Positions 1 to 64,000 of a stretch of DNA of 64,000 nt are shown here, piece by piece. The notes beneath the pieces are model-generated. The model was not told the DNA's origin. It saw only the letters and a list, made by a program, of their open reading frames with translations, and ran no database searches. A program made the translations under genes and the position numbers. The DNA lies in assembly GCA_965219415.1 (NCBI GenBank), contig CBDCNP010000002.1:2912001-2976000 (forward strand), read 5' to 3'. The stretch comes from Candidatus Marinacidobacterales bacterium (lineage in GTDB: Bacteria; Acidobacteriota; Vicinamibacteria; Marinacidobacterales; DATDRI01). How positions within the stretch are numbered: the stretch's first letter is position 1; every line of letters begins with the position of its first letter.

Positions 1-782
1 TCGCGTTTATTCAAATCTGTGAGCCTCCCCTTCTTCTCCACGAGCTCCTTTGATTTCGCGTAGCGGACCCGGATCTCTTCGAGCTTTTTCTGAAGCGACG
101 CTAGCTCTTCGGAGGCCTTATGAGTTTGCTTTTCGAGCACCCGCACCTGTCGGCGAAGCTCCTCCGCTCGCTCCGGCTTCACTTCACCATAGTCCTCGTT
201 CAGCCGCTCACGGACACCTCTCAGCTTGAGCTCTAGCTCTTTGGCACGCTCGGCGGCCCGCCTCCTCATCGTCTCGTATATCTGAAGCCGTAAGAGATCG
301 CGAAGGATCTCTCTACGCTCACGCGGTTGACTCTTCAGGAAACGGGCGAAGTCTCCTTGGGGAAGGACGACCGCCTGCGTGAACGCTTCGTAGCGAAGAC
401 CCAGAAGCTTCACGATTCCAGAGTCCACACCGTGAACGCCACCCGCGACCGAGCGCTCGGTCCCGTTCACCAACTCATCCAGTTGAGCCCCGGCCGAGCG
501 CCCTCGACGTCCGGTTCGGGTAACTCGAAACTCCCTCCGCCCGACGCGGAAATCCAACATCACCGACATGCGATCGAGACCGAGCGAAATGAGCTCCGAG
601 TATCCCTTCCTCATTCGAGGGACCCGGCCGTAGAGAGCGAAGATGATGGCATCGAGTAGGCTCGACTTGCCCGCACCGGTTGGGCCGGAAATGGCAAAGA
701 GCTCGAGCTCGGAGAAATCCAGCGGATCCTGGCGCTCCTTGAAGCAGGTGAAACCCTCGACGGTAAGTCGCAGCGGTCTCAC
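1..782 (-). CDS. sbcC: SbcC/Rad50 SMC-family ATPase, N-terminal part (runs off the left edge)
   Basis: Manual minus-strand translation from GTG at 782 gives VRPLRLTVEGFTCF...FAISGPTGAGKSSLLDAIIFALYG (Walker A), later LPQGDFARFL and coiled coil; lies downstream of sbcD. Confidence 0.9.
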   Translation of the reverse strand, partial: MRPLRLTVEGFTCFKERQDPLDFSELELFAISGPTGAGKSSLLDAIIFALYGRVPRMRKGYSELISLGLDRMSVMLDFRVGRREFRVTRTGRRGRSAGAQLDELVNGTERSVAGGVHGVDSGIVKLLGLRYEAFTQAVVLPQGDFARFLKSQPRERREILRDLLRLQIYETMRRRAAERAKELELKLRGVRERLNEDYGEVKPERAEELRRQVRVLEKQTHKASEELASLQKKLEEIRVRYAKSKELVEKKGRLTDLNKR

Positions 783-870
783 GAGCGTCGGGCCGCTGGT
801 TGGGGTGACGCCACCGCGGGTCTTGGCTTTGTGGTCTTTGAGGCGGGCGCCCTAGTTTCAAAAAGCCTTG

Positions 871-1226
871 CTATTTTTCTACCTCGAACTCCTCGATGCG
901 GGTTCCCTTGTCGGAATCGGGATACTCCGTTCGGTACCGAGTCATGTCTCGGAGTATACCCCGATGAGCCGATTGGTACTCCTCGGGCACCATCTCGGTC
1001 AACCTCTCCAAGCCGTTGAGGCAGCCCTCGACGGCGAGGTCCTGCATCCAGAGAGGGCTCGTTCCACCTCTCCTTCACGAATGGCCTTGGCGGCCATTAG
1101 ATGGACTCTCCCGTGGTCGATGTTCGAGGTAATGGTCTGAGAAACAAAACCGGTATACCAACCATAACCATAAAGATGTGAAAGATAACCAACCAGTAGG
1201 AGTCCGCCGGCGTACAAGGTAGCCAA
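871..1226 (-). pseudogene. Small hypothetical membrane-anchored protein, frameshifted near 1050
   Basis: ORF 999-1226 has a hydrophobic N-terminus. After ...EGEVERAL another frame continues WMQDLAVEGCLNGLERLTEMV...EEFEVEK to a stop at 871. Confidence 0.35.
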
Positions 1227-1331
1227 AAGATAACGCTTAACGAAACTCGGCCCCGGTGAACCCCGTGCCGATTCTACTGTCGTGTAACACCCCCGATCTC
1301 GGGTCTCGGCGCGCTTGCGTTTCTGCTTTGG

Positions 1332-2501
1332 TCATCCGGTATTGCCCTGCTCCGCGTCGGCCAGCAGTCTGTCGAAGGCCTCGACCACCCGCGCCTCGGT
1401 CTCCGAACCGTGCTCCTTCCGAAAGTAGGCTTGATAGAGCTCCCGTGGCAGGGAGCCGCCGGGAGGACGCGAGCCGTCTTTTTCTTCAGCTTTCTCTGGA
1501 AGCTCCATCTCGACTGCCACCGCATTTGGAATCAACCGCCGGACTTTACTATTGACGTCTGGGTCCGCCACTTTTAGAGGCACTCTCACCCGCAGCCAAC
1601 CTCTTGCGGATAAACTCCCCGCCTCTCGCTCAAGCGCTTCCAGCCCCTTGCGAATCGATCGGAGCGGCAGCCCCCCTTGATATGGAATTTGCTCGACTTG
1701 GACTGGCTGCCGTGGGCGGGCATCGATCAAAACGAAGCTTTTCTCCTCACCGGCCTCGCCGAAATCTAGCTGCAGCGGAGAGCCGGCGTAGTAAGCAGGA
1801 GCCGGTGCGGCCTCGACCTTCTGCGGTCGGTGGATATGACCGAGCGCAATGTAGTGTGCGGTGGAAGGTAGAGCCTGCGGCGTGGTCGCCCATTCCTCTT
1901 CGAGGTGGACTTGCCGCTCCGATCCGGAGAAGACCGCGCCCTGGAGGTGAGTGTGAGCCATAACCAGATTGATGGTCTCTTGCCCGAAACCACCCACCAA
2001 ATGCGCGATGATCTGCCTCATCCCCTGGTCGTACTTTTGCCTAACCCGTGTCTCTTCACCGGAAAGGTCGAGGGCACTGACCAGACGGCGCGGGGCCGCG
2101 AACGGGACAGCCGCCACGCGGGCTCGCTCACCGGATTTCGCTTCGACCTCCACGAGGCCGCCGTTATCCAAGCGCCGCGGAAAAGCGACGGTTTGTACGT
2201 CTACGAGTTCGGCCAGCGTACCCCATGCTTGAAGCCGCGCCGGACTATCGTGGTTCCCGGCGATGACCACGGTCTTGATGCCGGCCCGCCCGATCCGCTT
2301 GAAGAAGCCGAAGACAAACCGCTCGGCCGCCGGGTTGGGCGCACCGCTGTCGAAGACATCCCCGGACATCAAGAGGAGGTCGATGCGCTCTCGCTCAAGG
2401 AAGTCTCCCAGGTTTTCTAGAACGTTGGCCAGTTCCGGAAGTCGATCGATGCGCTTCCAGAGCCGCCCGGCGTGCCAGTCGCTTGTGTGAACGATGCGCA
2501 T
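1332..2501 (-). CDS. sbcD: SbcD/Mre11 exonuclease
   Basis: Metallophosphoesterase motifs HTSDWH, SGDVFD, AGNHD, ALGHIH, YAGSPLQLDFGE; ATG at 2501 after AGGAAG. Confidence 0.93.
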   Translation of the reverse strand: MRIVHTSDWHAGRLWKRIDRLPELANVLENLGDFLERERIDLLLMSGDVFDSGAPNPAAERFVFGFFKRIGRAGIKTVVIAGNHDSPARLQAWGTLAELVDVQTVAFPRRLDNGGLVEVEAKSGERARVAAVPFAAPRRLVSALDLSGEETRVRQKYDQGMRQIIAHLVGGFGQETINLVMAHTHLQGAVFSGSERQVHLEEEWATTPQALPSTAHYIALGHIHRPQKVEAAPAPAYYAGSPLQLDFGEAGEEKSFVLIDARPRQPVQVEQIPYQGGLPLRSIRKGLEALEREAGSLSARGWLRVRVPLKVADPDVNSKVRRLIPNAVAVEMELPEKAEEKDGSRPPGGSLPRELYQAYFRKEHGSETEARVVEAFDRLLADAEQGNTG

Positions 2502-2713
2502 AACTTCCTGCCCAGGCTTCACATAGGTAAGGAGAAACCCAGCCGAGGGGGCATCATATATCCGACTCCAAGGGCGTGTCTTTGCGCAGCATCACAGTTT
2601 TCAGGAAAACATCCGCGGCGAGAACCCCCTATCCCGCCGTTATGAGTCGACTTGCTTCTGGGGGTTTCTTCAAGCTACGCTCCATCAACCAGCCCAACAA
2701 TGAGGAACGATTC

Positions 2714-3079
2714 TTGAATGCCAAGGTAGCGGACGTCATGGCTGCCGATGTCATCGTGGCCACACCGGGCGACCTCGTCGGAGGGGTTCGCGAGCTCATG
2801 AGTGCTCACGACATCCACTCCCTGCCTGTAGTGGACGAGGAGAAGCAGCTGGTCGGCATGATCACCTCGACCGACCTCGTCCCGGGTTTCTCAGCTAAAA
2901 TCCCGGTCTCCCGAATCATGAGCACCCATGTCTACACCGTGACTCCCCAAGCCGACGTTCGCACCGCCGCACAGATGATGAGGCAATATGGCGTGCACCA
3001 TTTGGTAGCGACCGACGGAGAGAAGGTCGTAGGCGTCTTGAGCTCTCTGGACCTACTGCGTCTGCCGGCAGAGGGTTAG
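2714..3079 (+). CDS. CBS-domain pair protein
   Basis: Two CBS repeats (SLPVVDEEKQLVGMIT; HHLVATDGEKVVGVLS); probable TTG start at 2714 after GAGGA. Confidence 0.8.
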   Translation: MNAKVADVMAADVIVATPGDLVGGVRELMSAHDIHSLPVVDEEKQLVGMITSTDLVPGFSAKIPVSRIMSTHVYTVTPQADVRTAAQMMRQYGVHHLVATDGEKVVGVLSSLDLLRLPAEG

Positions 3080-3567
3080 AGTTCTCTCGGACGCCAGACG
3101 TGGATCAGCCTTCCATCCGTCCCGGGAGTGAGCTCGTCCCAACGGTCGACGGGAAGCTCTATCTGGGCCAAGGCCGCGGTGGGAAAGACTTCCCTTTGCC
3201 CAGTCAGAATCTTGACCAGCTCTCCGAATCCCGGGTTGTGCCCAATGATCAGGATTGTCTCAGCCGACGCCGGAGCTGATCGTTGAACCAGCTCGACAAT
3301 GGTCGTCGGTCGCGCAAGATATAGGCCCTCCTCGAACTGAATCTCGCCCGAGAACTTGCTGGCGTCAGCGACCATCTCCGCGGTTTTTCGTGCTCGAAGG
3401 GCGGTGGAGCTCAGGATCCAATCCGGTTGCAGCTTCTCGTTCTTGATGAGCTTTCCCACGACCGGGGCGTCCGTTTTTCCCCGCTTGTTGAGAGGCCGAT
3501 CGTGGTCCTCTAAGTCCGGATCCTTCCAACTCGATTTAGCATGGCGAAGCACGAGGAACGTCTTCAC
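3076..3567 (-). CDS. sixA: SixA-type histidine phosphatase
   Basis: LRHAKS, DHDRPLNKRG, SSTALRA and IGHNPG motifs. Confidence 0.88.
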   Translation of the reverse strand: MKTFLVLRHAKSSWKDPDLEDHDRPLNKRGKTDAPVVGKLIKNEKLQPDWILSSTALRARKTAEMVADASKFSGEIQFEEGLYLARPTTIVELVQRSAPASAETILIIGHNPGFGELVKILTGQREVFPTAALAQIELPVDRWDELTPGTDGRLIHVWRPREL

Positions 3568-3570
3568 AGC

Positions 3571-4437
3571 CTATTTCTCTTTCTGGGCTCCGTAGTTCTT
3601 CCAAAGATACATGGCCGCGTAGGCACGGAAGGGTCTCCACTTTTCGGCACGCCGCAGGAGCGTCTTCGGCTTCAACCCCCGGCTTCCGCTCGAAGCACCG
3701 CGCAAGAGGCCCAGGTCCGTCTCGGGAAAGGCATCAGGATGACTCAGAGCACGCATCGCAACGTACTGCGCCGTCCACTCACCGATTCCCGGCACGTCTT
3801 TCATCTGCCCCACGAACGTACGGAGCTCCGACCGACCGTTGAAGGAAAGCTCCCCCTGGCATACCGCGCGAGCTAAGCGCGGGATGGCTCGAGCTCTCGC
3901 CATGGGGAGTCCGAGCCTGCCTGGATCCACTTTCGCAAGAACCTCTGAAGTTGGGAACAACACTCCCAACTCCCCCGTCCGCACTCTCCGTCCGTAGGCA
4001 AGAGCGAGCCGGCCGGCGATAGTCGTGGCCCCCTTCACGGAAACTTGCTGTCCGAGGATGGCTCGAACCGCGAGCTCGAAACCATCCCACGCCCCAGGTA
4101 GGCGGAGGCCGGGATACGCATCCACCAGCGCGAGGAGCCGCCTGTCCTGTCGAAGATGCCGTGCAACTTCCGCTGGATCGGTATCAACGTCGAAGATGCG
4201 ACGCGCCCTTTGAACGATGTAAGGAAAACTCTGCGGGTTAGGAAAGTCGATTCCGAGCTCGAGATAGTTGCGCCTAGCCACTCGGCGGACTTCGAAAGTA
4301 CCCCAGAATGCTCCGAGTGAAATAGTCCGGCGATAGGAGCTCTCGTCGACCACCTCGACGCCCGGGGTCGCTCGTACCGAAATGAACTCGACCAACGAGT
4401 GCCAATCATATGGTGGGCGAAAAGAAAGCCGAATCAT
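3571..4437 (-). CDS. alkA: DNA-3-methyladenine glycosylase II (AlkA N-terminal domain + HhH-GPD)
   Basis: FRPPYDW start, [10 protein letters not shown], HhH motif [28 protein letters not shown]. Confidence 0.9.
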
Positions 4438-6174
4438 TTTGGCCGATCAATTCTCGAGTCATTCTCGAATCTGGCGAAGGGGTCGGTTACTTCTTCCGTA
4501 CCCGCCTCACTCTGCCGAGTAGCCCAAGCGGGAAACGGGAAGCGGAGAAGAATGGGAGTCGGGATCTCGGGCTGGGCGACGATCATGCTTCCCGGCTGCA
4601 GCATTTTCGCACGCAAGCGGGCGACACTGGTTAGAAATCCATATTGCGCCCTCTCCGCCTCTGCTGGGTCAAGACGCCCTACGACCTTGAGCGCAGCGTT
4701 CGCGATGACGCGCCGCTCCACTTCGCTTGCCGTTTGCTGCGCGCCGAATAAAGAAACGCCTAGCGAGCGCCCCCTTTCGGCGATGTCGAGTAACACGTCG
4801 CGAATGGGACTCCATCCTTCACGCGGCGCGTACTTGTTCATTTCATCCAGTACGACGAAAACCAATGGGCGCGAAGTCCCCTGTGCCTCTTTTCTTTCCA
4901 TCATCCGCTTCAGCAGAACTCCCACCACAAACATCTGTGCCGTGGAGTGGAGGGTATGGATATCCACGACCGTCACCTGCCGTTCTCCCCAGCTGATCCC
5001 ACACCCCGTGGCAGACGCATCGCCGCGCACCAGGTGCCCCATGTGCGAGGCGGCGGCGTGCAGTCGTCGACGGAAAGCATCGAGGGTGCCGGAGGCGACA
5101 TTACGAGGCACCATGCGATCCAGCGCTTCGTCGCCTAGAAGATCCACCAGCTCAGCGAAGCTCCGAAGTGAAACACCGTCCAGCTCGATCTCCGGAGCGT
5201 CGCTATCGCCTTGAGCCGCCGCGCGCTGCAGTGCCGACTCCACTATAGATGACGAAGGAAAGCTGAGCACGGCCGTCCTCCCCCTCGGCGAAGACGAACC
5301 GCAGCAATCGCTCGCGGGCGAACTCGCCGAGCGTCCAGAGGTAAGGCATCACGCCTTGTTGTCTTCCCCCGGTGTCGGGCATCGGCACGACGCTCGCGCG
5401 CTTGGCGGGAGCGAAGAGCCCAACGCTGCGAAACGGCCCCGCCTCGAGCCCTAAGCGTGCGTACTCCGCCTTTCCCTGTTCCGTCAACTTGACGTTCGGC
5501 TTATCGAGCCAGAGCAGATCCTCACCCTTTACGTTGAAGATGAGCGCTTTGGAATTGATTGAGTCTGCGCCCAGCCCTTCCGATTGGAACAGAGAGTACA
5601 GGAGGAACGTGGCATACGAGGTCTTGGTGGCGACACCGGGTACTCCGCTGATGGAGGCATGCGCGCCACGCGTACCGTCCAGAAACTCTAGATTCGCGTA
5701 CACCGGCTCGTTCGTCCGCGTCATTCCGATCGCCACACGACGTTCCATCTGATCGAAGTAGAGCGCCCGTTGGAAGTCCTCGCCCCGCACGACCCGAGCT
5801 TCATCGCCAGGATGCGGTGGTACGAAGACCTCCGGGTCGATACGAGTCACCTGCACGTGTGCGCCATAGGAAACTTCCACCGGTAGCGTCCCCGCAGCAG
5901 CCCGAAAGACATCGGAGTCGAACTGTGTGCCTTCGTAGCGCTTCCTGACGACGTCGACCATGCCGTAGAAGCGGATTCGTTGGCCGTCGGCGGTCACCGT
6001 TTCCACAACGACCAGATCGTCGAGTTGAACACGGCGCCCTTCCTCGACGCCGATCCAAAACTCGAGCGGCGTCGCGTCCACCGAGCCCAGCACCAGCCCG
6101 GCGCGCTCGCTGCTTGCGGGCTTCGAGGCCTTTTTCGTTTCGGATGGAACTGTTTTGGGTTTGGCCATGGGCAC
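4434..6174 (-). CDS. herA: HerA-like ATPase/DNA translocase, split by one frameshift near 5245
   Basis: ORF 5203-6174 has a HAS-barrel-like N-terminus and variant Walker [16 protein letters not shown] 4434-5270 has Walker [20 protein letters not shown] and GAQQ. Joined length is about 580 aa; lies directly downstream of nurA. Confidence 0.85.
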
Positions 6175-6275
6175 CTGGCCGGTATCTTACGCCCGTCGAG
6201 AGTGAGACGCGAGGTCGAGCGTCACCATCACCGGAACATGATAGTCGACATTCCAGCTGATGACTCGGAGAGACA

Positions 6276-7130
6276 TCAATTGAGAGCTAGCAGCGTTTGA
6301 ATATGGCGGCGGATGAGTCGGGCGTCTCCGAGGTGTCGACGTAGCCGATTTTCCAGAGCACCGATCGGCAAGAGGTTTTGAGGGGCGCGGGGGTCGCGGC
6401 TGCGTCCGGGCGCGAACTGGGGGAGCGAGTGGGCGGTTGCGTCGGCGAGCTCCTTCGCGGTCTGCACACCCACGGACTCGGAAACTTCGAGGCGTACTAG
6501 GCCCGACAACTCCGATTCGCCGGGATGAGGCGCCACCAAACGAAGGAACCAAGTGTAACGAGCGAACCGTTTGCTCGATCGCAGACCGAACAGTGGTGTC
6601 CGTGACCCGGCGGGTAAACGGGAAAGAAGATCGAGCTTGTCGTCGGGAATATAGAGTTTCTGGAGGCGCTTGATATAACCGACCGCGCCGCCCCGCAACG
6701 GATCTCCGAACGTGAGCGGGCCGTCCGCAACCACGAGCGTGTTCTCCTCATCGGCAAGCTCGCGGGCCAAACGCTCCTCAGCCAGTCGCATTTGCTCGAG
6801 GATGCCACGAAGCGGTGCGTCTACGTCTTGAGACGAGACGCTCATGGGTCGGTAGGTCAGCGCCGGCGCCAGACGCATCAGGCGGATCGGCTCGGGAAGA
6901 GACTCTCCGGAACCAACCACGATCACCCGGTCCGCTCTCACCTCACTTATCGTCGCATCGCCATGCGTCGCTAGGACGGAACCCACCGCGTAGCTTCCGA
7001 ATGCACCCCGACAAAGCTTGTCGCCGCGGCGTACGACAACACGCGCCTCCAGCCTTCGCACACCGTCAACGAAGAGGATACGCTCCGGCATCGTCGAGGG
7101 CGCAGGCTCGATCGGATCCCATCGATCGGC
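6276..7130 (-). pseudogene. nurA: NurA-like 5'-3' nuclease, 5'-truncated by IS insertion
   Basis: FVDGVRRLEAR, VADGPL, GYIKR, DPRAPQNLLPIGALE (Thermus/Deinococcus-type NurA). The frame continues upstream (RWDPIEPAPST) to the IS end at 7131. Confidence 0.8.
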
Positions 7131-8217
7131 GGCGTTGTTGCACCGCTCTTGGCTGAGCGCGAAATCTACCTATGGTGGTGGCCGAGGTAATGTTCGACCA
7201 TGAAGTATCCCAAGCGCAGCCAGTACAAACACGCGAAACAGAAGAAGTACCACGTTTCCAACTGGGCGGAATACAACGAAGGGCTGCGCCGCCGGGGCGA
7301 TTTGACGGTCTGGTTTGACGAGGAGGCAATCGCGAACTGGAAGGCCGACAAGAGCGGTAAGCCTGGCGGTCAACGGGTCTATTCAGAGATGGCGATTGAA
7401 ACGGGCCTGGTTGTCCGGATGGTGTACAAGCTTGCCTACCGCCAAACCGAAGGCTTCTTGCACTCGATCGCCTCGCTTCTCCGGCTGTGTATCGAGATCC
7501 CGGACTACTCGACGTTGTGTCGGCGGTCGAGGCTGCTCCGCAAGAAGCTGCGGATTCGAAAAGCCGCAAGCAATCAACCAATCCACCTGATGATCGATAG
7601 CACGGGCTTGAGGATTCATGTTGGAACCACCCGCAAACCGCCAAAGCAGCGCGCCTGGCGCAAGTTGCACATCGCCGTTGATCGCAAGACCGGCAACATT
7701 GTTGCGTCCGAACTGACGGCGTCACGAGCTTGCGACGCAACGCGAGTCCCCCCTTTGCTAACACAGATTCAAGCACCTATAGCGTCGGTGGCGGCGGACA
7801 GTGCATACGACAAGGAAGCGGTCTACGAAGCCATCGAAGCGCACAGCCCTGGACGAAGGACGCGCGTGGTGATTCCGCCGCAACGAAACGCCACGCTCAG
7901 TCAGAATTCGAACACCGCCATGCGGGAACGCGACCGCCATATTCGTGCAATCGAAAGACACGGCCGACGTGAATGGTACAAGCTCTCAGGCTGCACCGAG
8001 CGAAGCATGGTGGAGAACGCGGTCTATCGTTACAAGGCGATCATGGGGCCCGAGATGCGGGCTCGAACGTTGGCGAGGCAACGAGTTGAACACCGAATTG
8101 GGTGTGAGATACTCAACAAGATGACCGCGCTCGGCATGCCCGATACTTACTGCGCCGGGTGACTCTCCGACCGGCACAGGGAGGTCAGCGATTTGCGCCG
8201 GGCCGTGCAACAACGCC
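7131..8217 (+). mobile_element. IS5-family (IS903-group-like) insertion sequence
   Basis: Perfect 13-bp terminal IRs GGCGTTGTTGCAC (7131-7143) and GTGCAACAACGCC (8205-8217); no flanking direct repeat. Confidence 0.9.
7200..8162 (+). CDS. IS5-family DDE transposase
   Basis: NWAEYNEGLRRRG, PDYSTLCRR, IDSTG, WRKLH, ADSAYD, RSMVENA motifs. Confidence 0.92.
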   Translation: MKYPKRSQYKHAKQKKYHVSNWAEYNEGLRRRGDLTVWFDEEAIANWKADKSGKPGGQRVYSEMAIETGLVVRMVYKLAYRQTEGFLHSIASLLRLCIEIPDYSTLCRRSRLLRKKLRIRKAASNQPIHLMIDSTGLRIHVGTTRKPPKQRAWRKLHIAVDRKTGNIVASELTASRACDATRVPPLLTQIQAPIASVAADSAYDKEAVYEAIEAHSPGRRTRVVIPPQRNATLSQNSNTAMRERDRHIRAIERHGRREWYKLSGCTERSMVENAVYRYKAIMGPEMRARTLARQRVEHRIGCEILNKMTALGMPDTYCAG

Positions 8218-8528
8218 TATTAGACTTGAAAAACTCTATAAATACCTTTTACCGAGACCGGATAGCTCCGAACTGCACCATCCGCCACCTAGTCTGGCCA
8301 ATTGTGGCACTGCAGAGACGGATGAGATTTTCCGCGCGGTTGGCGGGGTTTTGCAGGGGTAGGTGGCACCAGAGACGCGCTAGAAGGGCGGAACGGGCCT
8401 CATTTTCTGCATTCGTCTCTAATCGCGATTTTCGAGTGCCACGTTTGCGCCCAGTAGGAGAACGACGTCGAGACGTTCTCCGGCATTGTGAAGGATATCG
8501 AGATATTGGGAGCGCTGGAGAGTATCTT

Positions 8529-9884
8529 CTAGGACAGTCCGTACTTCTGCATCCGATAGATGAGCGTGTTGCGGGTGATGTTCAAGAACTTCGCGGCCCG
8601 CGTTTGATTGCCCACGTTTCGACGTAGCGACTCTCGTATGAGGTACTCCTCGACTTTGTCGAGCGCGATCCCGTCTCGTGGCAGGTTCAGCACGAAATCG
8701 TCGACGTCCGAGGACCGTCGAGTCAAGAACTCGGGCAGGTCTTCCATGGTCACCACGGAAGTTTCCGTGAGGGCGGCGAGCCTCTCCATCAGATTCTCGA
8801 GCTCCCTGATATTGCCCGGCCAGGGATAGCTTTCGAGAGTCTTCAAGACGTTTCGGTCAAGCTTGAGCGCTTTACCGAACTGGTGAGCGTATTTGTCGAG
8901 AAACATTCTCGCGAGCAAAGGGATGTCCTCTCGGCGCTCTCTCAGGGGAGGGAGCGTGATGGGGATGACGCTCAGCCGATAGTAGAGGTCTTCGCGAAAC
9001 TCGTTCCCTCGAGCGAGCTTTTCCAGCGGTCGATGGGTGGCGGCGATGATGCGCACATCGACTTTGATGGGGTGGGTGGTGCCGATCTTGTCGATCTCTT
9101 TCTCCTGCAGAAGACGGAGTAGTTTCACCTGGGTGGCGGACTCCAAATCTCCGACCTCGTCGAGAAAAATAGTGCCAGCTTGGCCCGCCTCGATCTTTCC
9201 CTTTCGATCGGAAGTGGCTCCGGTGAAGGAGCCTCTCGTATGGCCGAATAGCTCGGACTCGAGGAGGGTTTCCGGTATCGCACCGCAATTGACGACGACA
9301 AACGGCCGATCTTTTCTCGGTCCGTTGAAGTGGATTGCCTTGGCGAGGAGCTCCTTTCCGGTTCCACTCTCGCCGAGGATGAGAACCGTCGAATCGAAAC
9401 GGGCCGCTTGCGCCGCCGTCGCGAATACCTTCTGAACTGGCTTGGAAGCGCCGATCATGTTCTGGAAGGAGAGGCGTTCGGAGACGGCCTGCTTGAGCTG
9501 CCGATTTTCGTCGCGCAGTTCTCTCAGCTCGAGAGCCCGAGCCACTAGCAGCTTGAGCTCGTCTCGATTGACAGGCTTTTGCAGATAGTCGAACGCGCCT
9601 TTCCGCATCGCTTCGACGGCGTTGTCGATGTCGGCGTGTCCGGTCACGATGATGACGGGGGTATCAGGAGCTATCGCCTGCATGTGGGTGAGTAGCTCGA
9701 GGCCACTCAACTTGGGCATGCGCATATCGCAGATGACGAGGGCGAACTGAGAGTCACGGAAGGCTTCGAGAGCTTCTTCCGCGTCCGCGAAAGAGGAAAG
9801 CTCATACCCCTGGCCTTCGAGGGTGTACTCGACGATGCGCCGAAAGCTCCGGTCATCGTCCACGACGAGAATGCGCTCAGCCAT
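8529..9884 (-). CDS. Sigma54-dependent NtrC/AtoC/ZraR-type response regulator
   Basis: Receiver domain (ILVVDDD...DMRMP), GESGTGKE, ESELFGH.RGSFTGA, WPGNIREL, Fis-type HTH; ATG at 9884. Confidence 0.93.
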   Translation of the reverse strand: MAERILVVDDDRSFRRIVEYTLEGQGYELSSFADAEEALEAFRDSQFALVICDMRMPKLSGLELLTHMQAIAPDTPVIIVTGHADIDNAVEAMRKGAFDYLQKPVNRDELKLLVARALELRELRDENRQLKQAVSERLSFQNMIGASKPVQKVFATAAQAARFDSTVLILGESGTGKELLAKAIHFNGPRKDRPFVVVNCGAIPETLLESELFGHTRGSFTGATSDRKGKIEAGQAGTIFLDEVGDLESATQVKLLRLLQEKEIDKIGTTHPIKVDVRIIAATHRPLEKLARGNEFREDLYYRLSVIPITLPPLRERREDIPLLARMFLDKYAHQFGKALKLDRNVLKTLESYPWPGNIRELENLMERLAALTETSVVTMEDLPEFLTRRSSDVDDFVLNLPRDGIALDKVEEYLIRESLRRNVGNQTRAAKFLNITRNTLIYRMQKYGLS

Positions 9885-11106
9885 CGCGGCCTCCCTTGTC
9901 AGGGAGATCGATGACGAACGTGCTACCGCTGGAGCCGTGAGACGCAAGTCGAATGTCGCCACCCTGGGCCTCGATGAGCTTGCGCGCGATGGCGAGTCCG
10001 AGTCCGGTCCCCCGCGCTTTGGTCGTGAAGAACGGTTCGAATATTCGAGCGGCGTCGCCGGCGTCGATGCCCGGGCCTTGATCGTGAACGCGAGTCACGA
10101 CGCCTCCCGGCCTCCCTTCGATTTCGATCTTGAGCGATCCCCCGGACGGCATGGCCTGAATAGCGTTCAGCACGATGTTCAACAGCGCTTGCTGTACCTG
10201 CGAAGCGTCCACCTCGATCTCGGGTAGAGTTTGCGGGATCGAAATATCGAGCTCGACTGCATGCCGCTGCGCTTCTTGTGAGCAGAGCGTCTTGAGAGAG
10301 GCCACGACGTCGCCGAGGTCGCAGGGCTCGCGAAGAACGGGCTTCGGCGTCCTGGCGAACTGGAGGAACTCGTCGACGGTATTCTGGAGCTGCCCCAGCT
10401 CTCTCTCGACGATCTCAGCGAACTCGCGTTTCCCGCGATCAAGCGGGAGCTCCGTGAAGAGAATCTCCAGAGACGCCTTGATCGAAGCCAGAGGGTTCTT
10501 GATCTCGTGCGCGAGTCCCGCCGAAAGCTTCCCGAGCGACGTCAGCCGATCGGCCCGGAGGAGCTGCTCGAAGCTCTCTCGAAGTTTCTCATAGGCTTCG
10601 GCGAGTTCCGAGGCCGTGCGTTCTTGCCGGTCACGCGAACGCCGCTCGGACTCGGCCAGAGCTCCCACGACGATGGCCACGACCTGGAACATGAAAAGCT
10701 CCGCGTACTGCGCCTGGAGATACTCGCCGTGCACGCCGTGCATGCCTCCCCAATCCATAAGAATGTGGGGAAAGTAGCTCGCCGCCGAGAGGAACGACGC
10801 GGCGACCGCTCCGCGGAGTCCGAACCAGTGGGCCGCCGCGAAGATCGGCAAGTAGTAGAGGCGTTGATAGACGTTGTGGAGCGCGAAGACGCCGACGGGA
10901 GTCACGTGGTGCGCGATCGCGGTCACCGCGATCGCAACCCCGATGAACGTCAGTTTTCCGAGCGAAGCTTTCTTGAGAGCTGGCTCCGAGAGTGTGATCT
11001 GGCGCGGCGTCGGATCGAGTTGCTCGTTCACGTCTTTCTCGCGGTTTGGGCTCGATTGTAGCACTTCGCACACTCTCAGCTGGATTTCCAACGATTCGGA
11101 ACCCAC
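9877..11106 (-). CDS. Membrane sensor histidine kinase
   Basis: His-containing TM N-terminus, H-box LAHEIKNPL, N-box NAIQA, DQGPGI, FEPFFTTK, GTGLGL; overlaps the regulator start. Start codon uncertain. Confidence 0.9.
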   Translation of the reverse strand: MGSESLEIQLRVCEVLQSSPNREKDVNEQLDPTPRQITLSEPALKKASLGKLTFIGVAIAVTAIAHHVTPVGVFALHNVYQRLYYLPIFAAAHWFGLRGAVAASFLSAASYFPHILMDWGGMHGVHGEYLQAQYAELFMFQVVAIVVGALAESERRSRDRQERTASELAEAYEKLRESFEQLLRADRLTSLGKLSAGLAHEIKNPLASIKASLEILFTELPLDRGKREFAEIVERELGQLQNTVDEFLQFARTPKPVLREPCDLGDVVASLKTLCSQEAQRHAVELDISIPQTLPEIEVDASQVQQALLNIVLNAIQAMPSGGSLKIEIEGRPGGVVTRVHDQGPGIDAGDAARIFEPFFTTKARGTGLGLAIARKLIEAQGGDIRLASHGSSGSTFVIDLPDKGGRDG

Positions 11107-11166
11107 TGCGACTCAGGTATCGACCACAAGTAACACAATATAAACAACTTAGTTCCGATCGTCTTG

Positions 11167-11182
11167 TGGTCCGCATCTTGCT
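11167..11182 (+). promoter_or_regulatory. Putative sigma54 -24/-12 promoter of cusCBA
   Basis: TGGTCCGCATCTTGCT = GG-N10-GC with TTGC, 24 bp upstream of the cusC ATG, next to a sigma54 activator gene; AT-rich IHF-like tract at about 11130-11152. Confidence 0.7.
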
Positions 11183-11205
11183 TTTCCCTTACGTGAGAAG
11201 AGACT

Positions 11206-12534
11206 ATGCGCAAGTCATGCCATCCAGGAGTCTCGTTCGCCGTTGCCGCTCTGCTGTCGGGATCGGTGATGGCTTCCGCTGCGCAGGACCCTGAAGAACC
11301 GTCGGGCCAACCCGAGTTCTACGCGCCGGACGAGCCGCTGCGGGCTTACGTCGAGCGAGCCCTTGAGACGAACCCCACGATCCGGGAGAATCTTGCTCGC
11401 TATCGGGGGGCGCTCGAAAGAGTTCCCCAAGTGGATACCCTGCCCGACCTGCAGTTCTCGTTCACCCAGGCGATTCGGAGCGTCGAGACACGCGTGGGAC
11501 CTCAGCGAAATGCCTTCACCCTGTCTCAAGCCTTCCCCTGGTTCGGCAAGCTCGATCTGCGCGGTCAGGTGGCACTTCAGGAAGCCCTCGCGGCCCGAGA
11601 GCTCTATGGCGCGCGGCAGCAAGAGGTCATCCTGCAGGTCAAGCGCTCCTACTACGAGCTCGCCTACCTCGACCAGTCCCTCACGATCACTCGAGAGGAG
11701 CGAATGCTGCTCGAGTACTACGCGGAGCTCGCCGAGACGCGCTATGCCACCGGTCAAGGCTTGCAGGTGGCCGTCATCAAGCTTCAAGCGGAGATAACGC
11801 GGGTGATGAATCGGCTCGATCTGCTCGAGCAGCAGCGAAGCTCCGTTATGGCACGTTTGAACACCTTGATGGATCGGCCCCCGCAGGATCCGATCCCAAT
11901 AGTCGGGCGCCCCAGTCTTCCCGAGGTCACGCTCGAGCTGGCGGAGCTGTATCAGATCGGCCTCGAGCATCGCCAGGAGCTCAAGGCCACGAAGGAGCGC
12001 ATCGAGAAGAACGAAAGGGCCATCGACCTCGCGAAGCGGAATTCATGGCCCGACTTCTTCGTCGGCGTCAGCTTCGTCAACGTCGGCACTCGGTCGGACC
12101 CAGACGGGGTCTCCATGCCGCCTCCCGACAACGGGAAGAACGCCTTCAGTATCTCGGCAGGAATCAGTCTCCCTATCTGGCGTGAGAAGTACGACGCTGA
12201 CGTTCGCGAGGCGAGCGAGATGCTCCTCGCCGAGCGCAGCAATTACGCGAACGTCGTGAACGAAATGGAGTTTTCCATCCGCGATCAGGCCGTTCGTCTC
12301 GACACGCTTCGCGAACAGGTCCGCCTTTTCGACAGCGCGCTCATTCCCCAGTCCGAGGACGTGCTCCGTGCTACGGAAGCGGCTTACGAGGCCGGTCAGG
12401 TAGGCGTCCTCCACCTCCTCGACAGCGAACGGGTGCTTCTGAACGTGCGGCTGGTCCACGCGCGGTACTACGCCGACATCCTCGTCGCCCTCGCCGAGCT
12501 CGAGCGGGCCCTTGGCGCGAAGTTTCCAAGATGA
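11206..12534 (+). CDS. TolC-family outer-membrane efflux protein (CusC-like)
   Basis: Signal peptide, SQAFPWFGK, AYEAGQ...LLDSER; first gene of an RND operon. Confidence 0.88.
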   Translation: MRKSCHPGVSFAVAALLSGSVMASAAQDPEEPSGQPEFYAPDEPLRAYVERALETNPTIRENLARYRGALERVPQVDTLPDLQFSFTQAIRSVETRVGPQRNAFTLSQAFPWFGKLDLRGQVALQEALAARELYGARQQEVILQVKRSYYELAYLDQSLTITREERMLLEYYAELAETRYATGQGLQVAVIKLQAEITRVMNRLDLLEQQRSSVMARLNTLMDRPPQDPIPIVGRPSLPEVTLELAELYQIGLEHRQELKATKERIEKNERAIDLAKRNSWPDFFVGVSFVNVGTRSDPDGVSMPPPDNGKNAFSISAGISLPIWREKYDADVREASEMLLAERSNYANVVNEMEFSIRDQAVRLDTLREQVRLFDSALIPQSEDVLRATEAAYEAGQVGVLHLLDSERVLLNVRLVHARYYADILVALAELERALGAKFPR

Positions 12535-12544
12535 GAGGTCACTC

Positions 12545-13951
12545 ATGAGAAAGACCATCGCCGTTGCGCTCGTCACCTTTGTCCTGGGGATGGGCGCGAG
12601 CTTTCTCGTGCTAGCGAATCCGTTTCAGTGGGAGTGGATCCACCATCTGGGTCACGCTCTCATGGATCGCACGGGGGCCTCGGACGAGGTGAACCTCGTG
12701 CCTGCCGAAGGTAGGGGGGTTAGGGTGACGTCGGTCGAAACGGAGGGTGAGAGGAAGGCCAAGTACTGGCAGGCTCCGATGGATCCGACCTTCATCTCCG
12801 ACCAGCCAGGGAAGTCACCAATGGGAATGGACCTGGTGCCGGTCTACGAGGACGAAGAGGACGCGGTCGACTCCGGCGCCATCCGGATCGACCCGACCTT
12901 CGTCCAGAACATCGGCGTGCAATCCGAGACCGTAGGCCGGACCGACATCCCCTTCACCATCCGTACGGTGGGCAGCTTCACATACGACGACAGCCAGATC
13001 GCCTGGGTCAATACCAAGTACGAGGGTTGGATCGAGACGGTCTATGTGAATTACGTCGGGGAGCCCGTCGAAAAGGGGCAAAAGCTCTTCGAGATCTACA
13101 GCCCGCAGCTCGTGACGACGCAGAAGGAGTACCTCCAGGCTCTCGACTACGCCGAACGCATGGCGAGCTCGAGCTATCCCGAGATCGCGAAGCGAGCCCA
13201 ATCGCTCGTCGCCGCGGCGCGCGAAAGGCTCTCAAATTGGGATGTCTCGGAAGATCAGATCGAGGCCCTCGGGTCCACCCGCGAGCTCCGTCGCACCCTC
13301 GCGGTGGTCTCTCCCGTCAAGGGTGTCGTCGTTGAAAAGATGGACCAGGCTCTCGAGGGCACGTTCGTTCGCACGGGAATGAACCTCTACAAGCTCGTCA
13401 ACCTTTCGATGATTTGGCTCGAGGCGAACGTCTACGAGAACCAGCTGCCTTGGCTTCGGGTCGGGACCACGGCCCGCATCACCCTTCCCTACGAGCCGGG
13501 CCTTGTTTACACAGGCCGCATCCGCTACCTGTTTCCGTTCTTCGAGGAGAAGACCCGGACTTTGAAGGTCTCGGTTTCGGTTCCCAATCCGAACGGGAAG
13601 CTCAGAGCGGACATGTACGCCAATGTCACCTTCGACGTGCCATCCGCTCGCGACGTGATCGCGGCGCCGGAGGAGGCCGTCATTATGAGCGGCCAAAGGA
13701 ACGTTGTCGTTCTCGATCTGGGAAACGGGATCTTTCAGGCGCGAGAGGTGACCTTGGGCGTCAACGGCGGCGGTCTCTGGGAGGTCAAGGAAGGCCTTCG
13801 GGATGGTGATCGCGTCGTCGTCTCGGCGCAGTTTCTAATCGACTCGGAGAGCAACCTGAGAGAAGCCTTTCGCAAGATCACCTCGAGCAAGGCGGAGGGT
13901 GCGAAGGGCTCGAACGAGACGGCGACGAAAATGCCGGACCCCATGCGCTGA
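12545..13951 (+). CDS. cusB: CusB-type periplasmic adaptor
   Basis: Metal-binding YWQAPMDP...PGKSPMGMDLVP, GWIE, YSPQL, QFLIDSESNL. Confidence 0.9.
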   Translation: MRKTIAVALVTFVLGMGASFLVLANPFQWEWIHHLGHALMDRTGASDEVNLVPAEGRGVRVTSVETEGERKAKYWQAPMDPTFISDQPGKSPMGMDLVPVYEDEEDAVDSGAIRIDPTFVQNIGVQSETVGRTDIPFTIRTVGSFTYDDSQIAWVNTKYEGWIETVYVNYVGEPVEKGQKLFEIYSPQLVTTQKEYLQALDYAERMASSSYPEIAKRAQSLVAAARERLSNWDVSEDQIEALGSTRELRRTLAVVSPVKGVVVEKMDQALEGTFVRTGMNLYKLVNLSMIWLEANVYENQLPWLRVGTTARITLPYEPGLVYTGRIRYLFPFFEEKTRTLKVSVSVPNPNGKLRADMYANVTFDVPSARDVIAAPEEAVIMSGQRNVVVLDLGNGIFQAREVTLGVNGGGLWEVKEGLRDGDRVVVSAQFLIDSESNLREAFRKITSSKAEGAKGSNETATKMPDPMR

Positions 13952-13966
13952 GTCGAGCCTCGAGTC

Positions 13967-16900
13967 ATGCTGGAAAAGATCATCGACTGGTCGATCGCGA
14001 ACAAGCTCATGGTGATCCTCGCGACCGTTCTCGTCTCGGTCGCGGGGCTCTACGCGGTTCGAACGATGCCACTCGACGCGATCCCCGACCTCTCGGACGT
14101 TCAGGTCATCATCTTCACGGACTATCCAGGCCAGTCGCCGCAGGTCGTCGAAGATCAGATCACCTATCCGATCACCACGCAGATGCTCGCGGTGCCCTTC
14201 GCGAAAGTCGTCCGGGGTTATTCCTTCTTCGGCTTCTCCTTCGTCTATGTAATTTTCGAGGACGGCACCGATATGTATTGGGCCCGAAGTCGCGTGCTCG
14301 AGTACATGAACTACGTCAGTGGGCGTCTGCCGAAAGGCGTTGCGCCCACTCTGGGTCCCGACGCGACCGGCGTGGGCTGGGCCTATATCTATGCGCTCCG
14401 ATCGAAGACGCTCAACCTCGGAGATTTGAGAAGCATCCAGGATTGGTTCTTGAAGTATGAGCTCACCTCCGTACCCGGCGTCTCCGAGGTCGCGAGCATT
14501 GGAGGGTTCGTCAAGCAGTATCAGATCACGGTCGATCCCGTGAAGCTGAGAGCCTACGACATCCCGATTGGCAAGATCCGAGCCGCTGTCGAGCGTAGCA
14601 ACAATGAGGTCGGCGGGCGTGTCCTGGAGATGGCCGAGGCCGAGTTCATGATTCGAGGTGAGGGCTATATCCAGGAGGTCGCGCACCTCGAGAAGGTCGC
14701 GCTCGGTGTGGATCGCAACGGCGCGCCGATCCTGCTGCAGGACGTTGGCACGGTGCAGCGGGGGCCCGACATGCGTCGCGGTCTCGCGGAGCTGAACGGT
14801 GACGGCGAGGTCGTCGGCGGGATCATCGTCGTACGATATGGCGCCAACGCCTATGACGTCATCCAGCGCGTCAAGGCAAAGCTTGAGGAGCTGAAGCAAG
14901 GACTTCCCGAGGGCGTCGAGGTCGTGCCCGTCTACGACCGCACGATCCTGATCGAAGCTTCGATCGAGACGCTGCGCGAGAAACTGATCGAGGAAAGTCT
15001 CGTCGTCGCGCTCGTTTGCATGATATTTCTCCTCCACGTTCGCTCGGCTCTCGTCGTGATTCTGACCCTCCCGATCGCGATTCTGATCTCTTTCATCGTC
15101 ATGGGTCAGCAGGGGCTGAACTCCAACATTATGTCGCTCGGCGGGATCGCGATCGCGATTGGCGCCATGGTCGATGCCGCGATCGTCATGATCGAGAATG
15201 CGCACAAGCACCTCGAAAAGGACTACGGCGGGATGGATCATTGGAAGATCATCGGCGACGCCGCGAAGGAAGTGGGGCCGACTCTCTTCTATGCGCTCCT
15301 CGTCATCACCGTGTCTTTCGCGCCCGTCTTCACGCTTCAGGCCCAGGAGGGGCGGCTCTTCAAGCCGCTGGCCTTTACCAAAACCTATGCCATGGCGGCC
15401 TCGTCGCTTCTGGCCATTACGCTCGTCCCCGTGCTGATGGGGTTTTGGATTCGAGGAAGGCTCCGGCCCGAGGAGAAGAACCCTCTCAGCCGTATTCTCA
15501 TCAAAATCTACGATCCCATTCTACACTTTGTACTGCGATGGAAATGGTCGGTCGTGATCCTGGCCGTCGTCATCTTGGCCCTGACCGTCGTGCCTATCGG
15601 CGAGATCGGCTCCGAGTTCATGCCGCCGCTCTGGGAGGGAGACCTCCTTTATATGCCCACCACGCTTCCCGGGATCTCCATCACCAAGGCGCGCGAACTC
15701 CTCCAGCAGACGGACAAGATCATCCGTCAGTTTCCCGAAGTGCGCCACGTCTTCGGCAAGGTCGGAAGGGCGGATACCGCGACAGATCCGGCTCCGCTCT
15801 CGATGATCGAGACCACGATCATGCTGAAGCCACAGTCGGAGTGGCGGCCCGGGATGACGCGGGACAAGCTCACGCGCGAGCTCAATCAGGCGATTCGATT
15901 CCCGGGACTGACGAACGCGTGGACCATGCCGATCAAGACCCGCATCGACATGCTCTCGACGGGCATCAAGACGCCCGTCGGTATCAAGGTCTCGGGGCCC
16001 GATCTCGGAACGCTCCAGCAGATCGGCGAGGAGGTGGAAGCCGTCATCGGCCGCGTGCCGGGCACGCTGTCCGTATTCTCCGAGCGCGTCATGGGCGGGA
16101 ACTATCTCATCTTCGGTCCCAACCGCGACGAAATCGCGCGCTACGGCTTGACAGTCGGGGACGTCCAAGACGTCATTCAGTCCGCGATCGGCGGGATGAA
16201 CATCACTACGACCGTTGAGGGCCTCGAGCGCTATCCGGTCAACCTTCGCTACAGTCGCGAGCTCCGGCACAATATTCCCGCGCTCAAAGAGATTCTGGTC
16301 CCGACGCCGGCGGGCCAGCATATTCCACTCGGCCTCCTCGCCGACATCCGGGTCGAGAAGGGCCCACCCGCGATCAAGAGCGAAAACTCGCGACCCAACG
16401 CCTGGATTTACGTGGATATCAGCGACAGCGACGTCGGCGGCTACGTCGAGCGGGCCCAGCGGGCGGTGGCAGAGAGGGTCGAGATTCCGGCCGGGTACAA
16501 CGTCGCCTGGAGTGGGGAGTACGAGTACATGCAGCGCGCCAAGGAGCGGCTTCGATTGATCGTTCCGATGACGCTCGTCATCATCTTCATCATTATTTAT
16601 CTGAGCACGAAGTCGTTTCTCGAGACCGCCATCGTGCTGCTCGCGGTACCCTTTTCGCTCGTCGGGGTGTTCTGGCTCATGTGGTGGTTGGACTACAATC
16701 TGAGCATCGCCGTCTGGGTAGGCATCATCGCGCTCGCTGGTGTGAGCGCGGAGACGGGGGTCGTGATGCTCCTCTACCTCGACGTGTCCTACAAGGACGC
16801 GGTGAAACAGGGAAAGATGCGGCACCGCAAGGATCTCGTCGAGGCCGTCTATCACGGCGCAGTGAGTCGAGTGCGTCCGAAGCTCATGACGGCGATCACG

Positions 16901-17071
16901 ACCATGGCGTGCCTACTTCCGATCATGTGGAGCACGGGCACCGGCGCGGACGTCATGAAGCGGATCGCGACGCCCATGGTCGGGGGCATGATGACATCGG
17001 TGGCGGTGGTGTTGCTCGTCTACCCTGCGATCTACTACATTTGGAAAGGCTGGAGGCTCACCGAGGAGTGA
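13967..17071 (+). CDS. cusA: CusA heavy-metal (Cu+/Ag+) RND pump
   Basis: DAIPDLSDVQVI, GAMVDAAIVMIEN, Met triad (GDLLYMP, PLSMIET, RIDMLSTG); 1034 aa. Confidence 0.95.
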   Translation: MLEKIIDWSIANKLMVILATVLVSVAGLYAVRTMPLDAIPDLSDVQVIIFTDYPGQSPQVVEDQITYPITTQMLAVPFAKVVRGYSFFGFSFVYVIFEDGTDMYWARSRVLEYMNYVSGRLPKGVAPTLGPDATGVGWAYIYALRSKTLNLGDLRSIQDWFLKYELTSVPGVSEVASIGGFVKQYQITVDPVKLRAYDIPIGKIRAAVERSNNEVGGRVLEMAEAEFMIRGEGYIQEVAHLEKVALGVDRNGAPILLQDVGTVQRGPDMRRGLAELNGDGEVVGGIIVVRYGANAYDVIQRVKAKLEELKQGLPEGVEVVPVYDRTILIEASIETLREKLIEESLVVALVCMIFLLHVRSALVVILTLPIAILISFIVMGQQGLNSNIMSLGGIAIAIGAMVDAAIVMIENAHKHLEKDYGGMDHWKIIGDAAKEVGPTLFYALLVITVSFAPVFTLQAQEGRLFKPLAFTKTYAMAASSLLAITLVPVLMGFWIRGRLRPEEKNPLSRILIKIYDPILHFVLRWKWSVVILAVVILALTVVPIGEIGSEFMPPLWEGDLLYMPTTLPGISITKARELLQQTDKIIRQFPEVRHVFGKVGRADTATDPAPLSMIETTIMLKPQSEWRPGMTRDKLTRELNQAIRFPGLTNAWTMPIKTRIDMLSTGIKTPVGIKVSGPDLGTLQQIGEEVEAVIGRVPGTLSVFSERVMGGNYLIFGPNRDEIARYGLTVGDVQDVIQSAIGGMNITTTVEGLERYPVNLRYSRELRHNIPALKEILVPTPAGQHIPLGLLADIRVEKGPPAIKSENSRPNAWIYVDISDSDVGGYVERAQRAVAERVEIPAGYNVAWSGEYEYMQRAKERLRLIVPMTLVIIFIIIYLSTKSFLETAIVLLAVPFSLVGVFWLMWWLDYNLSIAVWVGIIALAGVSAETGVVMLLYLDVSYKDAVKQGKMRHRKDLVEAVYHGAVSRVRPKLMTAITTMACLLPIMWSTGTGADVMKRIATPMVGGMMTSVAVVLLVYPAIYYIWKGWRLTEE

Positions 17072-17175
17072 ACGACCTGAGGGATACCCTGTTTCACGCC
17101 GTGCGCTCACTCACCTGGGGTGCGGGCTGAAATCTTGCCCGCGCAAGATTTCTGTCGCGACTGGCTAGCGGTCCC

Positions 17176-17833
17176 CGTCCTGTGCCAAAACTCGGCCCTT
17201 TTGAAATAGGCCATAAATCAGCAACTTAGTGTCTGTGTTTGCGACCGGGCCAAGGGCCGTGGGCTTTACAATCGTCTTGGGCGGGCGGGTCGTCACCATG
17301 CAGATGACCACCTAGTCGAGAGCGAATATCGAAGCGTAGCTGTTTCCACGCTACGCCGGTCGAGCCCGCCGAGGGGCTACCGTCGCCGCCGACAATCTAC
17401 GCGGCACGGCAGTAGTAGTTGAGAATGCCCCCAAGTCGCTCTCGCGACACGATGGGGCCAGTGTCATTCGCGCTTACCGGCAGAGGTGTGAGGAGCTCGT
17501 TGCCGAGACCTTGGTGGTTCCGTTCTGTGTGATAGTGCACTACGTATTCGGTTACCGCTGTGCGCAGGTGTCGCTCACTGAGAGGTACGAAGCGGTCGAG
17601 ACACTCTCGACGTATGGAGAGAACGAATCTTTCCGCGTATGCGTTCAGATTCGGACTATTGGCGGGAAGGCGCAGGGGCTTCACGCCTGAATCTCTCAAC
17701 AGCCCACGTACCGCCTCGGTGAATAGTGGGTCCCAGTCGTGGATGAGGTATCGCTTGCCAAGGAGGAAACCATCCCACATGTCAGTGAGGTTTCTTGCCA
17801 CCTGCTTCATCCACTCCCCGTTGGGGTCCGACG
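17176..17833 (-). mobile_element. Truncated rve/IS481-like element: right end plus transposase C-terminus (17397-17810)
   Basis: [21 protein letters not shown]...[11 protein letters not shown]; terminus CGTCCTGTGCCAAAACTCGG at 17176; near-identical to 44753-45237 and 46501-46690. Confidence 0.8.
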
Positions 17834-17869
17834 TTGACCCGCTGGGCGTTCGAATATTTTAACCAGACG

Positions 17870-18427
17870 GCCGGATACTGAGTCGGTCAGTGGGTCATGG
17901 ACGGGTTCGACTTCAACCGGGCTGGCGCCAGTTAGTCCCTCAACCGCTTGAGCAAGGCGGGCAGATGTCAGGAGGACGTGGCACAGATGGAAGCGGAGGT
18001 CGCGGTTAAACGAGAACGCCGTTAATCCGTGCTTATGGATGTCAGGATCAGGCCCAACTCCCCCGTCCGCGAGACCGACGGCGACGAAATACCCTGCGAA
18101 AGAGCTTGCGCCAAGTCGGGCAGTCAGCAGGGTGAGACGACCCTGCCGATGCTTGATTCGATCGGCCACTTTGCCAATGTGGGATCGGTATGGGTCAACA
18201 GCCCGACGATAGACCTTCACATGGCGGCTCTTGTCGAAGTCTCGACGGTCGACTGTGAAGCCCCTCAGAATGTTGATGCAATCGTCCATGTGCTGCATCA
18301 GGCCCTGGACCCACGAGATGATGGGCCGAGAAGCTATCGAGTACACGCGGGGCAAGGAAGTTGCGGATGCGCTAGACACCTTCCTAGCCGAGTACGACAA
18401 GACCACGACATCTAGTGAGCGGTCCAA
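17870..18427 (-). pseudogene. Fragment of a hypothetical protein between IS ends
   Basis: Open frame with protein-like sequence (...IKHRQGRL...TAFSFNRDLRFH), cut at its 3' end by an IS terminus at about 17868. Confidence 0.35.
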
Positions 18428-18486
18428 CCAAGAGATATAGTAGCGTAAAATCGCATGATGGAGACGTTGCGTGCTTAGCCTGCGGT

Positions 18487-18633
18487 TGTGCCTTCTATTT
18501 ATTCATCCGCCAGCCCATGGGTCGGAAGTCAGCCCTGCGGCGCGAAATACCCTGGATTCTGCGCGGATTCCAAGGGCGTCTAAGCTGCTGATTTGTGGTC
18601 CATTTCAAAAGGTTCGAGTTTTGGCACAGGACG
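18487..18633. mobile_element. 147-bp MITE-like element built from two rve-IS termini
   Basis: Starts TGTGCCTTCTATTTATTCATCCG and ends GAGTTTTGGCACAGGACG; both termini recur elsewhere in the window. Confidence 0.65.
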
Positions 18634-18711
18634 CGATGGGGCCAGCGTCATTCGCGCTTGCCGGCAGAGGTGTGAGGAACTCGTTGCCGAGACCTTGGTG
18701 GTTCCGTTCTG

Positions 18712-18899
18712 TGTATGCGGACCGGTATAATATTCTTTGCCGGAAACTGATGCAGGAACAGCTCTACACGGCGGCATCGGTTCTGATGTCGCCGCGTTCG
18801 GCCGAAGGCGGAGAGTATTCAGAGCTAAGCGAGCTGACGGTACTCCGGACCTTCATCACCGAATTGGCCGGTCACATTGCGGCTGAGGGGGCACGATAA
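18712..18899 (+). pseudogene. C-terminal remnant of a PaeR7I/XhoI-like type II restriction endonuclease
   Basis: YADRYNILCRKLMQEQLYTAAS...LAGHIAAEGAR matches the recalled C-terminus of the XhoI/PaeR7I family; fused upstream to IS debris. Confidence 0.65.
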
Positions 18900-18940
18900 T
18901 GCGATGTATGGCACCCACCATCGAGAACCTTCGAGAGGGT

Positions 18941-19360
18941 TGTCCATCATCATTGATTAGTCCGGGACTGGACTCTAGGCCCGGACTGCCCTCGAGCACA
19001 TGCTGGAGAGCGTGGTCAGCGCGCGAGGGAAGGTGCTGAGGACGAACTTCTCGGCGACCAGCCGAGTAACGCGAGCGACCAAGCTGACTCAGGCTGCCTC
19101 TCGCCACTCGTATCGGTGGTGCAGTCCACCGACTCGCGGCAGTGCGACGACTTTCGCCGTAGGAGACGGTCAGTGCGTGACCGCTCTCAAGCTCGGTGTG
19201 TCCTTGTTCAGCCCCAAGTGGCAACGGTCCTCGTGATAGTAGCTGATGTAAGCTCGCACGAGCCGGATGAGATGACATGCACCGAGAACCACGACGTGCT
19301 CAAGGAGCTCGCGACGGCAGCTGCCGACCCACCGCTCCGCGGTTCCGTTTTGCCATGGGC
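18941..19360 (-). mobile_element. Right-end fragment of the IS481-like element found at 41346 and 54310
   Basis: Near-identical sequence (…GGLHHRYEWREAA and TGTCCATCATCAT end), truncated at the MITE at 19361. Confidence 0.8.
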
Positions 19361-19526
19361 GGTGCTTCCGCCATCAAGTGTTGGTGAGATGACGCTAAGA
19401 CTTTACAGTGCATTAAGTTACAGTCAAAATAGCGCTTGTGACCTTCCCCGCGCGCTAAATGGAGCGTAAGTGCCTCTTTTGCAAAGGGATGCGTACATAT
19501 TACCAACAGTAAACAGCGGAAGCACC
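19361..19526. mobile_element. 166-bp MITE with GGTGCTTCCGC terminal IRs (copy 1)
   Basis: GGTGCTTCCGCCATCAAGTGTTGGT ... ACCAACAGTAAACAGCGGAAGCACC; same-length homolog at 47125-47290. Confidence 0.75.
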
Positions 19527-19631
19527 GTGTGAATCGCCCGGATCTTCTCAAGCAACTCCGCATCCGACACCGCGCGGGCCGACGGGGCACGCTCAAGCCA
19601 CGCATAGTAGCCGCTGGCGGAGACGTCCAGC

Positions 19632-19853
19632 TGTGCCTTCTATTTATTCATCCGGGCGCCCCGAACTTGATTAGTCTCCGGTCTGTCGGCACCATACCTG
19701 CTTGATTTCGTCGTTTGTTCGCGCTCTCATCTCCGCCTTCAAGGCTCATCGCGAGCTGGCTCTCGACAATGTCGCTCTTCGGCAGCAGTTCGCCGTCCTC
19801 TGCCGTCCGGTGAAACGGCCGCGGCTCTCGAAGGTCGACCGCGGGTTGGGTAA
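19632..19853 (+). mobile_element. Left end and N-terminal fragment of an rve/IS481-like transposase
   Basis: TGTGCCTTCTATTTATTC end, then ISSFVRALISAFKAHRELALDNVALRQQFAVL, homologous to LVLENVALRQQ of the intact copies. Confidence 0.65.
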
Positions 19854-20208
19854 CTGTAAAGCCTAGGGGGCTGTGCCTTCTATTTATTCATCCGCGCGCA
19901 CCGAACTTGATTAGTCTCCGGTCGGTGCTTCCGCCATTAAGTGTTGGCGGCCAGCCCTGAACCGCTCCGGGTTTTCCGGAGACTGTTTTAGTTGAGTTTC
20001 GCCATCTCCAGCGAGCCTTCCTGCGACCGATAGTAGTTCATCTTTAATCTTTAGGAAAATCAAAATCTCATTTCTGATGCGCGCCAGAGCGAGCGCCACA
20101 GTCGTGCAGGGAGGGGACCTAACCCCGTTTTACCTGTGGTCTCTCCCCCTGGGGGGGCGCATAATCCGCGTTTTTCTTAGATCCTGCTGAGGGGAGGGGG
20201 GATGACCC

Positions 20209-20519
20209 CGTCCTGTGCCAAAACTCGGCCCTTTTGAAATAGACCGCAAATCAGCAGCTTAGACGCCCTTGGAATCCGCGCAGAATCCAGGGTATTTCGC
20301 GCCGCAGGACTGGCTTCCGACCCCTGGGCTGCGGGTGGCGGGCGACAGGCCCACCGGGGGTTGCGCACGGCTGGCTCAAATCGGCTGCCGGGGCGAGCTT
20401 CAGGCAACGAACTGCGCACCCGGAAGAAATACGTATCCGACCGCGGTGCCAGATTCAAGCAGCCCTCGGAAAGGTGCAAACTGCTGACCCGCTGGGCGTT
20501 CGAGTATTTTGACCAGACG
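20209..20519. mobile_element. 311-bp MITE-like element with CGT-terminated imperfect IRs
   Basis: CGTCCTGTGCCAAAACTC ... GAGTATTTTGACCAGACG; the second end also occurs at about 17868 and 63633. Confidence 0.6.
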
Positions 20520-20718
20520 ACATCAGCTCCTCAAACTTCGACGATAGGCGTATTCTATACGGGATTATGGGTGGTTGCTCCGTCTACTGTTGCCGGCTCG
20601 TCCACGTCGTCGTGCGAGGACGGCATTTATGCACAGTTTGGCGCAAGCTGAACTCCGGTGACGTCTAAGCTGCTGATTTATGGTCTATTTCAAAAGAGCC
20701 GAGTTTTGGCACAGGACG

Positions 20719-21733
20719 AGGTGGTCATCTCCTTCCGCGAAGAAGACCCGCTTCCAGAGCGAGTGTTGAATCAGATCTTGGTGGGGGTATCGACCCGAAA
20801 TTACGAATCGAGTCTGGACAAACCCGCGGCCAAGTTGAAGTCTCGTGGCACGAGTAAGAGTGCCGCCAGCCGTCACCTCGTGAGCCAGACGACTAAGAAG
20901 CTCGAGGAATACCTGTCTCGGCGGCTAGAGGAGTTCGAGCTTGCGGCACTGATGCTGGATGGCCTTGAGGTGGCCGGACAGACCGTCGTCGTAACTCTAG
21001 GTATCACAATAGATGGAACGAAGGTGCCCCTGGGTATATGGCTGGGCTCGACGGAGAACTCTCGGGTGTGCACCGCGATGTTGCAGGACCTTCTCGAGCG
21101 AGGCTTGCGCGTCGATGAGTCGATTCTCTGCGTAGTGGACGGAGGCAAAGGCATCCGCAAGGCACTCGTCGACGTTTTGGGGGACCTCGCGGTCATCCAA
21201 AGGTGCCAGATCCATAAACTCCGGAATCTTCGCTCGTACCTTCCCAAGTCTCGTCACGCCTACGTGCTCCAGACGATGAAGGAAGCCTACAAGTGCAAGA
21301 GTGCCGACAAGGCGCGCAAGCGACTTCAGGCATTGGTGTCGTGGCTCGAGCGAAACGGCTACGACGAAGCTGCCGGAAGCCTTCGTGAAGGGATGGAAGA
21401 GACACTCACGGTCGTGAAGCTCGCGCTGCCCGCCTTACTTCGCTAGTCTCTTGCCACGACGAACGCCATTGAGAATCTCAACGGAACCATTCGCAGAGTA
21501 TCGAGAAACGTCAAGCGTTGGAAGAGTCCTTACATGGTTCGCCGATGGACCGCTCTTGGCGTCGTCACCGCGCAGAAAAAGTTCCGGCGTATCAAAGGCT
21601 ATCGCCATATGGGCGCTCTCGTTCACGCGCTTAGAAGCAAACAGAAATCTCTTGACAGCGATGAGTTTGCTGCCTAAGAGTATTCACAGGTGCCGCCGCT
21701 ACCCGACCAAATTCAACAGCGGCCGGGACATCC
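20719..21733 (+). pseudogene. IS256-family transposase pseudogene (5'-truncated, internal TAG at 21444)
   Basis: GVSTRNY, MLDGL, VDGGKG, QRCQIHK, then TTNAIENLN...KKFRRIKGYR after the stop; ends TTCAACAGCGGCCGGGACATCCC. Confidence 0.85.
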
Positions 21734-21736
21734 CCA

Positions 21737-22010
21737 TACCTCATTCACGACCGGGACTCGAAGTTTTGCGAGTCGTTCCACCGGACCATCGATGCGGTTG
21801 GCGTTGCGCCCGTCAAGCTGCCTGCACGGAGCCCGGATTTGAACTCGTTCGCGGAGCGCTGGGTGAAGTCAGTCAAATAGGAATGTCTCTCGAAGCTCAT
21901 CCTGTTCGGCGAGAAGTCGCTCCGTCATGCGCTTAGGGAGTACGTCGTCTACTATCACCACGAGAGGAATCATCTAGGCAAGGAGAATCTACTGCTGTTC
22001 CCAGCCATCG
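21737..22010 (+). mobile_element. Degenerate rve transposase fragment
   Basis: Homologous to 63718-64000 (LNSFAERWVKSVK...YHHERNH) with a stop codon. Confidence 0.65.
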
Positions 22011-22020
22011 AACAGTTACC

Positions 22021-23199
22021 TCAGTCCGAGCGCAAGGAAGGCTTGCCTTCTACGGGAGCCACGAGCCAACCGGTTCTCGGGTTACCTCTAGTGATGCGCT
22101 GAGGCTTGATCCCCGGAAGGACCCGCTCGAAGTCACTGAAAAGCGAAGGGACACCGTGGGCCTTGAGCCATTCGCCGTCGTTCATCATGTTGAAATGAAC
22201 GAGGCCGGCCTTTCCCACCTTTCCGATCACCTGTCCGGCGTTCACGCGGTCACCGATATCCACCGTCACGCTTCCCGGTAACAGGTGACAGGTCAGCGTG
22301 TACTCACTGTTACCATGATCGATGGTGACGAGATTACCCGCGAACACATCCCCATCTTCTTCGAGGAGCTCGCGAGCCGGCCTTGCGCCCCGACCGTAAT
22401 CTTCGATGTCGTTGCGCACGTCGACGACGACACCGTCACCGGCCGCCAGCACGGATTCCCCGAAGCTCTCCTCGTCGGCCTTAGCAAAGTCCCATCCCAT
22501 CGTCGTGAGGTTTCGAAAACCGGTGCGCCGGTGGCCGGAGTTGACGTCGTTCCCTTTGAGCACTGCCCAGGTTCCGGAGAAGGGAAGCCGCAGTCTCGCT
22601 TTCTGCTCGTGGCGCGTGAGGGAGATGGAGTGTTCGAGAGTTCGCAACTCACCCTGCGCATTGCGGAGATGAAACATAAGGTGAATGTTGTCGACATCCG
22701 CATAGGCGGGTCGGACGAACGGAATTCGGATCCAAGTGATCCTTTCACCGGCCGGAAGCTCAGGCTCGGTGGCCACTTCCTTTCCGAACATCACGTTGTC
22801 GAGAAAATAGCCCGTGTCCAGTTGGTAGGCTCCTTCGATCCATTCCATGCTTTCCAGATATTTCCGCGGCAGGGCTTCATGCCAAAGAGTTTTCTCGCCG
22901 CGCTTGAAGGAAATGTGCGCTTCGTCGAAACTCAGCGGCTCGTCTTCGCGCGATTCGAAGGCCAGGTGAAAGAGCCAGCTGAGGTCTTGGGTTTCTGCGG
23001 TGTCCCCGCTTTTCTTTGGAACCCCCTCGACGACGGTGTAGACGGTTTCCGGAACGGTCGTGACTTGGACTTTGGCCGGTGGTGGCACTTCAGTCCCGCC
23101 ACATCCCATCCATCCCACCGAGAGCAACGAGATGATCAGAGCAACCAGGCTCTTATCTTTCATGATCCATCCTCCTGGGGACTGCTCGTGGCCTGACAT
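22021..23199 (-). CDS. M23-family peptidase, probable lipoprotein
   Basis: Lipobox-like WMGC; LPFSGTW, H...WDF, AAGDGVVV, GNLVTIDHG, CHL, GQVIGKVG...HFN. Start may be at MKDKSL. Confidence 0.75.
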   Translation of the reverse strand: MSGHEQSPGGWIMKDKSLVALIISLLSVGWMGCGGTEVPPPAKVQVTTVPETVYTVVEGVPKKSGDTAETQDLSWLFHLAFESREDEPLSFDEAHISFKRGEKTLWHEALPRKYLESMEWIEGAYQLDTGYFLDNVMFGKEVATEPELPAGERITWIRIPFVRPAYADVDNIHLMFHLRNAQGELRTLEHSISLTRHEQKARLRLPFSGTWAVLKGNDVNSGHRRTGFRNLTTMGWDFAKADEESFGESVLAAGDGVVVDVRNDIEDYGRGARPARELLEEDGDVFAGNLVTIDHGNSEYTLTCHLLPGSVTVDIGDRVNAGQVIGKVGKAGLVHFNMMNDGEWLKAHGVPSLFSDFERVLPGIKPQRITRGNPRTGWLVAPVEGKPSLRSD

Positions 23200-23346
23200 C
23201 TACCAAAGCTTCCGGGCGCGAAGCAAACGGCCAGCGGAATCATTGCGTTTTGACCAAGCTTTCCGGCGTGCTGCAAGCGAGGGCGTCGCCTGACTCTTAG
23301 CGGCCCTGGACTTCGGCCAATCGACGATACGGAATGTTGGCGTCAG

Positions 23347-23559
23347 TTACTCGTTGGACGATCGCCCACCCACCACGCTCCATCCACCCCGACAGTGCTT
23401 GCGGCGATACAGCAGCGGCCCGACGCTCGAGTCGGCGGCAGAAGTCGGCAGCGTGTCCGTCGTCACGGCAACGGCACCTTTCGGTTGGACGAGCGGTAGC
23501 AGAGGCGCAGTTGCTAAAGTGAGCAGCACCCGCCTCCGAGTCAGCGTTAGCTTCTCCAT
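23347..23559 (-). CDS. Small peptide with Tat-like N-terminus
   Basis: MEKLTLTRRRVLLTLATAPLL...; strong AGGAGG RBS; directly downstream of the DMFase-beta-like gene. Confidence 0.4.
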   Translation of the reverse strand: MEKLTLTRRRVLLTLATAPLLPLVQPKGAVAVTTDTLPTSAADSSVGPLLYRRKHCRGGWSVVGGRSSNE

Positions 23560-23585
23560 TATCGCAGTTCCTCCTGAGTTGCCCC

Positions 23586-25230
23586 TTACTGTGGGTGCCA
23601 GTCGCCACCGACCGGAAACGTTATGTGGCCGTCGACGGTTTCCGGTGCAAGCGATGGAATACCGCCGAGGCGAGACAGTATGTTGTGTGTCATTTTCTCG
23701 ACATACCAGTCGCGTTTGATCAAACCCTGAACCCATTCGCAGGTACCCGCATTGAAGCCGGTTCCCCCAACGCGCTGGTAGGTCACCATACATGCCATCC
23801 TCGGGGTCGGATTGTTGTCCTGGGGGGCAATCGGAAACCCTGTGTTCAAAGGGGCCATACCTTCCCAGCGGTCCTCGTCGCCGAGCGGGATCGGCAGCAT
23901 ACCGATGATCTCCAGATTCTCAATGTGTGGATAGTTCGCAGTCACGACAGGGAGGCCGTCCTTCATCTGCCAATCGTCGTTCAAAATGCCGTCGAGCTCG
24001 AAGGCCGCGATGCCAACCGGGACGCCGCCCAACAGGTCGCCATAATAAAGATCCGTGCCCGAGAGCGTCCAATGGTTTGGCCGATAGATAAGGTACCCCG
24101 CCGGCGAGCGCGGCCCCGTGTTTCCGTAACGCAGATAGCCGGTGGCGTGGAGTCCGAAGGTGCTGTTGACCGGCTCCGCGAATCCCTCTTGCGGTGCCGA
24201 GCCGTCTGCTCTCGAGCCGCGCGCCTGCGTCGTTCCGTTGTTGCCCAACGTCATGCGCGCCGCGTTGAAGATGTTGCCGCCGAATCGCGCGAAGTTGTTG
24301 CCCGCTTCGAGAAACTTGTCGAGCACGCTGCGCATCTTCTCGCTGTAGTACTCGTCGTGTCCAACGGCGATTGCGCAGCGATGACCGTCGAGTATGTTCG
24401 GGTCTTCGTCGAGGTCCTGCTGCGTAATAATGTCCAGCTCGTAGCCCACTTCTTCCATCCATACCACAAAAGGACGTTCATAGGTTGCCCAAAAGGCGTC
24501 GTTGAAGTGGGGCGAGTAGCCGTGGAACCGGGCCCACTCATAGACCGGAAAGCGAACCCGCCAGAATGGCGGCTTATCGCTGTAATCCGCCTCGCGCGGA
24601 TAACCCGGCGGCAGGCGCAGCATGCCGCGCGCCAGCGGACGCTGCGTGGAGACCACGGCCGCCCCGATATTCTTTCGAGGATCGGGATTGTCGAGTGGTA
24701 GTCCTTGATACAGGTTCGCCCCGCCCCAGTCGTTATAGGCGTTCATCGTAGACGTGGTCATGATCAGGACCAGCGGTCGCCGCTCCTCGGGCCGCGGTCG
24801 CAACACGAAGAAATGCTCGCGCTCGAAGAGCTCGCCTTGCTCATCCCATGTCTTGACGATAATGAGATAGAAACCGCTCTCCCATTGCGGATCGATGAGC
24901 ACGGTCAACAGCACGGGCCATCCAGAGCCGATCTGGTAGCAATCTCTCGGTGTTTCCGTGTAGCGGCCCGGCACGTTTGTGCGCTCGAACACCGTCGTCG
25001 GTCGCGCGCCGTCCTTCACAATCGTGACGTCGAACGTCTTGGTCGTCGAAGTGGCATGGATCTGGATCGTCTCACCGTGCGCGTAGCTGTATTTATCGGT
25101 GTAACAGTAGACCTGTGGTCCGTCTTCGATGGTGCCCGGAAACTCAATCGGCCAACCTCTTTGCGACCAGGCGTATTCCGGGTCGCGGCGTGGACGAGTC
25201 GACGGACGATCGATCAGGAAATCTTGCATA
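23586..25230 (-). CDS. N,N-dimethylformamidase beta-subunit family protein
   Basis: YCYTDKYSY..GE, W.SGFY, TMNAYNDWGGANLY, GHDEY, FNAGTCEWV; probable ATG at about 25230 after GGAGG. Confidence 0.82.
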
Positions 25231-25463
25231 GGCCACCTCCGCGCTTTGGTCGCCATCCTACCTCTTTTTGGTATTCGCGAAATCTCGGCCGTGCCGCACC
25301 ACGAGATCGGCACGATCGGGAAGGTTCGGGCGAGTTGGTCCTGTTCATGCGTTGGGATTGTGATGATGGTTCCCTGGGTGCACACGCCTTGGACGGCGGC
25401 TTGCGATCGCATCGGGTGGGAGGATCACGACGCCAACTCTTCGGTTGGCCGACGCGGCTGGAC

Positions 25464-26417
25464 CTATGAGTGATAGCAGACTCCGGGCAAGATGCACAGC
25501 ATTTCATAGAGCAGGTTTGCGGCCAGGAGTGCAGTGTTTCCCGACGTGTCGTAGGGTGGGGCCACCTCGACCAAGTCGCAACCCACCACGTCCAGGCCTC
25601 GGCAACCGCGGATGACCTCGATACCTTGCACAACCGTGAGGCCGCCGATTTCCGGTGTCCCTGTACCAGGGGCGTGCGCCGGATCCAGACCGTCCACGTC
25701 GAAGCTAATGTAAACGGGCCCTTTTCCCAGCTGGTCTCGAACTTCGGCCATGAGTGGGTTCAACGAGCGATGCCAGCAGTCATGGGCGGGCACAACCCGG
25801 AACCCCTGAGCTCGCGACCAATCGAAATCTTCGGCGGTGTAGCCGGTGCCTCGCAAACCGATTTGAACGACTCGCGGGCCGTCGACCAAGCCCTCCTCGA
25901 CAAGCCTCCGGAAGGGGGTCCCGTGGGTGACCTTCTCCCCAAACATCTCTGCGTTGGCGTCGGCGTGGGCATCCACGTGCACGACTCCCAGTGGTCCATG
26001 TTTCTCATGAAGCGCTCTCAATACCGGAAGCACAATAGTGTGGTCTCCTCCTAGGGTCAGGGGCCGGCAGCCGTTGGAGCAGATAGCGTGATAGGCCTCC
26101 TCGATGATGGCCATGCTTTTGTCGATGTTGAAAGTATTGATCGCGACATCCCCCAGATCGGCAACTTGAAGGCTATCAAAGGGCGCAGCACCGGTGGCCA
26201 GGTTGTAGGGGCGAATCAGGCAGGACTCGGCTCGGATTTGCCGAGGGCCAAAGCGTGCACCGCTCCGATTCGAAGTTCCGATATCGAAGGGTATGCCGAC
26301 GAAGCAAGCATCGAGCCCTTTCGATGTCGTCTGAGACGGCAGCCGCATCATCGTGGCGGGTCCCCCAAAGCGGGGCATCTCGTTTCCACTCAGAGGTTGG
26401 TTGAATTGTTTACTCAT
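25464..26417 (-). CDS. Ureohydrolase (agmatinase/guanidinobutyrase, GbuA-like)
   Basis: QPLSGNEMPRFGG, GGDHT, DAHAD, HGTPF, DVDGLDP.HAPGTG, DLVEVAP. Confidence 0.92.
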   Translation of the reverse strand: MSKQFNQPLSGNEMPRFGGPATMMRLPSQTTSKGLDACFVGIPFDIGTSNRSGARFGPRQIRAESCLIRPYNLATGAAPFDSLQVADLGDVAINTFNIDKSMAIIEEAYHAICSNGCRPLTLGGDHTIVLPVLRALHEKHGPLGVVHVDAHADANAEMFGEKVTHGTPFRRLVEEGLVDGPRVVQIGLRGTGYTAEDFDWSRAQGFRVVPAHDCWHRSLNPLMAEVRDQLGKGPVYISFDVDGLDPAHAPGTGTPEIGGLTVVQGIEVIRGCRGLDVVGCDLVEVAPPYDTSGNTALLAANLLYEMLCILPGVCYHS

Positions 26418-26446
26418 CTACGGGTCATTCCGCTCGCTCAGGGTGG

Positions 26447-27871
26447 TCATCCTCGAACGTAACCGCCGCGACCGGCGGGCATCACGAACAGACGGGTCAG
26501 CAGGTAGTAGGAGCACATGGTGACCACCATCGCCGGCAGCGACGCCGAAAGGTGTTGAAAAGCACTACCGTTGGCAAAGGTGAAGGGGTCGAACAACAAA
26601 AAGTAGGTAGCAACGCCCAATCCAACTGACAGGATTGCCAGAAGATTGACACCTGCCCAGAAGAAGTAGGGACTAGACCGAGAGGTGTTAAAGATCTTCC
26701 GAATGTCAATCCGCTGTCCTCGCAACAAGAAGAAGTCGACCAACCACAGGCCGGCGAGCGGACTCATCAATGTACCGGTGATAGCCAGCAGAGTACCGAA
26801 GTGAGAGTACACCCATTGGGAGAACAGCGTCAGCACAGCACAGGGCACGATGAAGACAGTAAGCAGGCGAGTCCAACTCATATGTTGAAACAATTTCCTT
26901 TGTCTCAGTGCCACGCAGGCCACGTAGACTGTTGAAACCGTTGCCGTGATGTTGCCGAATCCGATGAACAACAGCACGATGACGCCTAGGCCCACGCCCG
27001 CCATTGGAACCATCCATTGGGTGGGGTCACTGCTGCCGAAGCGAAGACCCGCGATCAAACCAACCACGCTTCCCATCACCGCAAAAAGGTTGAGACCAAT
27101 CATGTTGGGCCAAAAGGCCGACCGCCTGGACTTGGAAAGACGTGACAGGTTCCCCATGAAGCACCACCAGCCGAACCCGGCACCAAGATTCAACTCGAAG
27201 ACGATGATGTATCCTTCCCACCGGTCCACGGATGGATCCAACGGCGGTAATGCCAAAAGCTCCGCGATTGACAGCTCCCTGAGGATAATCACCACCATCA
27301 GAACCAGGATGACGCCGAGACCGGGAGCTACAAAACGGTTCAGCTCGCGAATAGACTTGGCCCCGCGTCTCAAAACGAGCCACACGAAACCTAGCCCTAG
27401 CAATGCGCAAGAGACAGTAATCCAGGTCTCCAGAACTTGGGATACGTCCACCAGCGTTCTTAGAATATTGAGGAAGACGTTCCCCAGCATGGCCATCAAG
27501 ACGGCTGTCCATCCGACCCAGATGACCTCTGCGAACGTCAGTGGGAAGAGCGTCCCCCTATGACCGAACACACTGCGAAGGAGAGTAAACTGTTCAATGC
27601 CATACTTATTGGAGACGATGGTAGTGGACAATGCCATCAACAAGACGGCGACTGAGTTGCCCGCCAGGATGGCGGCGATACCCATTTTCACACCGACGTA
27701 GTTTGCGCAAATGCCGCCGATCAAGAACACCCAGGTAGCGATCGCCAAACCGATGGTAATCAGCGTATAGTCGAGAAATCCCCAAATTCTCGCTTCCGGC
27801 AGGATGGGTAGAACTTCATTCCAACTCTCGCGAGTTATCTCCTCCTCTACGCTCAACTCCTGCTCGCCCAT
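26447..27871 (-). CDS. NCS1-family (cytosine/purine/allantoin) permease
   Basis: About 12 TM segments; KYGI....LRSVFG..G, W.GW, ..DFFLLR, FWAGVN motifs. Confidence 0.85.
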   Translation of the reverse strand: MGEQELSVEEEITRESWNEVLPILPEARIWGFLDYTLITIGLAIATWVFLIGGICANYVGVKMGIAAILAGNSVAVLLMALSTTIVSNKYGIEQFTLLRSVFGHRGTLFPLTFAEVIWVGWTAVLMAMLGNVFLNILRTLVDVSQVLETWITVSCALLGLGFVWLVLRRGAKSIRELNRFVAPGLGVILVLMVVIILRELSIAELLALPPLDPSVDRWEGYIIVFELNLGAGFGWWCFMGNLSRLSKSRRSAFWPNMIGLNLFAVMGSVVGLIAGLRFGSSDPTQWMVPMAGVGLGVIVLLFIGFGNITATVSTVYVACVALRQRKLFQHMSWTRLLTVFIVPCAVLTLFSQWVYSHFGTLLAITGTLMSPLAGLWLVDFFLLRGQRIDIRKIFNTSRSSPYFFWAGVNLLAILSVGLGVATYFLLFDPFTFANGSAFQHLSASLPAMVVTMCSYYLLTRLFVMPAGRGGYVRG

Positions 27872-27892
27872 GATTTCTTTCTCGAGAGAACC

Positions 27893-28117
27893 TCAGTGCC
27901 ATCCCCAAAACATTGCCAGGATGGGAAGCACGAGTCCCAACAGCACCATCAACAGATAGTCGAATCTGTTGAACTTTCCAAGGGGTGTAACGTCGCGCCC
28001 CTCCGGTGCCAGGATGGTGAGCCTCCTTTCAAGCTCTTGGTGAAAGGCGCTCCCGAGCGTATCAGCGGAGCCGTCCGCGTCGGACGACGAGCTCTGATTG
28101 TGATCCTTCATTATCAT
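27893..28117 (-). CDS. Small single-TM protein upstream of the permease
   Basis: 74 aa, C-terminal TM helix (DYLLMVLLGLVLPILAMFWGW); co-oriented with the permease. Confidence 0.6.
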   Translation of the reverse strand: MIMKDHNQSSSSDADGSADTLGSAFHQELERRLTILAPEGRDVTPLGKFNRFDYLLMVLLGLVLPILAMFWGWH

Positions 28118-28259
28118 GGTTACTCACTGTCGCTGGTCGGGACCGCGACGGACCGCGCATCTTGCCGTGCGAGCAAATAGCGAGTCCCGTGCGTGAAGCT
28201 GAGTGCTGGACTTGAAAGACTGGCCGGCGGACCGGATCAAAGTGAGGCTTCGGCGTCGA

Positions 28260-29087
28260 TTACGCTGCGCCGCTCGTCTCCCGTGCTCCTCGCTTGTGTT
28301 CGGCGACGGGCCGATGGCCGAGCTCACCCGAAATCTTCCAAGCCGCACTCGTTGCGAGTGAAATGAGTCGCTCACGTTCATTGGGAGAGAAACGGCTCTT
28401 GGGAACCGTGAGGCTTATCCCGGCTACCAGGGCGCCCTTCTCGTTAAACACCGGCGCACCGACCGCACAGACGCCATCTTCGTACTCCTCTTCCTCTACG
28501 GAATGACCGCATTCACGGATCTTCCTGAGCCGCTTCCTCAGGTCCGAAACATTAGTAAGGGTGCGAGAGGTGAATTGCTCGAGATGAATGCTCTTCAGCA
28601 GTTCCTCGCTTTCGCTATCCTGCGCGAACGCGAGAAAGAGTTTAGGCGAAGCTCCTACGTGCAACGGCAGCATCTCCCCCACTCGGTCTGAGACACGGAG
28701 CCTCCGGCCGCTCTCGCGATGGCCCACACAGACGGCATGATGACCGCGCCGTACGAGCAGATGTGCGACCTCCTGGCTCTCTTGCGCGAGCGATTCGAGA
28801 TGAGGAGATACGAAGGAGAAAAACTCGAAGTGTCGAGGTACGTGATGGGCCAACCGCATGAGAGTCACGCCAACTTGGTAGGCCTGCGTCTCGGGATCCT
28901 TTCTGAAATAGCCCCGAGCCTCGAGGGTTTGGAGAATCCGGAACGTGCGGTTCTTGCTGAGCCCAACCCTCCTGCTGAGCTCGCTCACTCCTTGCGAGGC
29001 CTGTGGCCATTCCAGAGTGCTCTCGAGCAACATTAGGGCCGCGTCCACGCTTGCGATCCGATTCTGTCTTGGGCGTCGTGGTGGCAT
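28260..29087 (-). CDS. IclR-family transcriptional regulator
   Basis: IASVDAA HTH (GVSELSRRVGLSKNRTFRILQTL), PLHVGASPK, GVCAVGAPVF. Confidence 0.92.
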   Translation of the reverse strand: MPPRRPRQNRIASVDAALMLLESTLEWPQASQGVSELSRRVGLSKNRTFRILQTLEARGYFRKDPETQAYQVGVTLMRLAHHVPRHFEFFSFVSPHLESLAQESQEVAHLLVRRGHHAVCVGHRESGRRLRVSDRVGEMLPLHVGASPKLFLAFAQDSESEELLKSIHLEQFTSRTLTNVSDLRKRLRKIRECGHSVEEEEYEDGVCAVGAPVFNEKGALVAGISLTVPKSRFSPNERERLISLATSAAWKISGELGHRPVAEHKRGARETSGAA

Positions 29088-29138
29088 ATCAATCGGTGAC
29101 TACTAAATTAACTTTCAGGCTCGTGACGCCACTCCTTT

Positions 29139-30572
29139 TCACTGCGTGCCCGGTGCTTTGTCGGATGCTGAGGGTGGTGGCTCGTTTGCCTCCGGACGAA
29201 CTCCCCAACCCCAACGGGCAGCGTAGTCTCGAACCTGGTTGAGCAGGTCTGGAGGAAAACGGTCTGGAAAAGACACGGTAAGATCGTCGGCAAGCCGTTT
29301 AGCGAGCATCGCGCCCATCAGTAACCCGTCAGCAAGCCCGACCGGACCGCACCATTTGAGGTTGTCCTCAGGGGTGTGGTGGCCACCGCCGCTGTGGCTC
29401 TGCCCGAACGATACGGCCGGCACCTCCAGCGCGGCAAAGTTCGTACTGTCGGTCCCCGACGGCCCAACGCTCCACGCCGCTTCCAGACCCGACTCTTCCA
29501 TGACTTCTTCGACAAACTGTACCCACTCGTTCGGCCCGGCTCCGCGCCAGCGAGGGGTTCCCAAGATGGAGCCTTGACCATCGAAGTTTAATACTGCGAC
29601 GATCCGCTCGACGTCCTCAGGGTGAGCTCGCAGGTAGGCTTCGCTACCGTGGAGCCCGGTCTCGTGCCCTCCCCAGGCAACGAACCGAAGCGTTCTCTCT
29701 AGCGCTGAACCTTGGGAGAACGCACGGGCCAACTCCATCACGATCGCGACTCCGCCACCGTCGTCGGCGGCGCCGGGGCTGGTGATCGCCGAATCATTGT
29801 GACCCCCGATAAGGACAATCTCCTCGGGCCTCGAACGTCCCCGAATATCACCAATCACGTTACGTGATTCACCCCAGGTCACCTCGGCCTCCACCGCCAT
29901 TCCCACCCGGCGCGGCCCGCTCTTCAGTAGCCGCACCGCGTCCTGGTAGGTGATATCTACCGAAGGCGGAGTATCCTCTTCGAGGGACCGTTTGAAGTTG
30001 TAATAAGCCATAGGCATCCCACCGGGATGCCCGGCGCGCGAGTAGAAGATCATTCCCGCGATGTTGTGCGGTAACAGCCGCTCGGTGAGCCAGTAGTCGG
30101 GATAGTCGGCCGCGACGTCTCGTTTGATGAGAACGATCTTTCCGCTCAGGTCCTTTCCTTCGAGATGATGGGCGCTCGCGTTGCCTAGATCGACCAATTC
30201 TCCGGTGACCCCTTCCGGTGGCGTGGTGCCCCCAAACCCGATCGCTTTACTCGGTAAGTAGAGTGACTCCTCGCCCTCGGTCCACACTCGCGCCGACCGA
30301 GGGTGCCAAAGGGGTTGGCGAAACGTCTCGATCCGTGCGTCGAGACCCCAGCCCTCGAATTGGTCAAGAATGTACTCGGCGGCGCGGGCCTCTTCCTCCG
30401 AACCGGCGGGGCGTTCTCCGATTGCACCGGCGAGGACCACCAGGTGATCAAACGCCTTTTCCGGCGAAATCGGCGGTAGCTCAGCTTTCTCCTGACCCGG
30501 CTCTCCCGCCGCCGCTAGAAAGACCGCGAAAAGAATAGTGGTTGGAATGGAGAGTGACGCAAGGCGTATCAT
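29139..30572 (-). CDS. Secreted PA-domain M28-family metallohydrolase (paralog 1)
   Basis: Signal peptide; IGERPAGS, HNDS, GAADDGGG, GHETGLHGS, NFD, HHTPEDN. Confidence 0.88.
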   Translation of the reverse strand: MIRLASLSIPTTILFAVFLAAAGEPGQEKAELPPISPEKAFDHLVVLAGAIGERPAGSEEEARAAEYILDQFEGWGLDARIETFRQPLWHPRSARVWTEGEESLYLPSKAIGFGGTTPPEGVTGELVDLGNASAHHLEGKDLSGKIVLIKRDVAADYPDYWLTERLLPHNIAGMIFYSRAGHPGGMPMAYYNFKRSLEEDTPPSVDITYQDAVRLLKSGPRRVGMAVEAEVTWGESRNVIGDIRGRSRPEEIVLIGGHNDSAITSPGAADDGGGVAIVMELARAFSQGSALERTLRFVAWGGHETGLHGSEAYLRAHPEDVERIVAVLNFDGQGSILGTPRWRGAGPNEWVQFVEEVMEESGLEAAWSVGPSGTDSTNFAALEVPAVSFGQSHSGGGHHTPEDNLKWCGPVGLADGLLMGAMLAKRLADDLTVSFPDRFPPDLLNQVRDYAARWGWGVRPEANEPPPSASDKAPGTQ

Positions 30573-30574
30573 AT

Positions 30575-30973
30575 TTAGTCTCCGACTGCGTCGACCTGGA
30601 CCTCGACCAACCAGTCCGGATCGACGAGCCTGCTGACTTCCACCAGGGTCGAGGCCGGCGGCTTCTCGCCAAAGGCCGCCTTGGCAATCGGCTTCTCGTA
30701 CTTCATATATTCATCCATGTCCGTCGTGAACGTATAGATATGAATAACGTTGTCCCAGGTGAGGTCGACCGATTCCAAGGCTTTGCTGGCCATGTCGTAA
30801 ACGAACTCGAGCTGGCGTTTCATGTCCCCCTTGCCAACGTTTTCCCGACCAAGCCCAACCGCCACCTGCCCCGAGATTCGATAAAATCGCTTCCCCTCGC
30901 ACCGCACGATCTGCGCATAGAGATTGTCGAAGGGCTCATGCAAAACTTCTGGATTAATCGTTTCGATTTTCAT
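30575..30973 (-). CDS. RidA/YjgF-family protein
   Basis: ISGQV and PPASTLVEVSRLVDPDWLVEV; lacks the Arg of canonical RidA (Rid4-7-like). Confidence 0.85.
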   Translation of the reverse strand: MKIETINPEVLHEPFDNLYAQIVRCEGKRFYRISGQVAVGLGRENVGKGDMKRQLEFVYDMASKALESVDLTWDNVIHIYTFTTDMDEYMKYEKPIAKAAFGEKPPASTLVEVSRLVDPDWLVEVQVDAVGD

Positions 30974-31035
30974 TCATATCCACCCGGGAGCCGCCCACCT
31001 GGCCCTTGGACGGCTCCGCTTATATGGCAGGGCAG

Positions 31036-33777
31036 CTAGAACTCGAGGCGAAGACCGATCTGCACGCGCCGCGGCCTGAAGATCGAACTGGGCACCAGGA
31101 AGTTCTCCGAATCCCCAACGCTACTGATTACATCCAATGCGGCATCCTCATTGAAGAGATTGAAGAAGTCTCCTCGGACCGCGAACCTCGCATCGCTTCC
31201 CAGGTTAAACACCTTTTCCAGCCGAATGTCGAGGAGGGCCTGGGACGGCATGCGCAGGCCGCCACGCGGCGCCGTGAGTATGGACAGCGACGGTTGACTG
31301 ACCTGTGTCAAAACGAGCGTGCGTGCAAACGGAATCCCCGTTTGCGCTGTGAGGTTGACTGCGGCTCGGATCCCGTAAGGAAATTCATATCCGCCGAACA
31401 GCTTGAATAGGTAGGTTCGGTCTCCCTGAAGTGGTCCTTCGTTGTTGACCAGCATGTTGGGATCGCGGAACTCGTCGGCGCCGGGCAGCGCGGTGTTCCC
31501 CTGCCGGGTACGGCTTGTGGCACCGAGCCCGTCGGAACGTGAGATGGTAAGCGAGGACGTCAAATACCAGTTGTCTGACGGGCGTTTCTTAACCTCCAGC
31601 ACCACGCCGCGGTACTTCTGCTTGTATTCGTCGATATTCGTGACGACGTAGAGGTCCTCATCGATCGGATTGATCTGGTTGAACACCTGAATATCAGTAT
31701 TGCCAACTTCGTCCCGGATTGTCTGGGGTTCGTAGACACCTGTATCGTTCCAAAAGGAGACGATGTTGCTGGTGCGCTTGTAGACGCCGGTCACCGACAC
31801 CGCCAGGTTGGGCAAGATTTCCCGCTCGAACGCGACGGAAAAGGCATTCGCCCGAGGAGCGCGCAGATCGGGACTGATAGCTGTGTTCGACACGGGATCG
31901 ACAACCTGGAAAATGATGTCGTATTCTCCGGTGTCGGGGTTGAAACCATTAATGAATAGCGGCGCAATGGTCGGCGCCGAACCCTCCAGGTGGGAAACCT
32001 TCAGATTGTCCACGTAGCGGCCGTAACTCGCCTTGAGCGCCGTCTTGTGATCGGCTGTCAGCTGATAGACCAAACCCACTCTGGGAGAAAGGTTGGTCCA
32101 CACCGCGGCTCGGTCGATACCCTCGATGAACCCGATCTCGTTCGCATCATCGTCGAGCTCTGGATTGCCAAGAACGTCGGCCACCTCGTGGTCCAAGCGC
32201 AGGCCGAGGTTGACGGAGAGTCGCTCGTTGGGGGACCAGGCGTCGTCTACGAACACGCCGGTTGACCGGTTCACTCCTCCGTAATGATGGGGCCTTTGGA
32301 AAAACGCTAAGTACTCTTCCCCGGCGAGGTCGTAATAGTAGCCGCCCCCGGTCAATGCTACTCGAGCGTTTGAGTAACCACGGTTGAATTGGGCACCGAA
32401 CTTCAAATCGTGGGAGCCCATGAAATCGTCGGCATAGTGACTGACGTCGCCCTTTACTTGTGTTCGACTGAGATCCCATTCGTACCAGAACACGGGAGCA
32501 TTCGAGAAAATGCCCGTCACCGCGTCGAAGTGTACGGATTCGGTTAAATCGCCGTTGAGTGGTACCTGTTCGTCGTACATGTACCAGCCGGCGAACCCTG
32601 CGGTGAGGACCGTGTTCTTGGACAGGACGGAAGTCCACTGGACGCTCGGTGTCGGATAGTGGCGCTCGCGCTTGGAGAGCGTCTCTGGGGTCCGGTCCGG
32701 GGTCAGCGTGTCCGGGAAGTCATTGAACTCGTTATGAAACGAGAACCAAAGTTGGTTATTCTGGTTGATGGACCAGGTGATCTTGCCGAAAACGCGATCC
32801 GTTCTCAGAGCAGACGGAAAATCAGGATCTCCACCAAACTCGCTGAAAGAGTCCTTGAGGTATTGATAGGCCACGAAGAACCAAAGTTTGTCTTTAGAGA
32901 TGGGTCCGCCGACGGTGCCGCTCACGTCGTGGTAAATGTCCCTCGTGAAGCTTGTTCCCTCGCCGGCATTTTCGCCGGTGAGCCCGCCAGTTTGGAAAAA
33001 GTAGTCGACGTTACCACTGAATTCGTTCCCCCCCGATTTGCTGACCACGTTGACCGCAGCGCCCAGGTACCCTCCGAACTCCGCAGACGCACCCACTGAC
33101 ATCACCTGGATTTCTTGGAAGACCCCCGGGATGGGCTGGATACGCGCCCCCCCGGTGTCCACGTCGCTCGCGTCCACGCCATCGAACCTAAAGGTGTTCG
33201 TATAACGATCCGAGCCGAATGCAATGATATTGCTCGCCCCCTGGATGCCAAAAGTCGCTCCCGACAACGGACTCTCGAGCGCAATACCCGGAGACGTGGC
33301 GAAGACGTCCAGCCAAGAGTTGCGGGAGAACGGGAGGTTCTCTATCTCCGTTTCTGTGTAGGCCCTGGACAGACTGGCCCTCGCGACGTCTATGAGGGGC
33401 GTTTCCCCGATGACGGTAACGGTTTCCGCGACATCCGCAAGGCCCATCGCCAGGTCCTGTGTCGCGGTTCCACTCATCGTCACGATAATCCCCTCTTGCC
33501 GGTAGCTCTTGAACCCGGTGAGAGACGCGGTCAAAACGAAGGAACCGGGGGGAAGGCCGAGAAAGTGGTAGGCACCCCGTTCGTCTGTCGTGGCGGAACG
33601 TGCCCCGCCGATCATGGACGCGCTCGATACCTCGACCATAACACCCGGCAAGGGGAGCCCGGTCTGATCCCTTATGGTACCGGTGATGGCTCCCACGAGC
33701 GATTGTGCGTCGGCCGGTAAGCTCCCCCAGACGAGGAGGAACGTAGCGATCAGCAATGATAGCCACCTGGACGGCAT
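31036..33777 (-). CDS. TonB-dependent receptor (Oar-like, carboxypeptidase-regulatory N-domain)
   Basis: GAITGTIRDQTG.PLPGV, SAEFG...GA.VNVVSKSGGN, ends FRPRRVQIGLRLEF. Confidence 0.9.
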   Translation of the reverse strand: MPSRWLSLLIATFLLVWGSLPADAQSLVGAITGTIRDQTGLPLPGVMVEVSSASMIGGARSATTDERGAYHFLGLPPGSFVLTASLTGFKSYRQEGIIVTMSGTATQDLAMGLADVAETVTVIGETPLIDVARASLSRAYTETEIENLPFSRNSWLDVFATSPGIALESPLSGATFGIQGASNIIAFGSDRYTNTFRFDGVDASDVDTGGARIQPIPGVFQEIQVMSVGASAEFGGYLGAAVNVVSKSGGNEFSGNVDYFFQTGGLTGENAGEGTSFTRDIYHDVSGTVGGPISKDKLWFFVAYQYLKDSFSEFGGDPDFPSALRTDRVFGKITWSINQNNQLWFSFHNEFNDFPDTLTPDRTPETLSKRERHYPTPSVQWTSVLSKNTVLTAGFAGWYMYDEQVPLNGDLTESVHFDAVTGIFSNAPVFWYEWDLSRTQVKGDVSHYADDFMGSHDLKFGAQFNRGYSNARVALTGGGYYYDLAGEEYLAFFQRPHHYGGVNRSTGVFVDDAWSPNERLSVNLGLRLDHEVADVLGNPELDDDANEIGFIEGIDRAAVWTNLSPRVGLVYQLTADHKTALKASYGRYVDNLKVSHLEGSAPTIAPLFINGFNPDTGEYDIIFQVVDPVSNTAISPDLRAPRANAFSVAFEREILPNLAVSVTGVYKRTSNIVSFWNDTGVYEPQTIRDEVGNTDIQVFNQINPIDEDLYVVTNIDEYKQKYRGVVLEVKKRPSDNWYLTSSLTISRSDGLGATSRTRQGNTALPGADEFRDPNMLVNNEGPLQGDRTYLFKLFGGYEFPYGIRAAVNLTAQTGIPFARTLVLTQVSQPSLSILTAPRGGLRMPSQALLDIRLEKVFNLGSDARFAVRGDFFNLFNEDAALDVISSVGDSENFLVPSSIFRPRRVQIGLRLEF

Positions 33778-33811
33778 CGGAAACCTCCCTAAGATTCAGT
33801 CTTTGAGATGT

Positions 33812-33828
33812 GTTCTATTAGGCAGAAC
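33812..33828. promoter_or_regulatory. Putative IclR-type palindromic operator
   Basis: GTTCTATTAGGCAGAAC (GTTCT/AGAAC arms), 35 bp upstream of the receptor start in the divergent promoter region. Confidence 0.45.
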
Positions 33829-34148
33829 GCCATTTGGCCATCGTTTATCACTCTTCGGTAAATTCTGTCAAGACCTTTCTTTTCGACGCTCGTCCAGACT
33901 CCTGTGTCCGCCCGCGACTCCGTAGTGACGCGAAACTATAAACCGTTTTGTGTTTTAGGTTAACGGATTAGGCCGGCGGTCTGGTTTGCGGAGTGGCCCC
34001 CGCGCCCCGAACACCCGGAGTTCCCTTGACATCCCCGCCTAAACAAAGGTATAGACGCCACGACCGTTGTTATGCGGTGCATACCACAGATTCTCTTTTT
34101 TTGAGGTGCACCGACCGCTTTCGTGGTGTGCCGACGGGAGGTGTCGCA

Positions 34149-36917
34149 ATGAGGGCCCGCGCGAAGACCATCTGCCAAGATCGCGTATTGGTGGTGGCAG
34201 TCTTCCTTCTTACGCTTTGGCTATGCTCCGTCGGCTTGAGAGCCTCCGAGGAGGCGACTCCCTCGGCCGAGCGAGCGTTTAGCTATTTGTTGCACCTCTC
34301 CGGTGAGATCGGAGAACGCTCGGCGGGGTCACCCGGTGAGGAACGAGCGGCGGAGTACATCCACCGATCGTTCACCGAGTGGGGATTGGATTCCCGGATT
34401 GAGTCTTTTCCGCTACCCAAGTGGGAACCCAAGTCGTCCCGCGTATGGAGCGAGGGCGAGGATCCGCTATACCTAGCGAGCATGACGATCGGGTTCAGCG
34501 GAACGACGGCTGCGGAAGGCGTTAGTGGCGAGTTCGTGGATGTTGGCGATGCCAGCCCACGCCACCTTGCCGGGAAGAATCTGGCGGGTAAGATCGTCCT
34601 TGTCAAGCGGGATGTCTATATCGACTATCCCGACTACTGGCTCACCGAGCGACTCATCCCCCGCGGAGTGGCGGGGATGATCTTCTCCTCCCGCTCCGGA
34701 CGACACGGCGGCCCGCCCATGACTTATTTCAACTATAAGCGCTCTCTAAAGGAAGACACGCCGCCCGCCGCGGTGATTACGTACGAGGATGCGGTGCGGC
34801 TGGTCAAAAGCCGTCCTAAGAGGGTCACCATCGTCGCCGAGGCCGAGGTGGCTGAAGGGACTTCCCGGAACGTCATTGGTGACATTCGAGGAGCTTCTCA
34901 TCCCGACGAGCTGATCGTCATCACCGCGCACAACGACACCTCGATCAACAGCCCGGGCGCTGCGGATGATGGTGGTGGGACAGCGTTGATCATGGAGCTG
35001 GCACGAGCCTTTTCCCGTTCGCCCCGGCCTGCCAGGACGCTTCGTTTCATTGGATGGGGCGGGCACGAGCTAGGTCTGATGGGCAGCGAAGCCTATCTTC
35101 GCGCGCACGCGGACGAAAACGTCGTGGCCATGATCAACTTTGACGGCGTCGGATCGACGCTCGGCACCTTGACTTGGTTCGGCGCGGGGCCTGACGAATG
35201 GATCGAGTTCCTACGTCGCGTCGGCGACGAATCGGGCCTCGAGCCGGATGGCGGTCTCGCCGCTCTCGGCTTCGACTCGGTGAATTTCGCAGCCTTGAAG
35301 GTGCCCGCGGTCAGTGTGGGGCTGTCTCATGGTGCAGGAGCGAGTCATACACCGGAAGACAACTTGAAATGGTCCGCGCCAGTCGGTTTCGAAGATCCGC
35401 TCCACTTCGCTACTCTGCTGATTGGTGGTTTGGCAAAGGACCCGACGGTCGCCTTCAAACAGGAGTTCCCTCCAGACTTGCTGCAAGATATTCGCGATTA
35501 TGCTGCTCGGTGGGGTTGGGGCGTGCGTCCCGAGGCAAACGCGCCACCACCAGCCGATCTGAAGGATGAGCCACTAGCCCCCTTGACCGGGCTGCCGCCA
35601 GCCTCGCCGGAGAGGGCCTTCGACTACCTCGTTCACCTGGTGGGAGCAATTGGCGAACGGCCGGTTGGCTCGGAGGGCGAAAAACGTGCAGCCGATTACA
35701 TTCACGCGCAGTTTTCGGCGTGGGGCTTGGACTCGAAGATCGAAACCTTTCCGCTGCCAATATGGAAGCCCCGCTCGTCTCACGTTTGGACCAAAGGGGC
35801 GGAGCCTCTCTACTTCCCGAGCATGGCCGCCGGCTATGGCGGGACCACCCCACCGGAAGGCATCACCGGCGAGCTCGTCGATATCGGCACCGCGAGCCCC
35901 CGTCACCTCGAGGGAAAGGACCTCGACGGAAAGATCGTCCTCGTCAAGCGGGACGTTTACATCGACTATCCCGACTATTGGCTCACCGAGCGCCTCATTC
36001 CTCGTGGAGTAGCGGGCATGATCTTCTTTTCTCGCTCCGGAAGGCACGGCGGTCCCCCCATGGTCTACTACAACTTCAAGAGATCCCTCAAAGAAGATAC
36101 GCCACCGGCCGTCGTCGTGACCTATGAAGATGCGGTCCACCTACTTAAGAGCGGGGTCGCGGAAGTCGGAATGGTGGTGGAGGCCGACGTCGCCGAAGGG
36201 GAATCGCGAAACATTATCGGAGAGATCCGTGGCTCCTCCCATCCTGATGAGGTCATCCTAGTGGGCGCGCACAACGATACATCCATCAACACCCCGGGGG
36301 CGAACGACGACGGAGGCGGAGTCGCCATCGTTATGGAGTTGGCGAGGGCGTTCTCACGGCTTCCGCAGCCGGCGCGAACGCTCAGGTTCATTGGGTGGGG
36401 TGGGCACGAGCCGGGGCTGATGGGCAGCGAAGCCTACCTGCGAGCGCATCCCGAAGAGATCGACAAGGTCGTGGCGGTAGTCAACTTCGACGGCGGACTC
36501 GGAGCAACCCTCAGCACGCCAGCGTGGTCCGCGGCGGGACCCGAGGAGTGGATCCAATTCATCCGCAAGCTCGGCGATGACGTGGGCCTGGAGCCAGAGT
36601 GGCGCCGGGGCGGCGGTGGGAACGACGCGACCAATTTCTCTGCGCTGGAGATCCCAGGCGTGAGCTTTGGGAACCGGCACAGCGTCGGCGCCAACCACTC
36701 CCCCGAGGACAATCTGAAATGGTGCTCGCCGGTTGGACTCGAGGACCCACTCCTGCTCGGTGGTCTCTTGGTGTCCCGGCTCGCCAACGATCCGTCGCTC
36801 TCCTTTTCCCAGCCCTTTCCAGCCGATCTACTGCAGAGTGTGAGGGATATTGCGGCTCGCTGGGGTTGGGGAATCAGGCCCGAAGCCAATGAGCCCCCAC
36901 CGGGAACAGACCGATAA
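34149..36917 (+). CDS. Secreted tandem double PA-M28 metallohydrolase (paralogs 2a + 2b fused)
   Basis: ATG at 34149 after GGAGG; two complete PA-M28 units, each ending ARWGWG(V/I)RPEAN.PP. Confidence 0.9.
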   Translation: MRARAKTICQDRVLVVAVFLLTLWLCSVGLRASEEATPSAERAFSYLLHLSGEIGERSAGSPGEERAAEYIHRSFTEWGLDSRIESFPLPKWEPKSSRVWSEGEDPLYLASMTIGFSGTTAAEGVSGEFVDVGDASPRHLAGKNLAGKIVLVKRDVYIDYPDYWLTERLIPRGVAGMIFSSRSGRHGGPPMTYFNYKRSLKEDTPPAAVITYEDAVRLVKSRPKRVTIVAEAEVAEGTSRNVIGDIRGASHPDELIVITAHNDTSINSPGAADDGGGTALIMELARAFSRSPRPARTLRFIGWGGHELGLMGSEAYLRAHADENVVAMINFDGVGSTLGTLTWFGAGPDEWIEFLRRVGDESGLEPDGGLAALGFDSVNFAALKVPAVSVGLSHGAGASHTPEDNLKWSAPVGFEDPLHFATLLIGGLAKDPTVAFKQEFPPDLLQDIRDYAARWGWGVRPEANAPPPADLKDEPLAPLTGLPPASPERAFDYLVHLVGAIGERPVGSEGEKRAADYIHAQFSAWGLDSKIETFPLPIWKPRSSHVWTKGAEPLYFPSMAAGYGGTTPPEGITGELVDIGTASPRHLEGKDLDGKIVLVKRDVYIDYPDYWLTERLIPRGVAGMIFFSRSGRHGGPPMVYYNFKRSLKEDTPPAVVVTYEDAVHLLKSGVAEVGMVVEADVAEGESRNIIGEIRGSSHPDEVILVGAHNDTSINTPGANDDGGGVAIVMELARAFSRLPQPARTLRFIGWGGHEPGLMGSEAYLRAHPEEIDKVVAVVNFDGGLGATLSTPAWSAAGPEEWIQFIRKLGDDVGLEPEWRRGGGGNDATNFSALEIPGVSFGNRHSVGANHSPEDNLKWCSPVGLEDPLLLGGLLVSRLANDPSLSFSQPFPADLLQSVRDIAARWGWGIRPEANEPPPGTDR

Positions 36918-37054
36918 CAGGACCATCCCACAAAACACTAAGGTTCGAACGGAGAGTTATCAAGGGCGTTCCCAAAACGAAGACGATCCGATTTTGTCGA
37001 TCTACCGGATGGTAAGACACCTTAGGCTCCAAGGGTGCACCCTCGTTACCCTGT

Positions 37055-38419
37055 TTGATACCTGCTCTTGGGATCAACGCGAACGCGGGCGAGCTCCCTG
37101 CCACGTCGGCCGAGACTGCGTACGAGCACGTGGTCTATCTATCGGGCGTCATCGGGGAGAGGACGGCGGGCTCCGAGGCAGAAGAGCGTGCCGCGCTGTA
37201 TATCCTGGGGAAGTTCGAGTCCTGGGGTCTCGATGCCCGGCTGCAGACGTTTCGCCAACCCGTCTGTCGCGCTCGGTCCGCGCACATTTGGACCGAGGGA
37301 GAAAAGCCCCTGTACCTGTCCGCCAAATCGGTCGTGTTTGGCGGAACCACCCCACCCGAAGGTGTCATCGGGGAGCTGGTGGATCTAGGGACGGCGAACG
37401 AAGCGCAACTCGCGGACAGAGACCTCGCGGCAAGAATCGGGCTCGTGAAGCGAGACGTCTACATCGAGTACCCCGACTATTGGCTGACCGACTGCGTGGT
37501 GCCGCGAGGCGTGGCGGGGTTGATCTTTTTCTCACGGCCCGCCGGCGGCAAGCCGACGGCGTATTACAACTACAAGCGAGCGCTCGAAGAGAAGACGCCC
37601 CCCTCTGTTGTCATCACGTACGAAGACGCCGTGGAGTTGCTGAGGAACAACCCGAGCCGCGTGGGGATAGTAGTGGATGCGGAAGTCGGCTGGGGTCAGT
37701 CACGGAACGTCATCGCCGACCTGAAGGGTCATGCCAAGCCGGAAGAGTTAATGTTAATCACAGCGCACTACGACACGGCTTACACCAGCCCGGGAGCCAC
37801 CGACAATACTGGCGGCGTCGCTCTCGTCATGGAGTTGGCGCGGGCGTTTGCGGAAGCCTCGGCCCCGGCGCGGACGCTTCGGTTCATCGCTTTGGGCGGC
37901 CACGAGACCGGCCTTCACGGAAGTGAAGCCTATCTTCGCGCCCATCGGGAGCAAGTGGAGAACATTGTCGCGGTCATTAATTTCGATGCCGGTCACGGAA
38001 CGACTCTAGGTACCGATTCTTGGGTAGCCGCCGGGCCCGACGAGTGGATTCGCTTCGTCAAGGCGGTGACGGACGACTCAGACCTCGAGCCAGAGTGGGC
38101 GGTGGGCACGTACTATTCGGACGACACGAACTTCGCGGCGCTCGAAGTGCCTACCGTGAATTTCGACAAAGGGCTGAGCCGTATTGGTCGTCACACGCCG
38201 AAAGACAATCTGAAGTGGACTTCTCCGGTGGGTCTGCAAGGTGGGCTCCTGATGAGCGCCATGATTCTGGAGAAGATCTCGAGGGATACCTCGCTGACTT
38301 TCCCGCATCAATTCCCCGGTGACCTGATCGAGCGGGTAAGGAACTACGCGGCGCGCTATGGGTGGGGTATACGACCGGAAGCGAATCGGCCGCCGCGCGA
38401 GACTAGAGATCAGCCGTAG
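37055..38419 (+). CDS. PA-M28 metallohydrolase (paralog 3)
   Basis: HYDT, GATDNTGG, GHETGLHGS, NFD, RHTPKDN; the signal peptide may start at ATG 37009, out of frame by 1 nt. Confidence 0.87.
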   Translation: MIPALGINANAGELPATSAETAYEHVVYLSGVIGERTAGSEAEERAALYILGKFESWGLDARLQTFRQPVCRARSAHIWTEGEKPLYLSAKSVVFGGTTPPEGVIGELVDLGTANEAQLADRDLAARIGLVKRDVYIEYPDYWLTDCVVPRGVAGLIFFSRPAGGKPTAYYNYKRALEEKTPPSVVITYEDAVELLRNNPSRVGIVVDAEVGWGQSRNVIADLKGHAKPEELMLITAHYDTAYTSPGATDNTGGVALVMELARAFAEASAPARTLRFIALGGHETGLHGSEAYLRAHREQVENIVAVINFDAGHGTTLGTDSWVAAGPDEWIRFVKAVTDDSDLEPEWAVGTYYSDDTNFAALEVPTVNFDKGLSRIGRHTPKDNLKWTSPVGLQGGLLMSAMILEKISRDTSLTFPHQFPGDLIERVRNYAARYGWGIRPEANRPPRETRDQP

Positions 38420-38427
38420 CGGAAAGG

Positions 38428-38467
38428 GAAGTCAATGCGACTGGAGCTTCGCCTCCAGTTCGCGGCC
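38428..38467. repeat. 40-bp direct repeat of 39918-39957
   Basis: GAAGTCAATGCGACTGGAGC(T/A)TCGCCTCCAG(T/C)TCGCGGCC follows the stops of both paralog 3 and paralog 4. Confidence 0.85.
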
Positions 38468-38490
38468 TCATACTGTCGAGAGGTGATGAG

Positions 38491-39918
38491 ATGGGATTCT
38501 ACCAGCGTACTCCCTTTTATCGATGCGCCATTCTCGGGAGCGTACTTGCAACAATGGCTCCCGCGGCCGGGGGTCAAGGTGGCGCGGGACGGAAGGAGCT
38601 TCCCCCGGTTTCTGCAGAGAAGGCGTTTGTGCACATGGTGCACTTGGCCGGAGCGATCGGAGAACGCACGGCCGGCTCACCAGCCGAGGAGCGAACCGTC
38701 GAGTACCTTCACAACGCGTTCAAGTCGTGGGGGCTCGAGGTACGTATCCAGCCGTTTTCTATAGCGATATGGCACCCGAAAGTAGCCCGAATCTGGACTG
38801 AAGGGGACGAGCCGCTGTCCGTCCAGGCCAATGCCGTTGCCTTCGGAGGGACCACGCCGGTCGAAGGCGTCGTCGGCGAACTGGTGGATGTGGGGACGGC
38901 CAGCCCGCGCCATCTCGAAGGCAAAGACCTGACGGGCAAGATCGTGCTCGTCAAGCGGGACGTCTATATCGACTATCCCGACTATTGGCTCACGGAACGA
39001 CTGCTGCCGCAGAAGGTCGCGGGGATGATTTTCTACTCGGCGAGGGGCGGCGGGGCTACCACGGCTTACTACAATTACAAGCGTTCGCTCAAAGAGAAGA
39101 CGCCGCCATCGGTGGTGATTACGTATGAGGAAGCACTGGCGCTCTTGAAGAGCCGACCGCGGCGGGTCGGGATCGCGGTGGAGGCGGACGTCACCTGGGG
39201 CCAGTCCCGCAACGTCATCGCTGACATCAGGGGCCGATCCAAGCCGGACGAGATTGTTCTCTTATTCGCGCACCACGATTCCGCCATCACGAGCCCCGGC
39301 GCCATCGACGACGCTGGCGGGACCGCCGTGCTCATGGAGCTGGCGCGGGCCTTCTCCGAAATTCCTCCGCCGGCACGAACCATCCGATTCGCCTCCTGGG
39401 GCGGCCACGAGCCGGGGCTCATGGGGAGCGAGGCTTACCTTCGTGCGAACCCCGAGGCCGACCGGCTAGCCGCGGTCATTAGTTTTCATAGCCAGGGCTC
39501 GACTCTCGGGGTGGACACTTGGCGAGCACTTGGGCCGGATGAGTTCATCCGATTTCTCAAACAGGTCGTTGAGAAGTCGGGTCTGGAGGCGCAGGGGGGC
39601 CTGGCCCCGGTCGGCTACGAAGCAAACAGTTTCACGGCGTTGGAAGTGCCAGCCATGTCGATAGGGCGAAGCTTAGGGCCCTCTACCGGACACACTCCGA
39701 AAGACGACCTGAGGTGGTGTTCCCCGGTTGGCCTGGAGGGTGGCCTGCTGCTAGGTGCGATGGTTGCCGGGCGGCTGGCCAACGACTCGGCGCTAACATT
39801 CCCGCACCGGTTGGATCCCGAGTTGCTCAAGAGATCTAGGGCGCGGGCCGCTCGCTGGGGATGGGGTGTACGGCCAGAAGCAAATCGGCCGCCGCACGAG
39901 ACCAGGGATCAGCAGTAG
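38491..39918 (+). CDS. Secreted PA-M28 metallohydrolase (paralog 4)
   Basis: HHDS, GAIDDAGG, GHEPGLMGS, SFH in place of NFD, GHTPKDD. Confidence 0.88.
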   Translation: MGFYQRTPFYRCAILGSVLATMAPAAGGQGGAGRKELPPVSAEKAFVHMVHLAGAIGERTAGSPAEERTVEYLHNAFKSWGLEVRIQPFSIAIWHPKVARIWTEGDEPLSVQANAVAFGGTTPVEGVVGELVDVGTASPRHLEGKDLTGKIVLVKRDVYIDYPDYWLTERLLPQKVAGMIFYSARGGGATTAYYNYKRSLKEKTPPSVVITYEEALALLKSRPRRVGIAVEADVTWGQSRNVIADIRGRSKPDEIVLLFAHHDSAITSPGAIDDAGGTAVLMELARAFSEIPPPARTIRFASWGGHEPGLMGSEAYLRANPEADRLAAVISFHSQGSTLGVDTWRALGPDEFIRFLKQVVEKSGLEAQGGLAPVGYEANSFTALEVPAMSIGRSLGPSTGHTPKDDLRWCSPVGLEGGLLLGAMVAGRLANDSALTFPHRLDPELLKRSRARAARWGWGVRPEANRPPHETRDQQ

Positions 39919-39921
39919 AAG

Positions 39922-41345
39922 TCAATGCGACTGGAGCATCGCCTCCAGCTCGCGGCCGAGGGTGGCTTCGCGAGCCGCCTCCTCGGGTCGTCCGAGACGA
40001 CTGTATGCATCGGCGAGGAGGAAGTGGCCGAGAGCCGAAAAGTCGGAGCGAGGTGAAAGACTCAGACCCTTCTTGGCGAGTGATATCGTCTGCTGGACAT
40101 CGCCGGAGTCGAGAGCGGCCTTGGCCAACAAGAGATACCCTTCGCCAAAATCCGGGCTCGCATCGACTGCCTCCCGATAATGAAAAGTGGCATCGTCGCG
40201 CTGCCCCAAGTTATCCAGGAGTTGGCCCAACTGAAAGTGCGTGAGGTGGCTCGCCGGATGGAGCTCGATCTCCCGGCGGTACTCCGCAAGGGCGCGCTGG
40301 AAGACACCCCGATCCTCCCAAATCTTTGCGAGATTGTGATGAGCTAGGGCGACGTCTTTCTCGGTGCCCAACGCCGCTTCGAAGGCCTGCTGTGCCTCCT
40401 CGAGATCACCGCGCTCGTAAGCTATGACCCCCAGGCCGACCTGCGCCGTCGCCAGCTCGGGACCAAATTCAAGCGCCCTTTCGAAAGCCGCGGCCGCTTG
40501 GTCCAGGTTTTCGAGGTCTAGATTTAACTGCCCCACGAGAAAATGGACACCGGCGTCCTTGGGATTCGTTCCGAGGTAAGCCATGTACGCAGCCAGCGCT
40601 TCCTCGCTCCGGCCGAGCGCGAAATACGCGTTGGCGAGCTCTATCACTGCCACGTCGTAGTCTGGTTTCAGTTTCAGCGCCTGCCTGAAGTCCTCTACTG
40701 CTCGTTCCGGTTGTTCTTGTCGCAAGTGTGCTCGTCCGAGCGTTGTCCAAGCGTCGATCACCGTCGGGTCCTCTTCGATGATCTGGTGGAGCAGTGCTAT
40801 CGCCGCCTCGGCATCGGGTGGATCCGCAGAGAGCCTTTCCCTCGCGTCGGAGAGCTTATTGAATAGATGAATTCTCTCCTTGGGATCCGCCAAGTCCTCC
40901 AGGTCGTTCTTCGGTTCGGCAAACGTGCCGATGTATCCCAGCGACGCCAATCGTGCCCTCGTATCGGCGTCTATTTCCTGGTGAACGGCCGAATCGGCGT
41001 CCGGCCGTTCCATCGACTCTTCGATGTCGGCGAGGCGGTCGCCCATCTCGGTCAGGAGCGAAAGCCGGGCAGCGGCTAGATTGTCTAGCTCCAGAGGATC
41101 CTGGCTAAGATCGTAGAGCTCGGGTCGAGGCGCTTCGATGTATTTCAGAGATCCCATCCGCAACGCCCGAAGCTCGCTCCAGCCGAAGTGATACCGCGGG
41201 TAAAAAGATTCCGCGTAGCCCTCCCGGTTTCCCTCCTCCTCCCCGGCCCCCGCCATAAGCCCGGCTAAGCTCGTCCCGAACGAACTGCCGTTTAGCCCGT
41301 CCGGGACTTGGATCCCCAAAAGGTCGAGGACGGTTGGAAATATGT
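39922..41345 (-). pseudogene. Sulfatase C-terminal + TPR protein, 5'-truncated by IS
   Basis: IFPTVLDLLG, YAESFYPRYHFGWSEL, PELYDL..DP.E, LASLGY, then TPR repeats; the N-terminus is replaced by the IS end at 41346. Confidence 0.85.
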
Positions 41346-42631
41346 TGTCCATCATCATTATTAATCCGGGACTGGACTCTAGGGCCCAGACCGCCCTCGA
41401 GCACATGCTGGAGAGCGTGGTCAGCGCGCGAGGGAAGGTGCTGAGGACAAACTTCTCGGCGACCAGCCGAGTAACGCGAGCGACCAAGCTGACTCAAGCT
41501 GCCTCTCGCCACTCGTATCGATGGTGCAGTCCACCGACTCGCGGCAGTGCGGCTACTTTCGCCGTAGGAGACGGTCGGTGCGTGACCGTTCTCAAGCTCG
41601 GTGTGTCCTTGTTCAGCCCCAAGTGGCAACGGTCCTCATGATAGTAGCTGATGTAAGCTCGCACGAGCCGGATGAGATGACATGCGCCGAGAACCACGAC
41701 GTGCTCAAGGAGCTCGCGACGGCAGCTGCCGACCCACCGCTCCGCGGTTCCGTTTTGCCATGGGCTGCGAAGCGAAGTGCGAACGGGTTTTGTGCCCGTT
41801 GCCTTGATGAACTCGATGACCGCAGCGTTAAAGATGAAGTCGCGATCGAAGATGAGATATCTCGGAGCGGTGTCGTAGGGAAACGCCTCGCGGAGTTGCT
41901 GAATAACCCAAGCAGACGTCGGGTGGAACGTGGCGTTGAAGTGAACGATGTGCCGGCGACCGTGCTCGATGACGAAGAAGCCGTACAGCAGCCGGAGCGA
42001 CGCGGTGGGCACGGTGAACAGATCCATGGCGGCGATATCGTCTTTATGGTTGCGCAAGAAAGCCATCCATCGTTTCAGCTGGTCGGGCTCCGCGGGACGC
42101 CGCGGCAGGTATCGCGACACCGTGCTCTCGGAGATGATGAAACCGAGCTTGGTGAGCTCAGCATGGATGCGTGGCGCCCCCCAGCCGTCTTGCGCCATCG
42201 TGCGGACGAGGCGGCGAATCTCGGCATCAATCCGAGGCCGACCGGGATGGCGGCGCTGCGAGATCTTTGCCCAGTACCGTCGGAATCGGTCGCGATGCCA
42301 ACGGGCTACGGTGTCCGCGTGGACGATGAGCAGGCGGCTCGCCCACACGGGCCACGAACCTCGAAGGGCAACCCAGAAAGCCCGTTCCGTGTCGTCGAGC
42401 GGTGGGCGTGGGCGCTCTTTCTTCAGCGCCGTCACTTGCTGCCGCAAAGCGACGTTCTCCAACACCAGGTCGGCGCGGCGCCGACACATCGCCCGAATGG
42501 CACGGACGCCAAGTGAGACGAGGAAGACAACAACGTTGAGCATAGCGGCGGAGTTTCGCCGTCTTCGGCCCGGAATTCAAGCGGAGCGTAAGTCCTTGAT
42601 TTCGTGGGCGGAGCAGTTTTGACGATGCACA
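41346..42631 (-). mobile_element. IS481-like (rve integrase core) IS, copy 1; transposase 41494-42543
   Basis: TGT-terminated imperfect IRs (TGTGCATCGTCAAAA / TGTCCATCATCATTA); WGAPRIHAEL, MDLF, FDRD, SPWQNGTAERW; near-identical to 54310-55595. Confidence 0.9.
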
Positions 42632-43002
42632 ACCCGAAGGAAACAGCTCCGGAATCGACGGGGCGATGGACCCATCAGACCGCCACGCTGTCGTTTTCGA
42701 ACCCGCAGGCAGACGCGACGTTCTCCCTCGACTACGCCGCACGCGCGCCGCAGACGGTCACGGTCAGCGTCGGCGACCAACTGCTGCAGTCATTCGTCGC
42801 CGATGCATCCGGGCGCCGCCGCCGCCACCGTATTCCCCTCCCCGCAACGGCGCTAGGAAATGGGGACAGGGCTAAGATCCAGATCACTGTGGATCGGACG
42901 TTCGTGCCGGCGAATCTGATCGCGGGCTCACGCGACACCCGCGAACTTGGCATTAAGGTCTATCACGCGGCCGTTGAACGCGACCCCGTCCCAACTCCCT
43001 GA
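42632..43002 (+). pseudogene. C-terminal fragment of a hypothetical beta-sandwich protein
   Basis: WTHQTATLSFSNP...VDRTFVP...DTRELGIKVYH; the 5' part is removed by the IS. Confidence 0.5.
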
Positions 43003-43288
43003 CACGCCAGAATAGAACCCGTCACGTGCTACTCGTGACACCTCCGTGATCGATCATCTTCTTTCTTAGGATTTCCGCCAAAAGCTGGACCACCTTTTGC
43101 CGAGACCGGATAGCTCCAACCTGCACCATCCACGAACGTGACTCAAGCTACGGGGCGCTAACTTTTTTCCCGGTGGGACTCTCTCCCACTGAACATGCCA
43201 GCCTTCGCTGGACGCACTCGTGTCCAAAAACACAAACGAACTCAAGACCCGCAACGCCACTCATCGCCGCGGCCTTGCTTCCTTAGGT

Positions 43289-43795
43289 TTATTCTTTTAC
43301 CGTGATTGTGATGGTTTCGCAGAGGCCGGGCTCGTCCAGGGTCCGGTGCTCGCCGTCTCCGAGCTGGAGCGCGAGCGTGTGCTCACCGGGAGTAAGTTGC
43401 ATTTCGATGACCGCAGAACCGTCCCCGAAGTGAACCCAAGGGTCGGCCTCGGGAATGAGCTCGCCAACGGGAAGGCATTCTGTATCGACACCGATGTGAT
43501 GGTGTCCGGCGCCAGGGTGGACGTCGCCCTTCGGCTCGAGAGTGATGTTCTCGGAGCCGAACTCGAAGGCGACCGGTGATGTGACGACTGCCCCTTGCTC
43601 CGGCTGGATGAACCAGACGCGCGGGGCGCCCGAGCCCTCCATATCCATCTCGTGCTCTGCCTCTTCGGTCGCGGCCTCTTCACCGCTTCCTCCGCCCGAA
43701 GAGCAGGCTGCCGCGAAGCCCATCGCGAATACACAGGTCAATCCGATTGCGCAGGTTCCAAACCAAGTCGCCAGATGGCAGTGATTTTTCGACAT
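43289..43795 (-). CDS. DUF4399-like lipoprotein
   Basis: Lipobox AAAC; GHHHIGVD, HFGDG, LTPGEHTLALQLGDGEH. Confidence 0.8.
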   Translation of the reverse strand: MSKNHCHLATWFGTCAIGLTCVFAMGFAAACSSGGGSGEEAATEEAEHEMDMEGSGAPRVWFIQPEQGAVVTSPVAFEFGSENITLEPKGDVHPGAGHHHIGVDTECLPVGELIPEADPWVHFGDGSAVIEMQLTPGEHTLALQLGDGEHRTLDEPGLCETITITVKE

Positions 43796-43905
43796 TTCTA
43801 GACTCTCCTAATGGTCAGCGTTGTGCACCGTCCGCCTCCGTGCTGGCAGCGGCGGCTGCGCAAGAAGGTACCATCCTAGGGCAAAAAACGCTCTCCCCAC
43901 AAGGT

Positions 43906-44226
43906 CGTCCTGTGCCAAAACTCAGCCCTTTTGAAATAGCCCATAAATCAGCAACTTAGAGTCTGTGTTTGCGGCCGTGCCAAGGGCCGAGCGCGAACAA
44001 ACGACGAAATCATGTAGGCATGGTCCCGGCAAAACCGGAGACCGATCACGTCCTGTGCCAAAACTCGGCCCTTTTGAAATAGCCCATAAATCAGCAACTT
44101 AGAGTCTGTGTTTGCGGCCGTGCCAAGGGCCGAGCGCGAACAAACGACGAGATCATGCAGGCATGGTTCCGGGAGACCGGAGACCGATCAAGTTCGGGGC
44201 GCGCGGATGAATAAATAGAAGGCACA
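43906..44226. mobile_element. MITE-like element (44049-44226) with a tandem partial duplicate (43906-44048)
   Basis: The CGTCCTGTGCC end is joined by internal deletion to the TGTGCCTTC end, keeping the first codons of the transposase. Confidence 0.7.
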
Positions 44227-44725
44227 GGTAGTCTCGACGAAGCTGCAGCTTTCTTGAGGGCCGCAACCGGACCGTGTGTCCTGATCTTGGTTGATGATTT
44301 CATTGGCAGCGGCGGTACGTTCGTCGAAGGCATTAGCGACCTTGAAAGTGCTCTCGGAGGCTCACTGCATGACCACGGACATACGGCGTACGCAGTGGCG
44401 GCGGTTGGCCTTAGGCAGGGCACGGAACACGTCAGCTCAACAACTGGTGTTCAGTGCTTCCTCGGTGAGGAGTTCGGCTCGAACAATCGCGCCTTTTCAC
44501 CAGACAGCGGTATCTTTTCCAGCGACACTGACCGGCGCACGGCAGAGGCGTTGTGCTGCACGATTGGAGAGGCGCTTGAACCAAAGCACCCGCTGGGCTT
44601 CGCCAACTGTCAGAGCCTCATAGTGTTCGAACATCGCTGTCCCAACAACACACTGCCAATTTTCTTATAAGACTGGCAAGAAGTATCAGGGAGCCGATTG
44701 GGTGCCGCTGTTTCCTAGAGGCTGA
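44227..44725 (+). pseudogene. C-terminal fragment of a phosphoribosyltransferase-like (PRTase-CE-like) protein
   Basis: PRPP-loop-like LVDDFIGSGGT, HPLGF...SLIVFEHRCPNNTLPIF; after a frameshift YKTGKKYQGADWVPLFPRG; 5' end cut by a MITE. Confidence 0.65.
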
Positions 44726-44752
44726 ATTTGTCGTAAGTACTCGCCGTGCCCC

Positions 44753-47034
44753 CGTCCTGTGCCAAAACTCGGCCCTTTTGAAATAGGCCATAAATCAGCA
44801 ACTTAGTGTCTGTGTTTGCGACCGAGCCAAGGGCCGTGAGCTTTACAATCGTCTTGGGCGGGCGGGTCGTCACCATGCAGATGATCACCTAGTCGAGAGC
44901 GAATATCGAAGCGTGTGCCTGAAGCTGTTTCCACGCTACGCCGGTCGAGCGCACCGAGGGGCTACCGTCGCCAGCAAACCATCTACGCGGCACGGCAGTA
45001 GTAGTTGAGAATGCCTCCAAGTCGCTCTCGCGACACGATGGGACCAGCGTCAGTCGCGCTTGCCGGCAGAGGTGTGAGGAGCTCGTTGCCGAGACCTTGG
45101 TGGTTCCGTTCTGTGTGATAGTGCACTACGTATTCGGTTACCGCTGTGCGCAGGTGTCGCTCACTGAGAGGTACGAAGCGGTCGAGACACTCTCGACGTA
45201 TGGAGAGAACGAATCTTTCCGCATATGCGTTCAGATTTGACCTTGCCCAGGAAAAGTGGACGGGTTGATTATCTCGCATGAGCAGTTTTGAGATCATGAA
45301 TCCGTTCGAACACCATTGGGCTGTTGTAATCGAGTGACGAGTGGAGTCGATATGGATTGTAGAACCCCTCGATGTAGCTCGCGACCGCGTCTTTGGCCAT
45401 ACGTCGTGTTGGCCAACTACGTCGGTGGAGGAGTTCGGTCTTGAGTGTGCCGAAGAAGCTCTCGGTCACGGCGTTGTCCCAGCAATCACCCTTGCGGCTC
45501 ATCGAGCACACGATGCCGTACTCATCGAGCACGGCCTGGTAGGTCGCAGCCGCGTATTGAGTACCACGGTCTGAATGATGCACCAAGCCACTTTCCGGCA
45601 GGCGGCGCCCCAAGGCTATGTGAAGCGCCTCAAGAGCAAGCTCCGCGCGCAGGTGGGGCTGCATCGCCCAGCCGACGACACGACGCGAGAACAGATCGAG
45701 GATGACCGCCAAGTAGAGCCAGCCTTCCCAAGTCCGGATGAAGGTTATGTCCGTCACCCAGAACTGGTTCGGTCGTTCGGCTTCGAAGTTCCGACCGAGC
45801 ACGTTGGGTGCGACAGGACGATCGTGCTTGCTGTCGGTCGTGCGGCGAAAACGCTTGCTGGGCAGGCCCTGCAGACCCATCTCACGCATCAGCCGTGCCA
45901 CTCGCTGCTTGCCCACCTCGACGTTCTCCCCGTCAAGCTGGCGACGTACACGCTCCCTGCCGTAGGTACCACGGCTATGGGCGTGGATCGCTTGGATGCG
46001 CAGCTTCAGCTTCCCATCCTCACACTGTCGCTTGCTGGGCGCGCGCTTCATCTGAGCGTAGTAGCCGCTGGTCGATACCCTCAGGACTCGGCACATCACC
46101 CGCACCGGGTAGTTGGCCCGCTCCGCGTGAATGAAATTGAATCTCATTCGCTTTCTTTCGCGAAGAAGGCCGCCGCCTTTTTTAATATTTCTCGCTCTTG
46201 CTCCAACGTGCGCACTCGACGTCGTAGCGAACCCAGCTCATCACGTTCCGCCGTCGTCAGAGCCTCGCGTGGACCTTCACCGTGATCAACTTTGTATTGT
46301 TTCACCCAGTTTCGAAGGGATGATTCCGTCAGGTCCAGTTCCTTAGCGACCTGGCCGATGCTGCGCTCGCCTTCCCTGAACAACCGGACCGCTTCCTTCT
46401 TGAACTCCCCCGTGAACTTCCTGCGTCGTCGTTTTCCCATGGACGCCTCCAGGCGCATTGTCGCGCCTCGGTTGGTGTCCACAAAACCCGGGCAGGGCCA
46501 GATTCGGACTATTAGCGGGAAGGCGAAGGGGCTTCACGCCTGAATCTCTCAACAGCCCACGTACCGCCTCGGTGAATAGCGGGTCCCGGTCGTGGATGAG
46601 GTATCGCTTGCCAAGGAGGAAACCATCCCACATGTCCGTGAGGTTTCTTGCCACCTGCTTCATCCACTCCCCGTTGGGGTCCGACGTTATCCCACCGATG
46701 CACACGCAGCGAGTGGCGATATCGATGACAAACAGGACATGGTAGCGGACGAGCCCGAACGGGTTCACCACCTCGACGGTGAGCAGGTCTGTCGCAGCGA
46801 TGGCGCCCCAATGAGCCTTGATGAAGGTGCTCCACGACATGCTCCTGCCCCGCTCCGGCGCAGGAGCGATACCGTGGTCGGCGAGGATCCTCTTGATAGT
46901 GTTGCGTCCGAGTTCATGTCCTAGGTTCTTGAGTGCGCCTCGCAGGCGCGTATATCCCCACGTCGGGTTCTCCCGCGCCACGCGCACAATGAGCTCACGG
47001 ATGTCCTTCGCCGTCGGAGGTCGGCCTGGGCTCC
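44753..47034 (-). mobile_element. rve/IS481-like element (YYCRAA type), interrupted by IS3 and 5'-truncated
   Basis: Transposase pieces 44983-45237 and 46501-47034 (GRPP...[10 protein letters not shown]) rejoin when the IS3 is removed. Confidence 0.85.
45238..46500 (-). mobile_element. Intact IS3-family element (orfA about 46144-46440, orfB 45269-46147)
   Basis: TG...CA ends with IRs, 4-bp target duplication GATT (45234-37 / 46501-04), A6G slippery site at 46177-46183, DDE motifs [20 protein letters not shown]. Confidence 0.93.
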
Positions 47035-47124
47035 CGTCCTGTGCCAAAACTCGGCCCTTTTGAAGTAGACCACAAATCAGCAGCTCAGTGCCTGTGTTTG
47101 CGACCGGACCAAAGGCCGTAGGCT

Positions 47125-47290
47125 GGTGCTTCCGCCATCACGTGTTGGTGAGATGACGCTAAGACTTTACGGTGCATTAAGTTACAGCCAAAATAGCGCT
47201 GGTGACCTTCGCTGCGCGCTAAATAGAGCGTAAGCGCCTTTTTTGCAAAGGGATGCGTACACATTACCAACAGTAAACAGCGCAAGCACC
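47125..47290. mobile_element. 166-bp MITE with GGTGCTTCCGC IRs (copy 2)
   Basis: Homologous end to end with 19361-19526. Confidence 0.75.
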
Positions 47291-47345
47291 GATCAAGGCG
47301 GAATCAACGACGGATCGAGTTTTTGCAGCGCACAGGCGTTGGCGC

Positions 47346-47618
47346 ATGAATCACGTTCGTGCTGTGGTAAACTCCGGTCCGTTGATGCTACTGGTTGCCA
47401 GTCTGATCGATGCCTACTCAGTCATCGTGTTCGTCGCGGCGATCCTCAGCTGGCTTCATCTCCCGCCGAGCGTCCAGGTGGTTCGCATCGCCAGGATGTT
47501 GACCGAGCCGGCTCTGGCGCCGATTCGCAGGCTGGTGCCACCGAAGGGGAGGATCGACTTCTCGCCGTTGATTCTGCTGGTCCTCCTTCAGGTTCTGGGG
47601 CTCGTCGCGTTGGTCTAA
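47346..47618 (+). CDS. YggT-family membrane protein
   Basis: AILSW...LTEPALAPIRRLVP..GRIDFSPLI. Confidence 0.85.
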   Translation: MNHVRAVVNSGPLMLLVASLIDAYSVIVFVAAILSWLHLPPSVQVVRIARMLTEPALAPIRRLVPPKGRIDFSPLILLVLLQVLGLVALV

Positions 47619-47955
47619 GGGACAACGGGGTAAAATTAGTCCACCGGATTCTACGCAGGCGCACGTTCGTCCAATGAGACGCAGCGACGTGTGCCGCCTG
47701 ATCGGGTCGGAGCGTGCCACGCGTTTCGCGTGAGACTACCGCACATGGACGAGGTACACGGCGCGGGACCCCATCCACCTTCGGACCGTCGGGCGCCCTG
47801 TGCCTGTGCCGTGGCGTCCGGCTGCGGCTGCCGGTCCGCGTACGTCGAGATCGAGACGCCGGAAGCTGGTGCCGATCAGCCCACCGCCCCCTTGGTCAAC
47901 CAATGAGATCAGACGACCAGCGAGCGCCGAACGCAGGGCGAGAGAACACTGCGCC

Positions 47956-49311
47956 ATGAGTCACCTGAGCAACCAGTTGCACGAGGACGCCAGAAGGCGG
48001 TTCGAAGAGCTCGGACGGAGTCTACTCGGCCGTGTTGCTACATTCCGAGATCCCCCTTCTCGGGCACGCCCTGCTTTCTCGCCAAATGTCTTCACCGGGC
48101 CACAGCTTACGGACGCAGACATCGACGGCGATGTGCATCTTGGCTGGCGGGACCGCCAAGGGAAGCCAACAGGCATCGCCGTCGCCGAGGCGGGAGGCTT
48201 GCGCACTGGTCTGATCGGACCCGATTACGAGAAGCTGGAGGCCCTCGCGTTGTCGATGGCCAGGGTCCGGCCGTTCAAGTCAACAGCGAGCGTCGAGTTC
48301 ATGCGCACGCAGCTCTTCGAATGGGTGAAAGAGCGCCACCGTGGAGAGGGTTCCGCGGGGTGCGTGGACTACCTCTTGCGGGCGTGGGAGAGCGGGGCGG
48401 CGGAACATCGACTGCTCGTTCCGGTGTCCGACCTTCACGTGCAGTCCCCACTGACGCTCGGCTCGGTTACGGTGTCGACGTTTCCGGAGAGCATCTTCGA
48501 GGAGCTTGAATCCAAGCAGACTCACGGCCCGTCTGCCGAAGCGCATGCTGAGTGGTGTCGGTCGATGCGCAGAGACTTCCAGGGTATCACCGTTGCGGAG
48601 ACGCGCGTTTTCGCAGAACCGATTCGAGCGCAAGAAATCGCCAGTGACCGAGTCGAGTTGGCGGTCGGTGTGCTTCGCTTCTTCACGCCCCCTGGGGTTA
48701 CATCAAGGGTTGCTCGCTGGGGTTACGCACCTCGGCGGATCGACCGGGTCTTCATTACCGACCCTACGGGGAAGTTCTTGAGCACCTCCGAGGCGATCAT
48801 TGACCACCCAGGGACCATGGAACTTAGCGACGACCTGCGTGACATTTTGCTCGATGTCGGCCTCTCGGAAGTTCGCGATATCCTCGCGCGTTCCTCACGA
48901 ACCGACTTCGAGGAGACACTTCTGTTGGGTATGGTCACGTTCGGTCGGGCGGCACTCACGCCAGATCTCAGAGAGAAGATGATCTGGTACTGCGCCGGGT
49001 TGGAGTCGATTCTGCTTCGAGACAGTTCGGAGCCGATTCTTCACAACTTGAGCGAACGATTAGCGATGTTTGCCTATGACACGGTGGAGGAGCGGACGGT
49101 TGCCTTGAAGGAGGTTAAGGCGGCCTATTCACTTCGGTCACGGTTCGTTCATCACGGCGCTGAGATCGAAGAGGGTGAGGTTGTGACCCGATTCGCTCAT
49201 CACGGCCTTCAGGTTTTTCTCCGAATCGCTAAGAATGTCCACCATTTCAGCGGCAAGGTGGAGTTTGTCGAACATATTGACCGCATGAAACTCTCGGGTG
49301 CCTCGCAGTGA
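47956..49311 (+). CDS. HEPN-domain protein (ApeA-like)
   Basis: C-terminal GLESIL...LSERLA...AYSLRSRFVHHG (RxxxxH); ATG at 47956. Confidence 0.72.
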   Translation: MSHLSNQLHEDARRRFEELGRSLLGRVATFRDPPSRARPAFSPNVFTGPQLTDADIDGDVHLGWRDRQGKPTGIAVAEAGGLRTGLIGPDYEKLEALALSMARVRPFKSTASVEFMRTQLFEWVKERHRGEGSAGCVDYLLRAWESGAAEHRLLVPVSDLHVQSPLTLGSVTVSTFPESIFEELESKQTHGPSAEAHAEWCRSMRRDFQGITVAETRVFAEPIRAQEIASDRVELAVGVLRFFTPPGVTSRVARWGYAPRRIDRVFITDPTGKFLSTSEAIIDHPGTMELSDDLRDILLDVGLSEVRDILARSSRTDFEETLLLGMVTFGRAALTPDLREKMIWYCAGLESILLRDSSEPILHNLSERLAMFAYDTVEERTVALKEVKAAYSLRSRFVHHGAEIEEGEVVTRFAHHGLQVFLRIAKNVHHFSGKVEFVEHIDRMKLSGASQ

Positions 49312-49651
49312 CTGCTTTCGCTTGCCAGTTGCCGATTTGGCTTCCGTCGGTTCACTCAGTGCCTCAGTCAGCTAGTTCGCTCTCCGTCTATCCCCGTCCT
49401 GTGCCAAAACTCGGCCCAGCCGGCATCGACGAAAGAACTGCGCCTCTCGAAATCAGGCTAAAACTCTAAGCACGCGAACAGGTTACGCGGCGGCCGCCAA
49501 CACTTGACTGCGGAAGCACCCATCGGTGCATCGGTTGCGTGTCCTTCATCGGTGCTTCCGCCATCAAGTGATGGAATGGACTCCTCCACTGACATAGACG
49601 GCATCGATGTGCCAAAGTCAGTCGAATACGCATCGAAAAGGAGGAGTCCAA

Positions 49652-50683
49652 ATGAAAGATACGACAATCGCTGTGGATCTTGCAAAGAACGTCTTCGAGA
49701 TTGCCATCTCGGGAGAAGCGGGGAAGGTGTCCAAGCAACTCCGTGTGAGTCGACCCAAATTGGTGTCGTTCTTTGCCAAACAGAGCGCTGCCACCGTGCT
49801 TCTCGAAGCCTGCGGCTCGGCTCACTTCTGGGCAAGGACGTTCCGAAGGTTGGGACACGACGTCGTCCTGCTCCCACCTCACCTCGTGAGGCCGTATCGA
49901 CGCGGGAGCAAGAACGACCGCGCCGACACGAAGGCGTTGCTCGAGGCCTACAGGAACGAGGAGCTTCTTCCCGTACCCATCAAGTCCGTGCACCAGCACA
50001 CCCTCGCTGCGCTCCATCGCCTGCGCTCAGGATGGCTCTCCACACGGACCGCACGCATCAATGCCGTACGCGGGCTCCTGCGCGAACTCGGATTCATCAT
50101 CCCAAAGGGCGCTCACTTCGTCGTGCCCGCCCTCTTCGAACTCGTCGAAGACGCTGATTCTGATTTGCCCGACGTGCTCCGTTCGCATCTCCGTGATGCC
50201 TGCTCCGAGATTCGAGAACTCAAGGACAAGTGCGCTAGCATCGAGCACGAGCTCAAGGCGCTCACCAAGCAGCTTCCTGAAGTCCAACGACTTCTCGCCA
50301 TTCCCGGCATCGGACTTCTGGCCGCGACCGCCATCGTGGGCTTCGTCGGCGATCTTCGCCGCTTCCCATCGGGGCGCCGCTTCTCGAGCTACCTCGGCCT
50401 AGTTCCCAAGGAAAACTCCAGTGGCGACATTCGCCGCCTCGGACGCATCACCAAGCGTGGCGACTCCTACCTCCGTATGCTCCTCACCCAGGGCGGGCGC
50501 GCCGTGCTCCGCGCGGCGAACGTCAGCAAGAGCCCGCCCGACAAGCTCCGCGCCTGGGCTCGGAAGGTCCACCGCTCGCGGGGACACAACAAGGCCGTGA
50601 TTGCTGTCGCCAACAAACTCGCCCGGATCGTCTGGGCCGTCTCCACCCGCGAGAGTGAATTCCAGTCGCCGGTGGCCGCTTAG
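49652..50683 (+). CDS. IS110 DEDD recombinase
   Basis: AVDLAK, EACG, KNDRAD, IPGIG, SYLGLVPKENSSG, AVANKLAR; AGGAGG RBS. Confidence 0.93.
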   Translation: MKDTTIAVDLAKNVFEIAISGEAGKVSKQLRVSRPKLVSFFAKQSAATVLLEACGSAHFWARTFRRLGHDVVLLPPHLVRPYRRGSKNDRADTKALLEAYRNEELLPVPIKSVHQHTLAALHRLRSGWLSTRTARINAVRGLLRELGFIIPKGAHFVVPALFELVEDADSDLPDVLRSHLRDACSEIRELKDKCASIEHELKALTKQLPEVQRLLAIPGIGLLAATAIVGFVGDLRRFPSGRRFSSYLGLVPKENSSGDIRRLGRITKRGDSYLRMLLTQGGRAVLRAANVSKSPPDKLRAWARKVHRSRGHNKAVIAVANKLARIVWAVSTRESEFQSPVAA

Positions 50684-50729
50684 ATTTAGAGGCTCCACTT
50701 TCGTGTTTTCCTTTTTCCCTTCCAAAAGA

Positions 50730-50915
50730 GGCTGCGACGATACCCATCCAACTGATGGCGTACCGGTCGGACCGGCGCGGGGTCAAGCCAATAGCAACAC
50801 TGGCCCTAAGAGGTCGTTCAAAGTGATTGGCTCCTCGCGCGCGGATTTTCCATCATGGCCCGGAGCACCCAAGACGCTCCTCACTGAGGCCGAAGATACG
50901 TTTGCAGTCTGACCC
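50730..50915 (+). ncRNA. Putative bridge RNA/seekRNA of the IS1111 element
   Basis: Contains TAGCAACAC (reverse complement of target GTGTTGCTA), CAAAGTG, TTCCATCAT (reverse complement of donor junction ATGATGGAA) and AGATACG. Boundaries are approximate. Confidence 0.65.
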
Positions 50916-51353
50916 ACTCGTCACGACGCGATGGATGCGCAGCTTCGATGGAAGATTTATTAAGAAAGGGGCGTGACTAGAAAGAAAGGGGCTTGACTAG
51001 AGGAGTCCAGATATGTTGCTACGCCGTATTTTGAATGCTAATGTCAGCTGGCCTGCCTGTGTCGGCGAACGCCATTAATAAGGATGTCGGCGTGCACACG
51101 AAGGTGTCCCTGAACGTCAGGCACCGTGTGGCCAGCCCAGCCCCGCATCGCCGAAAGAACTGCGTCTCCCGAAATCAGGCTCAAACTCTAGCACACGAGC
51201 GGGTTACGCGGCAGCCACCAACACTTGATTGCGGAAGCACCACCGATTCGAGGGGCGCGCGATCTGGCTGCCGAAGACTGAGGCCGAGCGACCCAATCGA
51301 GAGTTTCTTGAATGGCACGGCGACAGTGTCTTTCGAGGGTGAGGGAACATGCC

Positions 51354-52067
51354 ATGACTTGGATTGCTGGCGTCGATGGCTGCAAGGCAGGCTGGGTCGT
51401 CGTCCGGCTCGAGCTGGATTCTCGTAGCATAGCGATTGACGTCGTGGACGGGATCTCCGTGGTTCTCGACTCGGAGAACCCGCCCGAGATTCTGTGTATC
51501 GATGTTCCGATCGGACTTCTGGACGAGGCGGTTCGTGGGGGGCGAGAGTGCGACAAAGCGGCGAGAAAACTTCTTGGAAGCCCTCGTTCGAGTAGCGTCT
51601 TTTCGGCTCCAGCACGCCCGGCTCTCAAGGGCCGAAGCTTCGAGGAAGCGCTTCGTCTGAATCGCGAATCGTCCGCGCACGCCGTGGGTATCAGTCAACA
51701 GTGCTTCGGTATCATTCCTAAGATTCGGGAAGTCGACGACTACATGACTCCTGAACTGCAGGGGCGGGTTGTTGAGGTCCATCCCGAGCTGGTCTTTTAC
51801 GAAATGAGTGGTGGCAAATCGGTCAAAGAGGGCAAGAAGTCCAAAGGGGGCCTTGCACATCGGCTGGAGTTGTTGGCAGAGGCTTTCGACTTCAACGCGT
51901 CGGAGCTAGTGGAGAATCACCGGAGCTCGAAAGTGGCTCGGGACGATATCGTGGACGCAATGGCCGCGTGTTGGACCGCGGAGCGCATTTTGAAAGGGGA
52001 AGAGGTCCGCGTGCCCAACGAGCCCGTTCTGGATTCGAAAGGGTTGCTGATGGAAATCGTGCGCTAG
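51354..52067 (+). CDS. DUF429 (RNase H-like predicted nuclease) protein
   Basis: AGVDGCKAGW, IDVPIGL, RECD..AR, EVHPELVF, DDIVDA. Confidence 0.85.
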   Translation: MTWIAGVDGCKAGWVVVRLELDSRSIAIDVVDGISVVLDSENPPEILCIDVPIGLLDEAVRGGRECDKAARKLLGSPRSSSVFSAPARPALKGRSFEEALRLNRESSAHAVGISQQCFGIIPKIREVDDYMTPELQGRVVEVHPELVFYEMSGGKSVKEGKKSKGGLAHRLELLAEAFDFNASELVENHRSSKVARDDIVDAMAACWTAERILKGEEVRVPNEPVLDSKGLLMEIVR

Positions 52068-52079
52068 TCTCCTTCAGTC

Positions 52080-52925
52080 CTACTCTCCCGCGATAGTCTC
52101 CGCGAGCCACGCTGTTAACTCGGGGTAGACCGCAAGGTCGAGGACGAACTCTTGCCCTTTTGCGACGACACTCAGATGAGCGCGTTGGCCCTTCAGCGTC
52201 CAACGGTCTAATGAGCCGTGATACGTCAAAGGAGGTCGTCCGCTCGGTAGGAACCCGCTGGGCAAGGACCATTCCGAGGCATTCTTCGCCCCTTGCGCGG
52301 TTAGGCGTCGCTTGTCCGAGGCGAATTCGAAAACGCCAAACCCGCGAATCGCGCCTACATCTACGCCTGGCAACGAGAGTGCCTTATTCGCGACGTAGAG
52401 CGTGTTCGTCGGATCTGGCGGGAATGCTAGGTGAGGATGGGCTTGGGCCCATCGCCACTCGCTACCACCGCTACGAACGACGTCGTCGACTGGAGCTACG
52501 TCGCCGACCTGCAGCCAGCCCCAAACATGATGTTCTGGCCGTCCCAATTTCCTCAACTCGTCGTCTACTGGCTGAAACGAGCCCCAGAAGAGGAAGACGT
52601 CGCCAACGCCGACGCCTTGATTTCGAAGGTGACCTTGAGCGGTTCTGTGTTGACCCAACGTTGCCCGCCATCCTGGATTTCGAGGAGCTAGGTTTCTCGC
52701 AAGATCTGGGTCGATGTGTGCGCGATAGTCGCTTCTCTGTTTGCCGCGAGTCAGTTTTGCGACGACGTCTCCAAGGTTGCGCCCGCGCCAGGTCAGGTCT
52801 TTGTAGCGCACCGGCGAACGCTTGTCCGGGATCGGAAGGGAGATCATCGAGCCGTCCGGGAAAATGGGACTCGGGCATCCGCCGCTCGACGAGTCGAATC
52901 CCTTCCGGCTCAAGATTAGCCGCAT
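52080..52925 (-). CDS. Nmad3 (nucleotide-modification-associated domain 3) protein
   Basis: MRLILSRKGFDSSSGGCPSPI.PDG..SLPIP, H.DPD, GDVFLFWG, HPH, GQEFV. Confidence 0.8.
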   Translation of the reverse strand: MRLILSRKGFDSSSGGCPSPIFPDGSMISLPIPDKRSPVRYKDLTWRGRNLGDVVAKLTRGKQRSDYRAHIDPDLARNLAPRNPGWRATLGQHRTAQGHLRNQGVGVGDVFLFWGSFQPVDDELRKLGRPEHHVWGWLQVGDVAPVDDVVRSGGSEWRWAQAHPHLAFPPDPTNTLYVANKALSLPGVDVGAIRGFGVFEFASDKRRLTAQGAKNASEWSLPSGFLPSGRPPLTYHGSLDRWTLKGQRAHLSVVAKGQEFVLDLAVYPELTAWLAETIAGE

Positions 52926-53542
52926 CGCGTCTTTCCCGGTTGCCAGGAGGTGTCGTCCGTGGGCCAGTGCCTCGGTTGGCCCCGAATACCTTGTGGTCGA
53001 GCTTTCAAAAAATCGAGGAGAGCCGACTTCTCCTCATCAGTGAAGTTCACGCGGTTGAACCGAGCGGGCGGTTGAAAGGCGACGTGCGCGGGAAACGGCA
53101 CAGCATCTCCGCCGTAGTAGCAGAACCGTTTCGCGACCAGGACACGCTCGCCGTTGAGGTCGTGGGCCATTCCCCTTTTGTCCTCGCGGTCGTTCTTGTG
53201 ATCCCAATGCTGCGACCGAAGTTGTCGGAAATCGCCGTCGCCTATTGGTGCGTAACAGTTGTCGCCGCATTTATCCACGATTGGTGCTCCTTTGCGCCAA
53301 CGCGGACGCTTGGACCTGAATCTGCGATCCGACCAATACTCTTCGAACGTAAGCGACTCATCCATCCTCATGGCATAAGCGAGATGGTTGTCGAGCTTCC
53401 TCGGCGTAATTCCGACGATCCAGTCTCCTGGACGCGCCTTTCGCCGGATGGCGGGCTTGCAGCACGCGAGCGTGCACCAGCCAAAGAACGGATTCGGCGC
53501 GAAGCCTGAGTCGGCTTTGAGAATGTACGCGTAGATACGCAC
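52916..53542 (-). CDS. Nmad2 (nucleotide-modification-associated domain 2) protein
   Basis: RIYAYILKADSGFAPNPFFGWCTLACCKPAIRR..GDWIVG, GDNCY, VLV...F.YYG; GTG at 53542; overlaps the Nmad3 start. Confidence 0.8.
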   Translation of the reverse strand: MRIYAYILKADSGFAPNPFFGWCTLACCKPAIRRKARPGDWIVGITPRKLDNHLAYAMRMDESLTFEEYWSDRRFRSKRPRWRKGAPIVDKCGDNCYAPIGDGDFRQLRSQHWDHKNDREDKRGMAHDLNGERVLVAKRFCYYGGDAVPFPAHVAFQPPARFNRVNFTDEEKSALLDFLKARPQGIRGQPRHWPTDDTSWQPGKTRCG

Positions 53543-53776
53543 TAAAGTCGATGCACGAAAATGAATCGATAGAGAACTGCCCAGGCTGGCTGTTGCGCGC
53601 GACTTTTTGGGCCTCGCGATTGTCACGGGATCCCGGAGCGACATCCGCACACGCGGTCTCAGGTTAAGAGAACTTGACTGAATTCTCAACGTGCGCCGAG
53701 AACTAGCAGGGATTAGCCGTTGGATTCCGCGTTGCTGGAGCCGGGGCTCGCGACCTGATATCTGGCCCAGGCTGGC

Positions 53777-54151
53777 TCATGGGCTTAAGTGGGCGTACAT
53801 CCGCACCGGCACCGCTTCAGGCGCCGGAAGTCGCGTCTTGGGCTCAAATCCGGCGGCGCGCATGAGGGCTTTCCATTCCGATCCGTGGGGACGGATGTGT
53901 CGGCCGTGGAGCTCGCGCGCGGCGAGGTGGGCGAACTCGTGGCAGAGGACTTCTTCGAGGAGAGCGTTTTCGGATTCTTCGAGGAAGGCGGCGAGGCGGA
54001 TGAGGCGGCGCTCGGGATAGCAGCGGCCGAGGCTTCGGGTTAGTCGGGGGGACCACTCGATGGTGGTTCGGGTGGCGAGATCGGGGGTGCTCCAGAGGTG
54101 GAGCCAGCGGTCGGCGGAGGTGGTGGCTTCAATCGAAAGGGTGGCTTTCAT
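53777..54151 (-). CDS. SprT-like zinc metalloprotease, C-terminal Zn ribbon apparently missing
   Basis: SPRLTRSLGR, HEFAH, PHGSEWKALM. Confidence 0.7.
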   Translation of the reverse strand: MKATLSIEATTSADRWLHLWSTPDLATRTTIEWSPRLTRSLGRCYPERRLIRLAAFLEESENALLEEVLCHEFAHLAARELHGRHIRPHGSEWKALMRAAGFEPKTRLPAPEAVPVRMYAHLSP

Positions 54152-54309
54152 GGCCTCGGGGCGAAGGCTAACACGAAGGGTAAAGCTCGCGACGTTGGCT
54201 GGTTTCGAGTGCCGTTGCCCGTCCTGTGCCAAAACTCGGCCCTTTCGAAATAGACCATAAATCAGCAGCTTAGCGACTGGGCCAAGGGCCCCTAGGCTTT
54301 ACAGTTACC

Positions 54310-55595
54310 TGTGCATCGTCAAAACTGCTCCGCCCACGAAATCAAGGACTTACGCTCCGCTTGAATTCCGGGCCGAAGACGGCGAAACTCCGCCGCTATG
54401 CTCAACGTTGTTGTCTTCCTCGTCTCACTTGGCGTCCGTGCCATTCGGGCGATGTGTCGGCGCCGCGCCGACCTGGTGTTGGAGAACGTCGCTTTGCGGC
54501 AGCAAGTGACGGCGCTGAAGAAAGAGCGCCCACGCCCACCGCTCGACGACACGGAACGGGCTTTCTGGGTTGCCCTTCGAGGTTCGTGGCCCGTGTGGGC
54601 GAGCCGCCTGCTCATCGTCCACGCGGACACCGTAGCCCGTTGGCATCGCGACCGATTCCGACGGTACTGGGCAAAGATCTCGCAGCGCCGCCATCCCGGT
54701 CGGCCTCGGATTGATGCCGAGATTCGTCGCCTCGTCCGCACGATGGCGCAAGACGGCTGGGGGGCGCCACGCATCCATGCTGAGCTCACCAAGCTCGGTT
54801 TCATCATCTCCGAGAGCACGGTGTCGCGATACCTGCCGCGGCGTCCCGCGGAGCCCGACCAGCTGAAACGATGGATGGCTTTCTTGCGCAACCATAAAGA
54901 CGATATCGCCGCCATGGATCTGTTCACCGTGCCCACCGCGTCGCTCCGGCTGCTGTACGGCTTCTTCGTCATCGAGCACGGTCGCCGGCACATCGTTCAC
55001 TTCAACGCCACGTTCCACCCGACGTCTGCTTGGGTTATTCAGCAACTACGCGAGGCGTTTCCCTACGACACCGCTCCGAGATATCTCATCTTCGATCGCG
55101 ACTTCATCTTTAACGCTGCGGTCATCGAGTTCATCAAGGCAACGGGCACAAAACCCGTTCGCACTTCGTTTCGCAGCCCATGGCAAAACGGAACCGCGGA
55201 GCGATGGGTCGGCAGCTGCCGTCGCGAGCTCCTTGAGCACGTCGTGGTTCTCGGTGCATGTCATCTCATCCGGCTCGTGCGAGCTTACATCAGCTACTAT
55301 CATGAGGACCGTTGCCACTTGGGGCTGAACAAGGACACACCGAGCTTGAGAACGGTCACGCACCGACCGTCTCCTACGGCGAAAGTAGTCGCACTGCCGC
55401 GAGTCGGTGGACTGCACCATCGATACGAGTGGCGAGAGGCAGCCTGAGTCAGCTTGGTCGCTCGCGTTACTCGGCTGGTCGCCGAGAAGTTCGTCCTCAG
55501 CACCTTCCCTCGCGCGCTGACCACGCTCTCAAGCATGGGCTCGAGGGCGGTCCGGGCCCTAGAGTCCAGTCCCGGATTAATAATGATGATGGACA
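54310..55595 (+). mobile_element. IS481-like (rve) IS, copy 2; transposase 54398-55447
   Basis: Near-identical to 41346-42631, in opposite orientation. Confidence 0.9.
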
Positions 55596-55617
55596 AGTTG
55601 CGCCGTCAGTCGGGGGA

Positions 55618-56907
55618 TTAGTTAGTTAACGGGCTCTTCACGATCTTCCCGCCTTTCATCACGAAGGCCACGTCCTGTAAGGCCCGAATATCGGCGAGCG
55701 GGTCGCTGCGAACGGCGATCAAGTCCGCCTGCAATCCTGGTTTGATGGCGCCGATCGTATCTTCGAGACGCAGAAGCTCGGCGGCGAGAGAGGTGGCGGC
55801 CTTAATGGCCACCATCGGCTCCATGCCCAATCTGACCATGTGAAGAAACTCCACCGCGTTGTCTCCATGCCTGATGGCGCCGGCGTCGGTACCGAAGACG
55901 ATCTTGACGCCCAACTCCATTCCCTTTTGGAAGGCTCTCCGTTGCCGCACTTGAATGCGTTTGAAGAACGCATCTGCCTCTTCCTCCGGCGTTCGAGGTG
56001 CGAAAACGGACAGCGTTGGGCACCAAAAGGTCCCCCGATCCGCCATGAGAGAAAGGATGGATTCGTCGAGTAACATTCCGTGCTCGATTGACCGAACGCC
56101 TCCCAGCACGGAGGCACGTGCGCCGTCTCCACCATAGGCGTGGGCGGCCACGTCCTTCCGAAAGCGACCGGCCTCTTCTACGATCGCGCGGACCTGCTCC
56201 TCGCTCAGTTGAGGAAGCGGATCCATCGTCTCGCGATCGATGTGTCGAAGGGTGCCCGTTGCATATATCTTGATCCAATCCGCGCCGTACTTAATCTGCC
56301 GGCGGACTTCCTTGATCATTTCGTCGGTGGTGTCCGTCATCACCGCGAGTTGCGGAACAAGTTCGTCGATCTCGGGGGCGAGACCGGTGTGGTTCATGTG
56401 ACCACCGGTGATACTGAGGGCAAGCGTGGAGACGAGTAGACGTGGGCCCGGGATGAGGTTCTGGTTGATGGCGTCTCGTATCGCGACGTCTGCGAAGCCC
56501 GCCCCTTCGTTATCCACATCTCGGAGAGTGGTGAAACCTGCTTCGAGCGCTGCCCACGCGGCGGCCGCTCCTTCCAAGGTTCGGAAAGCCACCGACTTGT
56601 TGAGGACCGGGTTGTTCGAGCTGTAGTCCGGGGCGAGGCAGATATGAGTATGACTATCGATCAGGCCGGGTAGCACCGTATAGCCCGAGAGGTCGAGGAC
56701 CTCGGCGTTGGCGGGTGGTCGAACGTTGGCTCCGACGGCACTGATCTTATCCCCTTCCACCAAAATGAGAGCTCCTTCGATCGGCTGGTCGCTCATGCCA
56801 TCGATCAAGCGGTCGGCCCGTATGAGAAGAGGGTGTTCCTCGGAGGCGGCTATGCTCGGCGAGCCGAAAACCGTCAAGATCGCGATCATGGACAGCGCAC
56901 GCTTCAC
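55618..56907 (-). CDS. Secreted amidohydrolase (Xaa-Pro dipeptidase-like)
   Basis: Signal peptide; PGLIDSHTH, GADWIK, AAHAYG, SIEHG, FGTDAG, ADLIAV. Confidence 0.9.
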   Translation of the reverse strand: MKRALSMIAILTVFGSPSIAASEEHPLLIRADRLIDGMSDQPIEGALILVEGDKISAVGANVRPPANAEVLDLSGYTVLPGLIDSHTHICLAPDYSSNNPVLNKSVAFRTLEGAAAAWAALEAGFTTLRDVDNEGAGFADVAIRDAINQNLIPGPRLLVSTLALSITGGHMNHTGLAPEIDELVPQLAVMTDTTDEMIKEVRRQIKYGADWIKIYATGTLRHIDRETMDPLPQLSEEQVRAIVEEAGRFRKDVAAHAYGGDGARASVLGGVRSIEHGMLLDESILSLMADRGTFWCPTLSVFAPRTPEEEADAFFKRIQVRQRRAFQKGMELGVKIVFGTDAGAIRHGDNAVEFLHMVRLGMEPMVAIKAATSLAAELLRLEDTIGAIKPGLQADLIAVRSDPLADIRALQDVAFVMKGGKIVKSPLTN

Positions 56908-57104
56908 GTCTTCCTCCTATCTCTGCATCAGTGCGCGCTCACTCCCCGTGCGCGCGCCCGGCGCCTCGCTCCTCGCTCGGCGCACCCTCCGGCGGCCCAT
57001 GCGGGCCGGGCTCGCTCCGCTCGCAGCAGGCTGCTAGTGCCTCGAGTGCAGGGCTCATTATATGCAAACAGGCCTGTTAGAATATGCTCCCATTGGGTCC
57101 TCGA

Positions 57105-57266
57105 ATGAAAGAGCAGCAAGATCTCTTTAGCTCACGCTGGGGCATTCTGCTTGCCGCCATCGGGATGGCCGTGGGGACGGGCAATATCTGGCGGTTTCCG
57201 CGTGTGGCCGCCGCGAATGGCGGTGGCGCCTTCCTCATCGCCTGGCTGGTTTTCATGTTCGCGTAA
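57105..57266 (+). pseudogene. N-terminal fragment of an NSS-family sodium-dependent transporter
   Basis: FSSRWG.LLAAIGMAVGTGNIWRFP.V..NGGGAF, truncated by an IS5 fragment. Confidence 0.8.
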
Positions 57267-57517
57267 TAGACCCGTTGACCGCCAGGCTTACCGCTCTTGT
57301 CGGCCTTCCAGTTCGCGATTGCCTCCTCGTCAAACCAGACCGTCAAATCGCCCCGGCGGCGCAGCCCTTCGTTGTATTCCGCCCAGTTGGAAACGTGGTA
57401 CTTCTTCTGTTTCGCGTGTTTGTACTGGCTGCGCTTGGGATACTTCATGGTCGAACATTACCTCGGCCACCACCATAGGTAGATTTCGCGCTCAGCCAAG
57501 AGCGGTGCAACAACGCC
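57265..57517 (-). mobile_element. Left-end fragment of the IS5 element at 7131
   Basis: Matches 7131 to about 7383 in reverse complement. Confidence 0.85.
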
Positions 57518-57619
57518 GCCCTGCGGCGCGAAATACCCTGGATTTTGCGCGGATTCCAAGGGCGTCTAAGCTGCTGATTTGTGGGCTATTTCAAAAGGGC
57601 CGAGTTTTGGCACAGGACG

Positions 57620-58009
57620 GGGTCGGCAGCTGCCGTCGCGAGCTCCTTGAGCACGTCGTGGTTCTCGGCGCATGTCATCTCATCCGGCTCGTGCGAGCTT
57701 ACATCAGCTACTATCACGAGGACCGTTGCCACTTGGGGCTGAACAAGGACACACCGAGCTTGAGAGCGGTCACGCACCGACCGTCTCCTACGGCGAAAGT
57801 AGTCGCACTGCCGCGAGTCGGTGGACTGCACCATCGATACGAGTGGCGAGAGGCAGCCTGAGTCAGCTTGGTCGCTCGCGTTACTCGGCTGGTCGCCGAG
57901 AAGTTCGTCCTCAGCACTTTCCCTCGCGCGCTGACCACGCTCTCCAGCATGTGCTCGAGGGCGGTCCGGGCCCTAGAGTCCAGTCCCGGACAAATAATGA
58001 TGATGGACA
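57620..58009 (+). mobile_element. Right-end fragment of the IS481-like element
   Basis: ...GGLHHRYEWREAA followed by the TGATGGACA end. Confidence 0.8.
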
Positions 58010-58123
58010 GGCGTTCCCCTCTGGAGACGGTTGTTTGGCAAACCTAATTCTCAGGCGGGCCAAGGGAGCCGCCGCTACCTCAATTTCAACAATCAGTGGG
58101 ACATCCCCTGTAGGTCGGCCAAG

Positions 58124-59302
58124 TCAACCAAGATGATAGGCAGAGATGACTTCCTCCTTTATCAATCCTCTATGACCGGAACGTGTGGGAGCCAGCAATC
58201 TATCGCTGATCGGGTCGCTGAATCGGTCGAAGAGCGTGAAGCCCTTCTCCTCCAGAATCGTCTGAATAACATCCCAAGTACGAATTCTTGCGCCTCCGAT
58301 AAGGTTGTCTCCGCATACAACCACGAAGCAGGCATTGTGACTCAATGTTTCCTTCACTGCATCGAACGCATTACCCATGTCGTAAAGGTAACGATGGACA
58401 ACTGCGCAAAGCCGAGGAGCGCTAGCCTTTAGGCGCCTCAGCGCTGGTACCAATGCATAGTCTCTCTCAATGGATTCCTGAGGTACTTGCTCCAATAACT
58501 GGCCTCGTTCTGTTCCTACGAAGCGTTCCCGAAGGTCGCTCACTTTAAAGGGCAAGACATCTTCCAATAGATACAACTCAAGCTTGAAGTTTCGGAAGTA
58601 GTCCTGCGCGTTGATGTAAGGCGGAGAGGTTATAGCATGGGAGTGTTTGCCTAGGTCACCAAATCGTCGGCGTGGATCGCAGACATCAGCGCAAACGAAA
58701 CGAGAACGAGCGTTCCCTTTCCAATTGAAACCATAGAGTGCTGAGAGTTGCTCTAATAGTTCGAGGATCGTTCGGTTCGGATCGAAATGCCGGCCAGCTC
58801 TCGAACACCGTGCTTGCCTTGAAATGAAAGGCTTCGGGCTGCGCTGGTCAGCTCTGGAGCAGAGTCTAACCGCGAGTGTGTAACTGAGAAGGATGGCTCT
58901 GCCCTCGGGGCTGTTTCTGAGGGGAACGATCCTACTCGCCGCTCTCAATAGCTCGAACTTATTGAGAGTGCCCTGTGTAAACCAGTAGTCTTTGCCACTC
59001 CAATCAACCGGAAGTGGCCGGATGGATCGCTGTGCCTCCGCGATCCACGTCCTGCCAAGTTCCAGAGCACGAGCGGGATTGAAACCCCTGAGCTTCACGT
59101 AACAGAATAATTCTGAGATCGGATTCAGATCGATGCCGGAAACGGGAAGTCCGGCTTGGTTGGCTGCAACGAGGATCGCGCCCGATCCGCAAAACGGATC
59201 GAGAACGGAATCGGCCCCAGAGGCGTATCGCTGGATTAGACGGTCCGCCAGCTTGGACACCATTTTGGCAGGATAGCGATCCAGTCTCGTGGTCAGCCTC
59301 AC
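58124..59302 (-). CDS. DNA methyltransferase, alpha-class N4-cytosine type
   Basis: RYPAKM, motif I DPFCGSG, GIDLNP, later motif IV TSPPY; GTG at 59302 overlaps the upstream TGA (GTGA). Confidence 0.85.
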   Translation of the reverse strand: MRLTTRLDRYPAKMVSKLADRLIQRYASGADSVLDPFCGSGAILVAANQAGLPVSGIDLNPISELFCYVKLRGFNPARALELGRTWIAEAQRSIRPLPVDWSGKDYWFTQGTLNKFELLRAASRIVPLRNSPEGRAILLSYTLAVRLCSRADQRSPKPFISRQARCSRAGRHFDPNRTILELLEQLSALYGFNWKGNARSRFVCADVCDPRRRFGDLGKHSHAITSPPYINAQDYFRNFKLELYLLEDVLPFKVSDLRERFVGTERGQLLEQVPQESIERDYALVPALRRLKASAPRLCAVVHRYLYDMGNAFDAVKETLSHNACFVVVCGDNLIGGARIRTWDVIQTILEEKGFTLFDRFSDPISDRLLAPTRSGHRGLIKEEVISAYHLG

Positions 59303-60249
59303 CTGTCGTCGGTTGTTTTTAGAATCCAAGTCTCACCGAGTCCTCTGGAATAGAAGGCGTGGTTGTGCCGTAGCGGGCTGGCATAAACGATGGCTGGTGG
59401 ATCGTCTGACTCCCTGATGTAGCTATAGACACCTAGGGTCTGTGGCTTGGTGCCAAGTGGGCAGATGATCCTCGCGAAATCATCTCTCCTAGACTGTCCG
59501 AGAACATTTGTGAGAGTTGTACTTGTGTCGTCTGGATCGAGTGCATCGACCTTGAGGACTGCTTGTTCTTCGACCAAGGCCAGAAGGTCGTGGTTGAACT
59601 GCTCGGTTTTTCCTGTCCAATCTGGCCTGTATGGAGGATGGGGCACTACTAGGGTTGTCTTCATCGGCTGGGTTTGTTCATATACCGCCAACGCCCTATC
59701 ACCTTCATACCCCAAAAACATCATCAAGTGAACAGGCCGACTGAGATCTGGACACGCAGAAAACCCGGGAGTTTGCTGGATGGAAGCGAGTCCGAACGAA
59801 AGCGGGATGTGCTGAGAAACCAGGTAATTTTCTGGCTCACTATACACGACATACAGTCGATCCCAGAGGTCACAGTCATCAAGCCATCTAAGCATCATGA
59901 GCAGATGTCGTTTTGTAAATACGGATATGTCCATCACGACAGCCTTATTGTCGGAACAATTTATAACGTGCTGAAGATGCCGCATGTTGGCGCGGAGGCT
60001 TCTGACCGCGTCCGCTTCGGTGAACTGTAGGACTGTCAACCGAGAGACCATTTTCCGGAATGCGGACTCCATATAGCGATGGTTCTTTTCGCGGATGGGG
60101 TTATAGTCATCGTAGTGGAAGAGGACTACTTCGCTCGGCGACCAACTCTGAGTACGAGACAGAAGGCCCCTGCACCGGTATTCGTGACTAGAACATGTAA
60201 CAAGCACCGCCCCATTGGGCAGGTCCCTTGCTACCAGTTGTTGTCTCAC
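59299..60249 (-). CDS. Hypothetical protein, possibly tandem CARF-like Rossmann domains
   Basis: Two half-repeats: SSHEYRC...DISVFTK and FLGYEGDR...CPLGTK; GTGA overlaps on both sides. Confidence 0.7.
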   Translation of the reverse strand: MRQQLVARDLPNGAVLVTCSSHEYRCRGLLSRTQSWSPSEVVLFHYDDYNPIREKNHRYMESAFRKMVSRLTVLQFTEADAVRSLRANMRHLQHVINCSDNKAVVMDISVFTKRHLLMMLRWLDDCDLWDRLYVVYSEPENYLVSQHIPLSFGLASIQQTPGFSACPDLSRPVHLMMFLGYEGDRALAVYEQTQPMKTTLVVPHPPYRPDWTGKTEQFNHDLLALVEEQAVLKVDALDPDDTSTTLTNVLGQSRRDDFARIICPLGTKPQTLGVYSYIRESDDPPAIVYASPLRHNHAFYSRGLGETWILKTTDDR

Positions 60250-62525
60250 TCGTGGTCTCCCGGTGCGAAGGGAAGGCTATCCCGTGTACTTTTGCTTGTT
60301 CCAGACTTCGCTACGGCGTTCTTCAATTCTTGCACCGCTTTAGCTCTCATGCCGGGTTGAAGCAAGCACTGCAACTGCTGGCATTTTATGTTCGTTCTCC
60401 AGCGGAGGCGTGGGCTAACCTGGAGAACAGGTGCATAGATCCGACAGATATTGAATTCTGCGGGTTGAGGATCGGAGCCATGCTTTGGCTTGAACGCCGG
60501 AAGTCCTTCCTTAGTCTGAAATACTCCCTCGCGTTCCCCAACAGCAAGGATGCACTTCAACTTATCCATGGTTCTGTCCTCCAGCATCTCCGGATCCTTG
60601 AGAGTCAGACGCGCAGCCTCCGGCTCGCTCGTGTGCTTGAGTAGTTTGTGCCGCAGACAGTCACCGAGGTCCAGCAGAAAATACTTGAGTTCTTCACCGT
60701 ATTGCTCGACGTTTCGGCTGAGCGTCGTAAGGTTGTGCTGAGAGACGATATGAACGGCCTTGGACTGTCGGTCAGGTGAGATGGTGAAGGCTCCTTGCGG
60801 GGGAGGATGATCGCCGAAGTCAAGATGGTAGCCCACACTCAAAAATTCCTGAAAGTAGCGGATTACTCCCGAGCTGAGGAGTGCGAGCTCGCTGAATCCT
60901 GCAAACCGTTTTTCGGCGTGGCGTCCGCGCTTTCCAAGAATGACCCGGTAGGTCGCTGCTGTACCGTAGTACGTTCGCCTCTCGTGCTGCCTCTCGTCCG
61001 ATAAATCCGCAAACTCCTCAGGCGTGGTCTTGCTGAGCTTTGCCACTTCTGCCAACCATAAGGTCTCATCGACTTCGGGATCGCGAAGCCGTGGAAGGAG
61101 CTTGTCTACGTCGACCTGCTCTGTTCCTTCAAGCCCAGCCATGTTTGATACGATGTGGCGCAATAGTTCGTAGTAAGCGTTTCGTTCAGACACGTCTTCG
61201 ATGTTGTAGACCAATGGAACTCTTGTGTAGTCGTGGATCTCTTGCAGTTCCTGACCTATCGTGGTTCCAGGGACATCTTCGCTGGCAAGCTTCTTGGCGA
61301 TCTTGACTGAGATATGCGGAGGACCCAGCTTGAGCATGCTGTTGACGATTCGTTTCTGATAGGGGAAAAGATTCTCATACTCATCAAGCAGAATAACGAA
61401 CATTGACTCTTTGAGCGACGGAACGTGTTGGCGAACCAGGTCTATGACGCGTTTGAATTGCTCTAGATCAAGGGTCGCTATCGGGACATGAACGGTTTCA
61501 CCATAAATGAATTTACGGCGAATGAAATTAGCCAGACCCCTGTGCAGTCGCGAGAGTTTTAGTTGTAGTTCGATGAACGAAATGGCTCGACCATCCTTAA
61601 AATCCAACAGTAATTCGTCCGCTTCTTCGCAGAGTCTCCGTTCGACGAACCGATCATGATTGATCAAATCGTGCTCGACGCAGTACGCCAATTCTGAGAA
61701 CAAACTCTCCGTCATCTGCAGAATTAGTTCTTGTGCGGCAACATCTGTGAGGATGCCAATGTCCGTGGTCGGACTTAGGTGTTGGGTTTCGAAGCGGACT
61801 CCTGCATTACAAATTGCCCCTCGGGTTAGCTTCAAGTAGAAACCGAAGCGTTGGGGCGCACATTTTTCATAGGGATTCCGCAGTAGAGAATTACGAGCAC
61901 GTAAGGACAGCAACAGCATTGACTTTCCGGTGCCCCTCGAACCTTCGAGAATGCACGGTTTCATATCCTCGAGAGCCCCAACTTTGAAGGCGTCTGGTAG
62001 CGCGAAGGTCTTTACGTGGAGATCAGGCTGGTTCTCAAAGAACTCAGCTCTAAGGTGGCGAAAAGGATTCTGTGAATTAGGTTTGAAAGCGTCGGCAACC
62101 AAAGACGACATCGTCGGACTGCTGAAGAGTAGGTTGCAGATGTCTTCCACCAACTTGTTGAGAGATGCCTGATCCTCTGGTATTAGCCGTCCATATACTT
62201 TGGGCCCAAGTACGGGCGGTATCTTTGTGTCGTCCAGGCGAACGACAATGCACCGCCCACCATCGTAAGCGACTTGATTCCAAACTGCGGCATTGATTTC
62301 CAGATTCTGCCACGGCGCAGCGCGGGTGTGCATGGAGAAGAGAATGATGACCGCCTTGGCATTCGCGATTCCTTCGTTTATGAAAGCAATGGGGTTGTCG
62401 CCAAGAGCAAGGTCTTGTGTATCGATCTTAGTCTCATGGCCGGCATTGCGTAGGTGTTGTACCAACTCTGTCGCAATTTCCGCATCCGCAGTGGCATGTG
62501 AAACGAAGATGTGCGTGATACTCAT
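60246..62525 (-). CDS. TIR domain fused to an ORC/CDC6-like P-loop ATPase
   Basis: TIR (IFVSHATAD...LALGD...PWQNLEI, catalytic Glu present); Walker A GSRGTGKS, Walker B ILLDEYENL, SSGVIRYF; helical/wHTH-like C-terminus. Confidence 0.85.
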   Translation of the reverse strand: MSITHIFVSHATADAEIATELVQHLRNAGHETKIDTQDLALGDNPIAFINEGIANAKAVIILFSMHTRAAPWQNLEINAAVWNQVAYDGGRCIVVRLDDTKIPPVLGPKVYGRLIPEDQASLNKLVEDICNLLFSSPTMSSLVADAFKPNSQNPFRHLRAEFFENQPDLHVKTFALPDAFKVGALEDMKPCILEGSRGTGKSMLLLSLRARNSLLRNPYEKCAPQRFGFYLKLTRGAICNAGVRFETQHLSPTTDIGILTDVAAQELILQMTESLFSELAYCVEHDLINHDRFVERRLCEEADELLLDFKDGRAISFIELQLKLSRLHRGLANFIRRKFIYGETVHVPIATLDLEQFKRVIDLVRQHVPSLKESMFVILLDEYENLFPYQKRIVNSMLKLGPPHISVKIAKKLASEDVPGTTIGQELQEIHDYTRVPLVYNIEDVSERNAYYELLRHIVSNMAGLEGTEQVDVDKLLPRLRDPEVDETLWLAEVAKLSKTTPEEFADLSDERQHERRTYYGTAATYRVILGKRGRHAEKRFAGFSELALLSSGVIRYFQEFLSVGYHLDFGDHPPPQGAFTISPDRQSKAVHIVSQHNLTTLSRNVEQYGEELKYFLLDLGDCLRHKLLKHTSEPEAARLTLKDPEMLEDRTMDKLKCILAVGEREGVFQTKEGLPAFKPKHGSDPQPAEFNICRIYAPVLQVSPRLRWRTNIKCQQLQCLLQPGMRAKAVQELKNAVAKSGTSKSTRDSLPFAPGDHE

Positions 62526-62545
62526 GGTCCGGAGGATTCCTCACC

Positions 62546-63632
62546 TGACCTTGCCCAGGAGAAGTGGGCAGGTTGATTATCTCGCATGAGCAGTTTTGGG
62601 GTCATGAATCCGTTCGAACACCATTGGGCTGTTGTAATCGAGTGACGAGTGGAGTCGACACGGATTGTAGAACCCCTCGATGTAGCTCGCAACCGCGTCT
62701 TTGGCCATACGTCGTGTTGGCCAACTACGTCGGTGGAGGAGCTCAGTCTTGAGCGTGCCGAAGAAGCTCTCGGTCACGGCGTTGTCCCAGCAATCACCCT
62801 TGCGGCTCATCGAGCACGGCCTAGTAGGTCGCAGCCGCGTATTGAGTGCCACGGTCTGAATGATGCACCAAGCCACTTTCCGACAGGCGGCGCCCCAAGG
62901 CCATGTGAAGCGCCTTGAGAGCAAGCTCCGCGCGCAGGTGGGGCTGCATCGCCCAGCCGACAATACGACGCGAGAACAGATCGAGGATAACTGCCAAGTA
63001 GAGCCAGCCTTCCCTAGTACGGATGAGGGTTATGTCCGTTACCAAAACTGGTTCGGTCGTTCGGCTTCGAAGTTCCGGCCGAGCACGTTGGGTGCGATAG
63101 GGTGATCGTGCTTGCTGTTGGTCGTGCGGCGAAAACGCTTGCTAGGCAGGCCCTGCAGGCCCATCTCACGCATCAGCCGTGCCACTTGCTGCTTGCCCAC
63201 CTCGACGTTTCCCCTTCAAGCTGGCGACGTACACGCTCCCTGCCGTAGGTACCACGGCTATGGGTGTGGACCGCTTGGTTGCGCAGCTTCAGTTTCCCAT
63301 CCTCACGCTGTCGCTTGCTGGGCGCGCGCTTCATCTGAGCGTAGTAGCCGCTGGTCTATACCCTCAGGACTCGGCACATCACCCGCACCGGGTAGTTGGC
63401 CCGCTCCGCATGAATGAACTTAAATCTCATTCGCCTTCCTTTTTAATATTTCTCGCTCTTGCTCCAACGTACGCACTCGACGCCGTAGCGAACGGAGCTC
63501 ATCACGTTCCGCCGTCGTCAGAACCTCGCGTGGACCTTTACCTTGATCAACTTTGTATTGTTTCACCCAGTTTCGAAGGGCTGATTCCGTCAGGTCCGGT
63601 TTCTTAGTGATCTGGCCGATGCTGCGCTCGCC
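62546..63632 (-). mobile_element. Degenerate copy of the IS3 element at 45238
   Basis: Same IR (TGACCTTGCCCAGG); internal deletions and stops; left part cut by another IS end at 63633. Confidence 0.85.
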
Positions 63633-64000
63633 CGGCTGGTCAAAATACTCGAACGCCCAGCGGGTCAGCAATTTGCACCTTCGCAAAGACCGCTTGAATC
63701 CCGTGAGGTCAAAATACTCATGCGGCTTCCCGATGGTAGAAACGTAGCAACCCGCCAAGCCGTTCACGGGAGCGCACCTTGCGCTCGGACTGAGGTAACG
63801 GGTCGCTGGCTGGGAACAGCAGCAGATTCTCCTTGCCTTGATGATTCCTCTCGTGGTGATAGTAGACGACGTACTCCCTAAGCGCATGACGGAGCGACTT
63901 CTCGCCGAACAGGATGAGCTTCGAGAGACATTCCTCTTTGACTGACTTCACCCAGCGCTCCGCGAACGAGTTCAAATCCAGGCTCCGTGCGGGCAGCTTG
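63633..64000 (-). mobile_element. rve/IS481-like element: right end and transposase C-terminus (runs off the edge)
   Basis: NSFAERWVKSVKEECL...GGLLRFYHREAA (stop at 63718); terminus CGGCTGGTCAAAATACTC. Confidence 0.8.

What the first reader, a model, noticed from the sequence alone, without database searches (positions are those of the whole stretch)
58124..62525. Candidate new defence operon: TIR-ORC/CDC6-like ATPase + tandem CARF-like protein + N4-mC methyltransferase
Seen: three minus-strand genes coupled by two GTGA start/stop overlaps (60246-49, 59299-302), visibly more AT-rich than the host genes, bounded by IS remnants. Gene 1 has a TIR with its W-x-x-x-E glutamate, then Walker A/B. 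Gene 3 has motif I before SPPY, and no restriction nuclease is adjacent. Known: TIR domains act as NADases or signal makers in Thoeris, CBASS and Pycsar; alpha-class SPPY enzymes are typically N4-cytosine MTases. Inference: the MTase marks self DNA, or is a guarded target, while the ATPase licenses TIR activity and gene 2 senses a nucleotide. I know of no characterised system with this combination.
Basis: partly seen in the sequence, partly recalled or inferred. Interest (0 to 1): 0.82.

Follow-up and report, generated by a model that had tools for sequence, protein, structure and literature searches.

The report
TIR-ATPase, tandem-CARF, methylase defence cassette
Three tightly coupled genes (a TIR domain fused to an ORC/Cdc6-like ATPase, a stand-alone double-CARF sensor and a DNA-type methylase) form a mobile cassette that travels intact between distant bacteria and archaea and looks like an untested anti-phage system with no nuclease and no signal-making enzyme.

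Summary
There are three minus-strand genes with GTGA start/stop overlaps at 60246-60249 and 59299-59302. Their GC is lower than the flanks and IS remnants sit on both sides.

- **Gene 1:** TIR plus Pfam ORC-CDC6-like ATPase, with the catalytic Glu and Walker A/B conserved.
- **Gene 2:** folds as two CARF domains; the best structural match is Can1, Z 14.2.
- **Gene 3:** an N6_N4-type methylase with motif I before SPPY.

All three genes were detected together in 28 of 31 reference loci spanning many bacterial phyla and methanogens. The ATPase + CARF pair also occurs with kinase-like or no N-terminal modules, and as a fusion. A complex prediction supports ATPase-CARF binding.

No PADLOC or NCBIfam system model matches the cassette. 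The parts are catalogued but untested. A 2014 paper describes the related kinase-ATPase-CARF fusion.

The scan has found this cassette before, on other DNA.

My best reading is a methylation-linked, ATPase-switched TIR effector with a CARF sensor subunit. The mechanism is inferred. The m4C call is unproven.

The parts
60246..62525 (-). Gene 1, 759 aa: an N-terminal TIR domain fused to an ORC/CDC6-like (STAND-clade) AAA+ ATPase
   Evidence: Pfam TIR_2 E 3.6e-19 and PF24389 E 9.9e-50, covering residues 153-708. AF2 model pLDDT 72.1. Foldseek top matches are the TIR-NLR RPP1, Cdc6 1fnn and ORC2 1w5s.
62115..62525 (-). TIR domain (residues 1-137) with W72-x-x-x-E76
   Evidence: W72 and E76 are at least 90% conserved in A3. 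VIA-align Z 15.0, rmsd 2.9 over 124 residues to TIR 4w8h. AbTir, SARM1 and ThsB TIR domains are also listed.
60402..62069 (-). ORC-CDC6-like ATPase region (residues 153-708): Walker A GSRGTGKS with Arg197 inside the P-loop, Walker B LLDEYEN
   Evidence: Invariant G195, R197, G198, G200, K201, D381, E382 and R556. Pfam PF24389. [quoted passage not shown]
60246..60249 (-). GTGA overlap: gene 1 stop and gene 2 start
   Evidence: Sequence read. Several related loci show the same geometry.
59299..60249 (-). Gene 2, 316 aa: a stand-alone tandem CARF (pseudo-dimer) protein of the 'CARF6' type
   Evidence: PADLOC CARF6--CARF_CARF_CARF E 2.5e-26. AF2 pLDDT 88.3, pTM 0.90. VIA-align: Can1 6sce Z 14.2, rmsd 3.7 over 232 residues, followed by Can2, Card1, Csa3, Csm6 and SAVED proteins.
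59815..60213 (-). CARF domain 1 (residues 13-145) with S20/S21 after strand 1 and D107-x-S109-x-x-x-K113 after strand 4
   Evidence: Conservation from A2 (D107 invariant, S21 and K113 at least 90%) and from A1, 12 sequences (S109 invariant, S20 at least 90%). Secondary structure. The CARF signature wording is recalled from PMC4012209; the passage was not re-read here.
59314..59736 (-). CARF domain 2 (residues 172-312) with invariant FLGYEGDR (178-185) and P264-x-G266-T267-(K268)-P269-Q270
   Evidence: Cam1 and Csm6' align to residues 171-312 only.
59299..59302 (-). GTGA overlap: gene 2 stop and gene 3 start
   Evidence: Sequence read. Several related loci show the same geometry.
58124..59302 (-). 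Gene 3, 392 aa: an N6_N4-family amino-methyltransferase with motif I (DPFCGSG) about 190 residues before motif IV (TSPPY)
   Evidence: Pfam N6_N4_Mtase 49.2 bits against a cut-off of 26.7. PADLOC MTase_II PDLC03362 E 4.1e-19, covering residues 17-393 of the 401-aa ORF. Invariant motifs. The PDB profile search matched the motif I region only.
57077..57919 (.). IS remnants downstream of the cassette
   Evidence: DDE_Tnp_1_5 fragment at 57077-57448. A 300-nt, 99% direct repeat of 55206-55505 at 57620-57919.
62577..63999 (-). IS3-like and rve_3 transposase fragments upstream of the cassette
   Evidence: rve, rve_2, rve_3 and HTH_Tnp_1 hits on four short ORFs.

Best explanation
A self-contained, horizontally mobile three-gene conflict (most likely anti-phage) cassette.

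**Proposed working.**
- Gene 1 is an NLR-like switch. An ORC/Cdc6-clade AAA+ ATPase binds and hydrolyses ATP and, when triggered, oligomerises. This brings its N-terminal TIR domains together so that they cleave NAD+ and arrest or kill the cell.
- Gene 2, a single-chain double-CARF protein, is a bound regulatory subunit of the ATPase. It supplies a nucleotide-type ligand pocket.
- Gene 3 methylates host nucleic acid (probably DNA) so that the ATPase/CARF sensor is not triggered by self.

**Shown here.** The domain identities, intact catalytic motifs, strict co-inheritance of the three genes, swapping of the N-terminal module, and a predicted ATPase-CARF interface.

**Inferred.** Defence function, NADase output, DNA as the methylase substrate, the nature of the CARF ligand, and what the trigger is.
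For: **Domain identity and intact motifs.**
- Domains are identified.
- The catalytic residues are conserved: TIR E76, Walker A K201, Walker B D381/E382 and the methylase motifs I and IV.
- CARF positions S20/S21 and D107-x-S109-x-x-x-K113 are conserved.

**Co-inheritance.**
- Gene 2 homologues were found in 31 loci of reference genomes.
- The gene 1 ATPase lies directly upstream in 29 of 31. Gene 3 lies downstream in 30 of 31. All three were detected in 28 of 31.
- Identities fall together from about 80% to about 30%, across many bacterial phyla and Methanoregula.
- Several related loci keep the same 4-nt overlaps.

**Effector-like swapping of the N-terminus.** In 10 regions around other PF24389 ATPases:
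- a CARF6-like gene follows directly in 7 and is fused in 1;
- the N-termini are kinase-like in three of those ATPases (none reaches Pfam's cut-off) and absent in three;
- the copy in this genome's second locus carries a Pkinase domain above the cut-off.

**Physical coupling.**
- Complex prediction on gene 1 residues 141-759 with gene 2 gave a median score of 0.75, with the best of 3 controls at 0.00. That mark was reached by 58 of 80 solved complexes and 2 of 110 mismatched pairs. The runs agree in at least 73% of contacts and the partner pLDDT is at least 79.
- The conserved gene 2 linker 152-173 sits in the interface, while the CARF motif residues are not listed in it.
- The fusion protein in L057 and the 2014 fusion family point the same way.

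**Architecture.** The whole-protein Foldseek top hits are the plant TIR-NLR RPP1 resistosome (E 1.6e-5), then Cdc6/ORC.

**Mobility and cost.**
- GC is low and both flanks carry IS remnants.
- Loci in other phyla are 77-81% identical.
- Gene 1 is interrupted or missing in 7 of 29 assessable loci. Two of these are ISL3 insertions. This fits a costly effector.

**Methylase link.** A gene 3-like methylase also accompanies kinase-type variants (L054, L055, L058). A different, beta-class methylase sits beside L049.
Against: - There is no experiment of any kind.
- No DNA-binding domain was demonstrated in gene 1. The C-terminal 584-740 region was not searched on its own, and the list was filled by TIR hits.
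- The methylase substrate is unknown. Its motif I region also matches tRNA and rRNA N2-guanine methylases.
- The methylase is not universal. Neither methylase type was detected by these HMMs and the Pfam scan in 5 of the 10 wider-family regions, and none lies in the L031 cassette.
- Some family members have no recognisable effector domain, so the ATPase + CARF core may act without TIR.
- The genomic context is only weakly defence-like. Among 105 flanking ORFs from the related loci, no family recurs in more than 3.
- There were no hits in the plasmid or phage collections.
- The gene 1 model is of only moderate confidence (pLDDT 72.1, pTM 0.61).
Confidence: 0.45

Rival explanations
1. Addiction or exclusion module of a mobile element rather than an anti-phage system. 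The methylase marks the host genome. If the cassette is lost, the mark is diluted and the remaining ATPase-TIR kills the cell, as in post-segregational killing by R-M systems.
For: The cassette has IS remnants on both sides, low GC, and 77-81% identity to loci in other phyla. It pairs a methylase with a potentially lethal effector and has no nuclease. Gene 1 is often disrupted while genes 2 and 3 persist. RepB and ParA genes lie next to some loci (2 of 105 flanking ORFs each).
Against: No hits were found in 72,556 plasmid or 50,697 phage records. Most loci are chromosomal and sit in varied contexts. This reading is not exclusive of defence, since R-M systems do both.
Confidence: 0.15
2. A closed, Thoeris-like signalling loop. 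The TIR domain makes an NAD-derived nucleotide signal and the tandem CARF protein is its receptor, buffer or ring nuclease.
For: TIR domains are known signal makers in Thoeris (established knowledge). Gene 1 weakly matches ThsB_TIR at 22.1 bits against a cut-off of 21.2. No other signal synthase lies in the cassette. The CARF motif residues are conserved and are not listed in the predicted interface.
Against: The same ATPase + CARF6 pair occurs with kinase-like N-termini, with none, and as a kinase-ATPase-CARF fusion. The CARF ligand therefore cannot generally be TIR-made. Gene 2 carries no effector domain for such a signal to switch on.
Confidence: 0.12
3. An ancillary effector of another signalling system. 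The CARF protein senses cyclic oligoadenylates or cyclic (di/tri)nucleotides made by a type III CRISPR or CBASS system elsewhere in the genome, and switches on the TIR-ATPase.
For: The nearest folds are all cOA or CDN sensors: Can1, Can2, Card1, Csm6, Cap5 and TIR-SAVED.
Against: A Cas10 model matched in 11 of 32 carrier genomes (7 above the cut-off). SMODS matched in 8 of 32. 18 of 32 have neither, and the window's own 96%-complete genome has none. No cas or CD-NTase family appears among the 25 commonest families listed for the 105 flanking ORFs. Caveats: many carriers are MAGs, only the Cmr2-type Cas10 model was used, and only the first 25 of 139 families were shown.
Confidence: 0.1
4. Gene 3 does not mark DNA for self-recognition. 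It methylates RNA, a protein glutamine or a nucleotide, and the cassette is a regulatory or stress module rather than a methylation-gated immune system.
For: Only the motif I region matches DNA methylases, and tRNA/rRNA N2-guanine methylases (Trm14, Trm-G10, RlmKL-like) match it almost as well. An internal block (residues 141-180) is more conserved (mean pairwise identity 0.63) than the protein as a whole (0.47) and has no assigned role.
Against: The best full-length matches are REBASE-derived type II methylase models (PDLC03362 E 4.1e-19, covering residues 17-393). A non-orthologous beta-class DNA methylase takes the equivalent place in L049. In L031, the cassette without a methylase sits beside a C5 methylase and an AlwI-like nuclease.
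Confidence: 0.08

Closest known systems
Catalogued but untested ATPase (Pfam PF24389 ORC-CDC6-like) + 'CARF6' tandem-CARF (+ methylase) cassettes, including the kinase-AAA+-CARF-wHTH fusion 'small family' of Makarova et al. 2014 (PMC4012209)
   Same: The ATPase family is the same, with Arg inside the P-loop. The CARF6-type partner is the same. A gene 3-like methylase is present in kinase-type variants. A second, kinase-type copy lies in this very genome.
   Different: Here the N-terminal module is TIR, the three functions are separate genes, and the order is ATPase-CARF-methylase rather than methylase-ATPase-CARF. The passages of the 2014 paper that I saw mention no TIR (0 occurrences) and no methylase partner.
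TIR-NLR / STAND immune receptors (plant RPP1 resistosome; bacterial Avs-type STAND proteins)
   Same: An N-terminal TIR sits on a STAND/ORC-clade NTPase. The top whole-protein fold matches are RPP1 7dfv and 7crc, with CED-4 also listed. The expected logic is NTP-dependent oligomerisation that assembles the TIR active sites (established for RPP1).
   Different: No LRR- or TPR-type sensor domain was found. Instead there is a separate tandem-CARF subunit and a methylase.
TIR-SAVED and Can1/Can2/Card1 (CARF/SAVED effectors of type III CRISPR and CBASS)
   Same: A single-chain double CARF, as in Can1 (Z 14.2, 232 aligned), and SAVED-like alignment over about 200 residues. TIR is the output domain, as in TIR-SAVED 7qqk.
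   Different: Sensor and TIR are on different polypeptides, bridged by an ATPase. No cyclase lies in the cassette, and neither Cas10 nor SMODS was found in 18 of 32 carrier genomes.
Thoeris (ThsB TIR + ThsA)
   Same: A bacterial TIR domain with the catalytic Glu. There are weak ThsB model hits.
   Different: The cassette has no ThsA (SIR2, Macro or SLOG) partner, and adds an ATPase and a methylase.
Methylase-based restriction-like systems that include a CDC6/ORC1-like ATPase (the COG1743 methylase + DUF499 + SWI2/SNF2 helicase-nuclease operon noted in PMC7641849; BREX with BrxB/PglW inactive STAND domains, PMC12839542)
   Same: A DNA-type methylase is paired with an ORC/Cdc6-clade P-loop protein.
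   Different: There is no helicase, nuclease or PglZ here. The ATPase motifs are intact rather than degenerate. A TIR and a CARF partner are present.

Membership tests
TIR domain (NADase-competent) | TIR (flavodoxin-like) fold | tested here: met
   Pfam TIR_2 69.9 bits against a cut-off of 28. VIA-align Z 15.0, rmsd 2.9 over 124 residues to 4w8h. AbTir, SARM1 and ThsB are also listed.
TIR domain (NADase-competent) | Catalytic glutamate in the W-x-x-x-E context | tested here: met
   W72 and E76 are at least 90% conserved in 19 homologues. The one exception is the non-TIR L031 protein.
TIR domain (NADase-competent) | NAD+ cleavage or signal synthesis | not testable with these tools
   Needs an enzyme assay.
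ORC-CDC6-like AAA+ ATPase (Pfam PF24389; STAND/ORC clade) | Profile match above the curated cut-off over the whole domain | tested here: met
   170.3 bits against a cut-off of 27, residues 153-708 on profile positions 1-566 of 571.
ORC-CDC6-like AAA+ ATPase (Pfam PF24389; STAND/ORC clade) | Intact Walker A and Walker B, with Arg inside the P-loop | tested here: met
   G195, R197, G198, G200, K201, D381 and E382 are invariant. The wording of PMC4012209 matches.
ORC-CDC6-like AAA+ ATPase (Pfam PF24389; STAND/ORC clade) | C-terminal winged-helix DNA-binding domain, as in Cdc6/ORC | tested here: inconclusive
   Foldseek aligns Cdc6 1fnn (prob 0.95) and ORC2 1w5s (prob 0.94) over about 630-640 columns, but with high rmsd. 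The C-terminal part was not folded or searched alone, and TIR hits filled the VIA list.
CARF superfamily ('CARF6' type) | Rossmann-like CARF fold, here two in one chain | tested here: met
   Model pLDDT 88.3. Can1 Z 14.2 over 232 residues. Ranks 2-15 are CARF proteins with Z 8.9-12.0. Nine PADLOC CARF6 models score below E 1e-8.
CARF superfamily ('CARF6' type) | Ser/Thr after strand 1 and the [DN]-x-[ST]-x-x-x-[RK] signature after strand 4 | tested here: met
   Domain 1 has S20/S21 after strand 15-20 and D107-I-S109-V-F-T-K113 after strand 104-107. Domain 2 has G266-T267-K268 after strand 259-264. The signature wording is recalled from PMC4012209.
CARF superfamily ('CARF6' type) | Binds a cyclic oligonucleotide or other nucleotide ligand | not testable with these tools
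   Needs binding assays.
N6_N4 amino-methyltransferase (DNA m4C/m6A) | AdoMet motif I (FxGxG) and catalytic motif IV ((S/D/N)PP(Y/F)) | tested here: met
   DPFCGSG and TSPPY are invariant in 18 sequences. Pfam gives 49.2 bits against a cut-off of 26.7.
N6_N4 amino-methyltransferase (DNA m4C/m6A) | N4-cytosine (rather than N6-adenine) specificity, on DNA | not testable with these tools
   Solved N4C, N6A and N2G enzymes all match the motif I region only. A methylome is needed.
Thoeris | ThsA effector (SIR2 or Macro with SLOG) beside the TIR gene | tested here: not met
   No such gene lies in the cassette or its flanks.
CBASS / Pycsar / type III CRISPR ancillary module | Cognate cyclase (CD-NTase, PycC or Cas10) in the operon or genome | tested here: not met
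   None lies in the cassette. The window's own genome has no match to TIGR02577 or PF18144. PycC-type cyclases were not searched.
Restriction-modification | Restriction nuclease paired with the methylase | tested here: not met
   There is no nuclease domain in the three proteins. No family recurs in more than 3 of 105 flanking ORFs.
Any named system in PADLOC 2.0 / NCBIfam 20.0 | A system-specific model matching gene 1 or gene 2 at full length | tested here: not met
   For gene 1, only TIR-region hits were found (PDC-S66 on residues 5-85; ThsB; Retron-TIR at 36 bits against a cut-off of 600). For gene 2, only the generic CARF6 models matched and NCBIfam gave no family. DefenseFinder was not available.

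The most novel reading that the evidence does not exclude
This would be a synthase-free nucleotide-sensing immune system. The dedicated methylase writes a mark on host nucleic acid. The double-CARF subunit reads methylated nucleotides or oligonucleotides released when a phage degrades the host genome. Alternatively, the ATPase/CARF complex reads the absence of the mark on incoming DNA. Either event triggers NLR-like assembly of the ORC-type ATPase and firing of TIR.

This reading would explain why a CARF sensor, a methylase and an exchangeable effector travel together with no cyclase and no nuclease. It would also be a prokaryotic TIR-NLR analogue gated by epigenetic self-marking.
Probability: 0.12. 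Interest if true: 0.9.

Novelty: new variant of a known kind. Interest (0 to 1): 0.62.

Why it matters
If it is a defence system, it joins three themes normally found in separate systems: epigenetic self-marking (R-M, BREX), CARF/SAVED nucleotide sensing (type III CRISPR, CBASS), and NTPase-switched TIR effectors (TIR-NLRs, Avs). It has neither a nuclease nor a signal synthase.

The CARF6-like family is large. A profile search found 2,992 clusters at 50% identity with E up to 0.001, and 1,416 with E up to 1e-10. The cassette spans bacteria and archaea. Its ligand and trigger are an open and directly testable question.

Two cultured carriers have apparently intact cassettes: Planctomicrobium sp. 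SH661 (L024) and Prosthecobacter fluviatilis KACC 12649 (L020). That makes methylome and genetic tests practical.

Tried and rejected
**Literature.**
- A search for 'CARF6' returned 4 unrelated papers. 'ORC-CDC6-like' returned only a BREX paper and a ParA/HINPO preprint, and the passages I saw describe neither this cassette nor a TIR or CARF partner.
- Searches for 'CARF+Cdc6+TIR+methyltransferase', 'CARF+Cdc6+defense', 'HFX_2341', a five-term search and 'PRTase-CE' gave nothing describing this operon. I read passages of PMC7641849, PMC6563490 and PMC11754643 and found nothing relevant.
- Makarova et al. 2020 (the CARF classification, which PADLOC's 'CARF6' label seems to follow; that link is recalled) is not held. 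Burroughs et al. 2015 is not held either. Supplements are closed.
- So I cannot exclude that the TIR-type operon is drawn or listed in one of those sources.

**Searches that gave little or nothing.**
- Foldseek on the gene 2 model gave mainly generic tandem-Rossmann hits (cation-chloride transporter C-terminal domains, KaiC) and only one CARF hit. VIA-align was needed to bring out the CARF relationship.
- tblastn missed the archaeal TIR domains, but Pfam found TIR_2 in the two of three Methanoregula-type proteins that I scanned.
- tblastn of gene 2 against the plasmid and phage collections found no match.
- The promoter and terminator scans were no better than shuffles.

**Ideas dropped.**
- I considered that the gene 3 target-recognition region might be unusually conserved. 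This was only partly borne out. One block (residues 141-180) has mean pairwise identity 0.63, but the neighbouring stretches are variable (0.23-0.36), so I make no claim.
- In a notebook entry I wrote '25 of 31' for TIR tblastn hits. The correct count is 24 of 31.

**Errors corrected.**

Full report
**Observation**

The window holds three co-directional minus-strand ORFs at 60246-62525 (759 aa), 59299-60249 (316 aa) and 58124-59329.

The functional start of gene 3 is therefore the GTG at 59302 (392 aa), not the upstream TTG. Homologues start at the equivalent position.

The cassette's GC is 0.488-0.560 per 500-nt bin, against 0.578-0.646 in the 8 kb before it.

Transposase debris flanks it on both sides. 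On one side are a DDE_Tnp_1_5 fragment and a 300-nt, 99% copy of part of the rve_3 transposase gene. On the other side are four rve, rve_3 and HTH_Tnp_1 fragments.

**What each gene is**

*Gene 1.* It matches Pfam TIR_2 (E 3.6e-19) and PF24389 'ORC-CDC6-like' (E 9.9e-50, residues 153-708).
- In an alignment of 19 homologues, the TIR W72-x-x-x-E76 pair is at least 90% conserved. Walker A (G195, R197, G198, G200, K201), Walker B (D381, E382) and R556 are invariant.
- Its AF2 model (pLDDT 72.1) is matched best by the plant TIR-NLR RPP1 tetramer, then by archaeal Cdc6/ORC, PAB2304, RdrA and CED-4.
- The TIR part alone reaches Z 15.0 against solved TIR domains.

*Gene 2.* It has no Pfam family above the cut-off but hits nine PADLOC 'CARF6--CARF_CARF_CARF' models below E 1e-8 (best 2.5e-26).
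- Its model is confident (pLDDT 88.3, pTM 0.90).
- An all-against-all structural search puts Can1, the single-chain double-CARF nuclease, first (Z 14.2, 232 residues aligned). Can2, VC1899, Csa3, Card1, Csm6, Cam1 and Cad1 follow. SAVED domains then align over about 200 residues.
- Domain 1 keeps the CARF positions: S20/S21 after strand 1 and D107-x-S109-x-x-x-K113 after strand 4. Domain 2 keeps G266-T267-K268.

*Gene 3.* It is an N6_N4-family methylase (49.2 bits against a cut-off of 26.7) with invariant DPFCGSG before invariant TSPPY.
- Solved N4C, N6A and N2G methylases match only its motif I region. The m4C assignment is therefore unproven.

**Is the trio a unit?**

Gene 2 homologues were located in 31 loci of species-representative genomes. 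The taxa are Latescibacterota, Nitrospirales, Vicinamibacterales, Bryobacterales, Holophagales, Verrucomicrobiae, Planctomycetes, Brocadiia, Hydrogenedentota, Spirochaetia, Methanoregula, another Methanobacteriota archaeon and Nitrosopumilus.

The counts from tblastn are as follows:
- The gene 1 ATPase lies directly upstream in 29 of 31 loci. It is missing in L009 and L012.
- The TIR part was detected in 24 of 31. Pfam adds TIR_2 in two archaeal proteins, L028 and L029. L030 aligns like L029 but was not scanned. L031 has a non-TIR N-terminus. L025 is cut by its contig end.
- Gene 3 lies downstream in 30 of 31. In L009 only fragments remain. In L011 and L012 it is in two pieces. In L031 it is absent.
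- All three were detected in 28 of 31.

Identities of the three genes fall together, from about 80% to about 30%. Several related loci keep the same 4-nt overlaps.

Among the 120 best gene 1 homologues in the protein collection, 115 carry both TIR_2 and PF24389. The only names given by sources are generic.

Flanking genes are not conserved. Of 105 flanking ORFs from the related loci, no Pfam family occurs in more than 3. The recurrent families include type I specificity subunits, C5 and N6_N4 methylases, Eco57I and RepB/ParA. Single BrxL and DUF7008 genes also occur. The cassette is therefore self-contained and sits in variable, partly defence- or mobile-element-like surroundings.

Gene 1 is disrupted or missing in 7 of 29 assessable loci:
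- ISL3 insertions in L005 and L016;
- UPF0236-type ORFs in L006;
- an unassigned insert in L014;
- a frame break in L017;
- gene absent in L009 and L012.

Assembly errors could explain the frame break, but not the insertions.

**The wider family**

PF24389 ATPases occur in 11 of 401 sampled genomes of the window's phylum. One of these is unpublished and I did not use it.

In the 10 regions I fetched:
- A CARF6-like ORF follows the ATPase directly in 7 and is fused to it in 1 (L057, 1265 aa). None was detected in 2. L052 appears to be the same locus as L005, so it is not independent.
- A gene 3-like methylase lies upstream in L054, L055 and L058. A beta-class PF01555 methylase lies beside L049.
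- The ATPase N-termini are kinase-like in L053, L054 and L055 (none reaches Pfam's cut-off) and absent in L049, L050 and L051.

The window's own genome holds a second cassette on another contig. Its order is methylase, then Pkinase-ATPase (48.4 bits, above the cut-off) interrupted by an IS3-family transposase, then CARF.

Makarova et al. [quoted passage not shown] That matches R197 in gene 1's GSRGTGKS motif.

The core is thus an ATPase + tandem-CARF pair with an exchangeable N-terminal module and a frequent methylase companion. The TIR version is one variant.

**Physical coupling**

A complex prediction of gene 1 residues 141-759 with gene 2 scored a median of 0.75, with the best of three controls at 0.00. 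That mark was reached by 58 of 80 solved complexes and 2 of 110 mismatched pairs. The runs agree in at least 73% of contacts and the partner pLDDT is at least 79.

The interface uses the strongly conserved gene 2 linker 152-173. The CARF motif residues are not listed in it. I know of no solved like complex (recalled). The model supports binding but does not show it. The natural fusions and the start/stop overlaps point the same way.

**Where would a CARF ligand come from?**

No cyclase lies in the cassette. In 32 carrier genomes:
- a Cas10 (Cmr2) model matched in 11 (7 above the cut-off);
- SMODS matched in 8;
- 18 have neither, including the window's 96%-complete genome.

Many carriers are MAGs and only one Cas10 model was used. 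Dependence on a resident cOA or CDN synthase is therefore unlikely, but not excluded.

The same CARF partner serves kinase-type and effector-less ATPases, so a TIR-made signal cannot be the general ligand.

**Most likely working**

This is inference resting on the points above. The ATPase/CARF complex is the sensor and switch. TIR is the exchangeable output, and NAD+ depletion would follow by analogy with TIR-NLRs and bacterial TIR effectors. The methylase supplies self-marking.

I put about 0.75 on 'a conflict or defence cassette' and 0.45 on this particular mechanism. The rivals are an addiction module, a closed TIR-to-CARF signalling loop, an ancillary effector of another signalling system, and a non-DNA methylase substrate. 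Each is listed with its evidence in the rival explanations.

**Novelty and limits**

No PADLOC 2.0 or NCBIfam 20.0 system model matches genes 1 or 2 beyond the TIR and generic CARF6 levels. Eight literature searches found no description of this operon (one search was used only to locate a reference).

Three things temper the novelty:
- The building blocks are catalogued.
- The two most relevant papers could not be read, and supplements are closed.
- Earlier notes of this scan describe the same TIR-type trio, and sister cassettes with PRTase, kinase and membrane-protein modules, on other DNA. I verified the TIR and kinase variants myself. The PRTase and membrane variants I did not test.

I rate it a new variant of a known kind. 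It is experimentally untouched and mechanistically open.

Noticed in passing
L058 (own genome, contig C2, 2305-8238, minus strand): A second, kinase-type cassette lies in the same genome. It has a gene 3-like methylase (7114-8238), a Pkinase + ORC-CDC6-like ATPase split by an inserted IS3-family transposase (ORFs 5853-7130, 4645-5496 and 3364-4599), and a CARF6-like gene (2305-3360). A 748-aa DUF4062/NACHT-like protein lies just upstream.
   Followed up: partly
window 51312-54232: A cluster of DUF429 (51312-52067, +), Nmad3 (52080-52925, -), Nmad2 (52916-53689, -) and an SprT-like protein (53777-54232, -). The 'nucleotide modification associated' domains suggest another nucleic-acid-modification or conflict module 4 kb from the cassette.
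   Followed up: no
window 41494-57919 and 62577-63999: A very IS-rich stretch. It holds two copies of a 349-aa rve_3 transposase (41494-42543 and 54398-55447), an IS3-type gene (45269-46147), an IS110-type gene (49607-50683), a 300-nt 99% direct repeat (55206 and 57620), and a 56-nt, 95% complementary inverted repeat (54218-54273 and 57566-57621) that brackets the transposase and an amidohydrolase gene.
   Followed up: no
L005 5543-7246; L016 5258-6892; L006 6300-7745 and 8901-10346; L014 5594-6445: Mobile-element insertions sit inside the cassette in other genomes. ISL3 transposases split gene 1 in L005 and L016. In L006, two copies of a 481-aa UPF0236 ORF truncate gene 1 and separate gene 2 from gene 3. 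An unassigned 283-aa ORF lies inside gene 1 in L014.
   Followed up: partly
L031 5774-12029: The Nitrosopumilus variant has an ATPase with a 137-aa non-TIR N-terminus plus a CARF gene and no cassette methylase. It lies next to an AlwI-like nuclease and a C5 cytosine methylase.
   Followed up: partly
L009 1048-8951; L012 5567-8948: In two loci gene 2 survives without gene 1. In L009 it follows a 2232-aa STAND/NACHT-like protein. In L012 it follows a 717-aa HATPase_c_3 (GHKL) protein. The gene 3 remnants in both are broken.
   Followed up: no
window 58763-58882 (gene 3 residues 141-180): A block with consensus 'R.CS.AD.RSPKPFIS' between methylase motifs I and IV is more conserved (mean pairwise identity 0.63) than the protein overall (0.47). 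It has no assigned role.
   Followed up: partly
window 47800-49311 (+): A 503-aa ORF with no Pfam family at E up to 0.001.
   Followed up: no
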